A stretch of 64,000 nt of DNA from Selaginella moellendorffii. Its lineage: Eukaryota > Plantae > Lycopodiophyta. Location of the stretch: NCBI RefSeq assembly GCF_000143415.4, contig NW_003314324.1:410011-474010 (forward strand), given 5' to 3'. The translations under genes were made by a program, and so were the position numbers. The notes beneath the pieces are model-generated. The model ran no database searches. It was given only the letters and a program-made list of their open reading frames with translations, and was not told where the DNA came from. Of the stretch, positions 1-64,000 are shown piece by piece (position 1 is the stretch's first letter; each line of letters opens with the position of its first letter).

Positions 1-121
1 GATGCACGTCTGCACTTTAAAAAGCCACTAATGCCTTCTCGTCTTCGCTGTTGCAGGATGCCGCAGTGGTGCTGTGAACAAGGAGCGAAACGAGTAAAAC
101 AACGAGAAGTGTTCAAGACAT
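1..121 (-). pseudogene. 5' end of an LRR protein paralog with a stop at codon 3 (continues out of the window)
   Basis: Near-identical to 2690-2818. The minus strand reads ATG TCT TGA, whereas the paralog reads ATG TCT AGG (MSRTLLVVLL). Confidence 0.75.
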
Positions 122-545
122 TGCAAGGGAACCCACAAGCCAATGATGATACGAGGTAATCTAAGAGGCTCACTCTCTATTTACGTTATAGGAGAGAACA
201 CGCACTGTGAGGGACGAAAGAGCTTCAAAGGTACTTATACTAAGAAGTCCTGCTGCTTATCTTCATGTTCTCATTGCAGTCGTTTCTTGGCCTTTGTGTT
301 TGTTTGCTGGCGGCGTTCCCGCACTGAGAATGACACTGTTCAATTGGTGGCCAGGAGGTTAACTTTTAGTTCCAAGTTCAATGGTTCTTACACACTCTCC
401 AGGTGATTACTTTACAACTAACAAGGTACACCATGTTTGTAAGGAATTTTTTTCCTGATAGGGGGGGCTCCATGATAGCTTCATATGCATGCACGCAAGG
501 CAACGAAATGCAGGCCGTCGATTCTCAAAACTCTTCTCTTTGTAT

Positions 546-2784
546 TCATCGTGGCCGCACAAAGGCAGAAGGCATGAAAACTAAAAGTCCCGCCATCTTC
601 ATGACAGAGCTGGGGGAGCGCTTGCCACAGAGCCCCGGATTGGCGGCAAAGTTCTCCGGATCCATGTCGATGAGCGGCTCTCCGCTAGGTATGGCGCCAG
701 TGAGCTGGTTGTGGGCAACATTCAAGTAGTTCAGTTTCTTGAGCGTCAGGAATTCCACTGGAATCTTGCCGGTCAGGCGGTTCCTGGCAAGGTCGAGCCT
801 CTGCAAGCTCGTGAGCTTGGCGAGGCTGGGAGGGATGGCGCCAGTGAGCGCGTTGTCATCCAGGTAGAGCGCCGTGAGTTGGGTCAGCTGACCAAGCTCT
901 GGTGGGATTTCCCCAGTGATGCGGTTGGAGCTGAGGCTTAGCACTGCGACGTCGCTGACGACGTCTTTGGCGTTTTGGGCCATTGGGATCTTGCCGAGCC
1001 AGCTCGGGATGGCTCCTGTGAGCTGGGAGTGGTCGAGCGCGAGGAAGGAAACTTGGGGGAGTGTGGTCAGTCCTTCGAGAGCCTGAAAGCTGAGGTTGTT
1101 GTAGTTGAGTCCGAGGTGGTACAGCGTTCCTTTTCCCATGTTGCTCAAGTCTATCGGGACTCCCGTAAGGAAGTTGTCGCGCAGCTCCAGATACCTCAAC
1201 TTGGGGAGAGTTTTTCCAAAGCTGTCTGGAAGTTTTCCTTGGATCTTGTTGGACTGGAGGAAGAGGTGCTTGAGGTTGGAGATTCGTCCCAAGGAATTGG
1301 GCAAAGCTCCGGTGATGGAGTTGAAGGAGAGGTCGATCTCGCATGTGAGCTCGGGGTGTTCCTTGAGGTTGATGCTTCCAAACCAGGAAGGTATTGATCC
1401 TTGGAGCTTGCAGCCGCTGAGAGAGATCGTTGAGAGCCCTGGGAGTGTTTTCAGCCCGGAGATGGCGTCAAAGCTAGTGATATTATTGTTATCAAGTTAT
1501 CAAGCTGCTAAGGTTGGCCATGTTAGTGGGAAGCCCAGTGAGGTTGTCCATCGAAAGCTGCAGCCTTTTGAGGTTTTTGAGCCCTTGAGCAAAACCATCT
1601 GGAATACGACTCGACAGCTGGCTTGCCGAGGCCCAGATTGGAGAGAAGGCCTAGAGACTAGGGGATGCTGCCGCTGAATGAGTTGGACGAGATATCCAGC
1701 TTGACAAGTTTGCTAAGACGGCCGAGAGAACTCGGTATTTGTCCGGTAAGCCCAGCGCCAGACAGCCAAAGTTCTTCCAGGGAAGCGAACTGGCCGAAAG
1801 AGCTCGGAATGGGGCCATGCATACCTCTGTTGAAAGAAAGGTCCAGTACCTTGAGCTTCTTGAGGTTGCCGAGCGTGTCGGGGCATCGTCCAGCGACGTT
1901 GGTGCCTGATATCTTCAACGTCTCAAAGCTGGCAAGCTTGCCTAGCGATGGAGGAATGGAGCCGGACAGCATGGTGACACTTAAGTCGAGATACTCCAAG
2001 TTTTGGAGGTCGCCGAGGCTCTTCGGAATGGATCCTGTGAGCTGGGAAATGCGCGAGAGATCGAGACGTTGGAGGCATTTCAGCTCCCCCAAAGACGAAG
2101 GAATGGAACCTGTGAGCTTGGAAGAGTCCGAGAGATCGAGCTGCTCAAGGCTTTTCAGTTTCCTCAAGAAGGAAGGAATGGAGCCTGTGAACAAGCTTGA
2201 TCTGAGATTCAAGACAAGAAGTTTCTCGAGCTTGGCGAGGAACGACGGAATGCGGCCTGAGCCGTCGGCCCTTTCAAGGATGAGGTACCTCAAGCTGGTA
2301 AGTTTCCCAACTACGGATGGAATCGGTCCCTCAAATCTATAACCTGTCAGATCCAGCGTTTGCAGTGTGGATGCGAGCTGAGCAAGCAACGATGGCAGTG
2401 GTCCGGAGAATAAGTTCCCTCCCAAGTCGAGAACTTCCAGCTGACGCAGCTTACCAAAGGCAGGAGGTACGGGACCATCCATGCCATTATCGTGGACGCT
2501 GAGAGTCCGGAGCTGAGAGAGGCTTCCCAGTTCTGGAGGCAGCGTACCTCTTAATCCCATGGACTCCAGCTTGAGCTCGCTCACACGTCCGCTAGCTTCA
2601 TCGCATTTGACACCAGGGCACAGCAGCTGGATTGCTGGGTCCAGTTGGTAAGCAGCTTACTCCGATCGCCGTCGGCATTTTTGAAAGCCAGCAATGCCTT
2701 CTCGTCTTCGCTGTTGCAGGATGCCGCAGTGGTGCCGTGAACAAGGAGCGAAACGAGTAAAACAACGAGAAGTGTCCTAGACAT
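546..2784 (-). pseudogene. Secreted LRR protein (PGIP/RLP-like, no TM or kinase domain), disrupted
   Basis: Signal peptide MSRTLLVVLLVSLLV and LRRNT cap (CNSEDEKALLAFK...W...CC), then plant LxxLxLxxNxLxGxIP repeats and C-cap NFAANPGLCG. There is a frameshift near 2615, a TAG at 1658 and further shifts between 1400 and 1650. Confidence 0.85.
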
Positions 2785-2818
2785 TGCAAGAGAACCTGCA
2801 AGACAATGATGATACGAG

Positions 2819-3112
2819 TGTCTCAACCAAAAACAAGGTTCAGGGGACTCCGACTTTGAACCCAGGGCTGCATCGGAGCCATAGATTAAATCATGCACAG
2901 CATATGGTATATGCTAGCAGTTAGAACCGCTAGCATTTCAAAAGGGGGAATCCAAATTGTGGATCCCTATCTCCATTCCATCGTTTTTCTTATCAATACA
3001 TAGCATTCTTTTACTCGTGCTTCTTCTCTGCCCTTGGAGATCGGGCCATTTTCTCTTTTGTTTTCTTACTAACAATAGATTTCCAGCGAAGAGGAGTTTT
3101 CTCACCTCTTCA
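2819..3112 (+). repeat. 5' LTR of family C (about 294 bp)
   Basis: Runs TGTCTC...CTCTTCA and is followed by TT-TGGCAACCAC. An inverted copy lies at about 8690-8983. Confidence 0.75.
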
Positions 3113-3114
3113 TT

Positions 3115-3124
3115 TGGCAACCAC
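3115..3124 (+). promoter_or_regulatory. Primer-binding site, probably tRNA-Arg
   Basis: TGGCAACCAC here and TGGCGACCAC in the nested copy. It is complementary to a tRNA ending GUGGUCGCCA, the plant tRNA-Arg(UCG) type. Confidence 0.55.
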
Positions 3125-3279
3125 GGCTTCTGAATTCCCCTTCAGGTTCACAAATTCTTCCATTTTTTTCTCCATTCTCTGTGCGTAGATAGCAAGAACG
3201 ATCCAGAAATCTACCCATCTCGCCCAAATTCGCCCACATTACGCCCTAATTCGTACATTCGCCCAAATTCAACACGCAA

Positions 3280-4197
3280 ATGCCACTGCCACCATGGATC
3301 AACGGCGTCCAAGCGGTTGATGCCCAACGCAGTAAAGACAGAAACTTTCTAGAGGAGATCTTTGAAGAATCTGCAAGCTCTCTCTCGAGATCTCCAAGTC
3401 CAATCACCGACGGAGAACACCAACGACTCTCTTTGACAAGAAACTCCAATCTACCAGCACCTTCATCAGCAAACACCTTCAGCAGCTTCATTGGCAAATT
3501 CCATCTCCGAGCACAAGACCACCCACTCCAAGTTCGAGACATCAACCCGCGCCCTCGACACAAACCGACACCACTACCGAAACGAACCCATCTTCTGTGC
3601 AGTCGTCGACCCAGCAATCCTAGCGTTCCGACACAAGTCCAATTCCTGCGCCCACTCCAAATACCGAAGCACATCCTCAAAACCTACACCAACGACGAAC
3701 CCATCACTTTGTTACCCGGTATCGGACAACTTGTCGAGGGACAACTTCACAACGCACCACCGATTTTTCGACAACCCCTCCGACAAAGTCAGCAGCTCAG
3801 CACTGAAACAACAGTCCGAACTCGGTTCGAAATCAACACGTTCGCTGCAACAACTCTCGCCAATCACGCCATCGCCCAATCCGGACTCGAACAACTCGAT
3901 GACATTATCGAAGAAATCATTCCAGACAAACCCGAATATCTGAAACTCTTCATTGAACTCCATCTCGGCACCAGCACATGGAAGACTAGTTTGCATATTG
4001 CACCAGCACACTCGACCCAACACAAATCGGCTGAACACAACCCAACCCAACACACACCACCGTCGATATTTGCACTGAAAAGAACGAACAAGCTCACAAC
4101 GACTTTATCAACAATTGGCCCACCGACAGTCTTCCCAAAGTTCTTCCCGAACTGCATGATTGACTGCAGACACAAATCTGACACCGACAACCAGTAG
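3280..4197 (+). CDS. Extra ORF upstream of gag (305 aa, unknown function)
   Basis: Open frame between the PBS and gag. Its ATG context and the TAG at 4195-4197 are shared by the nested second copy. Confidence 0.5.
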   Translation: MPLPPWINGVQAVDAQRSKDRNFLEEIFEESASSLSRSPSPITDGEHQRLSLTRNSNLPAPSSANTFSSFIGKFHLRAQDHPLQVRDINPRPRHKPTPLPKRTHLLCSRRPSNPSVPTQVQFLRPLQIPKHILKTYTNDEPITLLPGIGQLVEGQLHNAPPIFRQPLRQSQQLSTETTVRTRFEINTFAATTLANHAIAQSGLEQLDDIIEEIIPDKPEYLKLFIELHLGTSTWKTSLHIAPAHSTQHKSAEHNPTQHTPPSIFALKRTNKLTTTLSTIGPPTVFPKFFPNCMIDCRHKSDTDNQ

Positions 4198-4205
4198 AAG
4201 AATGC

Positions 4206-7200
4206 ATGTATCCAAAACCACGAAGAACATCCAGCAAGTCGGAAGAAGACCGACAACGACTTATCCGACGTTTAGATAGAGATTTGAAGAATTTAGAAAC
4301 AAAGAGAAAGAAAGACCAAGAGAAGTTGAATCAAATTCTTAGACCCTCCAAGAGAGAGAATTACATCCGACACGAATTATTACCGCGAGCTAACTCCGAC
4401 GAATCAGTATCGGACATCCGCGAAGAATACGACAACTACACAACACCACCGGACACACCACCTGCAGCACCCTCGACAGCACCCACGGAAGTGCCCGAGC
4501 CTGAATCAGCACCCTTGACGGCACCCACCAAAGTGCCCGAGCCCAACCAAACATTCGAGCAGTCGACACAGACTACGCCTGAGCAACAAAACATTTTTCA
4601 AGCAGCATACAACCACTTCAAAGGTACATTCACCAACCCCATCTACAGTGACAACGAACGACCAATTTTCCCGCCTAGCTTCACAGACTTCACCAGACCA
4701 GCACCATTTTCGCCATACCGACCGATCTTCACAACACCAATATATCCCACATTTGCTTCCAACATCTATCAAAGCCCGCTATCAGCAAGACCTTTCGAAC
4801 ACGCTTTCGACTTCAACGCGCCGACGAGACAACAACTCGACTTCACCAATTACAGTCGCACTCCAATATACCCAGTCAGCAGCAGTAAAGACGAACAACC
4901 CGAATCGTCCAATAGTCAAGCACTCCACATCAACAACTCACACCAACCTGCCGAACAGCTACAATCATCCAACAACAACGAGATCGACGAACCAATTGTC
5001 GACGACAACAATCTTCCACAGCAACCACAATCACCACACAACTATATGATCGAAGAACTCTTTGACAATTTAGAAGAACAACCACAACCAACACAACATA
5101 ACTCCGACAAGTACGTCGACAACAAGTTCGAACACCATCTTCCGCAAATCAACACCGGCAAGCAACCCGACACCAACGACGACGACGACGTCGACGACAC
5201 ACCCGACAACAGTCCCAACACAGTAGGAACAACAAAGAAGAGTCCACTAAACAACAACAACAATTCACCACCTTCCTCTTACACCACCTTTGCCGTCGAC
5301 CCTGACAACCCCTTGCTCCAAATCACCTTAGGACTCCACAGTGACAATCTGACAAAACAACCTCGACAATACCGACATTATTACCAACAGCAAATGGCAG
5401 TCACTACTGCCGTCGCCAACATACCAGTCGGAAGACATGTCTCCTATCCACTATTTCATGGTCTGAAGTCAGAAGATGCCGAGAAACATGTTGAACAGTT
5501 CCGAGAAGCCATCCGAATCAACAACCAGACGACCGAACTTCCATACTATTTCCGATGTACCCTTCGAAAGAGAGCCAACGAATGGGCTCAAACGCTTCCT
5601 CAAAATACAAGTTTTGACGACCTCACACTCAAACTCGTAGACCGATTCAAGTCTTCCCTCACTCAAAGCCAACGACTTCACAAGATCCAAAAACTCAAGC
5701 AGAAGTCCGGTCAATCTATCGACGACTACACTCAAACCTTCACTCGACATGCTAGCAAATGCGGAAACAGTGCCACCGAAACATTACTTTACCAATGGTA
5801 CATGCAAGGACTCCGACGATCCCTCCGAGAAGCAGCAACACACATCAACGTTGCCACTTACCTCGAACTCGCAAGAGCCCTTCAAGATGTTCAAGCTCGA
5901 CGAATGACAGCACAAGTAGATGACACAGATAACTCAGATTCTGATAGCAGTTCCGATGACGACTCTGACGATGAACTCGGAGAGAGCACCAAGTCAAAAC
6001 TTCAGAAACTCAAGAAAACAATCGACAAGCTCAAGGGAAAAGCCAAGACCAACATCAAAGAATTTCGATCTGGAATTTGGTGTACTAAGTGCAAGAACGA
6101 AGGACATCCGGCAAGTGACTGCAAGCTCCAAATCTCCAAATGCCAAATCTGTGCCAAAGAAGGTCATGACGCCAAGACTTGCAGATTTCGAAATTCTCCA
6201 GAAGTTCGACAAGTCTCGAACTCTCCCCGACAGCAGTTTCGACAAGCATATCCAAATCAATACTTCGACAATCACCAAGCACCACCTCCAACAAACTGGA
6301 GACCGCTCAGAAACAACTTCCAACACCAGAGTCGACAATGGAATGATCAACCTCGCTACAACAACTACAACAATTACAATAACGACTACAACAACAACTA
6401 CAACGATCGACAATACCTGCCGAACCGGAACTACCCGGCAAACCGAGACAACTACAACCAAGGATACCAACAATACCCAAGATACCAAAACCGAAGATAC
6501 CAAGGCCAAGGTTATCAAGACCAGGCCTACCAAGGCAACTACAACAACCGACTATGGCAACCTCGACTTCAAAACCAAGGCGGTCCGCCGAGACTTGGTC
6601 CACCGCCTCCTCGACAACAAGATCAGAACCAGCAGCAACCACCAACAACAAGGATGGTCGAGACCGACGAACTACCTTATGCCGACAATGACGACTCAGA
6701 TCCTCAAGTCATGGCAGTACAAACCCGAGCACAAATTTGAGCAGAAAAACAACAACAACCGGACAGAGATTCCGGAGATAGTGAAGAGAAAGGCCCTGAG
6801 AGCCCGACAAAACTCCGGGAATGGAAAAAGAAGCAGAAGTTAGCTGCCAAGATACAGCAGCAACTCGCTCTACACCCACCCGAATTAGTGATTTTAGACT
6901 CCGACAATGAAGCTCAACCATCACCAGCTCGACAACAATGCCAAGACTCAATACCAGAAAACGGACAGACAAATCGTCCAACATCGACACCGACACCAGA
7001 ACACAATTCGGCAAACTTCGACAAAATCCAAGCAGTCGCAGAGACTATCCTCAACCAAAATATTCAGATCACCATCGGCCAACTGCTGAAGATTGCACCC
7101 TACCTCACCAAACAGCTCACCGATCTGACATCTGCACCAACCAACACTTTGATAGACTCGCCCACACTCAACTCGACACAGACAGCTGTTGACACATTTT

Positions 7201-7600
7201 GAACCGAGATTCAACCAGGCAATTGTGACATTGATGTTCCGACAATTGACCTACGACTCGACAAATATCTTGTTCGAGGAGCCATAATTGACGGCGGCTC
7301 CAGCGTTAATATTATTGAAGAAAGTCTTGTTCAACAACTCAACATTGGCCCAGTTCACCCAGCACCTTTCAATGTCCGAATGGCCGACCACCAATCTGTT
7401 CAACCCAAAGGCATCATCCAAAAAGTCAACACCACCATTCAAGGCGTCAAAATACCAGTCAACTATGTCATCCTCAAACTACTGGAGCAGACCGACGGAT
7501 ACTCAATTCTCCTCGGTCGACCTTGGCTCCGAACTGCCCAAGTTTATCAAGATTGGCCCAATGACAATCTTATCCTTCACGGACCAGATGGACCAACAAT
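4206..7600 (+). pseudogene. gag: gag-protease of family C, with two in-frame TGA stops
   Basis: Capsid-like region, knuckles CTKCKNEGHPASDC and CQICAKEGHDAKTC, protease AIIDGGSSVNI and ILLGRPWL. ORFs 4206, 6888 and 7380 share one frame and are broken only by TGA codons (probable CGA>TGA). Confidence 0.85.
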
Positions 7601-8983
7601 TGAAAAATGTTTTGTTGCTCGGGCGTAGTCTGTGTCGACTGCTCGAATGTTCGGTTGGGCTCGGGCACTTTGGTGGGTGCCGTCGAGGGTGCTGATTCAG
7701 GCTCGGGCACTTCGGTGGGTGCTGTCGAGGGTGCTGCCGGTGGTGTGTCCGGTGGTGTTGTGTAGTTGTCGTATTCTTCGCGGATGTCCGATACTGATTC
7801 GTCGGAGTTAGCTCGCGGTAATAATTCGTGTCGGATGTAATTCTCTCTCTTGGAGGGTCTAAGAATTTGATTCAACTTCTCTTGGTCTTTCTTTCTCTTT
7901 GTTTCTAAATTCTTCAAATCTCTATCTAAACGTCGGATAAGCCGTTGTCGGTCTTCTTCCGACTTGCTGGATGTTCTTCGTGGTTTTGGATACATGCATT
8001 CTTCTACTGGTTGTCGGTGTCAGATTTGTGTCTGCAGTCAATCATGCAGTTCGGGCAGAACTTGGGGAAGACTGTCCGATACCGGGTAACAGAGTGATGG
8101 GTTCGTCGTTGGTGTAGGTTTTGAGGATGTGCTTCGGTATTTGGAGTGGGCGCAGGAATTGGACTTGTGTCGGAACGCTAGGATTGCTGGGTCGACGACT
8201 GCACAGAAGATGGGTTTGTTTCGGTAGTGGTGTCGGTTTGTGTCGAGGGCGCTGGTTGATGTCTCGAACTTGGAGTGGGTGGTCTTGTGCTCGGAGATGG
8301 AGTTTGCCAATGAAGCTGCTGAGGGCGTTTGCTGATGAAGGTGCTGGTAGATTGGAGTTTCTTGTCAAAGAGAGTCGTTGGTGTTCTTCATCGGTGATTG
8401 GACTTGGAGATCTCGAAAGAGAGCTTGCAGATTCTTCAAAGATCTCCTCTGGAAAGTTTCTGTCTTTACTGCGTTGGGCAGCAACCGCTTGGACGCCGTT
8501 GATCCATGGTGGCAGTGGCATTTGCGTGTTGAATTTGGGCAAATGTACGAATTAGGGCGTAATTTGGGTGAATTTGGGCGAGATGGGTAGATTTCTGGAT
8601 CGTTCTTGCTATCTGCGCACAGAGAATGGAGAAAAAAAATGGAAGAATTTGTGAACCTGAAGGGGAATTCAGAAGCCGTGGTCGCCAAATGAAGAGGTGA
8701 GAAAACCCCTCTTCGCTGGAAATCTATTGTTAGTAAGAAAACAAAAGAGACAATGGCCCGATCTCCAAGGGCAGAGAAGAAGCACGAGTAAAAGAATGCT
8801 GTGTATTGATAAGACAAACGATGGAATGGAGATAGGGATCCACAATTTGGATTCCCCCTTTTGAAATGCTAGCGGTTCTAACTGCTAGCATATACCATAT
8901 GCTGTGCATGATTTAATCTATGGCTCCGATGCAGCCCTGGGTTCAAAGTCAGAGTCCCCTGAACCTTGTTTTTGGTTGAGACA
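7601..8983 (-). mobile_element. Nested inverted partial copy of family C (LTR, PBS, internally deleted extra ORF, gag start)
   Basis: Reverse complement of 2819-3728 joined through GACA microhomology to 4129-4600. Flanks are ACAAT/ACAAC. Removing it and one flank restores the host PR-RT frame (GPDGPT-TVSTKATK). Confidence 0.9.
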
Positions 8984-11685
8984 ACAACTGTGTCGACAAA
9001 AGCGACTAAATCGCTGTCCAGCCACAACTGACCTATTGACTTGGAAGAATATAGTCTCGAAGATGGCCTCGACGACTATCAAGAACAACAAATTCTCACA
9101 GCCTACCCCGATCTCGAACCTTTGGCCGAGATCGACCTCTTCCGAATTGTCGCTGACTTCCAACGAGAACGACCCCCGATTACATCAACACTGAAAAATC
9201 CAGTCACTCGAGATACAAAACTCGAAGCGCCACCGGCATTCACAGTCAACAACCACAACAAAGTTGCCTACATTCCGTCAATTCCAGCAGACCAAAAACT
9301 CGAAAAAGTCAGCCTTGCCGACGACGGCAACGAACACTACATTGTACTCGCCACTGACATCTCGGCAAGTTTTCGAGACAAAGGCATCAATCTTCTCCGA
9401 AAGAAGAAACACTTGTTCGCTTGGAGTTATCGAGACCTTAAGGGAGTTTCGCCAAAACTCAGCCTTCACACCATCACCCTTCTTCCTGACTCAAAACCAA
9501 GAAGACAAGCAGCCTACCGGATGAACCCGAATCTGATGGAACAAGTAAAGAAAGAAATTGACAAGCTTCTCCAAGTTGAGTACATCTACCCGATTCAGAA
9601 TCCGATATGGCTTTCACCACTGGTGGTTGTGCCGAAGAAAAACGGCAAACTTCGAATCTGCGTCAACTATAAACAGCTCAACGACGCCACTGAAAAAGAT
9701 GTCTTCCCGATACCATTTACCGACGAAGTTCTTGATGCAGTCGCTGGACACGAGATGTATTCCTTCCTTGATGGTTTCTCCGGCTACAACCAAATTCACA
9801 TCGCCGAAGAAGATCAGTACAAGACAGCATTCATCAGTCCATGGGGAGCCTATGCTTATCGACGAATGCCTTTTGGACTCTGCAACGCCCCATTCACCTT
9901 CCAAAGGCTTGTTACCAACACTTTCCGAGACTACCTCACTGACTTCATGAGAGTCTTCATGGACGACTTCAGCGTTTTCAGCTCGGAAGATCAACATCTT
10001 GAATGCCTGGAGAAATGCCTCAACAAGTGTGAGGAGAACAACATAGCACTCAACCCCGACAAATGCGCTTTCTTCGTCAAATCTGGAGTACTCCTCGGCC
10101 ACGTTGTCTGCAAAGATGGCATTCTCATCGACAAGGACAAAGTTGACGTCATCTCCAAACTTGAACCGCCGAAGAACCAGAAAGAACTTCGGCGCTTCCT
10201 CGGCAAAGTCGGATATCACCGACGATTCATCCACAAGTACGCTCACATTGCCAAACCACTCACCGATGGACTAAAACAAGATGCCCAATGGACATGGACG
10301 TCCGAACAGCAACAAGCATTCGATAATCTCCGACTCAAACTAACAACAGCACCGATCCTTGCCAAGCCCGACTGGACACAAGAGTTCCACATTCATGTCG
10401 ACACTTCCAACGTCGCCACTGGTGCAATTTTGAGCCAAACTCAACACGACAACCGCGATCAACCGATCTACTACGCCAGCCGACTACTCAACCCAGCTGA
10501 ACGAAATTACACCACCACCGAGAAAGAAGCTCTCGGCATGATCTACTCACTTCAGAAGTTTCGACACTACATACTGTCAACTAAAGTCGTAATTTTCGTC
10601 GACCACAAGGCACTCCTTTACCTCATCAACAAGCCAATACTATCTGGTCGAATATCAAGATGGTTCCTTTTACTACAAGAATACAACTTTGAGATCGTCC
10701 ACAAACCCGGCAAAAATCATGAACAAGCAGATTATCTCAGTCGGATCACCACCGGCGACAAACCCGAAATACTTACCGATGACTTACCCGACTCAAACCT
10801 ATTCCGAGTTTCAATACCAGCAACCTAGCTCGATGACGTCTTCAGTTACCTCAACTCAGCAAAAGTTCCAGATCAGTACACTACGTCCGACCAAAAGAAG
10901 ACTTTTGTTGCTAAAACCCGACGATACTCAATCATTGGAGGCACTCTCTACAAACTCGGAATTGACAACATTCTTCGCCGATGCATCAAGCAGCCACACA
11001 CAACTCAAATCATCAAGGAAGCTCATGATGGACCTTCCGGCGGACACTTCGCTGCTGACACAACCACTCGGAAGATTCTTCAAGCCGGCCTCTGGTGGTC
11101 GACACTCTGGCACGACACTGAAGAATTCTGCAAACGCTGCGAAACATGTCAAAGACACCGATTACCACCGAAAACTCAGACTCAACAACTCAACCCAACA
11201 TTCCCAATGGCACCATTTCAGAAATGGGGACTCGACTTCGTCGGACCCCAAGTCAGCACCCGTCGACGAAATCAGTACATCATCGTCGCCACCGATTACA
11301 CTACCAAGTGGGCCGAAGCAATACCTCTCCAACATGCCACAGCAAAAGCAACAGCAACCTTCATCTACGAAAATATCATCACTCGTTTCGGCACACCACT
11401 TGAACTCGTCACCGATAGAGGCACCCATTTCATCAACCAAACAATCGAACATCTCGCCACCGAGTTCAAACTCCAACATAAAACGTCGACACCATACTAT
11501 CCTCAAGGCAACAGTCAAGCAGAAGCAACGAACAAAACACTGAAGACCATCCTCAAAAAAGTCATCAACGATTCCGGCAAAGACTGGGATGACAAACTTC
11601 TTGATGTACTTTGGGCCTATCGAACTGCGTATAAAGTCACCACCGACATGACGCCATTTAAACTCGCCTTCGGAACAGAAGCCAC
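8984..11685 (+). pseudogene. pol: pol (RT-RNase H-integrase) of family C
   Basis: RT LDGFSGYNQI, MPFGLCNAP and FMDD; RH HVDTS and NYTTTEKE; INT WGLDFVGP, TDRGTHF and PYYPQGNSQAE. In-frame stop at 10826-10828. Confidence 0.9.
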
Positions 11686-12522
11686 GGTGTTCCAAGACAC
11701 TAAATCCCTGTGAGGCATCTCATTCAAGAGTTTTTAAGCTTCTTCTACACATCTACATCAAATAACCAAAAATAACATGATGTTGAAAGAATAGAGTTCC
11801 TCTCCCAATAATGCCACTCAAGAATCCCGTTGCATGCAATGCCGTGCTAGCCAGATATGCCCACGCTGGCAAAGTTGAGCAGGCAAAATGTATATTTGAC
11901 TGAATGGCATGTTGGAGTTTAGTATTGTGGAGTTCACTGCTGCATGTCTACACAGGATCAAGAGATATGGACTTGACACGACGATTTTCTGCCATACCAG
12001 CACCTAGTTTCCTGGAACACCATGCTTAATACTTATGCCCAAAATGCAGGGTCATGTTCCATGCTAGAAAACCTTTCGTTGAGATGCCAGAGAAGAATGA
12101 AGTTTCTTGGGATGCAATTCTCACTACATTTACCCAAGCAGGGGATTCAAGTTGTTTCACAAAATGCAGATCGCCGGCATAGTTGGATTTGTCTCAGCTC
12201 TCAGTGTTGCCAGTATTGAATGTGCTAGAAGTTGCTTTAGCTTTTGATTGTGGCATTCAGCCATGTCACAACCATTACTCCTGCATGATCGATGGCTTGG
12301 CAAGAGCTGGTTTCATAGACAATGCAAGAGAACCCATCGCAAACATTTCCCACTTCTTTGGCTGCATGTCAGAGCCTTGCATGGAACCTACATATCAAAA
12401 TGGGTATCTAGAATTGCTGTGTGCAGCAGGGCCATGTATGCATATCAAAATGGGAGTCTGGAATTGCTGTGAGCAGCAGGGCCGTGGATCCTCTCCTAGC
12501 AAATGTATGGGCCTAGCATTGA
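11683..12522 (+). pseudogene. Heavily deleted PPR1 relic (first about 70 bp inverted)
   Basis: 11683-11755 is the reverse complement of about 14880-14951. 11819-12522 matches 15483-16302 with many deletions. Confidence 0.8.
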
Positions 12523-12699
12523 CAGAAAGAAAAATAAAATTGTTGCTTGGTATCTTGTCAAAAATTTTAGACTATAAGTCAAACTCTTAACATTTGTGTT
12601 TCAAATTCAAATAATTTTGTCTTTATTGTCTAGAACGCCTTGGATTGTAGTCCTGCCTTCCAACCCTAAATCCCCCAAGCCATAGAATATTATTAGAAA

Positions 12700-14280
12700 A
12701 TTTCGTGGTCATTCTCCCTTCTCTTTCCACATGGCAGCTTTGAGAAGCTAAATGAGCTTTATATATGATGGTTAAATGTTATGATATATTAAATGTTAGG
12801 CATCCAAGGGAGAGAGCATTTGTGAGAAAGTTATATATTGCTTTAAACTCCCTAGATCTACTTGATGATATGTCAAAATGAGGAGCCATCACACATCCCT
12901 TCTTTATTAGGATTCTATTTTGTATTTCAAATAATGCAAATTTATCATCCTTCAAATTTATAGAGGTATCCTATGATAAAACCTTTGCACAAATATCAAT
13001 GATAAAAAGTTGAAGTCCATAAACTCTTTAACCTCATTCAAGAGATTGCTAAATAACTTCATGAACAAAATAAAATTCACCATCCTAAATAATGCATTAG
13101 CCACTTTATTGTCACCTCTATATTTGTATTGGATCTATATAAATATCTATTCCAGGAATTATTGCCAACAAACAAGACAATCATAAAGATCTTATTAAAC
13201 AATTAAAATACTAGAAAAACTGATAGTTCAAATCCATATAGAAGTTTGATCTATACAAATAATATTGTCATCAGTAAATAGTAGTGATTATAGCAGATAT
13301 GTCTTTATTTAAAATAGGCCAATTCCACTATATAGCATCAAACTTATGGTTCATATATGTAAAAAGATGCCCAACTTGCAGCAATATAGCCTTAAATTAT
13401 TCACATTTATCTTGATCACAAGATACTTTTTAAGATAAAAAACTTTAATATAAGAGTAGATATATAACATTGCTTCAATCATTGAAAAAAACCATGAATA
13501 ATAGCATGTTTTGATGTTTTATGGAGAAGATTAGTTAAGGAGAAACTATCTCTAAGAATTGTTAAAAAACTTTAGTTATATCAAATTAATTACATTGATC
13601 ATGTATTGTTGAAGGTATAAACTAATCAACTACAATTGCAGGATTAACTCTTACACCATTCACTTAAATCAAATGTTTTAGATCTCTAATCTCCTTCAAG
13701 AAAAACTTACATTTGGATAATTTCAAGTAGAGTTTATTATCCTTCAAGAGTTGCAAACACTTTATATATGCATTTCATGTTCCTCCACTATAGAGTTTAA
13801 CATTAGAATATGATCAACGTAATTAATTGCACACTTCCCTAAATAAGGCTATAATACTTGATTCATCAACTTCTAAAAAGTTAATGAGCATTTGTCAAAC
13901 CAAATTGCATCACCAAAAATTTCTAGTGACTCATCTTCATCTAAAATTCTATCTATTGAACATCCTTAGGCTTCAAGTCAATCTTCATAAATACAAATAC
14001 CACAAAGACAATTAAAAAAATTTATTGATATAAGGGATTAGGAATATATTCTTCACCACTTTATCATGCAATCCCATATATCATATACAAACACTATATA
14101 CCATCTTTCTTCTAAAGAGACTTGCTTATTTAGACTGTTGATCTTCTCATCTTCAATAAAACTAATCCAGGAACCAAGTTAATCAGGGGTAAACCATTCT
14201 GAAAATATGTCATAAAAGTCCTTTTAAATATGGTTCACACAAGCCCTATACCCACAAATGTTCTTTAAATCAAACATGTT
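12700..14280 (-). mobile_element. Highly decayed, AT-rich Ty3/gypsy pol remnant
   Basis: Minus-strand relics FLVMQFGLTNA (about 13890-13925) and NKVANALFR (about 13085-13110). Boundaries are approximate. Confidence 0.55.
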
Positions 14281-14289
14281 CAGCTACCC

Positions 14290-14505
14290 AAGGGAGGAAG
14301 GAATGGAGCCTGTGAACAAGCTTGCTTTGAGATTCAAGACAAGGAGTTTTTCGAGCTTGGCGAGGAACGACGGAATGCAAGGATGAGGTACCCCAAGCTG
14401 GTAAGTTTCCCAACTATGGATGGAATCGGTTCCTCGAATCTATAACCTGTCAGATCCAGCGTTTGCAGTGTGGATAAAAGCTGAGCAAGCGACGATAGCA
14501 ATGGT
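14290..14505 (-). pseudogene. LRR gene fragment abutting PPR1
   Basis: Matches about 2170-2400 with an internal deletion. Confidence 0.75.
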
Positions 14506-14580
14506 CAACTTCATCATTGAACGTTTGTGGTTTCAATTCTTACTTTTGGAGGTTTGTTCTTTACATTCTTTGTTTATTAC

Positions 14581-16302
14581 ATGTCCATTGCAGCAGTAAA
14601 GCCCGCCACAGCATTCAAGGTCGAGATAGCCACTGACACTGCTGCAAGGGTGCGCTTTGCATCAAACGGGAAGATCAAGATGTATGGCAAGCTTTCGAGA
14701 GTCAAGGATGCTCGGCAAGTTTTCGATCGCATGTGTGACAAGGACTCGCTGTCTTGGTTCTTGATGCTAGCTGTGTATGCCCAAAATGGTCATATGGAAG
14801 AGGCCAAGCTGATGTTTTCCCAAATGCCGGAGAGGAGTTTGATTTCTTTCAACATGATGATATCTTCGCTTGGTCGGTGTGGATGTGTACAAGAAGCTTA
14901 CAAAATCTTTAACAACATGCCTCACAGGGATTTAGTGTCTTGGAACGCCGTGATCTCTGCATATGGCCAAAATGGGTATATCAACGAGACGGTTCAGGTG
15001 TTTGATGCCATGCCCGAGAGAGATATGATCTCTTGGACGGTTGTTTTAACGTTGCATGCGAATAATAGAAATTTGGAAGAAGCTAAGAACATCTTTGAGA
15101 AAATGCCAGAAAGAGATCTAGCTGCTTGGAACTGTATGCTGAATGCATATTCCCAAAGCGGGTATCCGCAGGAGGCAAGGCGTGTGTTTTATTCTATGCC
15201 TCAGAGAAGTCTCATTTCCTGGACTGTGATGTTAAACCTCTCTGCCGTAAATTCTAGTTTACAAGAAACAAAGAACATATTCGAAGCCATTCCAGAAAAT
15301 AATCTAGTTTCGTGTACGTCAATGATTTCTGCATATGCCCAATCAGGGTATCACTTGGAAGCTAAATCACTATTTGATAGAATGCCATGCTGGAACTTGG
15401 TAACATGGACCGCAATGCTGGCAGCATGTGTGCGCGCTGGCAGCATCTTCATGGCCGAGGACATCTTTAAAAAAATGCCATTCAAGAATCCAGTCGCATG
15501 CAACGCCATGCTAGCCGGATATGCCCACGCTGGCAAAGTTGAGCAGGCAAAGTGTATATTTGACAAAATGCCATGTTGGAGTTTAGTATCGTGGAGTTCA
15601 CTGCTGTATGTCTACGCAGGATCAAGAGATATGGACTTGACACGACGATTTTTCGATAAAATGCCATACCAGCAGCTAGTTTCCTGGAACACCATGCTTG
15701 ATGCTTATGCCCAAAACAGGTATATGGCAGAAGCAAGGGTCATGTTCAATGCAATGGTGGAGAAGGACGTAATTTCTTGGACTATAATGCTTGCTGGCTA
15801 TGGCCTTAGTGGCCAGAGTTCACTTGCAAGAAAAACTTTTGCCCAGATGCCAGGGAAGAATGAAGTTTCTTGGGATGCAATGCTCAGTGCATGCACCCAA
15901 GCAGGGGATTCGATTTCTGTGTTTGAATTGTTTCACACTATGCAGATGGCCGGCATTTACAACCAAGTTGGATTTGTCTCCGCTCTCAATGCTCACGGCC
16001 AAGTTGGCAGTGTTAAATGTGCTAGAAGTTGCTTTGTTTCGATGGCTTTTGACTGTGGCATTCAGCCATGTCACCAGCATTACTCCTGCATAATCGATGG
16101 CTTGGCAAGAGCTGGTTACATTGACAATGCAAGAGAACTCATCGGAAACATGCCATTTGTTCCCACTTCTTTGGATTGGCTGTGCCTTTTAGCTGCATGT
16201 CGGAGCCTCGAGTGTGGAACCTGCGTATCAAAATGGGTGTCTGGAATTGCGAGCAGCAGAGCTATGTATTCTCTCCTGGCAAATGTATGGGCTTGGCATT
16301 GA
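14581..16302 (+). CDS. PLS-class PPR protein (PPR1) with short 31-aa motifs and an E-like C-terminus; candidate organellar RNA-editing factor
   Basis: Repeats of DLVSWNAMISAYAQxG...A..IF..MP and C-terminal HYSCIIDGLARAG...MPFVPxxxDWxCLLAAC. No DYW domain. The start codon is uncertain. Confidence 0.85.
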   Translation: MSIAAVKPATAFKVEIATDTAARVRFASNGKIKMYGKLSRVKDARQVFDRMCDKDSLSWFLMLAVYAQNGHMEEAKLMFSQMPERSLISFNMMISSLGRCGCVQEAYKIFNNMPHRDLVSWNAVISAYGQNGYINETVQVFDAMPERDMISWTVVLTLHANNRNLEEAKNIFEKMPERDLAAWNCMLNAYSQSGYPQEARRVFYSMPQRSLISWTVMLNLSAVNSSLQETKNIFEAIPENNLVSCTSMISAYAQSGYHLEAKSLFDRMPCWNLVTWTAMLAACVRAGSIFMAEDIFKKMPFKNPVACNAMLAGYAHAGKVEQAKCIFDKMPCWSLVSWSSLLYVYAGSRDMDLTRRFFDKMPYQQLVSWNTMLDAYAQNRYMAEARVMFNAMVEKDVISWTIMLAGYGLSGQSSLARKTFAQMPGKNEVSWDAMLSACTQAGDSISVFELFHTMQMAGIYNQVGFVSALNAHGQVGSVKCARSCFVSMAFDCGIQPCHQHYSCIIDGLARAGYIDNARELIGNMPFVPTSLDWLCLLAACRSLECGTCVSKWVSGIASSRAMYSLLANVWAWH

Positions 16303-16977
16303 TAGAATCTAAGGAAAAAATAAACTGCTGCCTGGATTATGTTGTCAAATTGCTCGAGAATTTAAGACTAGAAGGACCAATTGCGTTTCATGCTTGATAA
16401 ATTCAAATATTGACAAAATATTTGTCTATATAACACCCAACATTCCCAGGATCTGAGCGTGGACCTCCTGGACCAAATCACCAGAGGCTCTGAGAGATCG
16501 CGAGCAACTTCAATCAGACAGATACCTTGCAATACCTAGTGATTGAGGTGTGTGGAAAGTGCAGCAGGCGAATGATGATCCGCCTGAGGGAATGTGTTTG
16601 ATTCTATGCGAATGTTCTCAAAACTTTTCATGGAAAACTAGAAAACGATCAATGTTTGATGCCTGACGACGATACTTGCTGCCATGATAGGTACTAACAG
16701 AGCAAATATTCCTTTGCGCCACGATGCTCACACGAAGCTCTTCCTAGCGGTGGAGATGGAACGCGATGCCCTCGTCAAGGCAACGTGGGGCTGCCTTCTT
16801 TGCAATCGACACTCCAGCCGACTCGATCCAACGCCTTGGACTCCTCCAAATCGTGCGGTGCTTCGGTATCCGGCCTAGTCTCGCTGCACCAAACGACGAT
16901 TAAGTCAATGCAAATGCTACGTCCATATCACCCATGTTTTGTATACACTTCTTTACAGATTGCGCTTCACAGGAACC

Positions 16978-18733
16978 TTAGACAAGCACGCTTGATTCCT
17001 CTGGCAACAGCACGCAACGTAGCTCCGACCTCTCAAACTCCTTGAAGGATCGGTCACCAGTGATGTAGAACGCAAAGGCGGGAGGGGACTTGTCAAGGAT
17101 GTACATCACGACTCCAAGAGGGAGGCAGAGCATGGAGACGTGTACCGCAGCGAGTGCTGCCACTAGCCAAGCGAAAAGAAAGCCGTAGCTTGGGTAAAGC
17201 GTCCAGGCCTTCCCGAGTACTGGGAGCGCCATGGCGAAGACCGAGTCAGAGATACCTTCCCTGCCAAAGAAATAGAAGAATATTAGAGAGCTTTGATTGC
17301 TCAAAACTGTCACACCTGTAATCGGATGTCTGGAGATATGGATCTACAACCGCTGAAACGCCTCCCGTGGAGCATCGAAACCAACTAAAGCCATTCTCCA
17401 CGACACGGAAAGCATCGGCCTCTTTCACCCGGGGGCCGGTTGCTCCCCAAGTTTCGGCTGGTTGGAGCATGATATCAATCCTAAAAACATTCACCAGAAA
17501 CTTAGAGAACACCATCATAACTGCGCTCTACCTCTTTTTCCCGGCCTGGCGCATCAGGTCTGGGAACTCGAAATCGTAACAAATAGCTCCTCCAATCCGG
17601 CCGAGCTCGGTCTCGATGACAGGAAGAATGGGATCCCCTGGAGTTCCATACCACTCCACGAATGGAACCAAGTGGGATTTCCTGTAGCTAAATCCAATGG
17701 AGCCATCGGGAAGAACGAGGTCGAAATAGTTCCCGACTCTCCCGGTGCTCGCGTCCTTGTACTCGTAAGTGATGCCAACGTAGGCGCCGTGCTGGGAAGC
17801 GATCTGTCCGGCTTTGAATTGGAGAGAATCCCTCTCCTGTTTGAGGTCGAGTTTCACCGCAGCCTCGGACCAGAGGACCAATCGATCGCCGGCTCGGAGG
17901 CGCTGGTTCGTCCTGTTGAGCATCACATCCATGTCCTCGTAGAAGAGGACCTTGCCCAGGACGCAAGAGACCGGCACTGTTTTCTTCATCGTGAGGGCGA
18001 TGTCCTTCTGGAAGAAATCGCCCGAGAAAATGGAGACCCTGGCGCTGCCGTAGAACAAGATCGAGAGAGCAATGGCTCCAAACGCCAGGGAGTGGCCGCG
18101 ATGCAGCTGCATAGCACGCTTCTTGTCAGATTTCTCCATCTTGGAAAGATTCTCGTCGAGAACGGCCCTGTCGTGGAGAGTCGCCGAGAACCACGCCATG
18201 AGAAATGCGATCCCATCGATCCCCCACACGCCGGCGCTCATCACCAGAGGCAAGATTGTAACCTGGGAAACGGCGGGATGGAGGAAGGAGCCGACGCCGC
18301 CGAATCGATTCCACAACAACCACGCCGTGGTCCAGATCGACGCGAATACCAGCGGCTGGGACGTTCTTGCTCGGTCAAAACGCTTCCTGTAGCCGATGCT
18401 TGCAAGAAATGGGAGGAGAAGAAACATCCACAGCGCCAGTGCCCAGATTATTCCCACAATTGGCACGCTGCTGGCGGTGGAGTTGTCCGGGCTCACCTTT
18501 CCCGGGAAGAATGCCAAGAATGCCAGGCTCGCGGCAGTGGTGTGGAGGATGAGCGCCAGGAGAATTGTGAGCACCGCAGAGCTCCATGAGCAAGAATTGT
18601 GCGAAATCCCTGATTTGTGGAAGAAATGCAAGAGGAAAAATGGTTGGAGCCAAGAACAAATTGCAACAGATTGGAAACCCGAGAAGAAAGTGCAGGCCAC
18701 CGAGAGAATGACCAGCAGTGCCACCTTCGTCAT
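16978..18733 (-). CDS. Apolipoprotein N-acyltransferase (Lnt)-like membrane nitrilase-family protein, about 549 aa, 3 exons (18733-17532, 17480-17316, 17260-16978)
   Basis: Multiple N-terminal TM segments. Catalytic motifs VLWSE, YRKSHLVPFVE and GAICYD. Two GT-AG introns (51 and 55 nt) join in frame to RVVENG..RCSTGGVSAVVDP and TLYPSYG plus a final TM segment. Confidence 0.85.
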
Positions 18734-19569
18734 GTCTCTTGGTGCTTGTTTGAATGTAGGTGGTAATTTATATTCTTATTATATTCATCAAAATGAAATT
18801 ATTTATAAAGTGATATGAAGGTTTGTATATTAATATCAGCGTAGTGGGATTTTGGTAGCTGTCAGATTAATTTCAATCTGGACCACTTGCTTTTATATAT
18901 AATTTAGGATTTTTGGGCTAATTGATATGCACATTTTTTGCATTCCCTTTACATATAAAAAAGCATTCACATTGAGGGCACTTTTAATTATCCCTAACGA
19001 GTGCTTGGATTTAAGATTTTAGTTTAGATCTAGCTTTTTCATTTTTTAAATTTAGGTTTTTCCATTTCCTTTCTTTTGTTATTTCCTTTCAGGATTTTGG
19101 TTTACATCTAGCCTTTTGCATTGTTTAGATAAACCATTTCTTTCTAGCTTTTTGTCATTTCTGTTTTTTTGCTCTTTCTTTTTCATTCATCTTCATAGTA
19201 GATCAGCAATCTCTTTCTTTGACTCTGGAGTAGTAGTTAGTACAATTGCTTAATGCTATGCACTTGCAATTGAATAACCAAACTTAGTTGATGGCGGCGT
19301 TTATGGCACGTGGTACAACTCCTCTTGCTCTTGGTGCCAATCTGTGAGACACAAAATCCCTAGGCCCCAAAGTGGAGCCGGAAGGGCGCCACATGGTAGT
19401 GGCCGAAGCGAGAGCCAAACGAGCGTAACATGTTTGGACCAAAAGCTCCGACTTGAAAAGTCAAGAGCGGGAGTGAAACTCCCAACGAAGTGCTTGAGGA
19501 ACGAGCACGAAGTGAGCAAAAGGCGAGGCTCCAAAAAGGGACCCAAAAGGACCAACACATGACACGTGG

Positions 19570-20090
19570 GAGTGTCCGAGATGGAGTCCGAGGTGGACCC
19601 GAGATGGACCCGAGCTGGAGTCCGAAGTGGAGTCCGAGGTGGACCCGAGATGGACCCGAGTTGGAGTCCGAAGTGGAGTCCGAGATGGAGTCCGAGGTGG
19701 ACCCGAGATGGACCCGAGCTGGAGTCCGAAGTGGAGTCCGAGATGGACCCGAGATGGAGTCCAAGATGGAGTCCGAGGTGGACCCGAGATGGACCCGAAA
19801 TGGAGTCCGAGATGGAGTCCGAGATGGACCCGAGATGGAGTCCGAGATGGAGTCCGAGATGGACCCGAGATGGACCCGAGATGGAGTCCGAGATGGAGTC
19901 CGAGATGGAGTCCGAGATGGAGTCCGAAGTCGAGACCGAGACTGGGACCGAGACCGAGACCGAGACCGAGATCGGGACCGAGACCGAGACCGAGGCCGAG
20001 GCCGAGACCGAGCCCGAGCCCGAGTCCGAGTCCGAATCCGAGTCCGAGTCCGAGTCCGAGTCCGAGTCCGAGTCTGAGTCCGAGTCCGGA
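19570..20090. repeat. LTR-internal minisatellite (11/12-bp GAGATGGAGTCC/GAGATGGACCC units, then GAGACC/GAGTCC hexamers)
   Basis: Directly visible tandem array. Confidence 0.95.
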
Positions 20091-23000
20091 GCCTGAGAGG
20101 GTGAAAGCCCAAAGCGTTCGTCTCCCAGACCCTGGGGGGTTTGGTGAGCTCCAAAAGTATAGTAGGGGGAGGACTGCAGTGGAGCCAGTTTGGCCAGGAA
20201 AGGCCAGTTTGGCCCAGGAAGGCCGGACCCAGTGTTGGGTGATGAGATGCCCACTGGGAAGTCCAAGACTAGAGTGAACACGGACCGACAAGCGGGGTAG
20301 CTTGGTGAAGTGTTCAAGAGCCGACTCTAGTTCCCCCGGGAGATCGTCTGGCCGATGCTCCCAGTCCAAGTGTGGGTGGCACTACCTACTTGGATACCAA
20401 GTGTGGCTCAACGGAACCTCGCTCTAAGCCCATGGCTAGAGCACCTAAAGGCGAAAGGCGGGGAGAGTACCCAGGTGGCTCGCGTAAGGCCACGGTGTTC
20501 CGAAATGTTGTCCCAAAGGCCTAGACTGTGGAAAGGAAGAGGAGCAGTCCTCTGGGGTAGTGACCAAGGACACAGTCGTGTGGTGAGGAAGTCCCAGAGG
20601 ACCATGGGACTTAGTGGTCGGGCCTGTGGGCCTCGATCCAGTGGCAGTGTTGGCAAACACGGCCAGGGGCAAAAAGGGACTTGGTAGGAATTGACAAAGG
20701 GACTTTGGGGAAGGCAATTCCCCAGGTCTGTGGGCATCCTAAGGATGCTAAGGAGTGGGTCTAGGATGACCACTCGTGGACCGATAGCCCAGTCTTGGAG
20801 AGACGGGATGGTGATGCAAGTGGTATTGGACCACTAGTGCAGCAAAGGTGAATGGGCATGGCCTTAGCGTAACGGGCCGAGATGTCAGTGGTACCTTTGG
20901 GTGTCGGTCTTGGGACCGGACACGTGGAGCACTTGGACCAGGTGCAAGTGTTGAGTGGCATGGATGCCATTCTTGGGGCTAACGAGTCCCAAGTCCTGAA
21001 TTGGACTTAAGGAGGTTGTGAGTGAGACTCCTCCAAGTGGTCGAAGGTGTGGTTAAGTGACTAAAGTAGAATGGAAAAATTAGTCGCTTACAATTTGTAT
21101 CGGGTCGGAGGTGTGGTTAAGTGACTAAAGTAGAATGGAAAAATTAGTCCCTTACAATTTGGTATCGGAGCTGTTCCTTAGTCCGACTTTTATTGGTGCT
21201 CAAGTATATCACCACTAGTGTTGGTATCGGAAGGTCCGAGGAGTGGGCCTATCCTTGAGGAGTAGCAAGTCTGGAGGACATGGCTCTCCATTACAGTTCA
21301 TGTGTGAACTTGTAGATGAGTGGTGGATAGAAAAGGGCCAATAATGGAACGACTTTGGGATCTTGGGAATAGTGCAAGGTTTTCCTCATATAGTTGAGGT
21401 TGGTGCTCATGAATGTGAGACCAAAGGTAATGACCGTGGAAGGTCAAATACGGAAGAGGACTCAAGTCCTTGAAATGGTAGCCGGGGCTACCTCTAATAA
21501 ATGCTGGAACAACCCAAGGAGTTGGGGGTGTATTAAGTGGATGAGTTGGTATTCTCATCACATGGACAAGCAGTCCTAAGGGGCAAAGGTTGCCCCCAGA
21601 GAACAAAATCAAGTGTCGGAGTAACACTTGTGAAAATAGTCCTTTTGAGTAGGACCGGAATGCAAGAAGTGTATTCCAGTGAGCTAGTGCCTCACAAGTA
21701 GGACCTTACGGGTTGGTGGATTAACCAAGTCCAAAACTGCTAGACGACTCAAGTAGAGTCAAGGGATGGTCCTAAAAGGACTGATGGAAGCATTTGGACT
21801 GAGGTGCGTTATACCCCACAAAGGATGGGGGGGGATCATAGGATCCAAGGATGAGAACAGAGAGTATCTCATCGATGGCAATGTGCCATGCTAAAGTTAT
21901 GGGAAAGGTGTTCCCAGAAGAAAACAACTTTGACATAAAGTTGTGTGTGACCTCTATGGGGCAGTGCTAACAGATGGTTGGCATGAGAAAGAGCGGTGTT
22001 GGTCTTGGCAAAGACTTAGACACGAAGGGAAATGTCATAGAGGTAGGCTCGTGGAGCCGATGGTGTGGAGACACCAAATGTGCCAAGGTGTGATACCTTG
22101 AGGCTATGTTGGTGGGTTCATGAGAACCCCTTGCCAAAGGAATCCCAATGGAAATGGGAATGGCATAGCCTAAGCTGCAAAGCATGCAGTTGGAGTGTGG
22201 TGACCCAGATAGTGATGGAGGTGTGAAAGCACCAAGCAATGAGTTGTAGGACTTGACAACTATGAGGCAACTAAGCAAGAGGTGCAAAATAACTGATTAA
22301 ACGGGTAGAAGGTAGCTACCCAAGACTTCTAGTATAGGGAAGTCGGATATACCCTTACGGGGGATAAGTTTCTTATGTTGCGATATAGTAAGTCAATGTC
22401 ATAAAAGGAAATACTCATTGTCAAGAAAGCCATCATTGGGACACCCGAACACTCTAGAACACCAGAAGGTGGTGTTTGATATCGCGAGGGCAATGGATAA
22501 AGCCCAAGGGACTAAGTCCCTAGCGAATGATGGATAGAAGGTGCTATCCAAATGTCCAAGGTTGCAGAGACAGGAGAGGACTGTCTACCCAAGTTGGACA
22601 AAGCCAAAAATGGAATTTTGGCAAGGCTAGTGATGGGCATGTAAAGGCCCATAAGCAAAAAATGTAATCCCAGTGTGTGGGATTATAAGCTGAGCATACC
22701 CGGATTGAGGAACCACTCCCTGGGCTATTGGGTAGGTTCATCCCTAAGAATACTTGCTAAGGCATGATAGAAAGTGCAAAGCTATCCTCCTGGTCTGGAG
22801 GAGAATGACCGAAGGAAAGGTGTGAAGCCAAAGGCAAGTAGTATTGGGATGGAACTGAACCATAGAAATCAAAGGACATATCCAACAGTGGTTATGAAAG
22901 TTGGGAGTGGAGAAGCAAGAGGGTGCTCGAGGATGTTGTTGCTAGCAACCGTGATGCCATGGAGAGTCTAAAATATGGAATTGTCCATGTTAGACTATAT

Positions 23001-25307
23001 GGCAACTATAAAGCTTGCGAAAGGGGAGGCCTTAGCAAGCTGAGGGACAGAGTTCCTTCAAGGTTCCCAAAGACGATTCTAGGTAGCGTAGTACCTAGAA
23101 AGGCCAAGTGTAAATGGTTCATGGAACACGCGAAATCAGAGTGGCGCAGCAGAAGCGTGGTCTTGAAGCTTGCCATGAGGCAAGGTTATCAAGGTTAGGG
23201 AAGTAGTTCCCGAGTGTTCAAAGAGAGGGCTTTGAACGAAAGTCGATGGTCAAGGACTTTCACGCTTATGCAGGAACCATGTTACAATGGTCGGAGGACT
23301 TGCCAAGTGAGATTGGCACGTCGGGGGAACAAAGACCCTAGTTGAAGGTGATAACTTCAAAAGGGGTGGGCCATGGGGCCGAGCATGGAGGAGTCCATGC
23401 ATGATCATAGACATGTCAAGTGAGAGGACTTGGCAGTGTGGAGGAACTAGGTTCCTAAGCTGTGATCTGTAGCGCGCTTTAAAAATAGGTTGGTGCACCG
23501 GCGTGGGGAGTCACGCTAGGCATCTAGTGTGATGCCGTCCGTAGATGCATATACGGAGGTTGGGTTCGAGTCCCGACCCTCTAGTGCTTGGGTTCGAGTC
23601 CCAAATCACTAGGGCGTGGTGATGGTTTGGAATATGAGGACACTCATATTTCGGTGGTCATGGACTCTCAGTGGGGAGACTGGTTTGGGCACACCGCCAA
23701 GTGAGGGATGCCTCGGAGTCGTGATGCACGGTTAGATTGCTTAGTGTGAAAGCTCGGCATATCTAACTTGAACGCTTTGGTGCAAGTGGCACCAAGGTCT
23801 TGGTGAGTGAGATGGGGACACCTAATCTCAGTTGCTATGAACCCTTGGCCGTAAGGGCTAGCTTGGGTGCACCGCCAAGTGTGGGGGATGCCCCCGGGGT
23901 TATAGTCAACAACTTGGAGGTCTAGAAGACCAAGTACCTCTTGGCAACTCTGTTAAGGTGCCAAGGTGAGATCACTAGGTGATCTTATGGCCAAATAAGG
24001 ACAAGGTCCTTGGTTGGCTAAGGAATGAAGTTCCTGGTTCAAAATGTTGAAATTGAACTGTTTAAGATGGTGTGGCTTGGTCGTGATGACCAAGTGGGAA
24101 GAGCACCTAAGGGAAATAAACTATGTCCGTCCGATGGCATAGTGAGTCCGAGGAAAGTAGTCTCTATAAAAGACCCATGGGAGGGTCACGAAGTTGGGCC
24201 ATGGATAGAGCCCATAGCAGAATATGCTAAAGAGACATACTAGGGGTGAACATCCTCCGGACTTGGCAAAGAAGAGTCTTTGCTATGGAACCGAAAGGAT
24301 ACCTCAAAAATGGAGGTAGCGATCCGATGTTGCTGGGTGCAACAATCAAGGATAGGAGCAAAGGACTAGTGGCCAAAGTTTGGGCCATGGAATTTAATGG
24401 AAGGGATCCAAATGGCAAAGTTAGCCAAGGAACACTAATGTGTTCGATGCTAACAGCTTGTGGGAAAGGAAGCGGACTTTCAAGGACGGATTCCTAAGTG
24501 CTCCAATTTGGCGAAGTAAAGGCTCCAAGTGAGGGAGCGGTAAGGTAGCCAAATGGTAGGGCCATGGACAGCCCTAGCACAAAGTATGATAAATGGAACT
24601 TAGTGCCCAAGGTGGCACGAAATAGAAGAGAGGATGATGGTGCCCTCGAATAATGAACTTCCTAGGATAGGGAAGTGGAGTTGCACAATCTGTGCAATGC
24701 AAGGTGTTGGAGACACCTAGAAAATTGACTTCCAAAAAGTCAAAAGAGTAAAAGTTCCAAGGTGCAAACATTCAATAGATGAAAATTGAGACTACTCGAG
24801 AAGGAGTAGTATGATTGACTTAGAGAAGGGTCTCTAAGAGGTTTAGCAAGAACTAAACCAATAAAAGGGGAGAACCATTACATGTGGTCCAATCAGTCTC
24901 TAAGTTGGAGAGACTACGCTCCTTAAAGGATGGACAAGGCATGGTGAGCCTTTGATGTCAAACCATAGACAAAGATTGGCTAGGTGCCAAGGATGGAAAT
25001 GGTAACACTTGTGGGTGTTACTTTATGAAAGGGTTTACCGTTCGATGAGGACATCGAACTTCGTCTATGGGTGGTGGAGTTGTGAGACACAAAATCCCTA
25101 GGCCCCAAAGAAGAGCCAGAAGGGCGCCACATGGTAGTGGCCGAAGCGAGAGCCAAACGAGCGTAACATGTTTGGACCAAAAGCTCCGACTTGAAAAGTC
25201 AAGAGCGGGAGTGAAACTCCCAACGAAGTGCTTGAGGAACGAGCACGAAGTGAGCAAAAGGCGAGGCTCCAAAAAGGGACCCAAAAGGACCAACACATGA
25301 CATGTGG

Positions 25308-25840
25308 GAGTGTCCGAGATGGAGTCCGAGGTGGACCCGAGATGGACCCGAGCTGGAGTCCGAAGTGGAGTCCGAGGTGGACCCGAGATGGACCCGAGTT
25401 GGAGTCCGAAGTGGAGTCCGAGATGGAGTCCGAGGTGGACCCGAGATGGACCCGAGCTGGAGTCCGAAGTGGAGTCCGAGATGGACCCGAGATGGAGTCC
25501 GAGATGGAGTTCGAGGTGGACCCGAGATGGACCCGAAATGGAGTCCGAGATGGAGTCCGAGATGGACCCGAGATGGAGTCCGAGATGGAGTCCGAGATGG
25601 ACCCGAGATGGACCCGAGATGGAGTCCGAGATGGAGTCCGAGATGGAGTCCGAGATGGAGTCCGAGATGGAGTCCAAAGTCGAGACCGAGACTGGGACCG
25701 AGACCGAGACCGAGACCGAGATCGGGACCGAGACCGAGACCGAGGCCGAGGCCGAGACCGAGCCCGAGCCCGAGTCCGAGTCCGAATCCGAGTCCGAGTC
25801 CGAGTCCGAGTCCGAGTCCGAGTCTGAGTCCGAGTCCGGA
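25308..25840. repeat. Same minisatellite in the 3' LTR, with one extra 12-bp unit
   Basis: Directly visible; compare with 19570-20090. Confidence 0.95.
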
Positions 25841-28800
25841 GCCTGAGAGGGTGAAAGCCCAAAGCGTTCGTCTCCCAGACCCTGGGGGGTTTGGTGAGCT
25901 CCAAAAGTATAGTAGGGGGAGGACTGCAGTGGAGCCAGTTTGGCCAGGAAAGGCCAGTTTGGCCCAGGAAGGCCGGACCCAGTGTTGGGTGATGAGATGC
26001 CCACTGGGAAGTCCAAGACTAGAGTGAACACGGACCGACAAGCGGGGTAGCTTGGTGAAGTGTTCAAGAGCCGGCTCTAGTTCCCCCGGGAGATCGTCTG
26101 GCCGATGCTCCCAGTCCAAGTGTGGGTGGCACTACCTACTTGGATACCAGGTGTGGCTCAACGGAACCTCGCTCTAAGCCCATGGCTAGAGCACCTAAAG
26201 GCGAAAGGCGGGGAGAGTACCCAGGTGGCTCGCGTAAGGCCACGGTGTTCCGAAATGTTGTCCCAAAGGCCTAGACTGTGGAAAGGAAGAGGAGCAGTCC
26301 TCTGGGGTAGTGACCAAGGACACAATCGTGTGGTGAGGAAGTCCCAGAGGACCATGGGACTTAGTGGTCGGGCCTGTGGGCCTCGATCCAGTGGCAGTGT
26401 TGGCAAACACGGCCAGGGGCAAAAAGGGACTTGGTAGGAATTGACAAAGGGACTTTGGGGAAGGCAATTCCCCAAGTCTGTGGGCATCCTAAGGATGCTA
26501 AGGAGTGGGTCTAGGATGACCACTCGTGGACCGATAGCCCAGTCTTGGAGAGACGGGATGGTGATGCAAGTGGTATTGGACCACTAGTGCAGCAAAGGTG
26601 AATGGGCATGGCCTTAGCGTAACGGGCTGAGATGTCAGTGGTACCTTTGGGTGTCGGTCTTGGGACCGGACACGTGGAGCACTTGGACCAGGTGCAAGTG
26701 TTGAGTGGCATGGATGCCATTCTTGGGGCTAACGAGTCCCAAGTCCTGAATTGGACTTAAGGAGGTTGTGAGTGAGACTCCTCCAAGTGGTCGAAGGTGT
26801 GGTTAAGTGACTAAAGTAGAATGGAAAAATTAGTCGCTTACACAATCCTCGCGTTCAACTAGAGTTCTTTCACGGGAATCCTGGGGATGATGTGTACTAT
26901 TGGTTCGATCACTTCACGATGATTATCACATATCATTCTTAGGATGATGCTCAACATTTACATGAGTTTCCCATGTGTCTCCAAGGGACGGTGTTTTAGT
27001 GGTACAAAAGTTTGAGCATAGCCACTTGTGGGGATTGGAATGTTCTCCCGGACATCTTCAAATGCGCCTTCGGACATGTCGATAATTGTGATGATGCCTT
27101 CCAACAATTGCATCATCTTCGCCAAAGGCCATCTAAATCAGTGATGCAATTTGGCATTTGTTTCCGAAGTTTTTTACTTCGTGTGGAGCTAAATATGTCA
27201 GAGCGGATCAAGTTAGGAATGTTGTGGCCAGCACTTCAACAAGATCTTGTCGGACTTGTGCATACATTTGCTCCTGCCACCTTTGACGATGCCCTTCACT
27301 TGGCACAACTTTATGAGATGTCGCCTCTTCCACTTCTCACTACCCATCCTTCCGCTCCTTTTCCTGCAGGCGATGGTCTTATTTTAATGGAGGTTGATGC
27401 TGCTGCTGCTTGAGTCCAAGGACAAGGGCAAGGACGTGGTCGTGGCTGTGACATTCGCTGTTAGGCATGTGATGATGTTGGGCACACTTATCAGCGTTGT
27501 CAGTGTTTTCCGGATTGGCAACATCCATTTCCTGGGTGGAGACCTTGGTATCAACAACGTTTTGTTGGTGCTGCTGCAGTGGAAAGTCTAGACACCATGA
27601 TGCATCAGAGAAACGAGGAGTTGTACGAGTAACGGAGGGACCTTGAGCGAATAAGTCAGTGACCCTTCCATCTTTCTTTTGGGAGTATCATCAAGGGGTT
27701 CATTCGGCACCGATTCATCCAGTGTTTACTTTCCAGGCTTGTTTTTATAACAAGAGGTCTTCTATTATTCTCTTCATGTTGGTTGATATAGGTTTGAGTT
27801 TATTTTCTATTGCTCGACTTGTTGCCACATGTTGCCATTTACACTTGCGTCGTGTGGCAGAACCAATTTTCATTCTTTCTGGCAATAGTTGTACACATGT
27901 ATGTGCACGGAATGAGGTGGACCTAGTTGTGCATGTGGGCGATCTCGAGCTTGAGTTGTAGTCCTTGCGAGTGGTGTCAAGTCAATCTTTTGACTTCATC
28001 CTTGGTATGGATTGGTTGTAACGCAATCATGCTAAGTGTGACTTTGAGGCTTCTCCCCCTTGTCTCATACTTCCTTATGTTTCATCCATTCCTCTCATTT
28101 TTATACCTCTTTGTCCCTTTACTTCTACCTCTGCTTCAATTACTTTTGTCCCCCCATTATTTCCTCCTACGTTTTTTTCTTGTTTTGCTCTTATCTTTTC
28201 TGATCCCTCCGACAGTCTTTGTGTTGCACCGGTTGACTGGCTCATGAAGGAGTATTCTAATCTCTTTGACTTTGACTTATTGTCTGGGGCCAAGATTGCC
28301 ACACGTCATCGGATTTCAATCGAGGATGCTTGTCCAATCAAGGTTCCCGTTCGTTGTCAGTCACCCAAATAGATCAAAATTTTATGTACAAATGTTAAGG
28401 AGATGTTGGAGAAGGGTGTTATTCAGAAGTCGCGGAGTCCTTGGGCATGTGAACCTCATCTTGTGACGAAGCTTGATGGGAGTATTCATTTTTGCATCGA
28501 CTATCGTCCGTTAAATGAAGTGATGATCCCGGATATGTACCCTCTTCCTCACACTGCTGATCTCTTGGATCATCTAGGGCAAAGTCGTTGGTTCACCAAG
28601 TTAGATCTTGCTTCTGGGTACCGGCAAGTACTGATAGCCGAAGAAGATATTCCTAAGACTACTTTTCATACACCATTTGGATTGTACGATTTCTTGGTGA
28701 TGCCATTTGGTTTAAATAATGCTTCAGCAGCTTTTTAGCAGATGATGGATGAGGTTTTTTGTGATATACCAGAGGTGACTGCTGACTTCATTGATAATGT

Positions 28801-29681
28801 CTTGATCCACTCGGAGGGGACATGGGAAGAGTATGTTTATGATGTTCATAAAGTGTTGGATCGGCTAGGACGTTAGCTTAAAGCTAAAGCGGTCGAAGTG
28901 CGTGTTTGGGTCCAAGGACATAACTTATCTTGGGTACCATATTTCTCGTGAGGGTTTGCAATTTGATCCTAAAAAACTTGTGGCTGTTCTAAAATTCCCT
29001 ATTCCGAAGTGTGTAAATGATGTGCAACGCTTATTGGGCAAGGTGCAGTATCTCGGTCACTTTAAGGATCATCTTTTTGATCGCACTGCACTATTGCGAG
29101 CGTTGCTAAAATCATTAACATCATCTTTCATTTGGTCTTTGGATTATGAGTGGGCATTCGTGGATCTCAAAGAACTATTGACGACTCCTCCAGTTTTGGC
29201 ATATCCTGACTACACTCGACTTTTTATTTTGCACGTGGATGCTTCTAATATTGGTCTTGGAAGTGTGTTGATGCAAGAAAACCCAAGTGTGTTTGGTTAA
29301 CACCATCCCATTTGATATATAAGCTGTATATTATAACCAACGGAGGTGAACTACTCCACGACAGAGAAGGAGTGTTTAGCAACAGTTTGGGGTTTTGAGA
29401 AATTTTATGCATATCTACATGATTCTCAGACATTACTTGAAGGTGACCATGCTACTGTTGCTTCATTATTGAAGCGGAAGAACCTGATTGGTCATATTGC
29501 TCGGTAGGCTTTGAAGCTTCAGATATATGATTTTGATGTTGTTTATCGCCCAGGGAGTTCTATGACTGATGCTGATGCCTTTTCTCGAGCTCCTCTTTCT
29601 TCTCCACTCTCTTCTTATATTTTTTATGAGCCTGTTGTTTCAGCATCTGTGGATGTTCTAGATAAGGATTCTGTACCATTG

Positions 29682-30266
29682 TGTAAGCAACCAAAGGGAA
29701 CGACTTGAGAGACGATCCATGGGGTTCAAATATAAAGGGAAAGGGCCCATAAACAAGAGTGCACCCCCTTTTCCAATCGGTTAAGGGTCTTAGGATAGTT
29801 AGAGTTAAGCATCCTTGGGTTTGAGTAGTACTGGGTTGGGTGACCTCCCAAGAAGTCCAAACTCAGGAACTTACATTTGGTATCAGAGCGGTCTCGGGTC
29901 CAACTCTGTTGATTGGCTAAGGGAATCACACCATATGTTGATTGACATCTGGTTGGTCCAGTTTGCTCCCGCTGGGCTCGACCCGAGGGGTAGGGTGTCA
30001 AGAGAGCGGGGCTCTCAGCTTCCGTTCAGCTTCCGTTCACGAGGGTGTGAACTTGCAGGGAAGCGTGGTGAATTGTAAGCAACCAAAGGGAACGACTTGA
30101 GAGACGATCCATGTGGTTCAAATATAGAGGGAAAGGGCCCATGAACAAGAGTGCACCCCTTTTCCAATCGGTTAAGGGTTTTGGGATATCTGGGGTTAAG
30201 CGTCCTTGGGTTTGAATAGTATTAGGCTGGGTGACCTCCCGGGAAGTCCAGACTCAAGAGTTTACA
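29682..30266 (+). mobile_element. Cassandra-type TRIM with 5S rRNA-derived segments in its LTRs
   Basis: LTRs at 29682-29875 and 30074-30266, TSD CATTG, PBS TGGTATCAGAGC. The LTRs contain AGTTAAGC..CTTGGG..GAGTAGTACTGGGTTGGGTGACCTCCC.GGAAGTCC, the 5S A-box/IE/C-box region. Confidence 0.9.
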
Positions 30267-32414
30267 CATTGGTGGTTGATATACTTGATGTTTAGTGTCC
30301 ACAAGGTGTAGAGCAAGATCTACCTTCTCTTGATGAGGTTCGCGAGGCTCAAAATCTTGAGCTGTGGATTCAAAGGCTTCGAGAAGGGTTTGAAAATCCT
30401 ACATCACTTTTTGATGACTTGCATTTCCAATATTTATATTCTCAATATCACCTTGAAGACATCTTTCTTTATTTTGTGGGGACAGATCCTAATGATCATT
30501 TATAGCTGGTGGTGCCTTCTGTCTTTATTCCGTGGTTTCTCCATGCCTATCATGGTTCTCCTGTTTTAGGTGGGCATATGGGACATCGTTGTGTAACCGA
30601 GAAGTTGCACAAGCTTTTCTATTGACCAGAGATGCGATGTGATGTTATCCGGTATATGCATAGCTGCGTTTGGTGCCAAGTTCATAATACTCCCCCTTGT
30701 GCTGCAAAAGGACAATTGGAGTCAATTGCAATTTCCCGTCCATTTGAGTTAGTGGCGTTTGATCTTATATGACCTTTTCCACGGTCGATTGCTAGCAATG
30801 AGTATGTTATTATTGCTTCTGACTACTTGACTTATTAGGTGGAAGTTGGTGTTCTTGCTAGCACCTCTGCAATTACTATTGGATACTTCCTCCTCAATCG
30901 AGTGGTGTTCCAGCATTCTTGTACAGAGTGGATTCTTTTGGATAATGGTCCTGCATTTATAGTTGAGGCATTTCATGTTTTGATGTCTCGATTGGGGATA
31001 CGCCACACTTTCACGAGTGTTTATCATCCACAATCGAACGGTCTAGTGGAACGGCTTGTTCGAACATTCAAAGGGATGATTGTGAAGTATATGAACATTT
31101 GGATTGGGATGGTTATTTGCTGTTTCTTTGGTATGCATATGTCACAAGGGTGTAGAGTTCTGTTGGTGCTTCATTATATAAACTTCTATATAGTCATGAT
31201 CCAATATTACCAACGGAGCTGGGTTTACCTTCGCGCTTGCCATGAGCTGGTGATGCTAAGTTGTGGGATTAGTATTTGACGAGTATTCTTCCACTTGTCC
31301 TAGTAGAGTCTGCTGAACACTTAAGCCGCATACAAGTAGGACAACAACGGCGTTACAACTCCCATCATTGTCTACCTCCAGAGTACAAAGTGGATGATTT
31401 GGTGTTAGTCCGCTTTCCCCATCTTATGGTACGTGGTTTATCTAAAGGGCTCCTTGCACAATGGAAAGGACTATATCGGGTGTTGCGGCATGTTGGACTA
31501 TAAGTTTATGAGGTTGGGCATGATGTCCAATAGGCTGATCCTCCAGAGATTGTGCATGTGTAGCGGTTGAAACGCTTCATACAAAAGAATCAGAAGCAGT
31601 TAATACCACCTACATATCCGGCAATGCCTCCTTCTAACGTTCCTCTAGATCCTGGCCCGTCTACAAGAGAACCCTGATAGTTTTCCATTATTCCGAGAGG
31701 AGGGGATGATGTGAAGGCTAAGTATACAGCTATGATGCCGTATATTAATATTAGTGTAGAGGGATTTTGGTAGCCGTTGGATTGGTTTCAATCTGGACCA
31801 CTCGCTCCTATATATATAAGTTAGGGTTTTTGGGTTAATTAATATGCACATTTTTTATATTCCCTTTCCATATTCCAAGCACTGACAGTGAAAGGATTAT
31901 ACTATAAATATTTAGGTATATTTTAGAATATACCTTAATCTAGCAGTTTTAATTTTTACACTCATAAAATTCGTTTGTAATCAGTGTTTAATACTATATC
32001 TTAAATACAAACCAAACCTCTAAAGTTAACTAAAATCTCTCAAAGGAAAAAAAAATGTACTATTTGATTTTCTTGTAATACAAAACTCCTATCCCCTTGC
32101 CCATATCTACATCTTCTTTCCCACTTGTTTTTTTTGGATTATAAAATATTAAAAACCATAAAATAATTATATTTGTTTAAGCTGTCACTTAGAGGTTATT
32201 AATATTTGATATGGCCATGAGATAAGTCACCATCATTTAAAGAATTCTTTTGATTCTTGGACTGCAAATCTTTGAATTTTCACTTTCTTCCCACTAAGTT
32301 TTAAAAGCTATTGGAAGCAATCCAAAAAAATGTTATGTTTAAACAAGGCTATTGTTCCTAGAACAATCTAAGAACACTAGTTGCATAAATTTTTTAACTT
32401 ATTTGCAAATAAAA

Positions 32415-32790
32415 AAGAATGACTTGCATAAAAGTTCAAATATAAAGGGAAAAAACCCCACTTTTCAACTAGTTAAAATTTTTGGGATATTTGGGGTTAA
32501 ATATTCTGGGATATAAATAGTAATGGGTTAAATGTCTTCCCAAAAATCTAAACTCTATTGGTTAGCTAAGGGAATTATATTATATATTTAATTAACATCT
32601 AGCAAAAGAGTGGGGCTCTTAGAAGAGTGCTACTTAAAAGATGATTAAATATGAAGGGAAAGGGTTTATGAATAAAAATGCATATTATTTTTTAATTGAT
32701 TAAGGATTTTGGGATATTACAGTGAAATATAGAAAGAAAGAGCGTATGAATAAAATATTTCATTTTTTAATTGATTAAGGATATTCAGTC
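32415..32790 (+). mobile_element. Decayed Cassandra-family remnants
   Basis: AT-eroded matches to the TRIM LTR (GTTCAAATATAAAGGGAAA, TTTGGGATAT.TGGGGTTAA) and to its interior (GCTAAGGGAAT, AGAGTGGGGCTCT). Confidence 0.6.
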
Positions 32791-33177
32791 TTAGGATAAC
32801 CACCTTTACCACTAACTTTGATATTTTAAGATATTCTACCATCTAATAATTAGATTAGTTTTGTATTTAAACACTTTTTTAGTATATTTTAGTTTATTCT
32901 ACTATTTAATTTGGATTGATCAATTAGGTTAATAAATAAAAATTTTAACAAAACAGTGTTACAAACAAATTATTCTTCTCATAATGAGTTTTTATTATTA
33001 TCATTAAATATTATTTAATCTAGGTATGCTCCGCCGCTTGGAGGGATGGAGAGACCTAAACCTAGCGCGAAACAGCCATGGTGGTACGAGAGAGGCTGTC
33101 AAGTCTGCCAGAGGTAGCAGCAACAAAGCGGACTAACACGCTACAACAATCTTGAGTCCAATATTTTGGGTTGGACT

Positions 33178-34968
33178 ATGAATAGAAACTCTAACATTCA
33201 TTTTATTCAATCCTGCAAAAGCCTTTATGAAGCAAAAGAGATTTACTTGAATCTTAAAAGGAATCATCCACTTGCTGATGATTCCTTCCTCAGCAACAAA
33301 CTCATTGAGATGTTTGGCAAATATGGAAGCCCACGAGAGGCACGCCAAATCTTTGATACCATCAAACACAAAGACTCCTTTTCGTGGGCTTTCATGTTTC
33401 AAGCTTACGCCCAAAACTCCCATCTTAAACATGCAAAAGAGATCTTCGACAAAATGCCGCAAAAGGATGTCTTTGCATGGACATCCATGCTCTTGGCATA
33501 TGCCCGAACTGGGCATGTTTTCAATGCCCAAAAAACATTTGATGAGATGCCGCAACACAGCCTTCTCTCATGGAACACAATCCTGTCAGTACATGCACAT
33601 AGCTGGGATCTAAAAAATGCTCAGAGGATTATCTCCGGGATGCCCGAGTATGATCTCGTGTCTTGGAATTCCATTCTTGCGGCATATGCCCGGAACGGGC
33701 ATGTAGAGGGAGCGAAACGTGTTTTCGATTGTATGGAGGCTCGTGACCTTGTGTCATGGACGACAATCTTGGTTGCCTTGTCTCAGGGCGGAGATTTGCA
33801 CGGAGCAAAGCTTTTGTTTGATGCAATGCCGCAGCACGATCTCGTCGCCTGGACCGCGATGCTTGGCGCGTACGCACTGAACGAGGATGTCGATTCGGCA
33901 CAAAGGATTTTCCGCGAGATGCCTGAGATAGATCTCGTTTCGTGCAACACTGTGATGCGATGCTGCCGTGATGCTAGACAATCAAAGCTTATATTTGACT
34001 CCATGCCGCAGAGAGCTCTCTCGTCGTGGACAACAATGCTCGCTGTTCTTGCCAAGAACAGCCCCGGGGAGGAAACCAAGAACTTTTTCTATCAAATGCC
34101 GGAGCTTGATCTTACTTCCTGTACGATAATGTTGCTCTCACAACCCTCAGACTTGGAGCTTGTGAAGGCCACCTTTGATCAAATGCCGCAGCGAGACTTG
34201 TGCTCTTGGAACTCTATTCTTTCGGCGTATGCTCAATCAGGGCATTGTGACTTTTCTTTAAGACTCTTTAAAGAGATGCCCGAAATGGATATGGTTTCAT
34301 GGAACACAATGTTAAATGCGTTTGTTCTAACTAGCAAACTACGTGAAGCTGCTTTACTCTTTCATAGCATGCTAGAACGCAACGTTGTGACCTGGGATGC
34401 TTTGATATCTGCATTTTCCCGAGAAGGCCATATTGTATACGCAAGGAAACTTTTTGATACAGCCCCTGACAGAGACCAAATCTTGTGGAGCTCCATGATT
34501 GCTTCATATGCACAAGTAAGCACCACTGCCAGCAAGGCCTTTCATCTCCTCAACGAAATGCAGGCTGTCGATTCCCCAAACACATCGTGCTTCGCATCCA
34601 TCCTGGCCGCAAACAGCCACAAAGGCAGCTTTCAAGCGGGAAAGAGCTTCTTCGCTTCCATGGTTGTGGATCACGCCATTGAGCCCACAAGGCAGCACTA
34701 CAGTTGCATGGTAGATCTCTTGAGCCGAGCCGGCCACCTTCACGACGCCAAAGATCTAATCTTAAGCATGCCGTTCGTTCCCAGTGCTCTCGAGTGGACG
34801 TGCCTTCTCGGAGCATGCAAGAGCCACGAGGATTATAACAATCTTAGACTGGGAGACGATGTAGTGAGATCTGTAATGGACGTAACCGACGGAACCCCCA
34901 AGACACCCTATGCTTTACTAGCAAACGTCTACACAAGCTCCCAAACAAAAAATCCACACTATATGTGA
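33178..34968 (+). CDS. PLS-class PPR protein (PPR2), E-like C-terminus, no DYW
   Basis: Tandem short PPR motifs, and HYSCMVDLLSRAG...MPFVPSALEWTCLLGACKSH...PYALLANVY. Confidence 0.85.
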   Translation: MNRNSNIHFIQSCKSLYEAKEIYLNLKRNHPLADDSFLSNKLIEMFGKYGSPREARQIFDTIKHKDSFSWAFMFQAYAQNSHLKHAKEIFDKMPQKDVFAWTSMLLAYARTGHVFNAQKTFDEMPQHSLLSWNTILSVHAHSWDLKNAQRIISGMPEYDLVSWNSILAAYARNGHVEGAKRVFDCMEARDLVSWTTILVALSQGGDLHGAKLLFDAMPQHDLVAWTAMLGAYALNEDVDSAQRIFREMPEIDLVSCNTVMRCCRDARQSKLIFDSMPQRALSSWTTMLAVLAKNSPGEETKNFFYQMPELDLTSCTIMLLSQPSDLELVKATFDQMPQRDLCSWNSILSAYAQSGHCDFSLRLFKEMPEMDMVSWNTMLNAFVLTSKLREAALLFHSMLERNVVTWDALISAFSREGHIVYARKLFDTAPDRDQILWSSMIASYAQVSTTASKAFHLLNEMQAVDSPNTSCFASILAANSHKGSFQAGKSFFASMVVDHAIEPTRQHYSCMVDLLSRAGHLHDAKDLILSMPFVPSALEWTCLLGACKSHEDYNNLRLGDDVVRSVMDVTDGTPKTPYALLANVYTSSQTKNPHYM

Positions 34969-34996
34969 ACTCTAAGAACTTACACATGAAGTCATT

Positions 34997-35197
34997 TTAA
35001 TCACCTCCGCCACAGCCCCCACCGCCACAGCCTCCGCCACCACCACAGCCACCTCCACCGTGGCCTCCACCATGACCACCACCAGAGCCTCCACTGTGGC
35101 CTCCACCATGGTGGCCACCGCTAAACATTGCTCCCACGAAATCGGAGCGCCTTCTTGGCTTTTGCCTTTTTGGAGATGCAAAGAAACTGAAACACAT
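34997..35197 (-). CDS. Small Met-Cys-initiated, basic, Gly/His/Cys-rich protein (66 aa)
   Basis: MCFSFFASPKRQKPRRR...GGHHGGG...CGGGGGCGGGGCGGGD. It is a paralog of the divergent neighbour and is intact in copy 2. Confidence 0.6.
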   Translation of the reverse strand: MCFSFFASPKRQKPRRRSDFVGAMFSGGHHGGGHSGGSGGGHGGGHGGGGCGGGGGCGGGGCGGGD

Positions 35198-35561
35198 TTT
35201 GGATTGATTGCTTGCAAGGGGGCATAATCTTCTGCTTGTATACAAGGCTAGAAGGCAATTTGAGACTTTGACTCAGAGGAAGCCACGAAGAAAGCAATGA
35301 TAGCACGTGGACCTGGAGAAGTTTATGCAATCAGTGCCACGTCGTGACACTTCATCAGAGTGTTCAAGAAACGCAAGACGTGCATTTGTCTATCCAACCT
35401 TTGAGGAATACGTGCGTAAAATCTCGTCAAATTGCGCGTGAAGGAAGTTGCTTTGCTTGCTCCATATGGTCAGGCCTTGTGGCCAATCAGATGCTCTCCT
35501 GCCTAGTATATAAGCGCAAGCCTCCTCGCATCGATCATACCTTTATCTTGTGCAATCCAAG
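35198..35561. promoter_or_regulatory. Putative bidirectional promoter of the Gly-rich gene pair
   Basis: TATATAAG at 35507, a homologous GTATACAAG upstream of the minus gene, and ACGT-core boxes (CACGTG at 35304, CCACGTC at about 35337). Confidence 0.4.
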
Positions 35562-35756
35562 ATGTGTTTCGGTTTCTCTCAATCCTCTAACAGGCGAAAG
35601 CAGAGGCGAAGGCGCCCGTCTGCAGCAACGGGCGCCTTCGTGAGTGGTGGCGGAGCTTGTGCTGGCACTGGCGGCGGAGGCTGTGGTGGTGGTGGTGGTG
35701 GTGGTGGTGGCTGCGGAGGAGGCGGTGGTGGAGGCGGCGGCGGTGGAGGCTGCTAA
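35562..35756 (+). CDS. Small Met-Cys-initiated, basic, Gly/Cys-rich protein (64 aa)
   Basis: MCFGFSQSSNRRKQRRRR...GGGGCGGG...C, with a TATA box about 50 bp upstream. Intact in copy 2. Confidence 0.6.
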   Translation: MCFGFSQSSNRRKQRRRRPSAATGAFVSGGGACAGTGGGGCGGGGGGGGGCGGGGGGGGGGGGC

Positions 35757-36069
35757 ATACTTTGTATGAGAAATATGAATGTTTGTAAATATGCAGTTCT
35801 TGATTTTCCACTTCCTCAAATAATACGTACAAGTTTGTTTGTATTGAACTTGTTTGTTTTTTTTTCACTGATTTGGCCACAATCTTAGCACTGTTTTGGA
35901 ACTAGTAAGTAGAACCTCGTAGAATCTATTCAGCAATTCTATAGTGATTCAAGTAAAATCCAAAAAAAGGGAAACATCCACTTGCAATACAACGTTTTGA
36001 GCGCTCTTCTCTTGTCTTCTATCGAGTAAAAGCTTTGATTCTTCTAGCTCTCTCTCGCCTCCTGTTTTC

Positions 36070-37530
36070 TTACGATTCGCGTCGGGTCCTCCTTTGGCGG
36101 GCGCCCTCGCCTTCCTTCTCAATCTCGTTGCCTGCCGCGTCGTCCTCCGCCTTGTCCTTGGAATCGTCCGGGCTGGAGATGTCTTCCTTCTTGGACTTCT
36201 CTACAGTCACCTGCGCAAGACAAACAACCATATGACAATCCAAAACTCGCGCAACGCTATTGCTAATTGTACCTTCGTCTTCTTGGGGGGCGATTTCTTG
36301 CCACCAAATAGAATCTTAAACAGCGTGACCACCACGACGAGCGGGATCAAAGCTATGGCGCTCAAAGAAATGGTTGGGAACTTCTCGGCCTTCTCCAGAA
36401 GATCCTGTCACAAACGAAAAGAAAGTTAGAATACGAGACAAAGTCCATGCTCATGTGTTTTTACTTACAAGAATCTTTTCCTTCTGTGACGCCAAAGCCG
36501 GGATGTCGGCAACCTTGCGCAGGTACTCAAACATCTTTGCCTGAAAAGATTCAAGGTCGTCACACAAAAAGAAAAAAAAAACGACAAAAGAAGACAAAGG
36601 AAAAGTACCTGGATGCCGTCAGGACTCGGAGTCGCTTCTTCAATCTTTTGCTTCTCCTTCTCAGCCTCGTACTTGGGCTTCCATTTCGTCTCCCTGTACT
36701 CTGCTGCCACAGCCTCGTCGGTCGCCACCAGGATGTTGTCAAAAAGAATGCCGTCCTGCATCGTCCAGATCTCGATCCCTATCGCCGAGATCGGCTCTAG
36801 ATCCGGCCTGTCCAACTCGAAGTACTCCGGGTTCGGTATTTGCTTCGGAGCCCAGATCCCCTTGTAAGCCGGGTTGTCGATCATCGGAGGATGCCACTTC
36901 CCCTTGTAGTCCGGGTTCCTCTTCATGGGCCTCTTCCATTCTCCACACCCAGACGCTTCCTCACACTTTGGGTTGCTGATCTTCGGGGGCTCCCACTCGC
37001 CATCCTCCTCGTCGTCCCAATCCGCGGGCTTGCTAGCTTCCGGATCGTCAACCTCGTCCGGCTCGTTGTCCAGCCAGTCATCGGGCTTGACCGCCTCCGC
37101 GTCCTCGATCTCCAGTGGAGCGTCCTCGTCCCAATCCTCGGGCTTGGTCGCTTCCGGATCGGGGATCTTCGCCCGCTCGTCCCAGTCCTCGGGCTTCTTG
37201 TCGTCGGGATCGGGGATGGTCTTGGGCGGGATCACGGCCGGCTCGAAGTCGCTCGAGAGGAGGTCGACGCTCTTCTCCTCCTTGCCGTCGACGAGGATCT
37301 TGAGCGTGTTGTTCGGGTAGATCACTGCCGTGTAGACGTGAGAGAGCTTGTCAGCCACTGGCGATGGCGGGTACTTGAGGTGATGCTCGATGTGCTTGTC
37401 GGATTTGGGGCCCTTGTGCTTGTAGATGAAGTGGACCTTGTTGGTGGCGCCGCATTTGTCCAGCCCAAACATGATCGAGTAGGGTGATTCGTTGTTGAAA
37501 TTTCCAGGCGTCCATCCAGCCTCTTTTGAA
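36070..37530 (-). pseudogene. CNX: Calnexin, apparently lacking its N-terminal part
   Basis: [13 protein letters not shown], P-domain repeats KPEDWD and GEWxxPxIxNP, and [16 protein letters not shown]. Spliced exons lead to a TM segment and the RRTRRES tail. No signal peptide or N-terminal exon was visible upstream. Confidence 0.8.
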
Positions 37531-38090
37531 ATACACTCCAATCCCTTTTGGAATAATGGGCTTAAACCCCACAGAGTGGGGGAGTTAAATTATGCTTTAG
37601 GTTAGTTTAGCATGCTTGATTTACCTCTTTATTACATTTCGAACTTATCAAAAACTCAAAAACTCAGGGGAGTGAGGAATTTTAAGAGGAGATTAGATTT
37701 TATATTTTCACATGAGATCATAACATTGGTATTATAGTTCATATAACTCATATTCTTGTGGCTGACAAATGGGGCAAGAATATTCTAAAGGAATATTTAA
37801 TATAGTGGATTAGAGGGAGAATCAAGCCTAAGAAAAGTATTATTCGAGGGTGGCCTAAATATGAATCATTCCTTGGCAAGTGGAGGATTATTAAACACAA
37901 AATTAAGATAATAAGATAGAAAAAAGCCTATTAACAAACCCCTCCCCCTCGCCCCCCAGAAAAGATTGTAAATTTGGATGCATCATCATGTTTATGACAA
38001 TTTCTACATTTTTATAAATACCTTGTTAACACTTTCCATAAATATCTAATGGAACTTAACATATGAAAAATATGATGATAAGGGTCTAAA

Positions 38091-38147
38091 CTGGTCGTAC
38101 CCTGACGCAAATCTGTAAGCTCCGGTGCTGCCAATCACTGCAACCTC
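38091..38147 (-). pseudogene. Tiny dirigent-like gene fragment
   Basis: A GC island in AT-rich DNA that translates to EVAVIGSTGAYRFASGY, resembling the dirigent motif E.xVVGGTGxFRxARGY. Confidence 0.45.
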
Positions 38148-38859
38148 TCAATACTAAGTTATTATGTAACAATATTGAAAGACTAAAACTCAATATGTAA
38201 AGGTTCTTGTAAAGTTAGTGAGTAAAAGAGAACTAAAAGTTAAATTGTATTTTTAGCAAAAAACATATAAGAGTTCCTAAATACAGATGTTAAGCCTAAT
38301 TTACTAAACAAACAAAAGAGGTTGAAAAGGGAATTAATAATCTAATCTTTTATTATTGTATCAGTAAAAGAAAGAGATTCCAAAAGATTCACCAATAGAT
38401 AATTTTTGATACCCATAGTCACATTTGTAACACTCTTATACTTTCTGTTAAGTCAAATTTTCTATAAAAATCCTAAAGATATCTTTCAATAGTTGATTCA
38501 TATGTTTTATCTACTTAATTGATTGTGGATGCTTATCACTTCTTATGTTCAACTTAGTTTCTTACTTTTTAAAGACTATTTGCCAAAACATGTGAATTTG
38601 GGATTTCAATCACTTATAATATCACTTAACAAACCATAAAAACTAAATAACCGATTTACAAACATCTAAACAAGTTCCAGAAACTTTAGTTTCAAGGAAG
38701 AAATTAATCATTTTTGTCAAACAATCGACAACAATTAAGATAATATCATTTTCTGTCCTTACAAAGGCTATGAGATTAACAACTTTCTCATAACTCTAAC
38801 TAATAATCAACTTCATACCTATCATAAATTTGGCATGTTTAACATACCAATCAAATATG

Positions 38860-39282
38860 GAATGGATCTTATGAGCTTGGAAATGCTCAAGAGATTGAGA
38901 CATTAGAGGCTTTTCAGCTCCCCTAAGGACGAGGAAATGGAACCTGTAAGCTTGGGAGAACTAGGCCTTTTAGTTGGCCAAGGGAGGAAGGAATGGAGCC
39001 AGTGAACAAGCTTGCTTTGAGATTCAAGACAAGGAGTTTCTCGAGCTTGGTGAGGAACGACGGAATGCTGCCCGAGCTGTCGGCCCTAATGTACCCCAAG
39101 CTGGTCAGTTTCCAACCTATGGATGGAATCGGTTCCTCAAATCTATAACCTGTCAGATCCAGCGTTTGCAGTGTGGATGCGAGCTGAGCAAGCAGTGGTC
39201 TGGAGAAGAAGTTCCCTCCCAACTCGAGAACTTCCAGCTGACGCAGCTTACCAAAGGCAGGAGGTACGGGACCATCCATGGC
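38860..39282 (-). pseudogene. LRR gene fragment abutting PPR1 copy 2
   Basis: Matches about 2025-2485 with deletions. Confidence 0.8.
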
Positions 39283-39374
39283 GTATGAAGCTTTGAGAAA
39301 CAACTTCATCATTGAACGTTGTGGTTTTAATCGTTACTTTTGGAGGTTTGTTCTTTACATTCTTTGTTTGTTGC

Positions 39375-40800
39375 ATGTCCATTGCAGCAGTAAAGCCCGC
39401 CACAGCATTCAAGGTCGAAATAGCCACTGACACTCCTGCAAGGGTGCGCTTTGCATCAAACGGGAAGATCAAGATGTATGGCAAGCTTTCAAGAGTCAAG
39501 GATGCTCGGCAAGTTTTAGATCGCATGCGTAACAAGGACTCGGTGTCTTGGTTCTTGATGCTAGCTGTCTATGCACAAAATGGTCATATGGAAGAGGCCA
39601 AGCTGATGTTTTCCCAAATGCCGGAGAAGAGTTTGATTTCTTTCAACATGATGTTATCTTGGTTTGGTCGGTGTGGATGTGTACAAGAAGCTTACAAAAT
39701 CTTTAACAACATGCCTCACAGGGATTTAGTGTCTTGGAACGCCGTGATCTCTGCATATGCCCACAGTGGGTATATCAACGAGACGGTTCAGGTGTTTGAT
39801 GCCATGCCTGAGAGAGATATGATCTCTTGGACGGTGGTTTTAACGTTGCATGCGAATAATAGAAATTTGGAAGAAGCTAAGAACATCTTTGAGAAAATGC
39901 CAGAAAGAGATCTAGCTGCTTGGAACTGTATGCTGAATGCATATTCCCAAAGCGGGTATCCGCAGGAGGCAAGGCGTGTGTTTTATTCTATGCCTCAGAG
40001 AAGTCTCATTTCCTGGACTGTGATGTTAAACCTTTCTGCCGTAAATTCTAGTTACAAGAAACAAAGAGTATATTCGAAGCCATTCCAGAAATTGATCTAG
40101 TTTCGTGTACGTCAATGATTTCTGCATATGCCCAATCAGGGCATCTATTGGAAGCTAAATTACTATTTGATAGAATGCCATGCTGGAACTTGGTAACATG
40201 GACCGCGATGCTGGCAGCATGTGTGCACGCTGGCAGCATCTTCATGGCCGAGGACATCTTTCAAAAAATGCCATTCAAGAATCCAGTAGCATGCAACGCC
40301 ATGCTAGCCGGATATGCCCACGCTGGCAAAGTTGAGCAGGCAAAGTGTATATTTGACAAAATGCCATGTTGGAGTTTAGTATCGTGGAGTTCACTGCTGT
40401 ATGTCTACGCAGGATCAAGAGATATGGACTTGACACGACGATTTTTCGATAAAATGCCATACCAGCAGCTAGTTTCTTGGAACACCATGCTTGATGCTTA
40501 TGCCCAAAACGGGTATATGGCAGAAGCAAGGGTCATGTTCAATGCAATGGTGGAGAAGGACGTAATTTCTTGGACTATAATGCTTGCTGGCTATGGCCTT
40601 AGTGGCCAGAGTTCACTTGCAAGAAAAACTTTTGCCCAGATGCCAGGGAAGAATGAAGTTTCTTGGGATGCAATGCTCACTGCATGTACCCAAGCAGGGG
40701 ATTCGGTTTCTGTGTTTCAGTTGTTTCACACTATGCATATGACCGGCATTTACAACCAAGTTGGATTTGTCTCCGCTCTCAATGCTCACGGCCAAGTTGG
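39375..40800 (+). pseudogene. PPR1 copy 2, frameshifted and 3'-truncated
   Basis: 1-nt deletion at about 40052 (AGTTAC vs AGTTTAC). Homology to copy 1 ends at 40800. Confidence 0.85.
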
Positions 40801-41364
40801 AGCTTTTTTGCCATTGCTGCTTTGGCTGTTGCTGCTCCTCTCTTGGAGCTCTTTTGCCACTGCTGGGCTTCTCAGCCAACTCTGCCGCTGCTATCTGCCG
40901 CCGCTCACTTGGCTGCTGCTGCTCCTCTCTTCGAGCATCTTGGCCACTCCTGCTGCCGTTCTGCTTCTCGGCCTGCTAAGTCACTGCTCTGCTGCTCCTG
41001 GGCTTCTTGGCTGCTCTACTACTCCTCTCTTGGAGCATATCAGCATCTTCTGCCACTCCAGGGCTTCTGAGTCGCTACTATCTGCCACTCCTCGCTGTTG
41101 GTATGGCTCTGCCATTGCTTTGTTGCTGCGCTCTAGGCTACTCTGCTTCTGCCGTTGGCATCTGGAAGCTTCTTCTTCTTCTTCATCCTTCACAGGTCCT
41201 CAAGATCTGTGCTCCGATACCATGATACAAAAGGCAACGACTGCTGGCAACGACTGCTCATATTGTATATATGAAGCTATATATACACGGGCTGTGGCAA
41301 CTGCCTAATGCCACATCATCCTAACTGCCTAGCTAAGCATCTACCTGAGCATCTACTCTCAACA
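40801..41364 (-). mobile_element. Truncated short-LTR retroelement (copia-like LTR of 142 bp, PBS and repetitive leader)
   Basis: The minus strand reads TGTTGAGAG...TGTATCA (41364-41223) directly followed by PBS TGGTATCGGAGC. It is inserted in Lnt-like copy 2, and its distal part is deleted. Confidence 0.75.
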
Positions 41365-42111
41365 CATCATGAGGGCGATGTCCTTCTGGAAGAAATCCCC
41401 CGAGAAAATGGAGACCCTGGCGCTGCCGTAGAACAGGATCGAGAGAGCAATGGCTCCAAACGCCAGGGAGTGGCCGCGATGCAGCTGCGTAGCACGCTTC
41501 TTGTCGGATTTCTCCATCTTGGAAAGATTCTCGTCGAGAACGGCCCTGTCGTGGAGAATCGCCGAGAACCACGCCATGAGGAATGCGATCCCATCGATCC
41601 CCCACACGCCGGCGCTCATCACCAGCGGCAAGATTGTAACCTGGGAAACGGCGGGATGGAGGAAGGAGCCGACGCCGCCGAATCGATTCCACAACAACCA
41701 CGCCGTGGTCCACATCGACGCGAATACCAGCGGCTGGGACGTTCTTGCTCGGTCAAAACGCTTCCTGTAGCCGATGCTTGCAAGAAATGGGAGGAGAAGA
41801 AACATCCACAGCGCCAGTGCCCAGATTATTCCTACAATTGGCACGCTGCTGGCCTTGGAGTTGTCCGGGCTCACCTTTCCCGGGAAGAATGCCAAGAATG
41901 CCAGGCTCGCGGCAGTGGTGTGGAGGATGAGCGCCAGGAGAATTGTGAAAACCGCAGAGCTCCATGAGCAAGAATTGTGCGAAATCCCTGATTTGTGGAA
42001 GAAATGCAAGAGGAAAAATGGTTGGAGCCAAGTACAAATTGCAACAGATTGGAAACCAGGGAAGAAAGTGCACGCCACCGAGAGAATGACCAACAGTGCC
42101 ACCTTCCTCAT
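41365..42111 (-). pseudogene. Lnt-like copy 2 (TM half only)
   Basis: Near-identical to 17987-18733 and cut by the LTR. The nitrilase domain is absent. Confidence 0.85.
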
Positions 42112-42156
42112 GTCTCTTGGTGCTTGTTTGAATGTAGGTGGTAATTTATATTCTTA

Positions 42157-42423
42157 AGTTGCATGGTAGATCTCTTGAGCCGAGCCGGCCACCTTCACGA
42201 CGCCAAAGATCTAATCTTAAGCATGCCGTTCGTTCCCAGTGCTCTCGAGTGGACGTGCCTCCTCGGAGCATGCAAGAGCCACGAGGATTATAACAGTCTT
42301 AGACTGGGAGACGATGTAGTGAGATCTGTAATGGACGTAACCGACGCAACTCCCAAGACACCCTATGCTTTACTAGCGAACGTCTACACAAGCTCCCAAA
42401 CAAAAAATCCACACTATATGTAA
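42157..42423 (+). pseudogene. PPR2 3' fragment
   Basis: Matches 34702-34968 and is joined directly to the Lnt-like upstream region (equivalent of 18778). Confidence 0.85.
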
Positions 42424-42463
42424 AATCTAAGGACTTACTCTCTCCTGTACACATGAAGTCATT

Positions 42464-42682
42464 TTAATCACCTCCGCCACCGCCACCTCCTCCGCCACAG
42501 CCCCCACCGCCACAGCCTCCGCCACCACCACAGCCTCCTCCATCGTGGCCTCCACCGTGGTCACCACCAGAGCCTCCACTGTGGCCTCCACCATGGTGGC
42601 CACCGCTAAACATTGCTCCCACGAAATTGGAGCGCCTTCTTGGCTTTTGCCTTTTTGGAGATGCAAAGAAACTGAAACACAT
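42464..42682 (-). CDS. Met-Cys Gly-rich small protein, copy 2 (72 aa)
   Basis: Intact paralog of 34997-35197 with an in-frame Gly-tract expansion. Confidence 0.6.
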   Translation of the reverse strand: MCFSFFASPKRQKPRRRSNFVGAMFSGGHHGGGHSGGSGGDHGGGHDGGGCGGGGGCGGGGCGGGGGGGGGD

Positions 42683-43060
42683 TTTGGATTGATTGCTTGC
42701 AAGGGGGCATAATCTTCTGCTTGTATACAAGGCTAGAAGGCAATGTGAGACTTTGACTCAGAGGAAGCCACGAAGAAAGCAATGATAGCGTGTGGACCTG
42801 GAGAAGTTTATGCAATCAGTGCCACGTCGTGACACTTCATCAGAGTGTTCAAGAAACGCAAGACGTAACACTACAAACGTGCATTTGTCTATCCAATCTT
42901 TGAGGAATACGTGCATAAAATCTCGTCAAATTGCGCGTGAAGGAAGTTGCTTTGCTTGCTCCATATGGTCAGGCCTTGTGGCCAATCAGATGTTCTCCTG
43001 CCTTGTATATAAGCGCAAGCCTCCTCGCATCGATCATACCTTTATCTTGCACAATCCAAG

Positions 43061-43249
43061 ATGTGTTTCGGTTTCTCTCAATCCTCTAACAGGCGAAAGC
43101 AGAGGCGAAGGCGCCCGTCTGCAGCAACGGGCGCCTTCGTGAGTGGTGGCGGAGCTTGTGCTGGCACTGGCGGCGGAGGCTGTGGTGGCGGTGGCGGCGG
43201 CGGTGGTGGTGGTGGCTGCGGAGGAGGCGGCGGCGGTGGAGGCTGCTAA
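43061..43249 (+). CDS. Met-Cys Gly-rich small protein, copy 2 (62 aa)
   Basis: Intact paralog of 35562-35756 with in-frame length changes. Confidence 0.6.
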   Translation: MCFGFSQSSNRRKQRRRRPSAATGAFVSGGGACAGTGGGGCGGGGGGGGGGGCGGGGGGGGC

Positions 43250-43575
43250 ATACTCTGTATGAGAAATAGCCATGCATATGAATGTTTGTAAATATGCATA
43301 ATCTCAAACTTCCTCAAATAATACGTACAATTTGTTTGTTTTTTTACAGCCAAGGATTGAGCTGGCCACGATCTTAGCACTGTTTTGGAACTAGTAAGTA
43401 GAATCTCGTAGAATCTATTCAGCAATTCTATGTACTTCAGGTACTATAGTGATTCAAGTAAAATCCAAAAAAAAGGGAAACATCCACTTACAATACAACG
43501 TTTTGAGCGCTCTTCTCTTGTCTTCTCTCGAGTAAAAGCTTTGATTCTTCTAGCTCTCTCTCGCCTCCTGTTTTC

Positions 43576-45015
43576 TTACGATTTGCGTCGGGTTCTCCTT
43601 TGACGGGCGCCCTCGCCTTCCTTCTCAATCTCGTTGCCTGTCGCGTCGTCCTCCGCCTTGTCCTTGGAATCGTCCGGGCTGGAGATGTCTTCCTTCTTGG
43701 ACTTCTCTACAGTCACCTGCGCAAGACAAACAACCATGAGAATCCAAAACTAGCGCAACTCTATTGCTAATTGTACCTTCGTCTTCTTGGGGGGCGATTT
43801 CTTGCCACCAAAAAGAATCTTAAACAGCGTGACCACCACGACGAGCGGGATGAAAGCTATGGCGCTCAAAGAAATGGTTGGGAACTTCTCGGCCTTCTAG
43901 ATCCTGTGTGTCACAAACGAAAAGAAAGTAAGAATACGAGACAAAGTCCATGTTTTACTTACAAGAATCTTTTCCTTCTGTGACGCCAAAGCCGGGATGT
44001 CGGCAACCTTGCGCAGGTACTCAAACATCTTTGCCTGAAAAGATTCAAGGTCGTCACACACACACACAAGAAAGAAAACAAAAGACAGACAAAGGAAAAG
44101 TACCTGGATGCCGTCAGGACTCGGAGTCGCTTCTTCAATTTTTTGCTTCTCCTTCTCAGCCTCGTACTTGGGCTTCCATTTCGTCTCCCTGTACTCTGCT
44201 GCCACAGCCTCGTCGGTCGCCACCAGGATGTTGTCAAAAAGAATGCCGTCCTGCATCGTCCAGATCTCGATCCCTATCGCCGAGATCGGCTCTAGATCCG
44301 GCCTGTCCAACTCGAAGTACTCCGGGTTCGGTATTTGCTTCGGAGCCCAGATCCCCTTGTAAGCCGGGCTGTCGATCATCGGAGGATACCACTTCCTCTT
44401 GTAGTCCGGGTTCCTCTTCATGGGCCTCTTCCATTCTCCACACCCAGACGCTTCCTCACACTTTGGGTTGCTGATCTTCGGGGGCTCCCACTCGCCATCC
44501 TCCTCGTCGTCCCAGTCCGCGGGCTTGCTAGCTTCCGGATCGTCAACCTCGTCCGGCTCGTTGTCCAGCCAGTCATCGGGCTTGACCGCCTCCGCGTCCT
44601 CGATCTCCAGTGGAGCGTCCTCGTCCCAATCCTCGGGCTTGGTCGCTTCCGGATCGGGGATCTTCGCCCGCTCGTCCCAGTCCTCGGGCTTCTTGTCGTC
44701 GGGATCGGGGATGGTCTTGGGCGGGATCACGGCCGGCTCGAAGTCGCTCGAGAGGAGGTCGACGCTCTTCTCCTCCTTGCCGCCGACGAGGATCTTGAGC
44801 GTGTTGTTCGGGTAGATCACTGCCGTGTAGACGTGAGAGAGCTTATCAGCCACTGGCGATGGCGGGTACTTGAGGTGATGCTCGATGTGCTTGTCGGATT
44901 TGGGACCCTTGTGCTTGTAGATGAATTGCACCTTGTTGGTGGTACCACATTTGTCTGGCCCAAACATGATTGAGTAGGGGGATTCATTACTGAAATTGTC
45001 GGGCGTCCATTGCAA
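43576..45015 (-). pseudogene. CNX: Calnexin copy 2, 5'-truncated and frameshifted before the TM segment
   Basis: Near-identical to 36070-37515. Small deletion at about 43898 (TTCTAGATC vs TTCTCCAGAAGATC). Confidence 0.8.
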
Positions 45016-45566
45016 GAGAAGGAACTTGAGATAGGCGATGCCACACTCTAATCCTTTCTGGAATTATAGTTTAAACCTTAGTCAAACACAGAATAGAACA
45101 TAAGTGGGGAGTTAAATTATGCTTTAAGTTAGTCAACCATGTTTAACTTACCCATTATCCTTATTATACATTTGGAATTCATCAAAAACTAAAAAACTCA
45201 AGGGTAATTATGTGGTGAAAAACTTAGATTTTGTATTTTTACATCAGATTATAACATTGGTATTGGAGCCTAATTTAATTCTCATGGCTGACAAATATAG
45301 AAGGAAAACCAAGGTTAGTAAACCTTAAGAGAAGTACCATGGTGACTAAAGGATAACTTAAATATGATTGTAGATGATAATTTCTAAAGGATTGTTAAGC
45401 ACCAAATTAAGGTAATAGAATAGAAAAAAGGCTTATAAACAAAACCCCCTTTTGTAAAAGAATGCATGCTTTAGGATTTTACTTAAAAATTAATCTTTAA
45501 AACAATTACAAAAACTTACTAAATATAAAATGACACTAGATTGCAAATTTAGATGCAAGAATAATA

Positions 45567-46202
45567 AAGTGCATATTTGACAAAATGCCATGTTAAAGTT
45601 TAGTATTGTGGAGTTCATTATTGTATGTCTACACAGGATCAAGAGATATGGACTTTGACACGACGATTTTTCGATAAAATGCCATACCAACAGCTAGTTT
45701 CTTGGAACACCATGCTTGATGCTTATGCCCAAAATGGGTATATGGTAGAAGCAAGGGTCATGTTCAATGCAATGGTGGAGAAAGACATAATTTCTTGGAC
45801 TAGAATGCTTGCTGCCTCACTTGCAAGAAAAACTTTTGCCCAGATGCCAGGGAAGAATGAAGTTTCTGCAGATGGCCGGCATTTACAACCAATTTGGATT
45901 TGTCTCCGCCCTCAATGCTCACGGCCAAGTTGGCAGTGTTGCTTTGTTTCGATGGCTTTTGACTGTGGCATTCAGCCATGTCACCAGCATTACTCCTGCA
46001 TAATCGATGGCCTGGCATTGACAATGCAAGAGAACTCATCGGAAACATGCCATTTGTTCCCACTTCTTTGAATTGGCTGTGCCTTTTAGCTGCATGTTGG
46101 AGCCTCGAGTGTGGAACCTGCATATCAAAATGGGTGTCTGGACTTGCGAGCAGCAGAGCTATGTATCCTCTCCTGGCAAATGTATGGGCTTGGCATTGTT
46201 AG
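45567..46202 (+). pseudogene. PPR1 copy 3, 3' relic
   Basis: Matches 15550-16302 with several deletions. Confidence 0.8.
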
Positions 46203-46862
46203 AATCTAAGGAAAAAAAAACTGCTGCCTAGATTATGTTGTCAAATTACTTGAGAATTTAAGACTATGCGTTTCATGCTTGATAAATTCAAATATTGACA
46301 AAATGGGAAAAAAACAAATCATTTGTCTATATAACACCCAACATTCCCAGGATCTGAGCGTGGAGCTCCTGGACCAAATCACTAGAGGCTCTGAGAGATC
46401 GCGAGCAACTTCAATCAGACAGATACCTTGCAATACCTAGTGATTGAGGTGTGTGGAAAGTGCAGCAGGCGAAATTTGTGTTTGATGATCTGCCTAAGGG
46501 AATGTGTTTGATTCTATTTGAATGTTCTCAAAACTCTTCATGGAAAACTAGAAAACGATCAATGTTTGATGTCTGACGACGATACTTGCTGCCATGATAG
46601 GTACTAACAAAGCAAATATTCCTTTGCGCCACGATGTTCACACGAAGCTCTTCGGAGCGATGGAGATGGAACGCGATGCCCTTGTCATGGCAGTGTGGGG
46701 CTGCCTTCTTTTGCAATCGACACTCCAGCCGACTCGATCCATCGCCTTGGACTCCTCCAAATCGTGCGGTAGTCTTGCTGCACCAAACGACGATTAAGTC
46801 AATGCAAGTGCTACGTCCATATCACCCATGTTTTGTATTACAGATTGGGCTTCACAGGAATC

Positions 46863-48016
46863 TTAGACAAGCACGTTTGATTCCTCTGACAAAAGCACGC
46901 AATGTAGCTCCGACCTCTCAAACTTCTTTAAGGATCGTTCACCAGTGATGTGTGTACACGAATGGAACCAAGTGGGCTTTCCTGTAGCTAAATCCAATGG
47001 AGCCATCGGGAAGAACGAGGTCGAAATAGTTCCCGACTCTCCCGGTGCTCGCGTCCTTGTACTCGTAAGTGATGCCAACGTAGGCGCCGTGCTGGGAAGC
47101 GATCTGTCCGGCTTTGAATTGGAGAGAATCCCTGTCCTGTTTGAGGTCGAGTTTGAGCGCGCCATCGGACCAGAGCACCAGTCGATCGCCGGCTCGGAGG
47201 CGCTGGCTCCTCCTGTTGAGCATCACATCCATGTCCTCGTAGAAGAGGAGCTTTCCCAGGACGCAAGAGACCGGCACTGTTTTCTTCATTGTGAGGGCGA
47301 TGTCCTTCTGGAAGAAATCGCCCGAGAAGATCGAGACCCTGGCGCTGCCGTAGAACAAGGTCGAGAGGGCAATGGCTCCAAACGCCAGGGAGTGGCCGCG
47401 ATGCAGCTGTGTAGCACGCTTCTTGTCGGATTTCTCCATCTTGGGAAGAGACTCGTCGAGAACGGCCCTGAGAATCGCCGAGAACCACGCCATGAGGAAT
47501 GCGATCCCATCCATCCCCCACACGTCGGCGCTCATCACCAGAGGCAAGATTGTCACCTGCGACACGGCGGTGCCGACGCCGCCGAATCGATTCCACAGGA
47601 ACCACGCCGTGGTCCACATCGACGCGAATACCAGCGGCTGGGACGTTCTTGCTCGATCAAAACGCTTCCTGTAGCTGATGCTTGCAAGAAATGGGAGGAG
47701 AAGAAACACCCACAGCGCCAGTGCCCAGATTATTCCCACAATTGGCACGCTGCTGGCCGTGGAGCTGTCCGGTCTCACCTTTCCCGGGAAGAATGCCAGG
47801 AACGCCAGGCTCGCGGCAGTGGTCTGGAGGAGGAGCGCCAGGAGAATTGTGAGCGCCGCGGAGCGCCATGAGCAAGAATTGCGCAAAATCCCTGATTTGT
47901 GGAAGAAATGCAGGAGGAAAAATGGTTGAAACCAAGAACAAATTGCAACGGATTGGAAACCAGAGAAGAAAGTGCATGCCACCAGAGAGAATGACCAACA
48001 ATGCCATGTTCTTCAT
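46863..48016 (-). pseudogene. Lnt-like copy 3, catalytically dead
   Basis: Frameshift near the start, WSE>WSD, and an about 570-bp deletion after HLVPFV that removes GAICYD and both introns. Confidence 0.85.
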
Positions 48017-48517
48017 GTCTCTTTGTTTAAATGTAAGTGGTAAATTTATATATATTTAAGAACAATTGTATTCATCAAAAAATTATTTATGGGTATGTAT
48101 AATTTGGAAGTGTGAGGGCCAAGTATACGGCTACGATGCCGTATACTAATATTAGCGTAGTGGATTTTGGTAGCTGTCGGATTGGTTTCAATCCGGACCA
48201 CTCGCTCCTGTATGTAAGCTAGGGTTTTTGGGTTAATTGATATGCACATTTCTGTATTCCCTTTCCATATTCCATGCACTCACATTGGTGGAGATGAGGG
48301 GCACTTTTGATTGTCCCTGGGGAGTGCTTGGATTTGGGATTTCGGTTTAGATCTAGCTTTTGCATTGTCTAGATCTAGCTTTTTCCATTTCCTTTCTTTT
48401 GTTCTTTCCTTTCAGGATTTTGGTTTAGATCTAGCTTTTTGCATTGTCTAGATCTACTATTTCTTTCCAGCTTTTTGTCATTTCTCTTCTTTTGCTCTTT
48501 TTTTCTCATTCATTTTC

Positions 48518-49450
48518 ATGGCCGATCCGCAATCTCCTCCTTTGACTCTAGAGCAGCAGTTGGTTCAATTACTTGATGCTATGCGCTTGCAATTGAACAA
48601 CCAAACTCAGTTGATGGCGGCGTTCACGGCACATGGTACAACTCCTCCTGCTTTTGGTGCCAATCCTCGCGTTCGGCCGGAGTTCTTTCGTGGGAATCCT
48701 GGGGATGATGTGTACCATTGGTTCGATCACTTCACGGTGATTGCCACATATCATTCTTGGGATGATGCTCGACGTTTGCGTGAGTTCCCCACATGCCTTC
48801 AAGGGACGGCATTGCAGTGGTACAATGGATTGAGCGCAGCTACTCGTGGCGATTGGAGTGTTCTTCCGGACGTCTTCAAACGCGCCTTCGGACACGCTGA
48901 CGATTGTGATGATGCCTTCCAACAATTGCATCGTCTTCGCCAAGGGCTATCTGAGTCGGTGATGCAATTTGGCGTTCGTTTCCGAAGTCTTTTGCTTCGT
49001 GCGGAGCCAAATATGTCGGAGCGGATCAAGCTAGGAATGCTGTGGCCAGCACTTCGTCAAGATCTTGTTGGACTTGTGCATGCACTTGCTCCTGCCACTC
49101 TTGACGATGCTCTTCGCTTGGCACAACGTTATGAGACGTCGCCTCTTCCACTTCTTGCTACACGTCCTTCAGCTCCACTTCCTATGAGTGATGGTCCTGT
49201 TCCCATGGAGGTTGATGCTGCTGCTACTCGAGTCCAAGGACAAGGGCGAGGACGTGGTCGTGGCCGTGACGTTCGTTGCTGGGCGTGTGATGAAGTTGGT
49301 CATACTTATCGGCGTTGTCGGCGCTTTCCGGATTGGCGACCTCCATTTCCTGGGTGGAGACCTTGGCGTCAGCAACGTCCCGTTGGTGCTGCTGCGGTGG
49401 AAGGTTTGGATACCGAGGTGCATTCGGGAAACGAGGAGTCGCGCAAGTAA
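48518..49450 (+). CDS. gag: gag of A2 (310 aa)
   Basis: Retrotrans-gag-like core (LQGTALQWY, LRQGLSESV), GPVPMEVD, and knuckle CWACDEVGHTYRRC. Confidence 0.9.
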   Translation: MADPQSPPLTLEQQLVQLLDAMRLQLNNQTQLMAAFTAHGTTPPAFGANPRVRPEFFRGNPGDDVYHWFDHFTVIATYHSWDDARRLREFPTCLQGTALQWYNGLSAATRGDWSVLPDVFKRAFGHADDCDDAFQQLHRLRQGLSESVMQFGVRFRSLLLRAEPNMSERIKLGMLWPALRQDLVGLVHALAPATLDDALRLAQRYETSPLPLLATRPSAPLPMSDGPVPMEVDAAATRVQGQGRGRGRGRDVRCWACDEVGHTYRRCRRFPDWRPPFPGWRPWRQQRPVGAAAVEGLDTEVHSGNEESRK

Positions 49451-49489
49451 TGGAGGGACCTTGCGCGAATAAGTTAGTGACCCCTCCAT
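49426..49489 (+). promoter_or_regulatory. -1 ribosomal frameshift signal (GGGAAAC plus H-type pseudoknot)
   Basis: G_GGA_AAC in the gag frame and a 6-nt spacer. Stem 1 is TCGCGCAAG/CTTGCGCGA and stem 2 is ATGGAGGG/CCCTCCAT. pol lies in the -1 frame. Confidence 0.8.
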
Positions 49490-52400
49490 CTTTCTTTCGG
49501 GAGTATCATCAACGGGTTCACTCGGCACCGGTTCATCCAGTGTTTACTTTCCAAGCTCGTTTTTATAACAAGAGGTCTCCTATTCTTCTCTCCGTGTTGG
49601 TTGATACAGGTTCGAGTTTATCTTCTATTGCTCGACCTGTTGCCACACGTTGTTGTCTACACTTGCGTCGTGCGGCGGATCCAGTTTTCATTCTTTATGG
49701 CAACGGCCGTACACATGCATGTGCACGAGATGAGGCGGACCTGGTTGTGCGTGTGGGTAATCTCGAGCTTGAGTTGCAGTCGTTGCGGGTGGTGCCGAGT
49801 CAAGCTTTTGACCTCATTCTTGGTATGGATTGGTTGCAACACAATCATGCCAAGTGTGACTTTGAGGCTTTTCCCCCTTGTCTCATACTTCCTTATGTTT
49901 CATCCATTCCTCTCACTTCCGTACCTCTTCGTCCCTCTACTTCTACCTCTGCTTCCATTACTTTTGTTCCCCCATTATTTCCTCTTGTGTCTCCATCTTG
50001 TTCTGCTCTTCCCTTTTCCGATCCCTCTGATGATCTTTGTGTTGCAGTTGTTGACCAGCTCATGAAGGAGTATTCTGATCTCTTTGAATTTGACCTATCG
50101 TCTGGGGCCAAGATTGCCACACGTCATCCCATTCCAACCGGGGATGCTCGTCCAATCAAGGTTCCTGTTCGTCGTCGGTCACCCAAGGAGATCAAGATTT
50201 TGCGTGCCAACGTCAAGGAGATGTTGGAGAAGGGTGTTATTCGGAAGTCACGGAGTCCTTGGGCATGTGAACCTCATCTTGTGACGAAGCCTGATGGGAG
50301 TATTCGTTTCTGCATCTACTATTGTCCGTTAAATGAAGTGACGATCCTGGACGTGTACCCTCTTCCTCACACTGCTGATCTCTTGGATCGTCTGGGGCGA
50401 AGTCATTGGTTCACCAAGCTAGATCTTGCTTCTGGGTATTGGCAAGTACCGATGGCTGAAGACGATATTCCTAAGACTGCTTTTCGTACACCATTTGGTT
50501 TGTACGAGTTTTTGGTGATGCCGTTTGGTTTGAACAATGCTCCAGCAACTTTCCAGCGGATGATGGACGAGGTTCTTTGCGATATGCCAGAGGTGACGGC
50601 TGACTTCATTGATGATGTCTTGATCCACTCGGAGGGGACGTGGGAGGAGCATGTTCGTGATGTTTGTAAAGTGTTGGATCGGCTACGCGACGTTGGTTTA
50701 AAGCTGAAGCGGTCGAAGTGCGTGTTTGGGTCTAAGGACACAACTTATCTTGGGTACCGTATTTCTCGTGAGGGTTTGCAAGTTGATCCTGACAAACTTG
50801 TGGCTGTTCTAAAGTTCCCTACTCCGAAGTGTGTGAATGATGTGCAGCGCTTTTTAGGTAACGTGCAGTATCTCGGTCGTTTTGTAGATCATCTTTCTGA
50901 TCGCACTATACCATTGCGAGCGTTGCTGAAGTCATCAACGTCATCTTTCATCTGGTCTCCCGATTATGAGCGGGCGTTCGTGAATCTCAAAGAGCTATTG
51001 ACGACTCCTCCGGTTTTGGCATATCCTGACTACACTCAACCTTTTATTTTGCGCGTGGATGCTTCTGACATTGGTCTTGGAGGTGTGTTGATGCAAGAGA
51101 GCTCGAGTGTGCCTGGTCAGCGCCATCCCATTGCATACATAAGCCGTACATTACAACCAGCGGAGGTGAACTACTCCACGACGGAGAAGGAGTGTTTAGC
51201 AGCAGTCTGGGGTTTCGAGAAACTTCATGCCTATCTACATGGTTCTCGGACGTTACTTGAAGGTGACCATGCTGCTGTTACTTCATTATTGAAGCGGAAG
51301 AACCTGGTTGGTCATATGGCTCGATGGGCTTTGAAGCTTCAGATATATAATTTCGATGTTGTTCATCGCCCAGGGAGTTCTATGGCTGATGCTGATGCCC
51401 TTTCTTGAGCTCCTCTTCCTTCTCCACTCACTTCTCATGTTTCTGACGAACCTGTTGTTCCAGCATCTGTGGATTTTCTAGATGAGGATTCTGTGCCGTC
51501 GGCAGTTGCTGTCCTTGACGTTCAGTGTCCACAGGGCGTAGAGCAAGATCTACCTTCTCTGGATGAGGTTCGCGAGGCTCAAAAGATTGAGCCGTGGATT
51601 CAAAGGCTTCGAGATGGGTTTGAGAATCCTGCATCACTTGCTGATGACTTGCCTTTTCGGCATTTACATTCTCAATATCGCTTTGAAGATGGCCTTCTTT
51701 ATTTTGTGGGGACAGATCCTGATGCTCATTTACGGCTGGTGGTGCCTTCGGTGTTTATTCCGCGGTTTCTCCATGCCTACCATGATTCTCCTATTCTAGG
51801 TGGGCATATGGGACACCATCGTGTCACCGAGAAGCTGCGCAGATCTTTCTATTGGCCAGAGATGCGACGTGATATTATCCGGTATGTGCGTAGCTGCGTT
51901 TGGTGCCAAGCTCGTAATACTCCCCCTTGTGCTGCGGAAGGACAGTTGGAGTCAATTGCAGTTTCTCGTCCGTTTGAGTTGGTGGCGTTTGATCTTATGG
52001 GACCTTTTCCGCGATCGACTGCTGGCAATGAGTATATTATTATTGCTTCTGACTACTTGACTCGTTGGGTGGAAGTTGGTGCTCTTGCTAGTGCTTCTAC
52101 AACTGCTGTTGGATACTTCCTCCTCAATCGAGTGGTGTTCCAGCATTCTTGTCCAGAACGGATTCTTTCGGATAATGGTCCTGCATTTATGGCTGAGGTA
52201 TTTCATGTTTTGACATCTCGGTTGGGGATACGCCACACTTTTACGAGTGCTTATCATCCACAATCAGACGGTCTGGTGGAACGGCTCGTTCGGATATTCA
52301 AAGGGATGATTGCGAAGTATGTGAACTTTCAACATTCGGATTGGGATGGTTATTTGCCGTCTCTTCGGTATGCTTATGTCACAGGGGTGTAGAGTTCTGT

Positions 52401-52914
52401 TGGTGCTTCACCATATAAACTTCTATATGGTCATGATCCAATATTACCAACCGAGCTGGGTTTACCTTCGCGATTGCCACGAGCTCCTGATGCTAGGTCA
52501 TGGGATCAATATTTGACAAGCATTCTTCCACTTGTCCGAGCAGAGTCTGCTGAACACTTAGGCCGCGTACAAGTGGGACAACAACGGCGCTACAATTCCC
52601 ATCATCGTCCACCAGCGGAGTACAAAGTGGATGATTTAGTGTTAGTCCGTTTTCCCCATCTTACGGTACGTGGTTTATCTAAGGGGCTCCTTGCGCAGTG
52701 GAAAGGACCGTATCGGGTGTTGCGGCAAGTTGGACCACAAGTTTATGAGGTTCGGCATGACGTTCAGCAGGCCGATCCTCCGGAGATTGTGCATGTGCAG
52801 CAGTTAAAACGCTTTATACAAAGGGATCAGGAGCAGTTAATACCGTCTACAGATCCACCGATGCCTCCTCTTGACGTTCCTCCAGATCCCGGCCCATCTA
52901 CAAGAGAACCCTGA
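49432..52914 (+). pseudogene. pol: pol of A2 (PR-RT-RH-INT), with two in-frame stops
   Basis: VLVDTGS, LDLASGYWQV, MPFGLNNAP, FIDD, RVDAS, NYSTTEKE, HHCC, FDLMGP, SDNG, YHPQSDGLVER and WKGPY. Stops at 51406 (CGA in A1) and 52390. Confidence 0.9.
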
Positions 52915-53197
52915 CGGCCTTCCATTATTCCGAGAGGAGGGGATGATGTGAGGGCCAAGTGTACAGCTACGATGCCGTATACTAATATTAGCGTAGTGGA
53001 TTTTGGTAGCCGTCGGATTGGTTTCAATCCGGACCATTCACTCCTGTATATAAGCTAGGGTTTTTGGGCTAATTGATATGCACATTTCTGTATTCCCTTT
53101 CCATATTCCATGCACTCACAGAAGGTGTAAAGAATATATCATAAGTATTAGGTATATTTTAGAGTATATCTTAATTTAGCAATTTTTATTTTGACTT

Positions 53198-54161
53198 TAT
53201 GAGGTTCAATTGTAACACTACAATGTTGTATATTAATATTATTGCAGTGGGATTTTGATAACCATTAAATTGGTTTCAATTAAAATCATTTTCTTCTGTA
53301 TATAAATTATTGGCTAATTGATATGCACATTTTTATATTTCATTTCCATATTTCATGCACTCACATTTGTGAAGAAGAGAAGTAATTTTCATTGTCTTTA
53401 AAAGTGTCTGGATTTTGGATTTTGGTTTAGATATACCTTTTGTATCATTTAGATCTCTCTTTTCTTATAGCTTTTTCAATTTTTTCTCTTTTACTTTTTC
53501 CTTTTTATTTATCTTTATGGTAGAGCAGCAACTTCCTCCTCCTTTGGTTGGTATAATTGCTCAATGCTATATGGTTATAATTAAACAATCAAACTCAGTT
53601 AATAGTAACATTTACATCGCATGGTACAGCTCTTCTTGCTTTTACTGCCAATCTTTGTGTTTAGCCGAAGTTCTTCTATAGGAGTTCTAGAGATGATATA
53701 TATTATTAGTTTGATCATTTTATGGTGATTGCCACATATAATTCTTGGGATGATGCTCAACGTCTGCATGAGTTTCCCATGTGTCTCCAAGAAATGGCAC
53801 TATAGTGGTAAAATTGTTTGAGTGTAGCCATTTATGCATTCTTCCAGATGTCTTCAAATGTGCATTTTGACATACCAATGATTGTGATAATATCTTCCAA
53901 CAATTGCATTGTTTTTGTCAAGGGCCATTTGAGATGTTATGGCCAACACTTCGTCAAAATTTTGTAGTACTTGTCACCCTTGACAATACTCTTTTTTTGG
54001 CAATTATGAGACATCACCTTTTCCACTTCTTGCTACATGTCATTTAATTCCACTTCCTATAGGAGATGGTCCTATTCCAATGGAAGTTGATGTTGTTACT
54101 GCTCGAGTTTAAGAACGAAGGTGAAAATGCAGTCATGGCCATGATATCCACTGTTAGACGT
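53198..54161 (+). mobile_element. Family A copy A3, 5' LTR and decayed gag
   Basis: LTR at about 53198-53365 followed by a leader and gag collinear with 48285-49285. It is cut at 54161. Confidence 0.8.
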
Positions 54162-55735
54162 ACCATGCAACTGTAGTGCTGCCTTGTGGGCTCAATGGCG
54201 TGATCCACAACCATGGAAGCGAAGAAGCTCTTTCCTGCTTGAAAGCTGCCTTTGTGGCTGTTTGCGGCCAGGATGGATGCAAAGCACGATGTGTTTGGGG
54301 AATCAACGGCCTGCATTTCATTGAAGAGATGAAAGGCCTTGCTGGCAGTGGTGCTTACTTGTGCATATGAAGCTATCATGGAGCTCCACAAGATTTGGTC
54401 TCTGTCAGGGGCTGTATCAAAAAGTTTCCTTCGTATACAATATGGCCTTCTCGGGAAAATGCAGATATCAAAACATCCCAGGTCACAATGTTGCGTTCTA
54501 GCATGCTATGAAAGAGTAAAGCAGCTTCACGTAGTTTGCTAGTTAGAACAAACGCATTTAACATTGTGTTCCATGAAACCATATCCATTTCGGGCATCTC
54601 TTTAAAGAGTCTTAAAGAAAAGTCACAATGCCCTGATTGAGCATACGCCGAAAGAATAGAGTTCCAAGAGCACAAGTCTCGCTGCAGCATTTGATCAAAG
54701 GTGGCCTTCACAAGATCCAAGTCTGAGGGTTGCGAGAGCAGCATTATCATACAGGAAGTAAGATCAAGCTCCGGCATTTGATAGAAAAAGCTCTTGGTTT
54801 CCTCCCCGGGGCTGTTCTTGGCAAGAACAGCAAGCATTGTTGTCCATGACGAGAGAGCTCTCTGCGGCATGGAGTCAAATATAAGCTTTGATTGTCTAGC
54901 ATCACAGCAGCATCACATCACGGTGTTGCACGAAACGAGATCTATCTTAGGCATCTCGCGGAAAATTCTTTGTGCCAAATTGACGTTCAGTGCGTAGGAG
55001 CCAAGCATTGTGGTCCAGGCGACGAGATCATGCTGCGGCATTGCATCAAACAAAAGCTTTGCTCCATGCAAATCTCCACCTGCGACAAGGCAACCAAGAT
55101 TGTTGTTCACGACACAAGGTCATGAGCCTCCATTGAATCGAAAACATGTTTCACTCCCTCTACATGCCCTTTCCGGGCATATGCCGCAAGAATGGAATTC
55201 CAAGACACGAGATCATACTCGGGCATCCTGGAGATAATTCTCTGGGCATTTTTTAGATCCCAGCTATGTGCGTGGACTGATAGGATTGCGTTCCATGAGA
55301 GAAGGCTGTGTTACGGCATCTCATCAAATGTTTTTTGGGCATTGAGAACATGCCCGGTTCAGGCATATGCTAAGAGCATGCCCAGTTCAGGCATATGCTA
55401 AGAGCATGGATGTCCATGCAAAGACATCCTTTTGTGGCATTTTGTTGAAGATCTCTTTTGCATGTTTAAGATGGGAGTTTTGAGTGTAAGCTTGAAACAT
55501 GAAAGCCCATGAAAAGGAGTCTTTGTGTTTGATGGTATCAAAGATTTGGAGTGCCTCTTGTGGGCTTCCATATTTGCCAAAGAGTTTGTTGCTGAGGAAG
55601 GAATCATGGATGATTCCTTTTAAGATTCAAGTAAATCTCTCTTGCTTCATAAAGGCTTTTGCAGGATTGAATAAAATGAATGTTAGAGTTTCTGTTCATA
55701 GTCCAACCCAAAATATTGGAGTCAAGATTGTTGTA
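54161..55735 (-). pseudogene. PPR2 5' part, inverted and frameshifted
   Basis: Reverse complement of about 33140-34713 with indels. Confidence 0.85.
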
Positions 55736-55832
55736 AGAACATATCTAGATTAAATAATATTTAATAATAATAATAATAACTCATTATTAAAAGAATAATT
55801 TGTTTGTAACACTGTTTTGTTAAATTTTTGTT

Positions 55833-58698
55833 TGTGAGTGCATGGAATATGGTAATATGAGTGCATGAAATATGGAAAGGGAATACAGAAAATATACATA
55901 TCAACTAGCCCAAAAACCTTAATTTATATACAAAAGCGAATGGTCTAAATTGAAACTAAACTGACGGCTACTAAAATCCCATTATGCTAATATTAGTATA
56001 CAGTATTGTAGCTGTACATTTGAACCTCACATCATCCCCTCCTCTCAAAATAATAAAAGACCATCAAGGTTCTTTCGTAGATGGGTTGGGATTTAAAAGA
56101 ACATTAAAAGGAGGCATTGGTGGATTTGTAGGTGGTACTAGTTGTTCTTGATCCTTTTGTACGAAGCTGTTTCAACCAGTACAAAGGATCAACCTGCTAA
56201 ACGTCAGCTGAACCTCATAAACTTGCGGTCCAACTTGCCGTAACACTTGATATGGTCCTTTCTATTGAGCAAAGAGCCCCTTAGATAAACTATATACTAA
56301 AAGATGAGGAAAATAGACTAACACCAAGTCATCCACTTTATATTTTGTAGGTGGACAATGATAGGAGTTGTAGTGCCGTTGTTATCCCACTTGTACATGG
56401 CCTAAGTGTTCAACAAACTCAGCTTAGACAAGTGGAAGAATGCTCGTCAAATATTGATCCCATAACTTAGCATCGGCAGCTTGTAGCAATCACGAAAGTA
56501 GGTAATATTGGATCATGACCATATTGGAGTTTATATGGTGAAGCACTAATAGAACTTTACACCCTTGTGATATATGCATATTGAAGAGACGGCAAATAAC
56601 TATTGCAATTCGAATGTTGAAAGTTCATGTACTTCACGATTATCCCTTTAAATGTCTGAAAGAGCCATTCCACTAAACCGTCTGACTGTGAATGATAAGC
56701 ATTTGTGAAAGTGTGGCATATTCCCAACCAAGATATTAAAACATAAAATGCCTCAGCCATAAACATAGGACCATTAGCTGAAACAATATGCTCCGAACAA
56801 GAATGTTGGAACACCACTCGATTAAGGAGGAAGTATCCAACAACAATTGCAAAAGTGCTAACAAGAGCACCAATTTCCACTTAGTGAGTTAAATAGTCAA
56901 AAGTAATAATAACATACTCATTGCTAATAGTTGATCGTGGAAAAAGTCTTATAAGATCAAACACTACCAACTCAAATGGATGGGAAACTACAAGTAACTC
57001 TAATCGTCCTTTTGCAGCACAAAGGGGACTTTTACGAGCTTAGCACTAGATGTAGTTACATATATACTAGATAACATCACGTTGTATCTCCTTCCAATAG
57101 AAAGACTTGTGTAATTTCTTGGTCACACGACAATGTCTTATATGCCACATAAAATAGGAGAATTATGGTAGGCATGGAGAAACCATGAAATAAAAATTGA
57201 AGGCACCACTAACCGTAAATGATCATTATGATCTATCCCCACAAAATAAAGAAGGTTGTCTTCAAGGCGATATTAAGAATGTAAATGCTGAAATAACAAG
57301 TCATCAGCTAATGATGTAAGATTCTCAAAGCCATCTCAAAGCCTTTGAATTCACAACTCAATTTTTTTAGCCTTGCAAACCTTATCAAGATAAGGTAAAT
57401 CTTGCTCTACACCTTGTGGACACTAAATATCAAGTATAGCAACTACCAATGGTATAGAATCTTTGTTTAGAAAATTCACAGATGCTAGAACAATAAGCTC
57501 ATAAAAAATATAAAAAAAAGAGCGAAGAAGGAAGAGGAGTTCGAAAAAGGGCATTAGCATTAGCCATAAAACTCTCTAAATGATGAATAACATCAAAATC
57601 ATATATTTGAAGCTTCAAAGCCCACCAAGTAGTATGACCAATTAGGTTCTTTTGCTTCAATAATGAAGTAATGCCAGCATGATCACCTTCCAGTAATGTC
57701 TGAGAACCATGGAGATATGCATGAAGTTTCTCAAAACCCCAAATTGCTACTAAACATTCCTTCTTTGTTAGAGTAGTTCACCTTTGCTAGTTGTAATGTA
57801 TGGCTTATATATGCAATAGGATGGTGCTGACTAAACACACTCGGGCTCTCTTGCATCAATACACCTCTAATACCAATATCAAAAGCATCCATGCACAAAA
57901 TAAAAGGTCGAGTGTAGTCAAGATACGCCAAAACTGGAGGAGTCATCAAAAGCTGATCGCACTACACTATTTTGAGTATTGCTAAAGTCATCAACGTCAT
58001 TTTTCATCTGGTATAGGGACTGTGAGTGAGTGTTCATGGATCTCAAAGAGAAAGATGATCCACAAAACAACCGAGATACTGCACTTTGCCCAGGAAGCAC
58101 TGCATATCATTCACACATGTCGGAGTAGAAAAATTTAGAATAGCTATAAGTTTGTCAAGATCAACTTGCAAACCCTCACGAAAAATAAGGTACCCAAGAT
58201 AAGTCATGTCTTTGGACCCAAATACGCACTTCAACTGTTTCAACTTTAAAACAACTTCCTGTAACCAATCCAACACTTTATGACTATCATGGGTGTGTTT
58301 CTCTTATTTCCCCTCCAAGTGGATCAAGATATTATCAATGAAGTTAGCAGTCACCTCCAGTATATTGCAAAGAACCTCATTCATCATCTGTTGGAAAGTC
58401 GCTAGAGCATTGTTCAAACCAAATGGCATCACCAAAAACTCATATAAACTAAATGATGTATGAAAAGCAATCTTAGGAATATCATCTTCGATCATCGGTA
58501 CTTACTAGTACCCAAAAGCAAAATCTAGCTTAGTGAACTAACAACTTCTCCCCAAATGACCTAATAGATTAGTAATGTGAAAAAAAGAGTATACATTCAG
58601 GATTGTCACATTGTTTAATAGACAATAGTTAATGTAGAAATGATTACTCCCATTAGGCTTTATCACAACATGAGGTTTACATGCCCAAGGACTCCATG
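55833..58698 (-). mobile_element. Family A copy A3, inverted pol and 3' LTR (55833-56031)
   Basis: Reverse-complement match to A2 RT-RH-INT, PPT and LTR. It shares the GAGGTTCAA LTR variant with 53198. Confidence 0.85.
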
Positions 58699-61600
58699 GG
58701 CTTAGACCTAAGCCAGATGCAAAACAAGGAGCGACACAGCCTAGCGGGAGCCAAACTAATGTCTCTGGTGGTCGGACATGCATTCCAACCACTATCCCTA
58801 CTATACATTTGGTATTAGAGAAATTGTCTTAGCGATTTCTATCCAACTTTTATCGGATTTCCTGACTCAAGTTGCATACACAAAGACTCTTCTAGTAGAT
58901 CCAAAGCAACCTATGTAGGATTAGTGGGATTGCACCATTTGGTAAGAACGTTGTATGCATATTCAATTACTGATAGAGGCATGCATGTAGCTAGCGAGAT
59001 GGTGAAAAGGAACCGTGTTGATGATGTTGAAACCTCTAGGCGGGTGAATCGAGAGGAGGAAACTCTTGCCAGAGATGCTGTGGAAGAGGCTGAGGCCGAG
59101 TCAAAAGAGGAAGAGCCAGATGCTGCGACATTGCAGTGTACAGCTCAAGAAATTGAGACGAAGGCACAATTGAAAAAGGAGAACAAGAAGAGGAGGAAAG
59201 AAGCTGAGGTAGCTAAACCAGCTAAACCTAAGCAACTAGACTCCTCTTCAAGTTCTAAGGATGATGAAGTTCTGTAGCCGCCCCTGGTTGCACAAGTTTC
59301 AAAGTTCAAGCCTTTGAAACCATCCAATTTCAAAAGTATGCGGGACTATCAAGTTTTGGAAGACTGGGTCTACGATATGGAAAACTATTTCATAGCGGTA
59401 GATATAGATGATCGTAAGAAAGTTGTGTGCGCACAACCCTTTCTCACCGATCATGCCAAAACTTGGTGGCGCTATGTGTGTGCTGAAAAAGGGCAGACTA
59501 GAAGTTGGACCGAGATGCAATCTCGTATCCGTAAGGAATACTTGCCGGATGATCTTGGTTTGAGACTTTGCACGGAGCTGTGGCAGTTAAAGTAGCGAGG
59601 GGACCTTATGCATTATGTTAATGTGTTTGCTCAGAAGCATATTATGATTGCAAATATGAGTGACGAAGATGCTTGGAGTTATTTCCTGGAGGGTTTAAGT
59701 TCACTTTCTCGCAATGAGATTTTGAAGTTTAAGCCAAAGACGTACCTGCAATGTAAGGAGGCAGCACAGCAAGTTGCCTTTAGCCATTCACTCATGGAAC
59801 AATATCAGCAGCTATATGTTGGTACCTCAAACAAAAATAAGAATTCTGGGAATAAACAAGGTGATCAGAAATAGAGGGTAGAAGGTAGGTTTTGCCCTGA
59901 GAGCTCACAAGCAATGGTTAATAGGTGGTGGTGGTTGGAGATCATCAATAGCTTCTTCTGGTCCTAGGCCCTCTATTCCTCCTCCTGGTGTGTACAAGTA
60001 ACAACTTGTAAAACCTGCTCCTAGCAGAACAAGTAATGTGGGTCATTGCTTCTATTGTGGAGAGTAAGGACATAGGTCCTCGGAATGTCCCAACAAGCAT
60101 AAGACGAGGTTTCATGTTAATGTCATGAGGGGAGACGGTGGTGGCGAAAGTGAAAGTGTTAACAAGTTGGTCAATGCAGACTATGAGGAAGAGGAGGTGA
60201 GTTACTTTCATTGCTTTCTTTAAGCTTTTCTCGCAGTCAATGCAAACACTGATCTGTTGATGTATCTAGTAGGCTTTGTCCGCGGACACCGAATCCGAGT
60301 GATGATTGACACGGGAGCTATGCATAGCGTGATATCCAAAGACTTAATTAAGTTGTTAGAATTGAATGCTGAGCACAAGTAGCCAGAAAATTTGTGAGTG
60401 ATGTTCCAATAAAAATATCCAAGTGGAAAGAAAGAGTGCACTTGGTAGTGTTGAAGATACCAGATTTTCAGATGGTGTTTGGTATGGATTTCTTCAACAA
60501 ATATATAAAAAGGATTTATGGTGCTAAACAAAGTTGCATCACATTGAAGTCAGAAGGATGTCTTGATGTGTCCTTCTAGTTGCAAAAGTGCTCCTTAAAG
60601 GATTGGGATGCTAAGTTCTTGATTGTGAGAGCCGCTCAAAAATCAGCTAAGAAGGGATGTTAGACCTTTTGGGTTCAAGTGATGGAAGCTGAGGGTGTTG
60701 GAGACTCGGTTTGAATTAGTGATGGGGTTGATCCTATACCAAAGAAGATATTGGAGCTGTTGGTACAAAATCAGGATATCTTTCCGAAGGATTTGCTGCC
60801 AAGGCTACCTCCTAGCCGTGAAGTTGATCATCAGATTGAGGTCATTCCACACCACCTACAAAGGCTCCATATCGCTTAAACATCAAGGAGATGGTTGAAC
60901 TCAAGAAGCAACTCACGGAGCTTCTTTGATAAAGGTCATATCCGACCAAGCAAGTCACCTTATGGAGTGTTGATCTTTTTTGTTATGAAAAATGATGGAA
61001 TCATGAGGATGTGTATCAACTATCGGGCACTCAATAAGATCATGGTAAAAAATAATTATCCTTTGCCTCGCATTGATGACTTGTTTGACTAACTCTTAAA
61101 GGCTAAGTATGTTATGTGACTTGATTTGCAGTCTGGGTATCATCAGATACGGGTGGCAGATCAGGATGTGGAGAAGATAGCCTTTAAGACTCGATATAGA
61201 TTTTATGAGTTCTTTGTAATGCCGTTTGGGTTATGCAATGCTCCGGCAACGTTCAACACTATGATGGATAGGATATTCGGAGATTATTTGGACACATTTG
61301 TTGTCCTATATATCGGCAATATTTTAGTCTTTAGTGAAACATTGGAGGATCATTTGAAACACTTGGAGCTAGTGTTTTAGCAGTTGCGCAAACACAAACT
61401 ATATGCTAAGGAAAGTAAATGTGCTTTTGGACAATTGCACATAAACTTTCTTGGACATATAGTTGGTGGTGGCGTAATTGAGGTGGATCTAAAGAAGTTG
61501 GAAGTGGTGAAGTCCTGACCAATGTATCAAATGTTCGTTCCTTTCTTGGTTTGGCAGGATATTATTGCAAGTTTCTTCGCAATTTTGCAAGAATTGCTCT

Positions 61601-63900
61601 TCCATTGACTGAGTTGACAAAGAGTAGTATTTTGTTTCATTGAACACCAGCTTGTTAGTATACTTTTGTACGGTTGAAGGAGATCTTTACTACGGTTTCT
61701 ATTCTTAGGATCCTAGATCTTGATAAACCCTTTGAAGTGCATTGTGATACATTTGGCTATGCTATTAGTGCCATGTTGTAGCAAGATTGTGACGAAGCTG
61801 TTGGTGTTACACTAAGGTGATATAGTTGTCCCATTGCGTTTTATTCCAAGAAATTGGATGAAACTCAACAAAGATGGCCAACACATGAAAAAGAGATGTT
61901 TGCTATAGTGTCGGCATTGGAACACTAGAGACACTACATGGGTGGACATACCATGGTTTATACAGATAATAACACACTAAGCTACTTTGCTATACAGCCT
62001 AAGTTTACGCTGAAGCAGGCTCGTTAGCAAGAAAAGCTTGCTAGATATGATATTGAAATCATATATAAACCTGGTAAAGACAATATTATTCCAGATGCAT
62101 TAAGTCGTCAGGCTCAGTTCCGGGCAATATCGGCAATTAGTTTGGACTGGTTGGAGGATGTTCAGACTTCGTATGGAAATGATCCGTTAGCGAAGGCAAT
62201 CTTGCACCATGCGAAGTTGTCGAAGAAGAACCCTAGTAGAAGTTGCTAGTCGAACCAATGTGAAGTTTCACTTCTCAGTTCGGGATGGACTTATATTCTA
62301 TAAGCAAGAAAGATTGTATCTTCCCCATAAGGATCTACAGCAGTTATGGTGGAAAGCAAAAGACTCTAGCTTTGTTGAAAACAGGGATTTTTCTGGTCTG
62401 GTATGGAAGGTGATGTAGTGGACTATATCCGTTCCTGCCCTATATGCTAGTAATGTAAGTGCAGAACTGAGAAGCAGGCTAGAAAGTTGCAGTGCATTCC
62501 AACACCAACATGGCCATTTCAAAGTGTGACACTTGATTTTGTCACTTGCTTGCCAAAGTCTAAGGGTTATGATACTTTGATGGTGGTAGTGGATCAGTTG
62601 TCGAAGATTGCACACTTCATTCCAACTGTGGAAACAATGAATGCGAAATAAGTAGCAAAGCTCTTTTTCCATGAAGTAGTGTGGGTTTGTGGTCTTCCTG
62701 AAGAGATGATCTCGGATAGAGATTCAAGATTTACAAGGAAGTTTTGGGGCACACTATTCCAGTTGTTTGGTACCAAGTTGAAGTTTAGTACGGCTTATCA
62801 TCTTTAAACTGATGGGCAGACCAAATGCGTGAATGCTCAAATTGAGGATTATCTGCGGTACTATGTCGTGGTGGACTAACGCAACTGGGTTGAGCATTTG
62901 GACACAGCAAAAATCTATTATAACAACATATTTCACAGTGCTATAGGATGTTCTCTATGGGAGATGCTGCAAGAGAATGCTCATGAGGTGCCTCAACAGA
63001 TTGTTATACCGAAACCAATGTCCAAAGTGTTGGTCCCAGCTGTTGAGACTTATGCGGAGCAGCTACGCCAAGGGTGGTCTAGAGCTACTAAGGCAATGGG
63101 CAAAGCTCAGGATAAGGTATCGATGTGATAAGGATCAGCATCATCAGGTTGTATCTTATCAAGTGGGAGATTAGGTGTGGCTATATTCCTAGAACTTGAA
63201 CATTAAGGGATCTTTATCTCGGAAGCTGTTACTGAGATATGTTGGACCCTATCAGGTATTGAAGCGGGTTGGTGATGTATCCTATAAGTTGGATCTTCCA
63301 AATGAGTTGTCCTATTTACATGATGTGTTTCATGTTAGTTTATTGGCACCATATCATGCTGTTGTGGAACGCTCTATGGACATTCGTCCTCCACTAGTGA
63401 TCATTGATGGTGAACTTGAGTATGAAGTTGAGTCTATCTTGGATTCTCAGTTTCGGAGACAAGCTCGTGCGAAGGAATATTTAGTTAAGTGGAAAGGTTA
63501 CCCGACTTGTGAATCAATTTGGGAACCTCTTAGGAATCTTACACATGCTCGTGAGCTTGTCACGGCATATGAGAATCGTAATAAAGACTAACTTAAATCT
63601 TGTCAATCTTGTAATAAATCTTGCAAATTAATAAAGTAATATATTTCTATAAATCAAAGTTTCATCTCTCTTGTTCGTTAGCACTTGGGTCAATATTGGC
63701 AAATTGACTTTGGCACTTCGGTGCATGGGTCCAATCCATAACTATGGGGATAACTATTATAGACTGATCACAAATCCCTGCCTCTCTCTCAATGACTCAT
63801 TTTTGAAAAAGGGGCATGGTTGTGTAAACAACTTCATCTGCCAGTTTATATTAGTTGTCTAAATCTTCCCGACGGGGTTGATTTCTTGCTTAGGGGAAGT
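58699..63900 (+). mobile_element. Decayed chromoviral Ty3/gypsy element (Tcn1/Galadriel-like chromodomain)
   Basis: LTR remnant ending TACA plus PBS TGGTATTAGAG (about 58810). It has gag, [22 protein letters not shown] and INT. Chromodomain EYEVESILD..EYLVKWKGY...WEP lies at about 63418-63570. The 3' LTR was not resolved. Confidence 0.85.
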
Positions 63901-64000
63901 TGGGCCTCTGGCCTTCTCCCTATGTCCCTATGGTTAGGGATGTATCATTCCTTTGTAAGTCGAGTGGTACTTGGAGCAGCAAGGGTGGCTAACTCCATTA

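Follow-up and report, generated by a model that had tools for sequence, protein, structure and literature searches.

The window, a stretch of 64,000 nucleotides from Selaginella moellendorffii, carries on its minus strand, at 16978-18733, a three-exon gene with two GT..AG introns that encodes, as read from the sequence, a protein of 549 aa. The gene model equals a protein held at NCBI as 'uncharacterized protein LOC112351564 [Selaginella moellendorffii]' (P0001), the exon translations of 401, 54 and 93 aa corresponding to its residues 1-401, 402-455 and 457-549, so the splice-consistent reading frame of about 549 aa that a sequence-only reading had proposed was recovered in full. Exon 1 (17532..18733) encodes aa 1-400 and two bases of codon 401, comprising TM1-TM7 and the first half of a nitrilase-like domain, and it holds the catalytic codons for E290 (17864-17866), K352 (17678-17680), E360 (17654-17656) and C385 (17579-17581). 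Intron 1 (17481..17531, 51 nt) interrupts the Arg401 codon and intron 2 (17261..17315, 55 nt) the Arg456 codon; each is in phase 2 and splits an AG|G arginine codon. Between them lies exon 2 (17316..17480), with aa 402-455 and split codons, which gives a C-terminal match to the NCBIfam lnt family (E 0.004). Exon 3 (16978..17260) encodes aa 457-549 and the stop codon, the nitrilase domain ending here, followed by TM8 (aa 484-501) and a tail of 48 aa that is predicted to be cytoplasmic. Every motif named in the sequence-only reading, a Glu-Lys-Cys triad together with motifs typical of bacterial apolipoprotein N-acyltransferase (Lnt), was located in the protein: LWSE (E290), YRKSHLVPFVE (K352, E360) and AICYD (C385) in exon 1, FRVVENG and TGGVSAVVDP in exon 2, and WTLYPSYG.

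Plant PPR genes lie on either side of the gene and were duplicated jointly with it. The claimed triplication was borne out, with three copies present in the window. Copy B (41365..42156, minus strand) is a truncated paralog encoding aa 1-249 only, that is the membrane domain with no nitrilase domain; its DNA is 97.5% identical to 17987-18778 and runs into unrelated sequence at 41365, and its private flanks were bridged by contigs in runs X6 and X7. Copy C (46866..47982, minus strand) is also truncated and encodes aa 12-359, followed by a shifted-frame fusion to the last ~29 codons. The DNA of this copy matches at 46957-48665 and 45566-46951 with 87-88% identity, and a deletion of 590 nt (equivalent to 17067-17656) has removed aa ~360-520, and with them E360, C385, the two introns, the whole of exon 2 and the greater part of exon 3. 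Both truncated copies lack the catalytic Cys, and dN/dS between copies is 0.25-0.38. The proposal that a single intact copy remains holds within the window but not genome-wide, as a 545-aa paralog (P0002) is present at another Selaginella locus. This arrangement probably arose by regional tandem amplification together with the neighboring PPR gene, after which two of the three window copies decayed by deletion.

Both splice junctions were seen in RNA-like contigs of public runs from 2-3 studies; these data are contigs rather than reads, from runs only guessed to be RNA. For intron 1, contigs beginning at 17531 in X1, X5 and X7 have 12 unaligned letters, CATGATATCAAT, which are those of 17468-17479 at the start of exon 2. 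For intron 2, contigs of X1 and X7 join 17259 to 17315 and omit 55 nt (CT..AC on the plus strand). Some of the contigs aligned to the 16978-18733 gene originate from paralog copy B; the X1 contig over the intron 2 joint matches the 16978-18733 copy with zero mismatch, and X1 coverage ends at the ends of the gene. Removal of both introns, which had been suggested as a check, was thus seen in RNA-like contigs, the gene was found in many independent Selaginella runs, and it is apparently expressed.

An AlphaFold2 model of the protein (pLDDT 93.2, pTM 0.92) has eight TM segments around an alpha-beta-beta-alpha domain, with helices at residues 2-20, 24-40, 50-71, 87-118, 125-144, 172-198, 201-236 and 484-501 and a beta-sandwich at 240-480. 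The top 24 Foldseek matches in the PDB were all Lnt, with ~540 columns aligned (E 2e-16, TM 0.66/0.73), and soluble nitrilases matched over the C-domain only. Bacterial Lnt clusters in the ESM Atlas gave TM scores of 0.80/0.86. The structure prediction suggested in the sequence-only reading thus gave a full-length match to Lnt, with eight TM helices and a nitrilase domain. When the PDB was searched with the single sequence, soluble nitrilases alone were retrieved and no Lnt chain at E <= 1, so a family profile was needed; this matched Lnt chains end-to-end (E 5.5e-52), as opposed to 1e-19 or worse for soluble nitrilases. Profile searches with the two domains suggested earlier gave a divided result. 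Pfam CN_hydrolase (PF00795) matched residues 310-450, with the E-K-C triad present, at 52.6 bits against a cutoff of 23.2. Pfam LNT_N (PF20154) gave no match to P0001 at E <= 0.1, and its matches in the relatives P0003 (0.012) and P0004 (0.0032) were weak and below cutoff.

Alignment to E. coli Lnt paired E267 with E290, K335 with K352, E343 with E360, C387 with C385, Y388 with Y386 and E389 with D387; the roles of these six Lnt residues have been described (PMC5500888). Across 105 relatives E290 and K352 do not vary, and conservation of C385 is nearly complete (>=90%). Of the two essential Lnt residues that follow the nucleophile, Y388 is conserved as Y386 and E389 is replaced by D387, the family consensus being ICFD. 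The K/R-rich loops coincide with the positions of the cytoplasmic loops of Lnt, and both termini are predicted to be cytoplasmic, as in Lnt. Taken together, the gene product is probably an active membrane enzyme of Lnt shape.

Immediately after the equivalent of E343, the P. aeruginosa and E. coli chains each have 19 residues that the family profile lacks, and the same gap recurs in the alignment with E. coli Lnt. It falls in Arm 3, the loop of ~40 aa between beta5 and beta6 in which P353, F358 and M362 are functionally important in E. coli (PMC5500888). No Trp was found at or near the W237 column (Arm 7), in a segment that aligns poorly. The score against NCBIfam lnt (TIGR00546) was 80.1 bits (E 1.7e-22), below the curated equivalog cutoff of 132.9, for which a canonical Lnt (P0163) with 308.7 bits provides a point of comparison. 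Judged by its sequence, the Selaginella protein is not an Lnt equivalog.

In two trees the protein fell within a eukaryote-only clade (support 100/97 and 98/92), a description that refers to about 25 labelled rows, most of the relatives being metagenome proteins. The named relatives, all of them eukaryotes, are Closterium, Dichotomocladium, Basidiobolus, Mortierella, Paulinella, Sphagnum spp., Chromochloris, Ambispora, Entrophospora, Balamuthia, Calypogeia, Klebsormidium and Volvox, and the named members of the clade thus span early-diverging fungi, Amoebozoa, Rhizaria, chlorophytes, charophytes, a liverwort, Sphagnum and Selaginella. One further member has CCB1, UQ_con and ELP6 as neighbors on a contig that looks algal. 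Selaginella, Sphagnum, Calypogeia, Klebsormidium and Closterium formed a streptophyte group (support 100/99 and 91/93), which joined the chlorophytes with support of 99/93 in one tree and 80/89 in the second. The Selaginella stem is long, at 0.8-1.0 changes per site, and it branches as sister to the remaining streptophytes instead of falling inside the land plants. A grouping of Selaginella with bacteria, picked after inspection of the tree, was rejected by an AU test (p 0.001).

Both Selaginella introns are common to Sphagnum (locus L005) in codon and phase. The Sphagnum junctions AGKLG|VDIM and LEYR|EALT, in phase 2, fall in codons homologous to those of Selaginella AGKKR|IDIM and SDYR|EGIS, the Sphagnum positions being read from codons in a fetched locus that differs slightly from the query protein. 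The nearest bacterial proteins are only 24-31% identical, those of a bacterial 'Lnt-like' subfamily about 26-31%, and a motif scan of 185,579 prokaryote genomes gave two weak loci, the motifs used being specific to the eukaryotic clade, so that closer bacteria may have been missed. Word-based searches gave no such match in ferns and seed plants, and a word-based search with the family alignment A1 added nothing new. The suggestion that the gene is bacterial in type and possibly horizontally acquired is contradicted by the eukaryote-only clade, the streptophyte nesting, the introns shared with Sphagnum and the AU test. On this sequence evidence we take the Selaginella gene to be inherited vertically in the green lineage, and not recently taken from a bacterium. 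Vertical inheritance within a characterised plant nitrilase clade had been named beforehand as counting against the sequence-only reading, and only half of this applies: the descent is vertical, but it does not run within such a clade. Literature searches turned up neither a publication about an Lnt-like protein of plants or other eukaryotes nor a characterised member of the clade. A paper on phytoplankton lnt deals with the lnt of Prochlorococcus.

Vertical descent among green plants is also what would be expected if the family was absent from LECA and entered an early eukaryote once, by an ancient transfer from a Chloroflexota-like donor, or spread from eukaryote to eukaryote. We give this origin somewhat less than an even chance. 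The sister clade consists of bacterial Lnt-like proteins that likewise score below the lnt cutoff and have a short Arm 3; the nearest Atlas clusters are from Chloroflexota and locus L002 is from Ktedonobacteraceae; and the distribution in eukaryotes is patchy, with the fungi not monophyletic in the trees. Loss could explain this patchiness equally well, however, resolution of the deep nodes within the eukaryote clade is poor (open forks), and only the canonical Lnt outgroup, on long branches, fixes the root.

A second alternative concerns the chemistry. The protein may be a hydrolase and not an N-acyltransferase, either a membrane-bound amidase acting on N-acyl lipids or a phospholipase A1 working by hydrolysis of an acyl-enzyme; we consider this unlikely, though well within reach. 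Hydrolases make up most branches of the CN-hydrolase superfamily, and elements important for the second substrate in Lnt are absent (Arm 3 and, as far as a poorly aligned segment shows, a Trp at the W237 position). The Lnt thioester itself deacylates hydrolytically when no second substrate is present (PMC5500888). Retention of the whole Lnt membrane domain and of the domain interface, which in Lnt bring two lipidic substrates to the active site, argues for acyl transfer instead. Since the E-K-E-C set is the same in both chemistries, sequence cannot decide between them.

It is very improbable that the Selaginella lineage recently acquired lnt from a bacterium and that the gene then gained introns and was domesticated. 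Such an acquisition would fit a best curated family match to bacterial lnt, closest solved structures that are all bacterial Lnt, and a patchy occurrence in land plants with seed plants missing from the word-based matches. Each of the phylogenetic results above runs against it, namely the nesting of Selaginella with streptophytes inside a eukaryote-only clade, the AU rejection, the two introns shared with Sphagnum, the low identity to any bacterial protein and the yield of the prokaryote scan, two weak loci found with eukaryote-clade motifs. We regard as equally improbable that the protein is a true Lnt, N-acylating diacylglyceryl-Cys lipoproteins, such as those of an organelle that has an Lgt/Lsp pathway of bacterial type. 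Its fold and catalytic residues are those of Lnt, but it scores 80.1 against the 132.9 bits of the equivalog cutoff, lacks Arm 3 with P353, F358 and M362, and has no N-terminal transit peptide, because TM1 begins at residue 2; moreover, fungi and amoebae, which have no plastid, also possess the eukaryotic Lnt-like family. Contamination of the assembly by bacterial or fungal DNA is contradicted by the data; it has nothing in its favor beyond a bacterial family name, set against spliceosomal introns common to Sphagnum, plant PPR flanks co-duplicated with the gene, a protein on record on a 1.15-Mb contig and recovery of the gene in many independent Selaginella runs.

Our best explanation, to which we assign a probability of about 0.8, is that the locus is a nuclear gene, expressed and functional, whose product is a polytopic membrane enzyme of the Lnt superfamily, and that this gene belongs to a eukaryotic Lnt-like clade, descended vertically in the green lineage and underwent tandem amplification and decay. 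Given an N-in topology like that of Lnt and the lack of an N-terminal presequence, the catalytic domain would face the lumen or the outside of a secretory-pathway membrane. Cys385, activated by Glu290, would take up, in thioester linkage, an acyl chain donated by a membrane glycerophospholipid, with the oxyanion stabilised by Lys352 and Glu360, and the chain would then pass to the amine of a second membrane-embedded substrate in a ping-pong N-acyl transfer, or to water. Because the Arm 3 loop is missing, the acceptor is probably something other than a bacterial-type diacylglyceryl-Cys lipoprotein. A broader and speculative idea, which we consider rather unlikely, is that a CoA-independent Cys-thioester transacylase facing the lumen has been retained in diverse eukaryotes (mucoromycete fungi, amoebae, green algae, bryophytes and lycophytes), where it moves acyl chains from phospholipids to the amine of a lipid or of a lipid-anchored molecule. 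Possible products of such a transacylase include N-acyl-phosphatidylethanolamine, N-acyl-serine lipids, or an acylated sphingoid base, GPI or protein amine.

Lnt is seen as an enzyme of bacteria and a target for antibiotics, and its branch of the nitrilase superfamily is generally described as prokaryotic. The present analysis points to a sister subfamily in eukaryotes, early land plants included, with the full Lnt architecture, an intact active site and a remodelled substrate portal, which is conserved, spliced and apparently expressed. We know of no lipoprotein pathway in its eukaryotic hosts that could supply the bacterial Lnt substrate. The identity of the substrate could reveal a new step by which lipids or proteins are N-acylated in the secretory membranes of eukaryotes; if the transacylase reading is true, there would be a eukaryotic N-acylation pathway whose enzyme, of Lnt-like fold, is undescribed, and loss in seed plants would signal a change in membrane-lipid biology. 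For the question of horizontal transfer the gene is a useful negative, a 'bacterial-looking' plant gene that was vertically inherited with heavy loss, and it cautions that the name of the best-annotated family is a poor ground for calling HGT.

Among known systems, the soluble CN-hydrolases of plants and other eukaryotes (NIT1-4, N-carbamoylputrescine amidase, Nit2/omega-amidase and beta-ureidopropionase) were considered and rejected on account of the 240-aa N-terminal membrane domain and TM8. These enzymes have no membrane domain and match residues ~225-440 only, with profile E values of 1e-19 or worse compared with 5e-52 for Lnt. Bacterial Lnt N-acylates the diacylglyceryl-Cys of lipoproteins made by Lgt and LspA, with the sn-1 acyl chain of a phospholipid as donor; an Lgt pathway is not known from plants. 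With Lnt (E. coli b0657; PDB 5N6H, 5XHQ and 5VRG; P. aeruginosa 5N6M) the Selaginella protein has in common eight TM segments with the nitrilase domain between TM7 and TM8, the catalytic Glu-Lys-Cys triad, the second Glu, the Tyr that follows the nucleophile and, in part, the L1 'xYSQ' segment. It differs in an overall identity of only 15-18%, an Arm 3 that is ~19 aa shorter and without P353, F358 and M362, and an extra C-terminal tail of ~48 aa, and its gene is eukaryotic and intron-bearing, unlike that of bacterial Lnt. The closest bacterial counterpart is the 'Lnt-like' subfamily (P0053, P0007, P0010, P0070, P0093/P0197 and P0204), which forms the sister clade of the eukaryote clade and is probably mostly from Chloroflexota. 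Two of its genes lie directly behind a PadR regulator, and in the neighborhoods of the bacterial relatives there was no linkage to lgt or lspA, PadR being the only recurrent neighbor. Like the Selaginella protein, its members have a short Arm 3 and an ICFD-type nucleophile elbow and score below the lnt equivalog cutoff (52-119 bits); unlike P0001, they retain a detectable LNT_N domain, and their genes are intronless and lie on bacterial contigs.

The Lnt-like gene (copy A; Lnt being the bacterial apolipoprotein N-acyltransferase) lies at 16978-18733 on the minus strand, where three open segments with two short GT..AG introns between them could be read from the sequence. Exon 1 (18733..17532) is followed by intron 1 (17531..17481, 51 nt), exon 2 (17480..17316), intron 2 (17315..17261, 55 nt) and exon 3 (17260..16978), and both introns are in phase 2 and split an AG|G arginine codon. 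Exons were searched singly. A word search with exon 1 returned the database protein P0001 (549 aa, 'uncharacterized protein LOC112351564 [Selaginella moellendorffii]'), residues 1-401, 402-455 and 457-549 of which are the translations of exons 1, 2 and 3; it served as the full-length reference for later analyses. As P0001 holds all three exon translations, the 549-aa model of the sequence-only reading is the annotated protein. Every catalytic and Lnt-type motif named in that reading was found in P0001, confirming its observation of an intron-containing, Lnt-like gene.

Parts of the window were present in 20 public sequencing runs, none of which is recorded as RNA, the run type being guessed only. 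For the splicing check, contigs (not reads) of four runs from four studies were placed on 16500-19300. Contigs of runs X1 and X7 precisely omitted 17260/61-17314/15, the extent of intron 2 (plus-strand ends CT..AC). Those contigs of X1, X5 and X7 whose alignment begins at 17531 carried 12 extra letters, CATGATATCAAT; these equal 17468-17479, at the start of exon 2, which indicates that intron 1 is spliced out as well. The X1 junction contigs showed zero mismatches to copy A, and X1 coverage ended at the gene borders, the pattern expected of RNA. Unspliced pieces were also seen in X6. Both proposed introns are absent from the junction contigs of runs guessed to be RNA.

Profile searches had been proposed for both Lnt domains. 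P0001 scored 52.6 bits against Pfam CN_hydrolase (cutoff 23.2), while the Pfam scan detected no LNT_N in it. Its best NCBIfam model was lnt (TIGR00546, E 1.7e-22), with a score of 80.1 bits, under the equivalog cutoff of 132.9. An AlphaFold2 model built with 105 relatives was confident (pLDDT 93.2, pTM 0.92). It places seven TM helices ahead of an alpha-beta-beta-alpha domain (approximately 240-480), and a further TM helix, the eighth, follows at 484-501. The best 24 Foldseek PDB matches of this predicted structure were all Lnt, aligned over approximately 540 columns (E 2e-16 to 1e-13, TM 0.59-0.74); soluble nitrilases ranked after them, with the match confined to the C-domain. Bacterial Lnt clusters in the ESM Atlas gave TM 0.80/0.86. 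A family profile, whose rows include some bacterial Lnt-like proteins, aligned with the full length of Lnt chains at E 5.5e-52, whereas soluble nitrilases reached no better than 1e-19.

Because the suggestion of horizontal acquisition depends on an absence of plant relatives, an exhaustive HMMER search was carried out; it returned 3393 proteins with E <= 1e-3, of which 94 reached E <= 1e-30. All named proteins among the best matches were eukaryotic: streptophytes (Closterium, four species of Sphagnum, Calypogeia fissa, Klebsormidium nitens and the eukprot model SM000170S02695), chlorophytes (Chromochloris zofingiensis, Volvox carteri), fungi (Dichotomocladium, Basidiobolus, Mortierella, Ambispora, Entrophospora), Balamuthia, Paulinella and MMETSP protists. 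Basidiomycota are represented too, by a cluster in the Atlas. The metagenomic protein P0048 lies on a 105-kb contig with neighbors including CCB1, a ubiquitin-conjugating enzyme and ELP6, which point to an alga. Two entries, P0202 and P0201, have unusual annotation: the K. nitens member is labelled 'Fibrillarin and related nucleolar RNA-binding proteins' (NCBI/UniRef), probably a mis-annotation, and SM000170S02695, which is probably a fused gene model, also has the OTCase domains PF00185 and PF02729. A literature search found no paper on the eukaryotic Lnt-like family.

Trees were built in IQ-TREE (LG+C20, rooted on canonical Lnt), together with a quick tree of 105 rows. In the two IQ-TREE trees the eukaryote clade was supported at 100/97 and 98/92, and Selaginella fell within its streptophyte group with Sphagnum, Calypogeia, Klebsormidium, Closterium and SM000170S02695 (100/99 and 91/93). 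The sister of this group contained chlorophytes (100/98; joint node 99/93 and 80/89). Selaginella sits on a long stem, indicating fast evolution. An AU test, for a group chosen after the tree was seen, rejected holding Selaginella with bacteria (delta lnL 53, p 0.001). Intron positions gave evidence independent of the tree. The last two of four introns in the Sphagnum gene coincide in codon and phase with both Selaginella introns (AGKLG|VDIM against AGKKR|IDIM, and LEYR|EALT against SDYR|EGIS), so the intron-bearing gene is older than the split between bryophytes and vascular plants. The first two Sphagnum introns are not common to Selaginella, and in this orthologue (L005:3001-6461, GCA_963970345.1) the loop between TM6 and TM7 carries an insertion of approximately 60 aa. 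When Selaginella or Sphagnum sequences served as queries, word searches found no fern or seed-plant proteins, suggesting, short of proof, that the gene was lost in those lineages. The Selaginella gene is vertically inherited; the recent horizontal acquisition proposed earlier is not borne out, given the streptophyte nesting, the AU test and the shared introns.

The clade next out from the eukaryotes is bacterial, with Chloroflexota indicated by the Atlas and one genome match; the contigs of its members P0053 and P0197 carry restriction-modification, PadR and toxin-antitoxin genes. On two independent bacterial contigs (P0053; L006:6295-8530) the Lnt-like gene immediately follows the gene of a PadR-family regulator (PF03551 and PF10400), overlapping it by 4 nt in one case, and neither lgt nor lspA is nearby. 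This linkage suggests that the bacterial subfamily has a regulated accessory function and is not a housekeeping Lnt.

Self-comparison of the window bore out the local triplication, and showed that the duplicated unit was the Lnt-like gene with a PPR-repeat gene (14527-16302, plus strand), tail to tail. Further PPR copies, truncated or rearranged, are at 39301-40800 and 45566-46071. Copy B (41365-42156, 97.5% identical) has codons 1-249 only, then unrelated sequence; copy C (45566-46951 and 46957-48665, 87-88% identical) has lost E360, C385, exon 2 and both introns through a deletion of 590 nt. From their sequences, neither can be catalytic. The dN/dS between copies was 0.25-0.38, indicating constraint during most of their divergence. 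Elsewhere in the genome there are a full-length paralog, P0002 (545 aa), and P0003 (373 aa). Several contigs placed on copy A actually derive from paralogs: those of X6 and X7 continue into sequence private to copy B, with a 30-mer after 18778 matching 42157-42186 (and recurring at 34702-34731) and a 255-nt loose end at 17987 matching sequence below 41365, so the membrane-domain-only fragment may be transcribed. Nearby, a 372-aa ORF (43897-45015, minus strand) with repeated KPEDWD/DPE.KP.DW motifs resembles a calnexin or calreticulin P-domain exon. A 1.67-kb segment, which includes internally repetitive, low-complexity sequence with several open frames (SD, RT and GL dipeptide-like runs), is repeated at 19343-21000 and 25081-26750 (98.6% identity).

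These data show a conserved, spliced, vertically inherited gene whose product keeps the whole Lnt fold and has every residue of the Glu-Lys-Glu-Cys site in place. Of the initial interpretation, a Lnt-like enzyme with no known substrate and a local triplication stand, and recent horizontal acquisition does not. We favor, at a probability of about 0.5, ping-pong acyl transfer, in which Cys385 would take an acyl chain from a membrane phospholipid as a thioester and pass it to an amine acceptor. Plain hydrolysis in place of transfer is the main alternative. That the acceptor of such a transfer is a bacterial-type lipoprotein is highly improbable.

P0001 begins directly with TM1, without a presequence, and its K/R-rich loops coincide with the positions of Lnt cytoplasmic loops; we therefore infer an N-in topology in a membrane of the secretory pathway, in which the catalytic domain would face the lumen or the cell exterior. 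When P0001 was aligned with Lnt from the annotated E. coli K-12 genome, with residue roles taken from PMC5500888, E267, K335, E343, C387 and Y388 of E. coli corresponded to E290, K352, E360, C385 and Y386, whereas E389 was replaced by D387. The bacterial sister clade, at 52-119 bits, is also under the lnt cutoff, and unlike canonical Lnt it shares with the eukaryotic proteins a short Arm 3, a loop of the substrate portal, so that together they form a sister subfamily of canonical Lnt. In the Selaginella protein this loop is approximately 19 residues shorter than in E. coli, where it carries P353, F358 and M362, important for function (PMC5500888), and W237 has no aligned Trp; as aligned, both differences touch the substrate portal.
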